This document shows positions 1 through 31,033 of a stretch of 31,033 nucleotides of DNA, piece after piece; the first letter of the stretch is position 1; the number at the start of each line of letters is the position of its first letter. The DNA comes from a virus (lineage: Duplodnaviria; Caudoviricetes). The translations under genes and the position numbers were made by a program. The notes under the pieces are model-generated. The model saw only the letters and a list, made by a program, of their open reading frames with translations, was not told the DNA's origin and did no database searches. The DNA lies in IMG/VR virus record IMGVR_UViG_3300031215_000047, positions 1 to 31,033 of that record; one strand, given 5' to 3'.

Positions 1-2
1 AT

Positions 3-335
3 TGTTTTTTTGCATTTGCAGATGGAGTTGTACACCAACCTACTTTAACAGGCGCTTGTGTTTTCGCACTAAATCAAGGTCGGGCATTTTACGACGAAAA
101 AAGCGCTAAACGTTTTAGAGAGCATGAACAACTACAATACGCGCTTGCGTGTGCTACTGAGAGTGGTCCACACTTGTATTTTTTATCTTGGAACACAAAA
201 GAAGATAAAATTTTTATAGGTTACTACTCCTGCCTTTACGTCAGGTTCGGTTTTAAAAGTCGCAGCGATGCAGAAAAATTCGCATCAAATTACACCCCAG
301 ACCAGATTAAATTAATGCTAGGTGTGGGGCTATGA
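3..335 (+). CDS. Hypothetical phage protein, 5'-truncated at window edge
   Basis: My translation: open frame from position 3 (CFFAFADG...QIKLMLGVGL*) ending TGA 333-335, with ATGA overlap onto the next ORF; not in the supplied track. Confidence 0.7.
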   Translation, partial: CFFAFADGVVHQPTLTGACVFALNQGRAFYDEKSAKRFREHEQLQYALACATESGPHLYFLSWNTKEDKIFIGYYSCLYVRFGFKSRSDAEKFASNYTPDQIKLMLGVGL

Positions 336-427
336 GCAACACCGAACTTTTAATAATACTAGGCATCATCGTGGCTTTTGTTGTGCTAGTGATGATGTTA
401 CTGAGAGAGGATGAAGGCGATGAATGA
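332..427 (+). CDS. 31-aa single-pass membrane microprotein
   Basis: MSNTELLIILGIIVAFVVLVMMLLREDEGDE*; ATGA-coupled to the upstream gene and fills the gap before the next gene; below the ORF-track length cutoff. Confidence 0.65.
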   Translation: MSNTELLIILGIIVAFVVLVMMLLREDEGDE

Positions 428-1004
428 ATATAACCAAGAACTAGAAACGCTTTATAACGGCTCAAAGCTAGATGCAAAAACCTTTGCTGATTTTAAAGAA
501 AGGCTAACATTTCATAGCGAAGGTGAAGGCGTTGACTGGCATTACACATCTGATGCACTTTTTGTTGTACAAAGCAAAGTTTTAATTAAGGGTTTGATGC
601 CTGATTACACAGATAAAAAGTGCATACATGACAATGAAAATTGTGAAAATTACTACAGCATGGATTCTTTTGTGGACATGCTTGGAAGTGATGGCGAATA
701 TTTAGAGCATTACGGGCTAAATGATTTCGAAACTCCATTTTTAGAGATGTCAGAAAGTGAACAGTGGGACTGCTTAGATACAGTTGATAACTTAACGATA
801 AGTGGTTGGGCAGAGGACTGGAAGTATGTCAACGCTCATTTTACGAAAGAAGCGGCGCAACGATTTATTGACCGCAAAAAGCATGACTACCGCAGTGGTA
901 TGCGTATTTACGTACATTCTCAATATTACGCTTGGGAATTTAACGCTATTAAAAACGCGATAATGAATGGCGATTTAGTGTTTAAGGAAAAAGCGAATGA
1001 CTAA
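411..1004 (+). CDS. Conserved phage hypothetical protein (acidic; resembles a domain seen in Ea22-like early proteins); start may be 420
   Basis: 197-aa ORF; C-terminal YVNAHFTKEAAQRFIDRKKHDY...RIYV motif recalled from phage early proteins. Confidence 0.75.
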   Translation: MKAMNEYNQELETLYNGSKLDAKTFADFKERLTFHSEGEGVDWHYTSDALFVVQSKVLIKGLMPDYTDKKCIHDNENCENYYSMDSFVDMLGSDGEYLEHYGLNDFETPFLEMSESEQWDCLDTVDNLTISGWAEDWKYVNAHFTKEAAQRFIDRKKHDYRSGMRIYVHSQYYAWEFNAIKNAIMNGDLVFKEKAND

Positions 1005-1338
1005 CCCCGAAATTAACAAGCGTATAGCGGAGTTGTATTTACCATGCGACTACTTACTGACTAAAGGTGTTGTCGAGCTAATAAGCACAGTAACAAAACT
1101 TGGCGCACATGGTGAACCTCACGAAGTGATAGAAAAGTACGGAGAGTTCAACCCTTGCGAAAACTGGAATCAGCTAATGCCGTTAGTTGTTGATAACAAA
1201 TTGTGTTTGAATTTTGAACCACATGACGGTGAATACTGTGCTGAGTCGTTTGCAGATAGCTACCAACACGAAAACCCTCAAATAGCACTTTGCATGTGTT
1301 TGATTAAAGTGCTTGCAGCTGAAAAGGAAAGCAAATGA
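997..1338 (+). CDS. NinX-like (DUF2591) phage protein
   Basis: EINKRIAE...FNPCENWNQLMPLV...ENPQIALCMCLIK pattern typical of the NinX family; overlaps both neighbours. Confidence 0.7.
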   Translation: MTNPEINKRIAELYLPCDYLLTKGVVELISTVTKLGAHGEPHEVIEKYGEFNPCENWNQLMPLVVDNKLCLNFEPHDGEYCAESFADSYQHENPQIALCMCLIKVLAAEKESK

Positions 1339-1745
1339 AAAAGCCAACTAGAAAACATCTACCTTGTCGTGAATGCGGAACCTCACACAACAATACGTTA
1401 TCAAGTACGATATGTGACTCTTGCGGTAAGAAGTTGCACACCGAAAACCTTAAACAAGCAGAGCTTAGACAAGCAGAGCTTAAACAAGCAGAGCTTGAAG
1501 ATGAAGTGGACCTCGGTGAGCGCATCACAGAACTTGAAAGACTAGTCGAAAAATACAAATGCCACATCGTAGAGTTACATGACGAACTATCAGGCTACGA
1601 AGAATTGTGCGACATAATTATAGCCCAAGACGATTTAGACGTTGATAGTGAAGCATTTGGCAGACTCGGTTTAGAAATACTAGGCAAAGCACAAGACAAA
1701 CTCGGATTAGTTGATAGAGTTAGGATGAGAGAGTTAAACAAATGA
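1335..1745 (+). CDS. Hypothetical protein with N-terminal Zn ribbon and coiled coil
   Basis: CRECG...CDSCG; ATGA overlaps at both ends; AAGGA SD. Confidence 0.75.
   Translation: MKKPTRKHLPCRECGTSHNNTLSSTICDSCGKKLHTENLKQAELRQAELKQAELEDEVDLGERITELERLVEKYKCHIVELHDELSGYEELCDIIIAQDDLDVDSEAFGRLGLEILGKAQDKLGLVDRVRMRELNK
1452..1496 (+). repeat. 3 x 15-bp in-frame tandem repeat (A[A/G]ACAAGCAGAGCTT; [K/R]QAEL)
   Basis: Read directly from the sequence. Confidence 0.9.
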
Positions 1746-2089
1746 CTGAAAACGAAAACATAAAATACAAACTTGAAACGTTAGCTAGCTATTGGCCAGA
1801 AGATTTAGACTACCCACAATTTGAAGTAGCTTACGAAATTGAAAGTGGAGAGGAATCTTTTAGGACAGTTTGCTGTATAGACTTAGCAGAGCAGGCGCTT
1901 AAACGCATCAAAGAACTTGAAGCCAACCAAGCCAAGCGAGATTTAGAACAGCAGGCGATAGCGTTAGATAACTTTAATATTCCCGAAGTGTCGTACACAG
2001 CTTTTCATACTATTGGTGATGCGCTTATCGAACAAGCTAAACAGTTACGCAAGCAAGCACAGGAGAAAGACAATGCTACTAACTACTAA
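1742..2089 (+). CDS. Hypothetical phage protein
   Basis: 115-aa ORF, ATGA-coupled, coiled-coil C-terminal half. Confidence 0.75.
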   Translation: MTENENIKYKLETLASYWPEDLDYPQFEVAYEIESGEESFRTVCCIDLAEQALKRIKELEANQAKRDLEQQAIALDNFNIPEVSYTAFHTIGDALIEQAKQLRKQAQEKDNATNY

Positions 2090-2249
2090 CCAGTTAGCAG
2101 ATAAAGAAGGTGTGAAGGTGTCAACAGTGCATCAGTCTTACTGGCTCAAGAAAGAGTTTAGAGGGTATAAACCAGTTGCGTTTCAGAACAAACAGGGTGT
2201 AGGCAACAGGGCATATATGTGGAGTAAGACCGATGAACAAACGACTTAA
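2073..2249 (+). CDS. Small excisionase/MerR-like HTH DNA-binding protein (58 aa)
   Basis: AGGAG SD at 2061-2065 supports ATG 2073; LTTNQLADKEGVKVSTVHQSY...GYKPV...YMW resembles the winged-HTH Xis-like family. Confidence 0.65.
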   Translation: MLLTTNQLADKEGVKVSTVHQSYWLKKEFRGYKPVAFQNKQGVGNRAYMWSKTDEQTT

Positions 2250-2337
2250 AGGGGAACTCTGGGATTTAATAGATACTATACTTGCAGTTGCTTGTATCGT
2301 ACTACTGTTAGTACTACTCAGTAGAATTTTTTGTTAG
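2233..2337 (+). CDS. 34-aa single-pass membrane microprotein
   Basis: MNKRLKGELWDLIDTILAVACIVLLLVLLSRIFC*; GGAG SD at 2221-2224; fills the gap between neighbouring genes. Confidence 0.65.
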   Translation: MNKRLKGELWDLIDTILAVACIVLLLVLLSRIFC

Positions 2338-2345
2338 GAGGTGTT

Positions 2346-2552
2346 ATGGCGACACGTAAAGAACAACGTAAGGCATTAGCTAAGCGTAACTTCCAAGAGC
2401 AGGAGAAGCGCCCTAAACCAAGAAGGCCACCCGTACCGCCGGCAGTGCGAAGCCTTTGTAATAGCAGGGTAAGCAACGAGAGAAAGAGAGACGAACTTGC
2501 ACTAGAGCGGGAGCTACGCAGGATTGAGGGGTACGATTTTGATGACCTATAA
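2346..2552 (+). CDS. Small basic hypothetical protein (68 aa)
   Basis: Strong AGGAGGT SD at 2336-2342 before ATG 2346 (MATRKEQRK...). Confidence 0.7.
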   Translation: MATRKEQRKALAKRNFQEQEKRPKPRRPPVPPAVRSLCNSRVSNERKRDELALERELRRIEGYDFDDL

Positions 2553-2585
2553 ACATAGCAACTAAATTCACGCAGGAGAACAGTA

Positions 2586-2918
2586 ATGGCGATGACACCA
2601 GAGAAAAAAGTAAAGAACGCAGTAGTCAAGGTTTTAAAAGAAATGGGATGCTATTACTTCTATCCCGTTACTGGCGGTTATGGTGGAAGCGGAGTGCCTG
2701 ACATCGTAGGTTGTTACTACGGTAAATTCTTTGGTATAGAGTGCAAGGCAGGTAAGAACAAACCCACTGCATTACAGCTTAAGAACTTACAGGAAATTAT
2801 GGAGTGTGGCGGCACAGCAGTGGTAGTCAACGAAGATAGCGTTCAGTACGTACGCGATTATCTGTTAGGCAAAAGCCCCAACCCACAACAGTTAGAATTT
2901 GATTTTGGAGTAGAGTAA
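2586..2918 (+). CDS. VRR-NUC domain nuclease (putative Holliday junction resolvase)
   Basis: TPEKKVK...SGVPDIVGC...FFGIECKAGKNKPTALQ PD-(D/E)xK signature. Confidence 0.9.
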   Translation: MAMTPEKKVKNAVVKVLKEMGCYYFYPVTGGYGGSGVPDIVGCYYGKFFGIECKAGKNKPTALQLKNLQEIMECGGTAVVVNEDSVQYVRDYLLGKSPNPQQLEFDFGVE

Positions 2919-3301
2919 TGGCTATATCGCACAAAGATTACCACGATTACCCCAACGCGCACGTGTATGGACGGATAGATAATGAACAGGTAGAAAGAAG
3001 AATCACGGACGGGGTATCGGGACAGAGTACCCCCTACGACGATACTAAGTTTGTGCTTGATAACATCTCACTGTCTGAGTTTAAAGTACTCTTAGAGATG
3101 TGCGATACCGCAACAACAGAGTGTCTATTAGTTGAAGCCGCACAAAACGGAAACGACATGCATAGGGGCATAGCGGCAGTGCACAAGCACACGCCCATCT
3201 CTTCCGTGGTTATGCTACAGAGCGATACAAACCGTAGGGTAAGGCAACTCGCCGCAATTAGGTTAAGTACTTACGAGGAAACTAAGAATGGCGCTGACTA
3301 A
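2918..3301 (+). CDS. Hypothetical protein
   Basis: 127-aa ORF with TAATG coupling and GGAG SD; no recognised motif. Confidence 0.7.
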   Translation: MAISHKDYHDYPNAHVYGRIDNEQVERRITDGVSGQSTPYDDTKFVLDNISLSEFKVLLEMCDTATTECLLVEAAQNGNDMHRGIAAVHKHTPISSVVMLQSDTNRRVRQLAAIRLSTYEETKNGAD

Positions 3302-5189
3302 AATCACGTTAGACTTCGAGACTTTTTACTCCAAAGAGTACTCACTGTCACGTCTTACCACAGAAGAATACATACGCGACCCACGCTTTGAGGTTATCGG
3401 AGTGGGCGTTAAGGTCAATGACGGCGAAACGGAGTGGGCAAGCGGTGACCACGTAGAACTGCAAGTGTTCTTGCTAGAATTTGATTGGGATAACGCAATA
3501 CTTGTATGTCAAAACACCGCTTTTGATGGTGCTATACTCTACTGGGTATTCGGTATCCGCCCGAAGATTTATGCCGATACTATGTGTATGAGCCGTGCAT
3601 GGGATGGGGTACACGTGAGCGCATCACTCGCCAAACAAGCAGAGCGCCGACTAGGTAAGAAGAAAGGCACAGAAGTTATTAGCGCTATAGGGATGCAACG
3701 AAAAGACTTCACGGAGTTGGGACTGTCGAATTATGGTGACTACTGCATTAACGATGCTGAGCTTACCTATGAACTGTTTATGCAGTACCTCAAAGGAGGC
3801 TTTCCTATTAAGGAGTTAAAGGTTATCGACTTAACACTCCGCATGTTTATCCAACCAAAGCTAGAGCTTGACCTACTACGCCTCGAATCGCACCTCCACG
3901 ATGTATCTAAACGCAAAGAAGACTTACTGATAGAAGCCGGTGTCGATAAGAAAGACCTTATGAGCAACAACAAGTTTGCTGCTTTGCTTAGAGAGTTAGA
4001 CATAGAGCCGCCGACAAAAATAAGTGTTAAAACAGGGAAAGAAGCATATGCCTTTGCAAGAACAGACGAAGGGTTTAAAGCACTACTCGAACACGATGAC
4101 GACCGAGTTCAGACATTGGCAAACGCAAGACTGGGTAACAAGTCAACGCTTGAGGAATCACGTGCCGAACGCTTTATAAGTATCGCCAAGCGAGGCATAT
4201 TGCCTGTACCAATCAAATATTACGGCGCTCACACAGGGCGGTGGTCTGGGCAGGACAAGATTAATTTACAAAACTTACCGAGCCGTGGACCCAATGGTAA
4301 GAAGTTAAAGAACACCATCCGTGCACCTAAAGGTTACGTATGCGTTGAGGCCGACTTAGCGCAAATCGAAGCGCGTATTGTAGCGTGGCTTGCAGGGCAG
4401 ACAGACCTAGTAGACGCTTTCGCCCGAGGTGAAGATGTTTATAAACTGATGGCATCTAAGATATATAACGTTACCGTAGAAGAAGTTACCGAAGCCCAAC
4501 GATTTATAGGTAAGATGACTATTCTTGGGTGTGGTTATGGTATGGGTGCTGAGCGATTTAAAGCACAAATAAAAGCAATGGGTAACGTAGACATACCCTT
4601 AGACGAATCTAGAATGATTGTGCAGACCTACCGCTCAAGTAACTTCAATATCAAGAAAATGTGGGCCGAAGCTAACCGCACAATAGAATACCTATGCCGT
4701 GGTGATGAAGTCTCGTTCGGTAAGATAGGCATACTCGATGTAGATGCCGACCGCAAGGCACTTATACTTCCTAACCTACTACCAATGTACTATAACGGGT
4801 TACACGTTATGTCGCAGGGTGACTACGGGCCGGAGTACGGAGTCAAAACCCGCAAGGGAGTAGAGAAAATCTACGGCGGTAAAGTAGTAGAGAACGCATG
4901 CCAAGCCCTAGCTAAGCTCGTTATAGCAGACCAGATGATACTGATAGGTAAAAAGTACCACGTAGCGCTAACCGTGCACGATTCTATGGTCGCATTAGTA
5001 CCCGAAGAAGAAGCAGATGACGGTGCGTATTACGTGTATACTTGTCTAAGACATGTACCTGCGTGGGCGAAAGGCTTACCGCTTGATTGCGATGTAGGCT
5101 ATCACAAGTACTACGGTTCGTGTGGCGACAACACGAAAGCAATAACTAAACAATGTGCAAAGAGGTGGGCAAGTGAACGAACTAATTAA
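3288..5189 (+). CDS. polA: Phage DNA polymerase, family A, with 3'-5' exonuclease
   Basis: ExoI LDFET, ExoII NTAFD, ExoIII YCIND; HTGRWSG...NLQNLP; motif A ADLAQIEAR; motif B RFIGKMTILGCGYG; motif C TVHDS. Confidence 0.95.
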   Translation: MALTKITLDFETFYSKEYSLSRLTTEEYIRDPRFEVIGVGVKVNDGETEWASGDHVELQVFLLEFDWDNAILVCQNTAFDGAILYWVFGIRPKIYADTMCMSRAWDGVHVSASLAKQAERRLGKKKGTEVISAIGMQRKDFTELGLSNYGDYCINDAELTYELFMQYLKGGFPIKELKVIDLTLRMFIQPKLELDLLRLESHLHDVSKRKEDLLIEAGVDKKDLMSNNKFAALLRELDIEPPTKISVKTGKEAYAFARTDEGFKALLEHDDDRVQTLANARLGNKSTLEESRAERFISIAKRGILPVPIKYYGAHTGRWSGQDKINLQNLPSRGPNGKKLKNTIRAPKGYVCVEADLAQIEARIVAWLAGQTDLVDAFARGEDVYKLMASKIYNVTVEEVTEAQRFIGKMTILGCGYGMGAERFKAQIKAMGNVDIPLDESRMIVQTYRSSNFNIKKMWAEANRTIEYLCRGDEVSFGKIGILDVDADRKALILPNLLPMYYNGLHVMSQGDYGPEYGVKTRKGVEKIYGGKVVENACQALAKLVIADQMILIGKKYHVALTVHDSMVALVPEEEADDGAYYVYTCLRHVPAWAKGLPLDCDVGYHKYYGSCGDNTKAITKQCAKRWASERTN

Positions 5190-5868
5190 TATACGGGCAA
5201 TATACCCAACATCATACAGTCATATAAAAGCATTCGAGCAGTGCCCCAAGCAGTTCTACCATGCGAAGCACCTTAACGAGTACCCATTCACTGAGTCGGT
5301 AGATACCTTATATGGCAAGCAAGCCCATAAAGTTGCCGAGGACTACGTAATCTCTGATGCCCCGATACCTAGTAAGTTCGAGTACATGAGACCAGTTCTT
5401 GACGCTCTCAAAAAGAAAGAGGGTAACAAGTTCGCTGAGATTAAACTTGGCATAACTGAGGACTTAGTACCTTGCACTTTTTTCTCGAAACAAGTTTGGA
5501 TTCGTGGCATTATCGATTTGTTGGTTGTCAACAAGAGCAAAAAACTTGCGTGGGTTATAGACTACAAGACTAGCAAAAACGCTAAGTATGCTGACCCTGA
5601 CCAGTTAGAGCTTATGGCATTACTAGTGTTTGCTAGCTACCCCGAAGTAGAAGAGATACGTGGCGGGTTAGTATTCGTTAAGTGTAACGAGTTAGTACGT
5701 AAGAAGTATCAGAAAATAAAACGCTCTGAGCTTTGGTCTAAATGGATTGCCAAACACAAGAAGATGCTCGAAGCCCATAAGCTAGACAGGTGGCCCACAA
5801 GAGAATCGGGCCTGTGTAGAAACCACTGCCCAGTGCAGGAATGTATTCATAATGGAGCGAACAACTGA
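5173..5868 (+). CDS. Cas4/RecB-like PD-(D/E)xK exonuclease
   Basis: SYS...CP, RGIIDLL, VIDYKT, QLELMA and C-terminal CxxxCxxxxC; GTG 5173 preceded by GAGGT (the track gives 5155). Confidence 0.88.
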   Translation: MNELINIRAIYPTSYSHIKAFEQCPKQFYHAKHLNEYPFTESVDTLYGKQAHKVAEDYVISDAPIPSKFEYMRPVLDALKKKEGNKFAEIKLGITEDLVPCTFFSKQVWIRGIIDLLVVNKSKKLAWVIDYKTSKNAKYADPDQLELMALLVFASYPEVEEIRGGLVFVKCNELVRKKYQKIKRSELWSKWIAKHKKMLEAHKLDRWPTRESGLCRNHCPVQECIHNGANN

Positions 5869-6143
5869 TGGCTAGAAAACCTCAACCAAACCCGCCCAAA
5901 GGCTCTAAGGAGCATGAACGCAGAATGGAGCGCCAACGTGCTAGACGCGCTGTGGATAAGAAACATACAGGCAGTATGACGAAAACCGTAAACGGCAAAC
6001 GTGTTGTTAGTAAATCCCCTAAACGTGACGGCAAAGATGTGTCGCACAAAAAAGCTTTATCCAAAGGCGGTAGTAATAAAAACGGCACGTTCTTAGAACC
6101 ACCTAGCAAGAATAGGTCACGTAACTACAAAAATAAAAAATAA
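5868..6143 (+). CDS. Small basic HNH-like protein
   Basis: GKDVSHKKALSKGGSN...KNRSRN resembles the minimal beta-beta-alpha HNH core; GGAG SD. Confidence 0.7.
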   Translation: MARKPQPNPPKGSKEHERRMERQRARRAVDKKHTGSMTKTVNGKRVVSKSPKRDGKDVSHKKALSKGGSNKNGTFLEPPSKNRSRNYKNKK

Positions 6144-6145
6144 CT

Positions 6146-6164
6146 GTTATGGGATTCCCATAAC
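6146..6164. promoter_or_regulatory. Perfect palindrome GTTATGGGA-T-TCCCATAAC (candidate operator or RNA hairpin), copy 1
   Basis: Intergenic, 9-bp arms; the same 17-bp core recurs at 9515-9531. Confidence 0.7.
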
Positions 6165-6177
6165 CAACCGGATTTAT

Positions 6178-7710
6178 ATGCAAATACTAAACGACAAAGC
6201 TATCTTGTTGGAGGTCGATAACCCCCAACAAGTGGTAAACTTAATCCCCAAGAGCCGGATAGTGGGCGATAAAGTCGCTGTCCACTGGGGCTTAGAAGAA
6301 ATAATGGTACTACGTAACCTAGGCTACGACGTACCTAGTCCAATCGAAGGCAGATACAAATTCCCCTCTGCCATGACTCCCTACGAACACCAAGTAAAGA
6401 CTGCGGCGTTTCTCTCTGTTAATCCACGTGCTTACTTGTTATCAGAACAAGGGACAGGCAAGACAGCCTCCGCTATATGGGCATCCGACTACTTACTAAA
6501 ACAAGGTAGGATAAATCGGGTACTCGTAGTGTGCCCTCTATCTATCATGGAGTCGGCGTGGAAAGATGATATGTTTAAGTTCGCCATGCACCGTACAGTA
6601 GAGGTAGCCCACGGCGCTAAAGAGAAACGCAGAAAAGTGCTAGCCTTAAACACGGACTACGTAGTAATCAACTACGACGGCATCGAAGTTATACGTGACG
6701 ACATAGCCGCCGGCGGTTTCGACTGCATAATAATCGATGAAGCTAACCACTATAAAAACCCGCAGACCGAACGGTGGAAAACTCTCAACAGCCTCGTGAA
6801 ACCAGATACATGGTTGTGGATGATGACAGGTACACCTGCGGCACAAAACCCCGTAGATGCGTATGGACTGGCTAAGATGATGGACCCTAGCTCTGTACCA
6901 AAATACTTCGGCAAGTTCCGAGATATGGTCATGCAGAAAATCACGCAGTTTAAATGGGTCCCTAAACACAACGCTAGGGATACAATACATAACGTGTTAC
7001 AACCCGCTATCCGGTTCACCAAAGACCAATGCTTAGACCTACCGCCGATTACGATTACGTCGCGGGACGTAGAAATGACCCCGCAGCAAAACAAATATTA
7101 TAAGGTGCTCAAAAACAAAATGGTTATGTCTGCAGCGGGGGAAGCGGTCACCGCGAGGAATGCCGCTATCCAGCTTGCTAAGCTGATGCAAATTAGCCTA
7201 GGTGCTGTGTACACCGATGAAGGAGAGGTGTTACAGTTTGACGTTACCCCCAGATACAAAGCACTAAAGGAAGTTATGGAAGAGGCAAACAAGAAAGTCA
7301 TTGTTTTCGTGCCGTTTAAAAACAGTATCAACTTGGTAGTGGAGAAGCTGAGAAAGGACAAAATATCGTGCGATATTATATCCGGAGAGGTAAGCGCGTC
7401 TAAGCGTTCAGAGATTTTTAGAGCTTTCCAAACCTCCGATACGCCTCAAGTTTTAGTCATCCAACCACAGGCGGCGGCACACGGTGTTACCCTAACTGCC
7501 GCAGACACAATAGTGTGGTGGGGGCCGACACCTAGTTTAGAAACGTACTTACAAGCAAACGCTAGGATTCATCGCCCGGGCCAAGATAGCAAATGCACCA
7601 TAGTTCAACTAAGAGGGTCTTACGTAGAAAGACGTTATTACGCAATGTTAGATACGAGAATAGACTTCCACACAGGTTTAGTAGACCTTTACAAAGAAAT
7701 ACTTGACTAG
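6178..7710 (+). CDS. SNF2-family (SF2) DNA helicase
   Basis: PYEHQ, EQGTGKT (Walker A), IIIDEAN (Walker B), MTGTP, HGVTLT, QANARIHRPGQ. Confidence 0.93.
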   Translation: MQILNDKAILLEVDNPQQVVNLIPKSRIVGDKVAVHWGLEEIMVLRNLGYDVPSPIEGRYKFPSAMTPYEHQVKTAAFLSVNPRAYLLSEQGTGKTASAIWASDYLLKQGRINRVLVVCPLSIMESAWKDDMFKFAMHRTVEVAHGAKEKRRKVLALNTDYVVINYDGIEVIRDDIAAGGFDCIIIDEANHYKNPQTERWKTLNSLVKPDTWLWMMTGTPAAQNPVDAYGLAKMMDPSSVPKYFGKFRDMVMQKITQFKWVPKHNARDTIHNVLQPAIRFTKDQCLDLPPITITSRDVEMTPQQNKYYKVLKNKMVMSAAGEAVTARNAAIQLAKLMQISLGAVYTDEGEVLQFDVTPRYKALKEVMEEANKKVIVFVPFKNSINLVVEKLRKDKISCDIISGEVSASKRSEIFRAFQTSDTPQVLVIQPQAAAHGVTLTAADTIVWWGPTPSLETYLQANARIHRPGQDSKCTIVQLRGSYVERRYYAMLDTRIDFHTGLVDLYKEILD

Positions 7711-7731
7711 CGTAAGTTTAGCCATTATATT
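7703..7731 (+). promoter_or_regulatory. Sigma70-type promoter TTGACT-N17-TATATT
   Basis: -35 at 7703-7708 (overlapping the end of the helicase gene), exact 17-bp spacer, -10 at 7726-7731, upstream of the GGAG SD and ATG 7758. Confidence 0.8.
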
Positions 7732-7757
7732 ACAAGTTCAACCAACCGGAGATTAAC

Positions 7758-8171
7758 ATGACTGACAGTACTGACAGTGGCTTACTGCCCGAAAAACTTA
7801 CCCGAGTATTCCTCAAGATACGCGACAGACGTAGCGAACTAAAAGCCGCGTTTTCTGAAGAAGACAAAAAACTAGAGGCCCAGCAAGATAAAGTTAAGGC
7901 CGCGCTTCTAGGTTTCTGCAAAACAAATGGCGTAGATAGCGTAAAAACAAACGCCGGCACGTTCTTCCGCACAGTTAAAACACGTTACTGGACTAACGAT
8001 TGGGAGGAGATGAATGCATTTATCAAAGACAATGATGCGCAACACTTCTACGAGAAACGCCTAAACCAAACTGCGGTTAAAGAGTTTATAGAGGAGGAGT
8101 TAGAGGGTAGCGCACCTGATTTTATTAACATAACTTCTGAATACCAAGTATCAGTAAGGAAAGGAAAATGA
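7758..8171 (+). CDS. Conserved phage hypothetical protein (N-terminal coiled coil)
   Basis: 137-aa ORF with GGAG SD; FLKIRD...SVKTNAGTFFR...RYWTNDW pattern recalled from similar phage replication modules. Confidence 0.8.
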   Translation: MTDSTDSGLLPEKLTRVFLKIRDRRSELKAAFSEEDKKLEAQQDKVKAALLGFCKTNGVDSVKTNAGTFFRTVKTRYWTNDWEEMNAFIKDNDAQHFYEKRLNQTAVKEFIEEELEGSAPDFINITSEYQVSVRKGK

Positions 8172-8575
8172 GTAACGGTCCATACGTTGGGATAGAAGCA
8201 CTAGCTAATTACTTCGGTGTTTCTACGTCAACGATACGCCAGTGGTTACGCGCCGATAAAATACCTGACAGCACCTACTTACGTGTCGGTTTAACATACC
8301 GATTCCATTTACGTGCTATAGAGGATGCGTTGCTTAACTACAAATCGCGTGAGGGGATGACCTCCGAAGAACGGGCTAAGTTTGCCGATGCTATCATACA
8401 AAGTTTGGATAGTAGTGTAGACGAAACCCAAGCGGGTATATCTGAGCGCAGACTGCGAGAAGCAAATGCGGAGCTAGATGCAAAATCGCGTGGTGTACCG
8501 TACCTGAAAGAAGACCAAAGTTTGGACGAGGAACTTTCCTCTATCCTAGAAGACGATGAACTAAAAGACATATAA
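8168..8575 (+). CDS. Excisionase-like (HTH_17) DNA-binding protein with acidic C-terminal extension
   Basis: IEALANYFGVSTSTIRQWLR...IP...RVGLTYRF. Confidence 0.8.
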   Translation: MSNGPYVGIEALANYFGVSTSTIRQWLRADKIPDSTYLRVGLTYRFHLRAIEDALLNYKSREGMTSEERAKFADAIIQSLDSSVDETQAGISERRLREANAELDAKSRGVPYLKEDQSLDEELSSILEDDELKDI

Positions 8576-8584
8576 GGTAAAACA

Positions 8585-9511
8585 ATGAAAGAATTAATGA
8601 ACATTAGCACAGCTCTAGCAAGCTCTGACTTATTTAAGTCTTTGCAGGAAACTACGGATAAGTTGGCAGGTAGCGGCGGTGGAGATTACCGTAGAATCAG
8701 CCTAAAAGGTAGTAAGTTCCGCCTCAAGCTAGGTGGTGAGCAAGTAGGTAACGCCCGTACCGATGCGTTACAGATAGTTATCGTAGATGCCGCGGAGTTA
8801 TCACGTACATATTATGCAGGGGACTACGATTCAGATAACCCTACGTCGCCCACTTGTTGGTCAGCGGATAGCAAATCGCCTGACCCGAAAGTACCTGCGT
8901 CTCAGAAGCAGTCAGACAACTGTAAGACCTGCCCTATGTCTATAAAAGGCTCTGGCCAAGGTCAAAGCGCCGCATGTCGTTTTTCTCAGAAGTTAGCAGT
9001 AGTGCTCGATAACGAGTTAGAGGAAGAGAAGATACCTGTGTATCAACTAAGCTTACCTGCCAAATCTGTATTCGGCGCGGCAGAAAGCGGTCACATGCCT
9101 ATGCAAGCGTATGGCAAAATGCTTAAGACCCACAAGGCACCTGCTATTGCAGTGGTCACGGATATGTATTTTGATGAAGACAGCGATACTCCTAAAGTCT
9201 TCTTTAAACCTAACCGCATGCTTACTGAAACTGAACTCGCACGAGTTGTTGAGCTACGCGACTCCGAGGAAGTAAAAGACGCTATCACTATGTCCGTAGC
9301 AGAAGCCGATGGTGTAGCAGAAGCCGATGGTGTAGCAGAGGAAGAGAAAGCCCCTGCTAAGAAAGCCCCTGCTAAGACCAAAGTAGTAGAGGAAGAAGAT
9401 GACGAAGAAGAAGCCATCGAAGAACCTAAGAAAGTAAGCAAGAAAGCTGAAAAGCCTGAAGTAAAAGTAGACGACGAGCTTGCCGGTCTGATTGACGACT
9501 GGGACGAGTAA
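8585..9511 (+). CDS. Putative ssDNA-binding/annealing protein
   Basis: Position before the primase; Cys cluster (CWS...CKTCP...ACRF); long acidic/Lys tail ending DDWDE; function is inferred. Confidence 0.6.
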   Translation: MKELMNISTALASSDLFKSLQETTDKLAGSGGGDYRRISLKGSKFRLKLGGEQVGNARTDALQIVIVDAAELSRTYYAGDYDSDNPTSPTCWSADSKSPDPKVPASQKQSDNCKTCPMSIKGSGQGQSAACRFSQKLAVVLDNELEEEKIPVYQLSLPAKSVFGAAESGHMPMQAYGKMLKTHKAPAIAVVTDMYFDEDSDTPKVFFKPNRMLTETELARVVELRDSEEVKDAITMSVAEADGVAEADGVAEEEKAPAKKAPAKTKVVEEEDDEEEAIEEPKKVSKKAEKPEVKVDDELAGLIDDWDE

Positions 9512-9514
9512 GCG

Positions 9515-9531
9515 TTATGGGAATCCCATAA
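9515..9531. promoter_or_regulatory. Palindrome TTATGGGA-A-TCCCATAA, copy 2
   Basis: Intergenic, 8-bp arms identical to those of copy 1. Confidence 0.7.
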
Positions 9532-9549
9532 TGGGGTTCCTTTCTTTTT
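9520..9549 (+). terminator. Intrinsic terminator after the SSB-like gene
   Basis: GGAATCCCA-TAA-TGGGGTTCC stem (one G-U pair) followed by TTTCTTTTT. Confidence 0.65.
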
Positions 9550-9558
9550 CTTCAGGGG

Positions 9559-12414
9559 ATGGCAATGAACCGTGAAAATTTTATAAGGACGCTACTGCCG
9601 ACAAACGGGTTATACGCATTATTCGCAAAACATAAAAACGAAGAATGGCCTAGACAGACTTTCCACGACACTGTGGAGGGACTACTTAAAGCGCTAGACG
9701 CTTACGACGGGTATGACTTATATTGTGGGGTAGCTAGCTTTAAAGACGACAGCGATAGAAAGCAACATAATGTACACGAGATAAAAGCTTTCTTCTTAGA
9801 CTTGGATGCCAAAGACTTCGGCTCTAAGAAAGAGGCGTTGACGCAACTACAGGCTTTTTGTAAGGTAACTAAACTACCAAAACCTACTCTTATCGATTCG
9901 GGTAGGGGCATACACGTTTACTGGTTACTGGATAAAGCTATTGACGGTAGCACTTGGACTAAAGTAGCTACTAAACTAAAAGGTCTATGCGTACAGCATG
10001 GGCTTAAAGCTGACCCTGCGGTAACCAGTGACTCTGCAAGAGTAATGCGGATAGCAGGTACGTTTAACCATAAAGGCGAAGACCCCGTACCTTGCAGGGT
10101 GTTACAGTTTGACCCTGAGGCCGACAGAATTAGCCTAGAAGACTTCTCTGCTAAGATAGGTTACTCGTACGTACCTGAGCCAGAGTTTATAGTCCCTGCG
10201 GCGTTTGCGGGGCTAGAAGACCCACTATCTGACAAGTTAAGCGGCAATACTGAATCATCCTTTAAAGTCATAATGCAGAAAACACAGAAGGGCAAAGGGT
10301 GCGCTCAGCTAAGAAACGCGGTACTTGACAGTAAGGACCTAGATGAACCTACATGGCGAGGTGCACTATCTATAGCCGTAAGGTGTGTCGATAGTAGTGT
10401 AGCGCTACGCAAAGTATCTGAAAAGCATCCTGATTACTCAGAGAAGCTGACAAAGAAGAAGGCTGACGAAACTAAAGGCCCGTATACTTGCGACATGTTT
10501 GAAAACCTTAATCCTGATTTATGCAAAGGTTGCCCCAATAAAGGTAAAGTAAAATCCCCTATAGTACTTGGTAACCAGTTAATAGAACTAGAACAAACCG
10601 GTGACGGCGAAAGCCACCAAGAAACGGTCAAGTTAGTCAAGGACGGCGAAGTATTGCATGAGCTAACTGCTAATGTACCGCGCCCGCCTAGAGGTTACTC
10701 GTACGGAAAAGAGGGAGGTGTCTACGCTGTTGAGGTAGATGAAGACGGCAACAAAGACTTCAAAGTGGTATGCAAGCATACACTTTACGTAGTCGATAGA
10801 ACATACGACCCTATAGAACATCAGGAGTCGTTGATAGTCAGAGTACATATGCCGCAAGACGGTGTGCGGACCTTTATATTGTCTAACGCTCAAGTATCGT
10901 CTGCGGATAAGTTAAGAGAAGAACTCGCTAAGAAGGGTATACTATCTCTTAACCAGACAGAACTTAGGAGATACATCATGGCTTGGGTAGACCATTACCA
11001 ACAATATGCTATGGCTAAAAAACCTATACGCCAGTTTGGGTGGCAAGGTGTTGAGTGCACCCAATTCGTTTTGGGCGAAACTGTTTATACAAAAAACGGA
11101 CCAGAACTAGCACTGCCTTCGCCCAGAACGGCGCCTTACAATTCTTACTTCGACCCTAGAGGTACACTAGATAAGTGGGTAGCTAACTTAAAGTTTTGGG
11201 ACGACCCTAGATTCGTACAGCAACAATACTGTATGGGTGTCGGATTCGGCTCAGTACTAATGGAACGCGATGCTACTAACGCCTCTATACTGCATTTATA
11301 TAGTAAGGGTTCAGGGATAGGTAAGACGGCTATAGTAGAAGCGATAGCTAGTATATGGGGGCAACCTCGCCCACTTGTTATGAATCAAGACGACACGCTA
11401 GCATCTAAGATGAACCGCTCTGAGGTGTGGCACAACATACCGCTTATCCTAGACGAGATAACTAACATAACCCCGCAGGAAGCGTCACAAATCATATATC
11501 AGATGTCCAGTGGTCAGCAACGAAGCCGTATGAACAGCAACGCCAACGAGGAACGTGTTAGGGGGGACAGGTGGTCGTTCTTCTGTATCACCACTGCTAA
11601 TAACAGCATTCTAGATAAAGTTTGCGGTAGAGGAGGTAAAGCGTCGCCAGAGGCAGAAGCCCAGCGTGTTATCGAGATGCACGTAAACCGGCAGTACGCC
11701 GAGAACGACACAACCAACAAGAAGATTGCACTGAAATTTAGAAACGCCTTAGAGACTTCGTGCGGTGTAGCAGGTCCAGTTTTTATACAGTGGGTAATAA
11801 ACAATCCTACTGAGACCGACTTGATAATATCAAAAGTACAAGAGGCTGTTGATACCCGCGCCGAATTATCCGCTACAAATAGGTTTTGGTCGGCACAAGT
11901 AACATACGCTATCGCGGCTTTGGTCATATGCAAGAAACTAGGACTTTTAAGTTACGACCCTAAAAACGTTATGAAGTACGCTATTCAGATACTACTAAAA
12001 GAAAACAAGGCAAACGTAGTAGACATGAAGCAAGGATGTGTACAGGTGATAAGTAGTTACGTAGCAGAGAACTTTAGTAACTTCTTGCAGGTGAGAAACG
12101 ATAGTGACGCTTCAGATTCGGAGAACGGTACGCCGTTTATCCCACCAGACGAGAAAGCTAGAGTGAAGATACTGGGCAGATACGAGTCAGATAACTGCAG
12201 GTTGTTCTTGTTGTGCGGGCCATTTAAAGAGTGGTGCATAGATAGGCAGATTAACTACCGTGGTCTTCTCACTGACATACGTGAAGCGTACCCGTCAAGC
12301 GAGATAAAGACGTGCCGAATTGGTACTGGCACTAAACTAGACTTGGGTAGTAGCCGCACTTTAGTTATACCGTGGAGCCATAATGACGCAGATTCTCAAA
12401 GCCCTGCGTCATAA
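9559..12414 (+). CDS. Primase-helicase (AEP/RepB-like primase + Cys-rich domain + DUF927-type helicase)
   Basis: FFLDLD, SGRGIHVYW, RVMRIAGTFNHK; PYTC...CKGCP; FGWQ; Walker A GSGIGKT; Walker B LILDE. Confidence 0.88.
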   Translation: MAMNRENFIRTLLPTNGLYALFAKHKNEEWPRQTFHDTVEGLLKALDAYDGYDLYCGVASFKDDSDRKQHNVHEIKAFFLDLDAKDFGSKKEALTQLQAFCKVTKLPKPTLIDSGRGIHVYWLLDKAIDGSTWTKVATKLKGLCVQHGLKADPAVTSDSARVMRIAGTFNHKGEDPVPCRVLQFDPEADRISLEDFSAKIGYSYVPEPEFIVPAAFAGLEDPLSDKLSGNTESSFKVIMQKTQKGKGCAQLRNAVLDSKDLDEPTWRGALSIAVRCVDSSVALRKVSEKHPDYSEKLTKKKADETKGPYTCDMFENLNPDLCKGCPNKGKVKSPIVLGNQLIELEQTGDGESHQETVKLVKDGEVLHELTANVPRPPRGYSYGKEGGVYAVEVDEDGNKDFKVVCKHTLYVVDRTYDPIEHQESLIVRVHMPQDGVRTFILSNAQVSSADKLREELAKKGILSLNQTELRRYIMAWVDHYQQYAMAKKPIRQFGWQGVECTQFVLGETVYTKNGPELALPSPRTAPYNSYFDPRGTLDKWVANLKFWDDPRFVQQQYCMGVGFGSVLMERDATNASILHLYSKGSGIGKTAIVEAIASIWGQPRPLVMNQDDTLASKMNRSEVWHNIPLILDEITNITPQEASQIIYQMSSGQQRSRMNSNANEERVRGDRWSFFCITTANNSILDKVCGRGGKASPEAEAQRVIEMHVNRQYAENDTTNKKIALKFRNALETSCGVAGPVFIQWVINNPTETDLIISKVQEAVDTRAELSATNRFWSAQVTYAIAALVICKKLGLLSYDPKNVMKYAIQILLKENKANVVDMKQGCVQVISSYVAENFSNFLQVRNDSDASDSENGTPFIPPDEKARVKILGRYESDNCRLFLLCGPFKEWCIDRQINYRGLLTDIREAYPSSEIKTCRIGTGTKLDLGSSRTLVIPWSHNDADSQSPAS

Positions 12415-12619
12415 CCACTTTATAGAGGTTGACGGGGTAAAGTTTGCCATCCGATGGAGTGACTTTGGGAAAGGGACTTCCTTTTTTATACCCTGCATTA
12501 ATGCGTTTATGGTTACCAAGCAGGTAAAAAGCTACGTTAAGCAAGAGGGTTGGCAGGTTATTTATAGTATACGTGCAGAAGGCGGGTATTTTGGTGTTCG
12601 TTTTTGGAGAACAATGTGA
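12383..12619 (+). CDS. Small hypothetical protein
   Basis: 78 aa; GGAG SD inside the 3' end of the primase gene; last gene of the + strand arm. Confidence 0.7.
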   Translation: MTQILKALRHNHFIEVDGVKFAIRWSDFGKGTSFFIPCINAFMVTKQVKSYVKQEGWQVIYSIRAEGGYFGVRFWRTM

Positions 12620-12625
12620 TATATT
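12597..12625 (+). promoter_or_regulatory. Candidate extended -10 promoter (TG-A-TATATT) with weak -35 TTCGTT
   Basis: TG at 12617-12618, -10 at 12620-12625 (same hexamer as the 7726 promoter), 17-bp spacer; no downstream CDS before the terminator. Confidence 0.5.
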
Positions 12626-12631
12626 CCCAAT

Positions 12632-12698
12632 CGATGAACACACCTCCCTAGTAGACGTTTGTTTGTCTCCGGTTGGACCCCCGCAAGGGGGTCTTTTT
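12632..12698 (+). ncRNA. Candidate trans-acting small RNA (about 67 nt) with anti-Shine-Dalgarno seeds
   Basis: Lies between a candidate promoter and a strong terminator; 12660-12676 is complementary to 7742-7758 and 12640-12647 to 2337-2344. Confidence 0.5.
12676..12698 (+). terminator. Intrinsic terminator between the convergent arms
   Basis: GACCCCC-GCAA-GGGGGTC followed by TTTTT (GNRA tetraloop). Confidence 0.92.
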
Positions 12699-12699
12699 A

Positions 12700-15600
12700 C
12701 TACCGGTCTTCGAACATAACAGTCCCAAGAGTATCTTCGTTAAATTGCTTTAGATACTCCCGCATATTTTTAGAAAGGCTCACGCCGTTATACATCTCGT
12801 TTGAAGTCCTTATGTGCCCCTTCATAGAGGTTTTGATTCTATCTGGCGTTATAGCAAACTGCGGATTACGACGATTAAACTCCACCATCTCTTTAGCGGT
12901 TTCTCTAGCCGTTTTCAAATCGCCAATGCGGATAGCAACATAATACTTCTTAGTTAGACTAGTAGCCTTCTTGTTTATAGCTTCCTCGACTCGTTTGAAC
13001 CTACGTGTTTCTTCTTGCTTACGTAAGTACTCTTCTGGAGCGAACCCTATAACCTGAGATGCTATCTCTCCTGCTGACAAGTCATCGTGTACTAAGTCAT
13101 AACGACGCGTTCGTATACCACCTTCTCCAGAGTACCTGAACGGTTTAAGGATATTAGATAATGCGGCAGGTGCTAGTTGCTCGAACCCACGTCGGTAGTT
13201 ACCTTCTTGCAGGTCGTCTACACCTCTATCTATGCGATTGTATATGCTTAGACCAACCCCACCGAAGACACCTGCTATTGTTTCCTCGTTCGTAGGATTC
13301 GGGTTAAACTTGTTCCCCTGCAATATTAAGTCAGTGAGGCGCATACGCACACCGGCATCTATGTCTACCCCGAAGCTTTCTAGCGCGGCGTTAACCCCCC
13401 CACGGAACCAACCTTGACTTATATGACTTTGTACAATCGTATCGAAGTCGTCCTCGTCCTCGTCACCAAACATCGCGTCGTAAATAAGCGCGACGGAGCC
13501 ATATATCGGCAACCCATACACTCCCGAGAAGAACAGTGCCGTACCGTGTATACCAACAATCTGCCTAAGGGCTTCTTTGCGTTTTGTAGGGTCGTTTTTA
13601 TATAGCTCTTTTACTGCATTCCTAGCTGTCTGGAACATCATGGTATACATGTGGATGCCGTAGTTCTTATACATCAACGCTACGCGCCCGATACCTTGCT
13701 GAGATAACCCAGATGCGGCTTCTAGTGTAGCACCGCCGTTTATGCGTTGGGTGTATTCGATTGCAAATTGCGCGGCTTCTGTCCTAGCACGGTTTATTGC
13801 ATCGGCATCGCTCATGTCCGCACGATACTCTTTGTATAACTTGTTATACTCCAAGTTGTAAGACGCTATCAATGTAGCTTGGCGTCCGAACCTTTCCGCT
13901 TGGCTAAACATGCCGGCACTTAAAGCAACAAAGGTATTAATAAACCCCGTCTCTACTTCCTTGCCGCCCTCCGTTATGCCTAGAGCTTCGTTTAAGAAAG
14001 AGCTAGTTAACTGCCCTTGCTTTTTAGCCTCTAGTACCATCTGTTCGATACCTTTAAGTTGGTCCATTCTACTTTTAGGTAGTTTCAAATCTTTGCGAAG
14101 CTTTATTTTTGTCTCACCAGAAGCCTCGAAGGTAATGTCGAAGTATTCTTCTATGCCGTGGGCTATTGACCCCCTAGCTAGAGCCTTACCAGTGGCAGTG
14201 TCCTCCCTAGCTACGCCACGCGCACCAAACACGATACTGCTAGCCTCGCGTATAGCTTTACTTGCTTCAGGGTATGAGTACTTGCCCCCCAACATAGGGA
14301 AAGCAACCATGGGCACTTGTGACAAGTTAACCAGTGCAGAAGCCATGTTAAAGCCGATAGTAAACACAAACGCAGTTTGGTTGATATTCTTAAATACCGC
14401 TTCCATGCCTTTGTTGTCGGCACCGTTTATAACGAAGTTAACCCGTTTATCCAGTTCTTGTTTAACCTGCATCTGGTACTTGGCTTTTGCTGGTTCGACC
14501 TTGTTGTTTACAATCTCAGTCTCTACCGTCTCCGCTAGTTCAGTTTTTAAATCCGTTAGTTCTTTAACTGCGTCTAGCCTAACCGTCTGCGTACCGTTTT
14601 GGTAACCTTTCTTGGCTAGCGCGTACCCCACGTCTTTAGAATACCCTACAGTATTATCTCTACTGCGGAACGAGTTAAGGATTGACGATTCTGGCAATGT
14701 ATTTGTGTAGACATCGATAACGTCCGCTATAACGGTATCAGGTACGCCGCTATCTTTTAGCTCATTCAGCAAATCGTACATAAACGCCGTCGGCGGCACA
14801 TCACTTATTTTGTTGGACTCGTTAGAACGTCTGCGCTCTCTAACAGTGTCAGGAACATATGCGCTATCTTTTTTCAGCACCTCTATAAACTGCTTAGCCT
14901 CGGCACGACTGTCAAACTGCCTAACCACATTAGTCGGTAAACCGCCGAAGTCACGTATCTCGTACGCCACAACAAAGTCTCCTTCCCTAACTAGCGGGAA
15001 GTACACTTCTAGCCTACCTCTTTCTATTAGCTTCTTATTAAGTCTGTCCCTAGAGGCTTTGTTACCTGCGGCACCGGCTTTCTCCATTGTCTCTTCGATT
15101 CGACGGTTTAAGCTTTTCTCAACGTCTTTGCGCTGGTTGTCGTAGAACTCTCGCATCTCTCGATATATATTCTTAGTGCTAGGCTCCATTTTATCGAACA
15201 CTTCTTTGAGCATTTTATAACTTTCGCGCTGCTCGTCCGTTTTATAATCAGATATGTCTTTCTTGTCTACGTCAACCTGCGAGATAGTGGCACCGAAATC
15301 TTCGTCATATATAAACGTGTTAAGGTACGTACGTTGTGTTTCAGATAGTGCATTATACTTCTTAAGTAACGGACCAAGAATACCGTTAACCTTTTTCTCC
15401 ATTAACTCTTGTGCGCCACGGTAGCGGTTAAAGGCTTTTAGCATGCGATGACCTATGTCACCTAGGCCGGCCCACTGCGCCATATCCGCGACTCCCTGCA
15501 TCTGTAACACTCTATTAAACACGTTAGATACCGCTTCAGGTACAGAAGTCACTAGGTCTGAGGCTTTGTTTACCCACTTCTTACGCTCGGCCACCGTGTT

Positions 15601-18600
15601 GAAAGTTTTGGTCTGGTTGTCCATGTTTCTGCCGACCGTTGAAGCTACCCCGTCTGGCGTAGACTCCATTAGTAGCTCACCTGCTGGGCGTGTAGTAGGC
15701 GCTGGGTGTATAGCAGACATAATGAGGTTGTCCATCTCTGTCATTACTGACTGCGGACCCTTTACATCTATCCCTAGCTTAGTACGCATGAAATTAGCAA
15801 CGGTGTTTAAGAACCTACCCCATGCGCTCATAGCAGTTCCGTCAGGACGGATACGAGATAGCATCTTCTGGAAGTCTGGATTGCTAAACGCTTCGGCTAC
15901 AAACTCGTCTAGGTTTTTAGCACCGTAAGCAGAACCTAATTGGTCTTTTGATTCGGCAAATAGTTTCTCTAGTTGCTTGGTAGTTGGGTTGCTCTTGTTA
16001 GCGAGTGTCTGACTTGTTACAGCGTGTAGCACTTCGTGCAGAATCGTATGTGCGTTCATACCGTCAACGGCATCTAGGTACACTGTGTTGTTAGTAGGGT
16101 CGAAATACCCCGCTACGTCAGTACCGTCGGACGATGTTAGGTTACGCATTACAACTACTTTAGTGTCGCCTACGTTGTTTATTAGCGCGGTGACTATTCT
16201 GGTTAGCTTAGGGTCTACGATAGTTTGTTTTAGCCTAGTTAGCGCTTCGCCTAGTCTAGCGTTGTATAGTGAGGCACGTACACCAAAAGGAACTGCTTTA
16301 GCGCTTTCTAGTAAGGCGTCAACTGGTAAGTTCTTAGAGCGCATGTCCTTACGTAGGTTTTTAATACTTACGCCCAACGCTTTTATCTGGTCTTCTAGTG
16401 GTTTAACTGTTTTGGCCAAGTAGTCGCGTTTAGCTTCTCCTTTCATGCTAGAAGCTTTATCCATAGCGTTGTCATACTTGGCTTCTATTTGCTCTTTTTT
16501 GTTCTCTAACCCTGCTATCTCCACGATTATGGTGTCGTTAGTGACCGGCACATTACGCTTGCTTAACTCCGCGTCTTTTTTAAGGCGTGGGTCCGCAAGG
16601 TATTTTTCCACTGCCTTCTGTAAGGCAGACATGGACGGGGTTTTCTTTACAGCGGCGTAGGCTTCTTGCGCTCGCGTGAAACCAGTCCCAGCGAGTTTTT
16701 TATCGGTAGTGTTTTTTTGTTCGTTGTCATCTACCTCGAAAAATCTTTTGCCTTTATCTTTAGCGGTTCTTGGAGCCCCTTTTCTAGGTTGGCGCTCTGG
16801 GCTTTCCGACATTAAATCGAACGCGATGCTTCTTGCCGCCATATCGACATCACCATCAGAGGCATCCATATACTTATCAAACGAAGCTTTTTCTTTTGCC
16901 GAGGCAGTAGAGTCCTGCGTAGTTACCTTATTAGCCGCGGCTTTTACATCACTTTCTGTCCTAACCGGTGCTTCCGCCGCAGGTTCGTTCTTCTTGCCCG
17001 TACGATTAACGCTTACACCCCGTGAAGCGTTCCGCTCTTTTTTAGTCTGCGACTCCGTTTTCTTAGGGGTAGGAGCTTTCGCCGCCGGCTTAGTAGTCTT
17101 AACAGGTTCGGATTTCTTAGCAACCGGTGCAGGTTTAGGTGCTTCTTTCTTAGCAACCGGTGCAGGTTTAGGTGCTTCTTTCTTAGCAACCGGTGCAGGT
17201 TTAGGTGCTTCTTTCTTAGCAACCGGTGCAGGTTCGGCTTTCTTAGCAACCGGTGCAGGCTTAGCTGGTACTACTTTCCCCGCGAAAATATTTCTTACTC
17301 GTTTACTAACGCGTCTTTGTGACTTCCCTGCTTGAACCACGCGGTCTAAGTAGGCTTTTTGTTTCTGGGAGGTAGTGGCATCGGGCATTGCCGTTACTAC
17401 AGCTTCAGCAACGCGGTCTTCGAAGCCGGTCTTTTCCACTAAGGTCATATCCGCCCATGGTTTAGGTTCCACTACACTATCTATCATTTTTCGAGCACGA
17501 GCGTTCGCGGCTCTCTGCCCAGTAACTTGGCCCTGCCCAGAAGGTGCCTTGCTAGGTGTTTCTGGTGCCTCTATATCAGCGGCTTGTATCGCTTGTTGTT
17601 CTGCTTGGGCGTCGGCATCTTCTTTCTGAAGCGCCTCTACTATGCCTGAAGCACGTTTTAGTTTCTCGAACTCAGGTTCCGTTAAGGTAGTGTCTTGCAA
17701 CCCTCCGGCTTTCATACTGTCTACAACCGCCCGTCGTAGCCTATTAACGTTAGTTTCTTCGGGTATGGAGGCCAATGTGTCTTCTATAATTTTATCGCGT
17801 CTTTGTTGTGACTTGTTACGTTGAGAAGTCTCTAATAATTCATTAGTAACAGGTACAGTCGCTTCAAACTCTTGTGCCGCTTGTTGTTCTTGTTGCGCTC
17901 GTTGTTTTTGTTCCGCGGCATCGTTTTGTTCTTGCTCTAGCAAACCTGCAAATTCGGCTTCCTCAACTACGTCCAACTGGCGCGTACGTGCATCTTCAGC
18001 AAACAACTCATCTACTTGTTCTTGCTCGGTGGGCTGTGCCATCTGCTCTTGGCGTTGCCGCTCTTGCTCTTTACGTTGTAAGTTCTGAGCTAGATTTTGA
18101 CCGCGCTCGGCGGCGAACATGTCTTGTTGTTCCCCGGGCACCAGCGATTCGTTACGCAACTGCGTTTGTCTATCTAGTTCAAGTTGTTGTTCTGGACTAA
18201 TACGTTGTGGCGCTTGTTGTGGCGCAGTAGGTTCGTTTCTACGGTTCTCGATGCGCTGTTCCGCTTGAGCTAAACCAGCAATGCCAGTTTTGGGGATTTG
18301 AGGTTGTTGGGCACGTAGGCGTTCTAACCTAGATAAGCGTGGGTCTAAGTCCGCTTCTTCCCCAACATCGGGGGTATCGTCGCCCTCTTCAGCTTTAGCC
18401 ATCATAGCGCCGACACTATCTTCATCCCACTCGTCAGGTATTTGCGATCCTATTTCTTGCTTTTGTTCGGGAGTTAACGGTGTCTGCTGCTGGGTTTGTG
18501 CAGGCGCAGTAGGGCTTGGTGATGTTGGTGAAGTACCCTCATTCTGCGGGGTTTCAGTGCGTTTTGGAGTGTTGGCTGACCTTCTTCCCCCTAACAAGTC

Positions 18601-19428
18601 AAGGGCACCTTGGAATATAGCACCTGAGATACCTCCGATAGTGCCTTCTTCCGCGACGGCGGCATCGAACAATACACGCTCCGCGTTATACCCCTGTTCA
18701 ATAAGGTTCTGTCCTACAGCAGCGACGACTTCTTGTGCGCCCTCTGCTAGTGCTGTTTGCCCCATACGCCCGGGAGCTGTTTCTGCCAACCTTTGGAGTC
18801 GGGTCTGCGCTTGTTCGATAACTTCATCGGGCACTTTACCGCGGATACGGTTAATAGACTTAAATATTTTAGCTAGTGGCGCGGCTTCTAACGCACCTAA
18901 AGGCAGTGCTTTAATAATAGAAGTGTTTCGTTCTTCTTCCGTTGAGCCAAAGTCACGGGCGCGTTCACTCGCTTCCCCCGCTGCGGCGGCGATACCTAGC
19001 CCTGCGGCTACCGGCAATGCGGCTTTTCCTGCGAACGCGGCGGGTATAAAAGCACCTATAGAGCCTAAGCCCCCACCAATCTTCTGCGACCAGCTATCAG
19101 GGTCACCACGTTGTTCCACCCCAAAGAAATCTTGGATACCTTCACGGTTACGCAGTTCTTGTTCTTCGTCGAACAAAGCATTAGCACCTAGAGCGCCTGT
19201 CTCTAAAGTGCCCATAAAACCTTGCTTTAGTCCTTGCCCTAGATTACCTATCATCCCGACTTCTTCGGTATTTGCTAAGGTGGAGTTTATAATACTCAAG
19301 GCATCGCTACCCATCATACCGCTCTCTATTAAGCTTACCTCTGCAACTCTAGCTATAGACTCTACCGCCTCGGTGTTCCCTGCTGATTTAGCTCGTTTTA
19401 GGGCTTCTAGATATTGTTCTGGGCTCAT
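12700..19428 (-). CDS. Giant internal virion/DNA-ejection protein with zincin-like metallopeptidase motif (polyvalent-type)
   Basis: 2242 aa; last gene of the late operon; Gly/Ala hydrophobic N-terminus; AGYFDP...VYL...ILHEVLHAVT...LDEFVAEAFSNPDFQ. Confidence 0.8.
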   Translation of the reverse strand: MSPEQYLEALKRAKSAGNTEAVESIARVAEVSLIESGMMGSDALSIINSTLANTEEVGMIGNLGQGLKQGFMGTLETGALGANALFDEEQELRNREGIQDFFGVEQRGDPDSWSQKIGGGLGSIGAFIPAAFAGKAALPVAAGLGIAAAAGEASERARDFGSTEEERNTSIIKALPLGALEAAPLAKIFKSINRIRGKVPDEVIEQAQTRLQRLAETAPGRMGQTALAEGAQEVVAAVGQNLIEQGYNAERVLFDAAVAEEGTIGGISGAIFQGALDLLGGRRSANTPKRTETPQNEGTSPTSPSPTAPAQTQQQTPLTPEQKQEIGSQIPDEWDEDSVGAMMAKAEEGDDTPDVGEEADLDPRLSRLERLRAQQPQIPKTGIAGLAQAEQRIENRRNEPTAPQQAPQRISPEQQLELDRQTQLRNESLVPGEQQDMFAAERGQNLAQNLQRKEQERQRQEQMAQPTEQEQVDELFAEDARTRQLDVVEEAEFAGLLEQEQNDAAEQKQRAQQEQQAAQEFEATVPVTNELLETSQRNKSQQRRDKIIEDTLASIPEETNVNRLRRAVVDSMKAGGLQDTTLTEPEFEKLKRASGIVEALQKEDADAQAEQQAIQAADIEAPETPSKAPSGQGQVTGQRAANARARKMIDSVVEPKPWADMTLVEKTGFEDRVAEAVVTAMPDATTSQKQKAYLDRVVQAGKSQRRVSKRVRNIFAGKVVPAKPAPVAKKAEPAPVAKKEAPKPAPVAKKEAPKPAPVAKKEAPKPAPVAKKSEPVKTTKPAAKAPTPKKTESQTKKERNASRGVSVNRTGKKNEPAAEAPVRTESDVKAAANKVTTQDSTASAKEKASFDKYMDASDGDVDMAARSIAFDLMSESPERQPRKGAPRTAKDKGKRFFEVDDNEQKNTTDKKLAGTGFTRAQEAYAAVKKTPSMSALQKAVEKYLADPRLKKDAELSKRNVPVTNDTIIVEIAGLENKKEQIEAKYDNAMDKASSMKGEAKRDYLAKTVKPLEDQIKALGVSIKNLRKDMRSKNLPVDALLESAKAVPFGVRASLYNARLGEALTRLKQTIVDPKLTRIVTALINNVGDTKVVVMRNLTSSDGTDVAGYFDPTNNTVYLDAVDGMNAHTILHEVLHAVTSQTLANKSNPTTKQLEKLFAESKDQLGSAYGAKNLDEFVAEAFSNPDFQKMLSRIRPDGTAMSAWGRFLNTVANFMRTKLGIDVKGPQSVMTEMDNLIMSAIHPAPTTRPAGELLMESTPDGVASTVGRNMDNQTKTFNTVAERKKWVNKASDLVTSVPEAVSNVFNRVLQMQGVADMAQWAGLGDIGHRMLKAFNRYRGAQELMEKKVNGILGPLLKKYNALSETQRTYLNTFIYDEDFGATISQVDVDKKDISDYKTDEQRESYKMLKEVFDKMEPSTKNIYREMREFYDNQRKDVEKSLNRRIEETMEKAGAAGNKASRDRLNKKLIERGRLEVYFPLVREGDFVVAYEIRDFGGLPTNVVRQFDSRAEAKQFIEVLKKDSAYVPDTVRERRRSNESNKISDVPPTAFMYDLLNELKDSGVPDTVIADVIDVYTNTLPESSILNSFRSRDNTVGYSKDVGYALAKKGYQNGTQTVRLDAVKELTDLKTELAETVETEIVNNKVEPAKAKYQMQVKQELDKRVNFVINGADNKGMEAVFKNINQTAFVFTIGFNMASALVNLSQVPMVAFPMLGGKYSYPEASKAIREASSIVFGARGVAREDTATGKALARGSIAHGIEEYFDITFEASGETKIKLRKDLKLPKSRMDQLKGIEQMVLEAKKQGQLTSSFLNEALGITEGGKEVETGFINTFVALSAGMFSQAERFGRQATLIASYNLEYNKLYKEYRADMSDADAINRARTEAAQFAIEYTQRINGGATLEAASGLSQQGIGRVALMYKNYGIHMYTMMFQTARNAVKELYKNDPTKRKEALRQIVGIHGTALFFSGVYGLPIYGSVALIYDAMFGDEDEDDFDTIVQSHISQGWFRGGVNAALESFGVDIDAGVRMRLTDLILQGNKFNPNPTNEETIAGVFGGVGLSIYNRIDRGVDDLQEGNYRRGFEQLAPAALSNILKPFRYSGEGGIRTRRYDLVHDDLSAGEIASQVIGFAPEEYLRKQEETRRFKRVEEAINKKATSLTKKYYVAIRIGDLKTARETAKEMVEFNRRNPQFAITPDRIKTSMKGHIRTSNEMYNGVSLSKNMREYLKQFNEDTLGTVMFEDR
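17113..17259 (-). repeat. In-frame tandem repeat: 3 x 33 bp plus two partial units (PAPVAKKEAPK)
   Basis: Core TTTCTTAGCAACCGGTGCAGG at 17113, 17146, 17179, 17212 and 17239. Confidence 0.92.
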
Positions 19429-19433
19429 GTAAT

Positions 19434-21281
19434 CTACTCCATACCTAACATACTTCTAGCGGCTGCATCACCTTGACTACGTTCTTCCGCAGAAAGCTGA
19501 GGTGCGGTCTGCCCAGACTTGTCTACGGTCGCCCCAAACGAAGTACCCATCATTTCCACTAACTGAGCTACTAGTTGACCTGCCGGACTGTTGTCAAACT
19601 CTTCTTGTAGAGCTTGTATTTCTCGCAGCATCGATGTTCTCTCTTCTGGGCTAGCTTCGCTATACTCTGCTTGCCACATGGGGTCTGCCATTTTAGAGTT
19701 ACGCAAAGAACCATACCCAGCCTGCACTTTAAGTAGCAACTCTGTTACTTCGGTAATAGAATCCCTATCCATCATTGCTCGTTGGAAAGACTCCTTACTA
19801 ATAATACCCATACGCTGCATTTCGGCCCTTATCTGCTCTGCCAGTGCTTGCCCTTGTACCTGCAACCTGTCGCGTTGGGCGTTCTGGTCCATCTGATTCT
19901 GGATAGTATCCGCTTGCTGTTCAGAGTTTACGCTAGTACTAAGCATCTTAGCCCGCTCACTTTGCTCTGTAGTAAGCGTTTTATACATCTCTTGACCCAA
20001 ATTCATAACCTTGTTTTCTAGGTCTGCCATACCACTAAACTTGGTATTCGTTGCGTCGAACAACTCTTTAGCAGCACGGTTAGCGCTCTCTTGCTGCTGA
20101 GACATTTTAGCCAAGCTAGTCTGAGCGCTTTTTGCAAACGCAGCACCGGGACTAGAAGAACCTGCCATAGACGAGAGCCCCGCTATTATGCGGTCAAACG
20201 CCTGCTTGCTAGGGTCGTTCTGAGCATCGTAGTTATCCTGCATACGTTCTAAATTCTTCTGCATAGCGTCACGGTACTCGTCTACGTATAGACGCTTACG
20301 CGCATCTTTTTCCACTGCTTCCACTTCGGTCTGTATATCTGCACCTGAGCGTCTCTGGGCTAGGTCGTCGCCCATAGCGGTTTTCACTTCCTCGGTTAGG
20401 TCACCACGACTGGTGCGTTGTGGAGCTTTATACTGACCGCCTAACCCTTTAAGCTCATCTACTAATTCGTTAACACGCGTCATGTCTACGTTAGGTACAC
20501 TAGCAGTAGTCGTAGAACTCTTATTAATAAGTGGGTCTATCGTCGGCGAAGTAGGTTTTTTATCGGCGTCTGTTTTCGGTTGTCCTTCGGCACTCAACGG
20601 AGTTTTTTGCTCTGCAGTGGGCGCTAGGGGAGGTCTAGGTTGCCCACTTTCTTCTCCCCATCTCTGTAAGTAAGCGTCGACTTCAGGTCCGAATTTACTT
20701 TCAAAATACTCGTCCCCTACCATAAATTTGCCAACGCCTTCCGCGGCTTTAGCGACACCTCTGCGTTGCATTCTATTAAGTTCTGCCAGCGCACTTGGAA
20801 CACTTGCGTATATCCCCAATACCCCACCTAACTCAGCGCGTTTTTCTTCTTCGGTTTTACCGTCCGCTTGTCCGCCCTCACGGAATTTCTGCACCATACC
20901 CCCACTGCGGTAGGCCATAGCCCCTATACCATTTTGTTGTGGCTGGCTAGCGCTTTGGGCCATCTGTTGGACAGCCTGTTGCTCTCTAGCCAGCTTCTTC
21001 TGGAGCTCCGTGCCTACTTGTTGGGCAACTTCTTCTTGTTTACGCCCGAACACTTCGGATTCTAACTGGGCACCTATACTAGATATCCCACCTTGCCCAG
21101 CATTTTGCTTTGCGACTTGTTGTTGCATGTCCATAGCAATAGCATCTTGTTCGCGTTTCATTTTACTGAGCGCGAGTAGTTTTGCTAGGTTCATATCTAA
21201 CCCATAAGACTTTTTGAGGTCGTCTTCTTTACCTTTGTACTGATTAGCGTACTGCGACGCCATGTTGTCGATGCCAGCCAT
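19434..21281 (-). CDS. Putative internal virion/ejection protein (helical, Q/A-rich)
   Basis: 615 aa; GGAG SD; position next to the giant protein; no Cys, helical composition. Confidence 0.65.
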   Translation of the reverse strand: MAGIDNMASQYANQYKGKEDDLKKSYGLDMNLAKLLALSKMKREQDAIAMDMQQQVAKQNAGQGGISSIGAQLESEVFGRKQEEVAQQVGTELQKKLAREQQAVQQMAQSASQPQQNGIGAMAYRSGGMVQKFREGGQADGKTEEEKRAELGGVLGIYASVPSALAELNRMQRRGVAKAAEGVGKFMVGDEYFESKFGPEVDAYLQRWGEESGQPRPPLAPTAEQKTPLSAEGQPKTDADKKPTSPTIDPLINKSSTTTASVPNVDMTRVNELVDELKGLGGQYKAPQRTSRGDLTEEVKTAMGDDLAQRRSGADIQTEVEAVEKDARKRLYVDEYRDAMQKNLERMQDNYDAQNDPSKQAFDRIIAGLSSMAGSSSPGAAFAKSAQTSLAKMSQQQESANRAAKELFDATNTKFSGMADLENKVMNLGQEMYKTLTTEQSERAKMLSTSVNSEQQADTIQNQMDQNAQRDRLQVQGQALAEQIRAEMQRMGIISKESFQRAMMDRDSITEVTELLLKVQAGYGSLRNSKMADPMWQAEYSEASPEERTSMLREIQALQEEFDNSPAGQLVAQLVEMMGTSFGATVDKSGQTAPQLSAEERSQGDAAARSMLGME

Positions 21282-22123
21282 TAGCTACCCCCTCCAAGAA
21301 TCCCGAAGTCCCTAAGGAGCCCAGCGATACCTCCGGTAGAGGACATAATCTGCCCAAAATCACTAGGCGGCGTATATGCATAACTCTGCGCTTGAATTGG
21401 CAAACCCTGTAAAAGGGACTGCATAAACTGTGTTTGTTTGTACGGGTACATCATCTCTTGTTCAAACTGCATACGGTCAGCATCTACACCTTGCTGTTCT
21501 ATATTGCGTTGTAAATCACCCGCGTTTAACTGAGTGTTTAATCCGGCTAACCCGTACTGCTGGTTCTGCCCAGCGGCGTTTAGCCCCAACTGTTGTTCAG
21601 TATTAAACTGGTCAGCACCTTGATTGTACGCGTTCAAATACCCCGTATTTAATGTTTGGGCCATTTGGTCTTGTAGGTTACGGTCCATCTCAGCATTCAT
21701 AACCGCTTGTCTTGAACCACCAAACGCACCTGCCTGTGATAGCTGGCTGTTTTGTTGAGTGCGACTTATGTCTGATTGTCGTCTTAACTCGTCAAGTTGT
21801 GGCTGTAGAGCGCTCTGCAGGTAGGGGTTCATAAACTGTTGTGACGTTCCCGCGTCTGTGAACGAACCCGGTGAGAAGTTAGTCTGTGAAGAGTCAGGCA
21901 TAGATAGCCCGGCCAAACCCTGAAACGCTTGGTTTTGTAACCCACTCTGCCCAGCCGTTAGCGGCCCTTGGTATGCTTGGTACGGGCTATTAGCTAGTGC
22001 TTGCCCTCTCCCTAGCATGTCAGTTACATACGGCCCCGCCCAATTAGATAACGAGGATTCTTGCCCGGTAGCTGTACCAGCTAATGGGTCTAAAGCATTT
22101 GCCGCACCTGTATTTGTAGCCAT
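21281..22123 (-). CDS. Putative virion/ejection (pilot-like) protein
   Basis: Q/G/N-rich; PYQAYQG, FMNPYLQ and GAFGGSRQ motifs recalled from podovirus late operons; GAGG SD. Confidence 0.7.
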   Translation of the reverse strand: MATNTGAANALDPLAGTATGQESSLSNWAGPYVTDMLGRGQALANSPYQAYQGPLTAGQSGLQNQAFQGLAGLSMPDSSQTNFSPGSFTDAGTSQQFMNPYLQSALQPQLDELRRQSDISRTQQNSQLSQAGAFGGSRQAVMNAEMDRNLQDQMAQTLNTGYLNAYNQGADQFNTEQQLGLNAAGQNQQYGLAGLNTQLNAGDLQRNIEQQGVDADRMQFEQEMMYPYKQTQFMQSLLQGLPIQAQSYAYTPPSDFGQIMSSTGGIAGLLRDFGILGGGS

Positions 22124-22134
22124 AGTTTACCTCG

Positions 22135-22887
22135 TTACCCTAACATCTTTCTGGGGTCAATTTGTTTGCCTTGGTCCGGATTTCCCGTACGCTCTTTCCG
22201 TATTTTAGCAAGTACTTGCTCTAAGTACTTTGCGCCAGCTTCTGAGTTACCATTACCTAAGTGACTTACTACATCAGCAGGTATAACAAACTCTCCATCG
22301 CTAAGTCTAGCAGGTTCGGCATCGTCTATGGTAGCAGGAACTTTGTCAGCCATTCCGTCAGTGCTACCACGTAGATATTTTTGCTCCCCCGCAAGTGAGG
22401 CTAAGCCGCCTTCTGCAAATATTTGTTCTTGTACAGGTGCAGGGTCGCCGGGCTGTGTAGCTGCGCCGGGTCCCGGTTGAGTTTGTTGTGATGCTAACCC
22501 TGCTGCGCCGGATTGTAACGTTCCGTCTTGCGTGAATGCGCCGTCAGTAAAGTATCGACGCCCCGCAGAACCCGGTCTTCTATCTCCGCTAGGTTGCGGT
22601 AATTGTTCGCGGTTATAAGTGTAATTAGGTATCCCGCCTTGGTAACCCACGGGGCGCTGTTCTACATCATTACCGCCTAAAAACTGAGTTAACCCTGCGA
22701 GCCCTAAACCTGTAGCTAACGAGCCAGTGCCGCCATCGGTAACAGTATCAAAAACATCCCCTGCAGTGCCCGCTATCCAGTCCCATATACTGGAACCGCC
22801 AGAAGTACTAGCGCTCGATGGGGGAGCAACAGGGCTACCTATTAAATTCTGTAATTCTGCAACCTGTTCTGGGGTTAAATATGCCAT
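22135..22887 (-). CDS. Virion protein with tape-measure C-terminal-like domain
   Basis: FAEGG...GSTDGMADKVPA...ARLSDGEFVIPADVV. Confidence 0.7.
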   Translation of the reverse strand: MAYLTPEQVAELQNLIGSPVAPPSSASTSGGSSIWDWIAGTAGDVFDTVTDGGTGSLATGLGLAGLTQFLGGNDVEQRPVGYQGGIPNYTYNREQLPQPSGDRRPGSAGRRYFTDGAFTQDGTLQSGAAGLASQQTQPGPGAATQPGDPAPVQEQIFAEGGLASLAGEQKYLRGSTDGMADKVPATIDDAEPARLSDGEFVIPADVVSHLGNGNSEAGAKYLEQVLAKIRKERTGNPDQGKQIDPRKMLG

Positions 22888-22893
22888 AACTAA

Positions 22894-25308
22894 TTACCCT
22901 CTAAGTAATCTTATTAAATCTTCTACATTATTATGACTAACTATACCACCTTGGTTATAATTTAGTCGCTTTAATTTTTCATCTTCTAGCGCCCCCGATA
23001 ACGTTAGAGCATCTAAGTCAAACAGTTCCCCTAGCTCTACTAGTGCCGTTTCCTCAGGGGTGTACATGCCGGGGTTTGCAATGCCAGTAGACGTTGGTCC
23101 ACCTAATAACCCTAGCAACCTCGAGAGGTCAACATCTGGCAGGTCAACATCTGGCAGGTCAACATCTGGCAGGTCAACATCTAGCGAGCCAACATCTGGT
23201 AAGTCTGGTAAATCTGGTAAGTCTGGTAAGTTTACGTCAGGTAAGTCAACATCTGGTATAGCCTCACGGATGTCTCTTCCTATCTCGCGTACTGTATCCG
23301 CTGTAGCGTCAATAGCCGGCTGTATAAACTCACGATTTACCGTGCTAGCACCTTCTTCTGCGGCGTCTAACACAGGGCGGATAACTTCGCGGTTTACATC
23401 ACTAGCTAGCTCTTCAGTAGTATCTAACACAGGGCGGATAACTTCACGGTTTACATCACTAGCTAGCTCTTCAGTAGTATCTAACACAGGGCGGATAACT
23501 TCGCGGTTTACTGTGCTAGCCCCTTCCTCTACTGTGTCTAGAATGGGTTGGGTAACATTATCATCAAACTCTCGCCCAGCTTCACGTAACCCATCTTCGA
23601 TAAACCCTAAGTCAGGGTCTGGTAGGTCAGGCACCATACCTTCTAAAAACTCTTTAACCGGTTGCAATACAGAGTCGTCAAAATCCCTACCTAACTCACG
23701 TAACCCATCCTCTATCCACCCTAGGTCTGCACCGTCGCCTACATCTAAGTCAGGCAGGTTAGGTATTAATTCCCCAAGAAATTCTTTTATATCTTCTGCA
23801 TCGCCGCCTTGGTCTACGTACTCTTTAACCCCGTTAAACAAAGCATCTGAGGCAACGCCGTTTTCACCGTATTCGGCAACGGCTTCCACTACCCCTAACC
23901 CAAAAGCTTGCCCGTTCTGAGTGCCAGAAAATAGTTGGTCTGCTACGGTAGCACCATACCTTTCAGCTAAAGAATCCCCAAGATTGCGTCCCGCGGCTTG
24001 GTCTAATAAGGTAGCAGTGAACGCTCCATCTGCAGTTAGAGCATTGGCAACGTCGCTGTTGAATATCTCCGTGAGCCCCTGATTTAAAGTGTCGTCGATG
24101 TCGATGAACTCCGCAATATCATCGCCGAACAGACTTATTGCCGCCTGTATGGGGTCACCACCTTGGTCTACAATGTTTGCGAACTGGGCGACATTATCCA
24201 CGTTACTTGCTATGTTTACTGCGCTCTGCAAGGAGCTTATCTGATTCGTTAATTCGGCCACCTGTGCAGTGTTCCCCGCAGTCTGTGCGGCATCTAACGC
24301 AGTCTGTGCGCTGCTTAACTCACTAGCCAACCCACTAGCGTATCCCGACAAACCACTCAGCGTTGCTGCACGGAGTATATCCCCCACACCGCCACCTTGA
24401 AGTCCCGTGACTGTGCCACTTACAACGGCATTGGATACGCCCGTTGCACCCGCTGTCCCAAACCCTGTTATAGTGCCCGCCAGTGGAGTAAGCGCTGCGG
24501 CGAGAGGTAGCATAACCGCCGCCATCCCGATGATTTGACCGGGTTTAGGTTTTAGGCTTACTTTAGAATATTTTAACGTCTCAGGGTCTAACGCCCACAC
24601 TTCCGTGTCGCTTATAGGAATCCTCTGCGGTATGTTATACCGCTGTATTACGTCGCTCCCTAGTTCGTAACTTTCGTTTGCCCAGAAATCGTCATACCCT
24701 TGCTCTTGGTTTGCCGCCGCCGCTTGTATGTCTTGCAGTTCTTGTCTAGCCGCGATGTCGTCGCCATGGTATCTTCTTATTTCATCGTTAAGTTCAGGAG
24801 CTACGTCTGCACTTATGTTACTAGCGTTAGCAAATAAGTTGCCCAAGTCGGATGTATCTATCTGTGGGGCGTTGGTAGTACTAATCCTATCCTTCAGAAG
24901 GTCTATCTCTGAAATTTCCTGTACAGGCGGTTGCGTCGGTGGTGTAGTTACAATAGGCTGAGTACGGGAACCATCATCTGGACGTTTCTCGGTGGGTGCA
25001 GTAGGCATGGGGTCTACTATGTTACCTGATGCGGGAGGTGTTGGGCTCTGTACCGGCGGCGACGTCACAATAGGTTGCGTACGGGACCCATCATCCGGAC
25101 GTTTCTCGACAGGTGCAGGTATAAGCGCAGGTGTTTGTTGGGCAGCCGCAATACCCTCTGGCATCGGCGCAATGGCATTTAAAGGGTTAAGTGTTTGTTG
25201 GGCAGCCGCAATACCCTCTGGCATCGGCGCTATGGCACTTGAAGGATTAGGTGGCATATAACTGCCCTCTATACCGAATAAATCCTGTAGTTCTAAATCA
25301 GTAAACAT
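22894..25308 (-). CDS. Acidic, repeat-rich putative virion/ejection protein
   Basis: 804 aa; Pro-rich N-terminus, central hydrophobic Gly/Ala segment, 19-aa and DVDLP repeats. Confidence 0.7.
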   Translation of the reverse strand: MFTDLELQDLFGIEGSYMPPNPSSAIAPMPEGIAAAQQTLNPLNAIAPMPEGIAAAQQTPALIPAPVEKRPDDGSRTQPIVTSPPVQSPTPPASGNIVDPMPTAPTEKRPDDGSRTQPIVTTPPTQPPVQEISEIDLLKDRISTTNAPQIDTSDLGNLFANASNISADVAPELNDEIRRYHGDDIAARQELQDIQAAAANQEQGYDDFWANESYELGSDVIQRYNIPQRIPISDTEVWALDPETLKYSKVSLKPKPGQIIGMAAVMLPLAAALTPLAGTITGFGTAGATGVSNAVVSGTVTGLQGGGVGDILRAATLSGLSGYASGLASELSSAQTALDAAQTAGNTAQVAELTNQISSLQSAVNIASNVDNVAQFANIVDQGGDPIQAAISLFGDDIAEFIDIDDTLNQGLTEIFNSDVANALTADGAFTATLLDQAAGRNLGDSLAERYGATVADQLFSGTQNGQAFGLGVVEAVAEYGENGVASDALFNGVKEYVDQGGDAEDIKEFLGELIPNLPDLDVGDGADLGWIEDGLRELGRDFDDSVLQPVKEFLEGMVPDLPDPDLGFIEDGLREAGREFDDNVTQPILDTVEEGASTVNREVIRPVLDTTEELASDVNREVIRPVLDTTEELASDVNREVIRPVLDAAEEGASTVNREFIQPAIDATADTVREIGRDIREAIPDVDLPDVNLPDLPDLPDLPDVGSLDVDLPDVDLPDVDLPDVDLSRLLGLLGGPTSTGIANPGMYTPEETALVELGELFDLDALTLSGALEDEKLKRLNYNQGGIVSHNNVEDLIRLLRG
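23126..23182 (-). repeat. About 4 x 15-bp in-frame repeat (DVDLP)
   Basis: AGGTCAACATCTGGC units read directly. Confidence 0.85.
23330..23520 (-). repeat. About 3 x 57-bp in-frame repeat (VNREVIRPVLDTTEELASD)
   Basis: TCTAACACAGGGCGGATAACTTC at 23366, 23423 and 23480. Confidence 0.88.
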
Positions 25309-25965
25309 CTACACCCCCAACTGAGCATTGCTAACGTGCACTACGTCAAGCGTAGCGGATGGTATCGCGGGGTAGGGTGCAGAAGCCGCACTGCTCTCTA
25401 GGCGTAGCCCCGTGTCGGTCACCGCCCAAACTAGGTTAACTACATCCGACGCTTGGAGCTCTATATTAGTAATAAAAAGCAGTTGTTCATACCCGTTTTT
25501 AACTATCGTTTTCGTTTGCGCGGAAAACGGCACATCGATGCCATTCTTGCGGAGCCATACCGTAATACGTTTGGTTGCTACAGTAGTACTAAACAACTGC
25601 GCGGATACATTTATAGTATATACCCCGGCATAGTCAACCAAAATATTAATACCATTAACCCCAGCAACTGCTATACCAGACTGAGTATTGTTGGGCGATA
25701 GGGTATTAAATTGCATTATCTGGGCGGTATTAGTAGCTCCTGCGGTCTGCGTTGCAGTGCCGTATGCAGAGGCATGTGGCTTGAAAAGTGAAGCCCCTCC
25801 GTCTCGCACCGCTAACAACGAATTTAGTGCGTTGTTTAAACCGTTAAAATATAACCTCAAGATATTGAGGAAGCGGTCTTGGCTAGTCATACTATATTCA
25901 AAATCGGGTTTAGGTAGCGCAGGTGGCACCACTTGCGCTACTGGTTTTCCAGTTCGTATAGCCAT
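25309..25965 (-). CDS. Putative tail protein with C1q/TNF-like beta-sandwich C-terminus
   Basis: LRLYFNGL N-terminal helix; AGVYTINVSAQL...VWLRKNG...LQASDVVNL pattern. Confidence 0.6.
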   Translation of the reverse strand: MAIRTGKPVAQVVPPALPKPDFEYSMTSQDRFLNILRLYFNGLNNALNSLLAVRDGGASLFKPHASAYGTATQTAGATNTAQIMQFNTLSPNNTQSGIAVAGVNGINILVDYAGVYTINVSAQLFSTTVATKRITVWLRKNGIDVPFSAQTKTIVKNGYEQLLFITNIELQASDVVNLVWAVTDTGLRLESSAASAPYPAIPSATLDVVHVSNAQLGV

Positions 25966-27833
25966 TATCTTCTCCCGTCTGGGCGCATATCTATTCTAGG
26001 GATTCCGAGTTTCCACTGCGTACCCAACGTGTCTGATTCTACTCTAAATGCCATCTGTCGCCCGCGTACTCGAATATCTAGCTGCGGAGTAAACTGGTCA
26101 ACCGGTACAACTGCACTTCTTACCACAGGTCCTTGACTGTTGCCTCCTACCGAACGCGGGTCAATCTGCGGACCGCCAGCACTGTACCTCGGGATAAAAG
26201 TCATCATAGCCTCAGGATTCTGTGAAGTAGACCCAATAAACCCTATATCTGGCAAACACCGCCAAATAAACATAGTTCTATCTCCATCCTCTAAATCGAA
26301 ATCCCCAGACTGCACGTATGCATTTATCGCTTTCGGCTCGTCCGTCTCGTTGTCGTCGACCCCATCTTCATGCTGTACAATATTTTTACTGTAAGTAGCA
26401 GCTACCGGAAAAGCTAGTACGGAAGACCCGACCCACGCTGAACGCTTTAAACTACCATAGGACCAAATACCCGCACCGTAATCGTATATAACATATCGGT
26501 TAACCTCGGTAGAGTTAGCACTGCAGTAAAAGAACCATACTTCGTTAAATTGTTCAACCGCACCGGCAAATACTTGGCGGTATTGTTCTTCATTTATATC
26601 CTCAAACACGTACCTAAGTACGTCAGAATCTAAGTTGCGTATGTTCCCGTCATACTGGTAAAAGTTTTCTCTGCCCATCCAATAACAAACCCCATTGGAT
26701 ACAACTTTAGCATTGGGGCTAACTAGGGTTATGTTAGACGCTAATATCTGTGCGCCCCACACTGCCGGAGCTCCTAAATACTGCAACGAATATAAGGCAA
26801 CGTCGGTAAACACTAGAACCTCTTGTCTACTCTGCACGGCTGTAATTATCTCTGAGCCTCTTGATAGCCGTAAGCTACCCGCTTGGTTAGTTATAGAAGG
26901 TGTCCAGTTAGTGATGTCTTCTTGGTCAGACCAACGAAGTAGCATGGCGTCAAGTGAGCTCTCGCCTATATTGTTAGTCCCAAAACAAAACGCAAAACGC
27001 AAGGTATCTGACACAAATACTGAGTTCTGTATTACAGGCACATCTGAGGCTCCGGGAAGAGAACTAACCAGCACCGCACGTGCAGATACGCCAGAAGTAA
27101 CATCCCAGTAATATAGAGCGCCGCCGTGTGGTCCTAAGAACAAATCTTCCCCGAACACGTCTTGCGACCATAACTGTAGCTGGATATTAGCAGATTCACC
27201 TATACCCCATGCACCTATACCCCACGTACCTGCGCCCCAACCTTCGGTAGGGATAACTATTTCTGGCCCCGTTGCTATCTGGTATTGCCCTACTGTGAGT
27301 GTACCGCCGTTACCGGTGTCCGCGCCGTTCGCTAAAGTTTTTACGTCGACTGTATATGTGTCGTCGTCCAACACTTCAATTATTTGGTACTCCCTATTTA
27401 GGAGTGCGCTGTTTAAGTTACCACCTAAGCTGTCGGCATCAAAGAAAGTTACAAAGTTTTCCGCTCTTGCCCCATGGTCTATATTAGTTACCGTAACTAT
27501 AGAACTGCCGTTGGTAGCGGAGAACGTTACCGCTCCCGCGGCAGTGGTGCTACGTATGGGCGTTATGTCAAAATATGCCCCACCAAACCCAATATAGAAT
27601 TTAAGATTAGTCCCAAGTCCTAAATACGCAGCGCCGCCGTTAGAGCTCCACACTCTTAAAGACCTACATATTCCCAGATATGTGTCACGAGATATACGTC
27701 TCCAGCCGCCTATCTTTTCAGGTAGCCCTTGACGGAAACGAACTTTGTCACAGTCATACCACCCTGACTCGTTGGCGTAACGTGTTACTTCGCGGTTAAT
27801 TCCCGGTTTAAAGTTCAGTTTCTTGAGGGGCAT
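25965..27833 (-). CDS. Tail stabilization / tubular protein B-like (beta-propeller nozzle, P22 gp10-like)
   Basis: 622 aa, beta-rich; KPGINRE...DKVRFRQGLPEKIGGW, LRWSDQED and NEVWFFY motifs; position in the late operon. Confidence 0.7.
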   Translation of the reverse strand: MPLKKLNFKPGINREVTRYANESGWYDCDKVRFRQGLPEKIGGWRRISRDTYLGICRSLRVWSSNGGAAYLGLGTNLKFYIGFGGAYFDITPIRSTTAAGAVTFSATNGSSIVTVTNIDHGARAENFVTFFDADSLGGNLNSALLNREYQIIEVLDDDTYTVDVKTLANGADTGNGGTLTVGQYQIATGPEIVIPTEGWGAGTWGIGAWGIGESANIQLQLWSQDVFGEDLFLGPHGGALYYWDVTSGVSARAVLVSSLPGASDVPVIQNSVFVSDTLRFAFCFGTNNIGESSLDAMLLRWSDQEDITNWTPSITNQAGSLRLSRGSEIITAVQSRQEVLVFTDVALYSLQYLGAPAVWGAQILASNITLVSPNAKVVSNGVCYWMGRENFYQYDGNIRNLDSDVLRYVFEDINEEQYRQVFAGAVEQFNEVWFFYCSANSTEVNRYVIYDYGAGIWSYGSLKRSAWVGSSVLAFPVAATYSKNIVQHEDGVDDNETDEPKAINAYVQSGDFDLEDGDRTMFIWRCLPDIGFIGSTSQNPEAMMTFIPRYSAGGPQIDPRSVGGNSQGPVVRSAVVPVDQFTPQLDIRVRGRQMAFRVESDTLGTQWKLGIPRIDMRPDGRR

Positions 27834-27846
27834 ACCCTACTCCACG

Positions 27847-28248
27847 TTATTGGCTTTTATAAGCCCTGTATCCCAGACCTGCTACAATAGTAACACCGAG
27901 TAGTTCTTGGTAGTTAGGCACTAAATCCTTAACTGCGTTGTTCGCTTCAACGGCGGCCATCATGTATTCAGGGTTACCAAGAAGCGTCCCAAGGAACGCG
28001 GCAAAAAACGTAGTTACTAAAGGCAAGGTCATAATAACAGTAATGTACTCGTCCTTCCACGTAGCACCTTCGTTGCGTTTGGCAATCATGTCTATTTCTT
28101 GCTCATTAAACACGACTTGCTTTTCGCCTGACTCTTTCGCTTGCGCTATTTTCCCGTCTATAGCCCTAGCTTGCATCTTGCGGGTTTCTCGCTTATTAAA
28201 GAAACCTCCAACGACTTCTGCTATGCCAACAATAGGGTTCCAGTTCAT
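27847..28248 (-). CDS. Putative holin (3TM GTA-holin-like)
   Basis: Amphipathic N-terminus, TWKDEY motif followed by hydrophobic segments, basic C-terminus; ATGA-coupled to the endolysin-like gene. Confidence 0.65.
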   Translation of the reverse strand: MNWNPIVGIAEVVGGFFNKRETRKMQARAIDGKIAQAKESGEKQVVFNEQEIDMIAKRNEGATWKDEYITVIMTLPLVTTFFAAFLGTLLGNPEYMMAAVEANNAVKDLVPNYQELLGVTIVAGLGYRAYKSQ

Positions 28249-28649
28249 AATTTACGACTACTATCTGTTACGATTACCTTGCCTTTCTCGGCGGCAATCT
28301 TCATAAGGTGTTTAAACGTTGCGTCACTGTTGCCAACGTCGGGTATACCATCCTTGTCAATGTCTTTAATCATATCCCCGACCAACACACACCCTTGTAT
28401 CTGATGCGTGAAGTTCCCTGCATGTATGTATATCCACGTTCGCCCTTCGACATCTTTTATGTGGATAACCCAGCCCAGCGTAGGAGATAGGCGTTTTTCA
28501 TACTCATACGAACCTGATGGTATACAAGACACGTTTGATGCGTTCCTAAGCCAAGGCAACTCTAAGGTGAAGCAACGAAAGTCGCCGCACTGTAAAATAC
28601 CGATGGTGCAATCCCGCGCAATCGCGCTATTGATTATTATCGTACTCAT
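28245..28649 (-). CDS. DUF5675-family protein (L,D-transpeptidase-like fold; putative endolysin)
   Basis: TIG...FTLELPW...SCIPSGSY...IYIHAGN...GCVLVG. Confidence 0.82.
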   Translation of the reverse strand: MSTIIINSAIARDCTIGILQCGDFRCFTLELPWLRNASNVSCIPSGSYEYEKRLSPTLGWVIHIKDVEGRTWIYIHAGNFTHQIQGCVLVGDMIKDIDKDGIPDVGNSDATFKHLMKIAAEKGKVIVTDSSRKL

Positions 28650-29347
28650 TTATCCTCCTGTTCTATAATCATCCCAGCGACTAATACTTCACCATCGCCC
28701 GTTATATACTTGAAACGCACGACATCCACTAGGACCATTTCACCCGTCCCCACCTCTAAAAACACTTCTTCCCGGAGGGGCTCTTCGGATTGTAGTACTT
28801 GTAAGTCACTCGCATAGTACACACTTGCTAAATCCACAGGGTGTAATTCAAAATGCGTTTTCCCTACGGCTGTCTTCCTAGTTAGTCCGTATTTTGCGGT
28901 GTACTTTTCGTTTATTATCTCTACAGTATGTGACCCGTCGGCGTTTATACGCATGGCCCATGCAGCAAAAGGCATGTTTTCGACGAATGATTCTAACCTT
29001 GCAGTGTTCTGGTTCCGTTCTTCTAGCTTATTCTGCAGTCGGAATATCTCAATACGTAAGGTCATATTTTCTTCGGCTTTTCGTCTATTGGCCTCTACTA
29101 ATGTCCTACTATACTCCTCTTGTTCCCTTAGCGCCTCTCTTAAACTCCTGACATCTATCTGCAGGGCAGATATTAGTTCCATTACTTGGTCGTCACCGCT
29201 AGTATCTATATCGGCTTTAAATATTAAGAAATACCCGCTAAGGGTTACCAGAGCCGTCAAAGCCCCCACCAGTAGCGTGGTATTCCAGTTAGTCTTTGTA
29301 TTATCGTGCGGTGGTTCACTTAACACCGACATATCTCGTTTGTACAT
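28646..29347 (-). CDS. Membrane-anchored coiled-coil PAS-domain protein
   Basis: TM helix TLLVGALTALVTLSGYFLIF; heptad region; LESFVENMPFAAW...INEKY...GLTRKTAVGKTHFELHP...DLQVL PAS_4-like pattern. Confidence 0.8.
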   Translation of the reverse strand: MYKRDMSVLSEPPHDNTKTNWNTTLLVGALTALVTLSGYFLIFKADIDTSGDDQVMELISALQIDVRSLREALREQEEYSRTLVEANRRKAEENMTLRIEIFRLQNKLEERNQNTARLESFVENMPFAAWAMRINADGSHTVEIINEKYTAKYGLTRKTAVGKTHFELHPVDLASVYYASDLQVLQSEEPLREEVFLEVGTGEMVLVDVVRFKYITGDGEVLVAGMIIEQEDK

Positions 29348-29385
29348 TTCTAGTTCCTTCTGTCACATTTAAAACCAAATATCCG

Positions 29386-29850
29386 TTAAAGACCTCCACC
29401 GTCGCCCGGGTCAAATCCGCCCGTATTGACCGCGCTAAACGTGACTCGTAGACTATCTATGTTAGTAATTTTACCTACCTCCCTGACAGTTATGTCATAA
29501 ACGCCAGTCACCGTGCTGTTACTCGTGCTGTTACCCATCGAAAAGGTTCTACTAGTACTTAACAGATTATACCCAGACGGGCCACTAATCGTATTACTCC
29601 CGCTGACGAATACGGCGGCAACTTCATACTGCGAAGAATCTAACCCCGTTGTCGATGCCCAAGTGCCGGTGTCGGCATTAAAAGCTGATGCCCAAGTGCC
29701 GTTAGAATTTATGTTAAACACTGCTAAAGGGGATTCCCCCGTATCCGATACGGTGATAGCACTTCCGGGGCTGAACACCACCGCGTTGTTGGAAGGGCCT
29801 GAACCCGAAGCGGCTATAGTACCCTGTAATACGTGGGTCATAGCACTCAT
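29386..29850 (-). CDS. Hypothetical S/T/G-rich beta protein (tail fibre tip or accessory protein)
   Basis: 154 aa, directly coupled downstream of the tail fibre gene. Confidence 0.65.
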   Translation of the reverse strand: MSAMTHVLQGTIAASGSGPSNNAVVFSPGSAITVSDTGESPLAVFNINSNGTWASAFNADTGTWASTTGLDSSQYEVAAVFVSGSNTISGPSGYNLLSTSRTFSMGNSTSNSTVTGVYDITVREVGKITNIDSLRVTFSAVNTGGFDPGDGGGL

Positions 29851-31031
29851 TATCGTAGCCCTGCGCCAAACACGTGTATCGCGCTAGAACTTGCTACCAC
29901 AACAGTACACACCCCGCCCGGCTCTAAGACCCTATTACCTTGTTCTCTGGCTTCCCCCGAATACCAAAACAACGTATCTGAAGTCCCTGCGTTTAGGTTC
30001 ATATCTCCCGACGAAGAGTTGACTATAGTAAAAGCACTGCCTACTTGTATTGAGGTACCCACTGTAAACGTAACCACACTATTAGTGACTTTCTGGTAGT
30101 AGATATTGTTCGCGCCACCCGCTGTAACATTGGTAAGTATGACTGGCGCTATATTCAGTAACTCCTCACCCTCCAAATCTGCAACCCTAGTCGTGAGAGA
30201 AGGTATTGCAGTGTTCTCTAGAGCGGTGACATCACCTTGCAGGTTACTGATGTCGGTATCGTTACTCGTTATTCTATTGCCTAAGGTCGTAGCACCGCTT
30301 TGCAGGGCGCTGATATCGCCATCATTGCTCGTTACCCGGCCCGAAAGCGCTGGTATTGTAGTGTTCTCTAGAGCGGTGACATCACCTTGTAAGTTACTGA
30401 TGTCGGTATCGTTACTGGTTACTCGCCCAGACACTGTCGCAACATCACTAGCGTTAGCAGTTGTCGCGTTCTCAGTGGCAATCATACGGTTTGTTAGCGT
30501 GTTAACATTAGAGGTATTCGTAGACGTAGCGCTTTCAGTGTTAGTAACCCGCGTAGTAAGTCCCGATATAGCTGTGGAGTTACTAGCAATGTCACCGGCG
30601 TTGTCTGAAATATCTCCTTCTGCTGCAGTAACACGGTTCGATAGCGCAGTGACGTCGCCGTTGACCCCGCTGTTTTCTAGACTAGTGACGCGAGTGTTAA
30701 GTCCGCTTACTCCCGTCGTGTTAGATGCCGTAGCGCTTTCGGTGTTAGTAACCCGCGTCGCTAACGCGCTTATGTCCGTATCGTTACTGGTTATTCTACC
30801 GCTCAGAGTGCTGATGTCGCCATCATTGCTTGTGACTCGCCCTTGTAGTGTAGATATGTCACCATCATTACTGGTTATTCTACCACTTAAATTGCTGATG
30901 TCCGTGTCGTTACTAGTTACTCGACCATCAAGCGTGTTTATACCTCCTTCATTGACATCTGCCTTGGCATCCACCTCGTCTATCGCACCTTGTACGTCAG
31001 TAGCAGTCAGCCCACTTGTAGCGTTATCGTA
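29850..31031 (-). CDS. Tail fibre protein, 5'-truncated at window edge
   Basis: Frame stays open past the track's 30974 start (YDNATSGLTATDVQGAIDE); 14-aa RVTSNDxDISxL coiled-coil repeats; beta-rich C-terminus. Confidence 0.85.
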   Translation of the reverse strand, partial: YDNATSGLTATDVQGAIDEVDAKADVNEGGINTLDGRVTSNDTDISNLSGRITSNDGDISTLQGRVTSNDGDISTLSGRITSNDTDISALATRVTNTESATASNTTGVSGLNTRVTSLENSGVNGDVTALSNRVTAAEGDISDNAGDIASNSTAISGLTTRVTNTESATSTNTSNVNTLTNRMIATENATTANASDVATVSGRVTSNDTDISNLQGDVTALENTTIPALSGRVTSNDGDISALQSGATTLGNRITSNDTDISNLQGDVTALENTAIPSLTTRVADLEGEELLNIAPVILTNVTAGGANNIYYQKVTNSVVTFTVGTSIQVGSAFTIVNSSSGDMNLNAGTSDTLFWYSGEAREQGNRVLEPGGVCTVVVASSSAIHVFGAGLR

Positions 31032-31033
31032 AG

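Follow-up and report, generated by a model that had tools for sequence, protein, structure and literature searches.

The 80-bp noncoding gap between the two convergent gene arms of an uncultured phage likely encodes a trans-acting small RNA (sRNA) of about 66 nt, which would block the translation of early and replication genes of the same phage by pairing with the extended Shine-Dalgarno (SD) box that they share. The probability of this reading is put at roughly 0.7. The window, that is the whole stretch of 31,033 nucleotides analysed, is part of a phage genome in which a plus-strand replication arm converges on a minus-strand structural arm. As far as sequence can tell, the element in the gap combines a conserved -10 box, a covarying 5' stem and complementarity to leaders with covariation of these leaders and a restriction to the early arm. 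An earlier note on this DNA had proposed a promoter-seed-terminator sRNA directed at the SD sequences of early and replication genes. Comparison with relatives supports the core of this proposal well; the targets at 2073 and 2346 and the second seed that it included are weak.

Genomic context and architecture of the predicted RNA

The replication arm carries, on the plus strand, genes encoding a polymerase, an exonuclease, an SNF2 helicase, a 137-aa protein, an HTH protein, a 308-aa protein, a primase-like protein and a 78-aa protein, the last of which gave no match in PHROG and Pfam searches. The gap lies between ORF 12383-12619 (+) and ORF 12700-19428 (-), so that its neighbours are the primase, 78-aa and 2242-aa genes (Table 1). 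Both the extended -10 promoter and the GCAA terminator previously described in this 80-bp gap were found again at the same positions. The extended -10 includes TGATATATT (12617-12625), and the -35 region of this promoter is poor. Judged by sequence only, the gap has a predicted promoter and the intrinsic terminator by which trans-acting sRNAs are recognized. It also lacks a conserved ORF, being 80 bp long and holding an element whose length ranges from 54 to 88 nt across the family. An Rfam covariance-model search of the window gave no match at E<=1.

Table 1. Predicted elements, genes and target sites in the window
Feature	Position	Strand	Remarks
Predicted extended -10 promoter, TGTG-A-TATATT	12615-12625	+	Its TG belongs to the TGA stop of the 78-aa gene
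Predicted small RNA, ~66 nt	12632-12698	+	Start at 12632-12633 deduced from the -10 spacing
Predicted 5' stem-loop P1, C-rich loop	12633-12667	+	12633-12640 pairs with 12660-12667; fold and strand-swap test
Predicted single-stranded seed UCCGGUU (family consensus GUUCUCC)	12668-12674	+	Full complement is 12660-12676
Intrinsic terminator	12675-12698	+	8-bp stem 12675-12694, GCAA loop, U tail on + strand only
78-aa gene, last of the replication arm	12383-12619	+	Conserved; stop overlaps the predicted promoter
2242-aa gene, convergent, end of the structural arm	12700-19428	-	DarB-like match
Sigma70-like promoter before the 137-aa gene	7703-7731	+	10/12 matches; similar site in 24/61 relatives
SNF2 helicase gene	6178-7710	+	
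137-aa gene	7758-8171	+	
Gene for HTH protein	8168-8575		
Principal predicted target, from the SD of the 137-aa gene to its start codon	7742-7758	+	Cofold gain -15.6 kcal/mol
Second predicted target, SNF2 helicase leader	6164-6172	+	9/9 pairs; cofold gain -13.2 kcal/mol
SD of the gene at 2346, possible though weak target of ACACCUCC in the loop	2337-2344	+	Cofold gain -10.1 kcal/mol

The window also contains tandem coding repeats at 17104-17294, 23111-23262, 30202-30938 and 1449-1503, located in the 2242-aa, 804-aa, tail-needle-like and 136-aa genes, respectively.

Complementarity to leaders of the window

As the earlier note had described, the segment 12660-12676 can pair with 7742-7758 through 15 Watson-Crick pairs and 1 G-U pair, with 1 mismatch and 11 contiguous pairs. 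The 11-nt perfect complement of the RNA occurs on the plus strand only in the leader of the 137-aa gene. Since a second 11-nt match exists at 4406, in the same sense, an 11-mer match taken alone is near chance. The placement of the complement in a leader is not: among the 30 called leaders, the best helix, formed with that of the 137-aa gene (-29.1 kcal/mol), was reached by none of 300 shuffles of the RNA body. The 9-bp pairing of the same seed with the helicase leader was likewise recovered at all nine positions, and 2 of 1000 shuffles reached it. These helices were evaluated with an ungapped score, because duplex folding of the whole gap was uninformative, giving long loose helices.

The two other pairings that had been proposed exist as matches and carry little weight. 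That of the second seed with the SD of the gene at 2346 (ACACCTCC/GGAGGTGT, 2337-2344) is reached by 26 of 1000 shuffles for that one leader, and as a family feature this seed is weak, a C-rich first loop being found in 26 of 54 representatives. The imperfect pairing with the ribosome-binding site (RBS) of a supposed HTH gene (2062-2073) shows a cofold gain of -7.8 kcal/mol and is also reached by 26 of 1000 shuffles. The HTH label of the gene at 2073 was dropped as unsupported because its product has no Pfam match. Among 30 leaders, both matches are weak. The leader of the 308-aa gene shows a cofold gain of -1.3 kcal/mol in the window.

A 19-bp palindrome (GTTATGGGAWTYCCATAAC-like) directly precedes the starts of the helicase (6146-6164) and primase (9514-9532) genes, its first copy abutting the predicted helicase target site. 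It is kept in the relatives L002 and L003 and is present in only 3 of 54 representatives. This palindrome is a candidate operator for the HTH protein encoded at 8168-8575 or a candidate RNA hairpin bound by a repressor.

Conservation of the element in relatives

Loci of relatives were gathered through the 308-aa protein, hence independently of the gap. They number 163 including the window, and 85 of them reach the end of the 78-aa gene. Two loci that have no gap (L196 and L264) and one without a U-run in range were dropped, leaving 82 copies that represent 67 distinct sequences. Gene order is conserved among these relatives, which form a syntenic family of uncultured phages. L196 and L264 belong to this family and have no element at the convergence of their arms, so they could serve as natural controls for its loss.

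The six bases that follow the stop codon of the 78-aa gene read TA...T in 54 of the 67 distinct copies and start with TA in 65, whereas TA...T follows only 2 of 458 stops of eight other genes. The stop itself is TGA in 64 of 67 copies, which is weak evidence alone because polymerase and primase genes often end in TGA as well. TCTCC, corresponding to the UCUCC seed, is present in 59 copies and absent from 8. In 49 of 54 representatives, the first paired base lies 6-8 nt downstream from the -10 box. The UCC core is predicted to be unpaired between the 5' stem and the terminator, with a mean probability of 0.90-0.95 over these 54 representatives, whose median folding z is -1.67. The folds include 69 G-U pairs out of 522 on the plus strand versus 32 out of 491 on the minus strand; the plus strand is the more stable in 33 of 54 cases and the minus strand in 19. 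A minus-strand U tail was found in a single representative. Within P1, pairing between the two strands of one copy is better than with strands swapped in from other copies, at each of three dereplication levels (n=51, 30 and 19; p=5e-5 each).

A covariance model of the element (R1) found one strong match in the window and one in each of the 10 longer genomes examined, most of which are in or near its training set. Since the MAFFT alignment left P1 unaligned, R1 contains only 7 terminator pairs and misses the divergent copies L181, L201, L205, L207, L209 and L321. Four distant cultured phages, Rollin, RHph_TM3_14A, KPP25 and Xp15, show plain hairpins in the gaps examined, with no model match below E=0.1 (in Rollin, whose arms overlap, another gap was considered), so that no cultured member of the family was found. 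Scanning viral contigs for a 14-nt seed pattern returned almost only noise, 1 of 120 loci having the flanking genes of the element. A promoter-plus-seed pattern gave 28 loci, including 5 family members. The 13 matches found in species genomes all lie on contigs of 2-55 kb, none on a long chromosome, and the MAG labels are mixed.

Covariation of the seed and the leaders

Each RNA was scored against the leader of its own phage and against the leaders of all other phages, using the ungapped helix score. At 80% dereplication, the own leader is strongly preferred for the helicase gene (z=-7.6, n=31), the 137-aa gene (z=-5.9, n=37), the 308-aa gene (z=-6.1, n=40) and the primase gene (z=-4.7, n=41). 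Five control genes (pol, exo, g5868, hth and g12383, the latter being the 78-aa gene) stay within 1.2 at this level; at other levels, the exonuclease gene gives p=0.009 (95%) and the 78-aa gene p=0.035 (70%). The reverse complement of the RNA, used as a control, gives no signal (z from -0.2 to 1.5), so base composition does not explain the covariation. The excess of own over other pairing extends on both sides of the GGAG core.

A second set, derived from helicase, pattern and genome searches, comprises 38 loci that reach the gap. The terminator parser accepted 29 of them and failed on 9; 13 of the sequences are new. In this set, the preference was found again for the 137-aa gene (z=-4.3, n=10, p=1e-4) and the helicase gene (z=-2.1, n=9, p=0.02); it was not replicated for the 308-aa and primase genes. 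Seed-target covariation, which the earlier note had suggested looking for in related genomes, is therefore seen for the helicase and 137-aa genes, in both sets.

Switches between clades illustrate this covariation. The window, L002 and L003 combine ACCGGA leaders with a UCCGGU seed, and L003 additionally pairs its GAG with CTC of the helicase leader. Likewise, AACTGGAG leaders go with CTCCAGTT in L205, L207 and L209, and ATGGAAG leaders with CTTCCAT in L412 and L419, while L321 displays a perfect 13-nt match between RNA and leader. A swap between sister pairs, which controls for ancestry, brings modest support: among 32 pairs, the own combination is better in 17, worse in 12 and tied in 3 (p=0.016; control genes, p=0.91). 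Comparing G-U with A-C combinations gave no RNA signature, either for the four target genes, where the counts of 34/41 vs 22/11 point the wrong way (p=0.06), or for the early arms (p=0.85); A-rich leaders confound this comparison.

In the sister clade of L205 (8319-8402), L207 (8741-8809) and L209 (6569-6651), the complement of the leaders has apparently moved into the terminator loop.

Restriction of the predicted pairing to the early arm

Ten longer genomes were fetched and, together with the window, make up 11 genomes in which genes and starts were called by a purpose-written script. At least 10 contiguous pairs with the RNA of the same genome are possible for 43 of 241 early-arm leaders, compared with 1 of 270 late leaders; with a threshold of at least 9, the counts are 54 and 5. 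GGAG is present in 154 early and 112 late leaders. As long pairing is rare among the latter, late genes do possess an SD but mostly lack its extension. The threshold of 9 pairs is reached in the window by 2 of 17 early and none of 11 late leaders, and by 10-11 leaders in each of the genomes G003, G004 and G005. Own-minus-other pairing in the early arms is positive in 9 of the 11 genomes (p=0.054). The predicted regulon of the clade of the window has two clear targets, and that of some relatives would include about ten.

An early-arm ATPase gene lies beside a 400-aa gene in L291 (15420-18195), L295 (5024-7354) and L300 (5718-8095), the L291 copy carrying DUF2201 metallopeptidase and VWA domains. 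The leaders of these two genes are among the best matched in G003 and G004.

Alternative explanations

The extended box might be the site of a protein, such as a RegB-like nuclease, a translational repressor or a factor binding a DNA operator, and the gap would then hold a further copy of this site, acting in a minus-strand late read-through RNA or in DNA. The family box GGAGAAC resembles the consensus GGAGRAYARAA of T4 RegB, as given in the available part of PMC3014915. If up to 2 mismatches are allowed, 58 of 241 early versus 18 of 270 late leaders contain this consensus, and 2 early ones contain it exactly. Besides, the late arm of 53 of 54 representatives has no minus-strand U tail, and the G-U test gave no RNA signature. 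However, a protein site leaves unexplained the plus-strand -10 box, the covarying P1 beginning at the predicted +1 and the unpaired seed. In one clade, the copy has apparently shifted into the terminator loop. The covariation also includes bases located 5' of GGAG, whereas RegB needs the sequence 3' of it according to the available portions of PMC1702504 and PMC3014915. Furthermore, no RegB family was detected among the 89 proteins scanned in PHROGs and the 56 scanned in Pfam, which are a subset of the genes. A protein site is thus considered unlikely. It is quite unlikely that a real RNA pairs with the leaders for another end, be it lineage-specific superinfection immunity, a carrier-state control like that by c4, or the protection of mRNAs. 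The seed flanks do vary by lineage in step with the leaders, a 4-nt change is enough to set the specificity of c4 (available part of PMC5320573), and a host-type promoter could allow the RNA to be made without phage proteins. However, no integrase was found among the proteins scanned, and the species-genome matches mentioned above all lie on short contigs. In addition, RNA pairing over an SD usually represses translation.

An RNA acting mainly as a general anti-SD against host mRNAs, and matching phage leaders merely through their common SD, is very unlikely. Its UCUCC core would indeed pair with any GGAGA SD, and GGAG is frequent in late leaders too, but the own-versus-other covariation and the clade switches require pairing specific to the phage. 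The last explanation, which seems extremely unlikely, invokes an ordinary 3' untranslated region (UTR) and terminator, or the SD of a small minus-strand gene, whose complementarity to the leaders would be due to chance. Although the 11-nt match alone is near chance and the terminator also ends the primase operon, the seed and the -10 box are conserved family-wide, and the gaps examined in the four distant cultured phages contain only plain hairpins. The minus-strand gene was rejected, a start codon following the minus-strand GGAG in only 13 of 57 cases, with no common frame or length. Conservation, covariation and the early-versus-late counts already largely refute the ordinary 3' UTR.

A proposed model for the action of the predicted RNA

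Returning to an sRNA that blocks early translation, the following model can be drawn. The host sigma70 polymerase would start at about 12632-12633 and stop at the terminator, at about 12698. The seven exposed bases UCCGGUU of the RNA would dock on AACCGGA in the leader of the 137-aa gene. This pairing would then open P1 and lengthen until 16 of 17 positions are paired across the SD and the start codon; on the helicase leader, it would take in 9 positions and cover the SD region. Loading of the 30S subunit would be blocked, perhaps with decay of the mRNA. The most likely purpose would be that early and replication proteins are damped as the RNA accumulates, the late genes remaining translatable; this is the simplest purpose because late leaders mostly escape pairing.

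A broader proposal is that an extended SD box peculiar to this non-integrating family marks the entire early arm, which one complementary RNA silences, the seed and the box being re-coded together from one lineage to another. It is tentative and given a little less than even odds. Where early-gene shut-off is known in lytic phages, it depends on proteins, of which RegB is an example. A single RNA fitting an RBS code that spans the arm and is specific to the lineage would time the phage programme differently, and the family would provide a natural panel of matched sRNA-RBS pairs.

At the point where the arms converge, a U-tailed terminator of the structural arm is missing from the window (12675-12700) and from 53 of 54 representatives. 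Therefore, late transcription may run antisense through the small RNA and the replication arm, and such read-through could neutralise the predicted RNA late in infection.

Comparison with known systems

The systems below are taken as described in the available portions of the cited sources. Like the predicted RNA, the c4 antisense RNA of P1 and P7 is a phage RNA of less than 80 nt in which short exposed segments pair with phage RBSs and whose specificity drifts between phages (PMC5320573, PMC8201110). In contrast, c4 consists of three stem-loops, is released by RNase P cleavage of a precursor and acts on the ant/icd immunity region (PMC5320573, PMC8201110), whereas the gap element forms two hairpins, is predicted to have a promoter and a terminator of its own, and has predicted targets throughout the early arm. 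Membership in the c4 family was rejected, given the absence of an Rfam match, the two hairpins instead of three and neighbours other than the ant/icd region.

T4 RegB offers another parallel, as an extended GGAG SD box close to the family box marks early mRNAs and late ones are spared (PMC1702504, PMC3014915). RegB is nevertheless a protein that cuts, together with S1 (PMC1702504, PMC3014915), whereas a complementary RNA is predicted here to mask. In its logic, the predicted sRNA would likely be the RNA counterpart of RegB. According to the available part of PMC3014915, T4 had yielded no characterised trans-acting regulatory RNA as of 2010.

SviR, from the Vibrio cholerae satellite PLE, is also a base-pairing sRNA that has multiple targets near RBSs, including in its own genes, independently of Hfq and ProQ (bioRxiv 10.1101/2022.04.08.487710). 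It is however the product of a satellite, with targets in two genomes, and the available part of this source describes no shared extended-SD regulon; homology with SviR was compared through Rfam alone. Other phage-encoded base-pairing regulatory RNAs, namely PreS, VpdS, DicF, sar, OOP and 24B_1, come from temperate phages and differ in that they target host genes or a single phage gene, or act in cis (PMC12197685). Neither this RNA nor an anti-SD phage sRNA acting on a whole arm was found described in the literature surveyed, mostly open-access and taken without the supplements of PMC5737381 and PMC12197685, in which more motifs and sRNAs are catalogued.

Cuckoo/CcsR sRNAs have repeated hairpins with CCUCCUCCC loops. 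Membership in this group was rejected as well: the gap seed is single and lies in a linker, the C-rich first loop is restricted to 26 of 54 representatives and there is no Rfam match.

The start-associated sequence (SAS) of cluster K mycobacteriophages differs from the family box in sequence and belongs to another phage group. Like this box, it is an extended SD repeated only in the non-structural arm, and four K1 phages have a single inverted copy away from gene starts, whose function was left as 'RNA or protein' in the available part of PMC3203893. The inverted SAS of Anaya (L315:31871-31883) and Angelica (L318:30635-30647) lies in a predicted hairpin loop, within a structured noncoding stretch near the right end; 16-17 forward copies were counted in the parts of these genomes that were fetched. 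For Pixie and TM4, the right parts that were fetched contain no inverted copy. The region of the inverted SAS is a candidate antisense RNA to the forward copies. If the broader proposal is true, it would likewise account for orphan RBS boxes that are repeated and accompanied by a single inverted copy, such as SAS, and the predicted RNA would suggest a testable answer to the question that SAS leaves open in the culturable K1 mycobacteriophages.

A repeated leader box is also carried by Rhizobium phage RHph_TM3_14A. This box, of GGTAAC type, is found at leaders L333:1657, 5177, 11200, 31835 and 34804, thus in both arms, and in the convergence gap (L333:23110-23135). It is a near-palindrome in places and looks more like a DNA or protein site.
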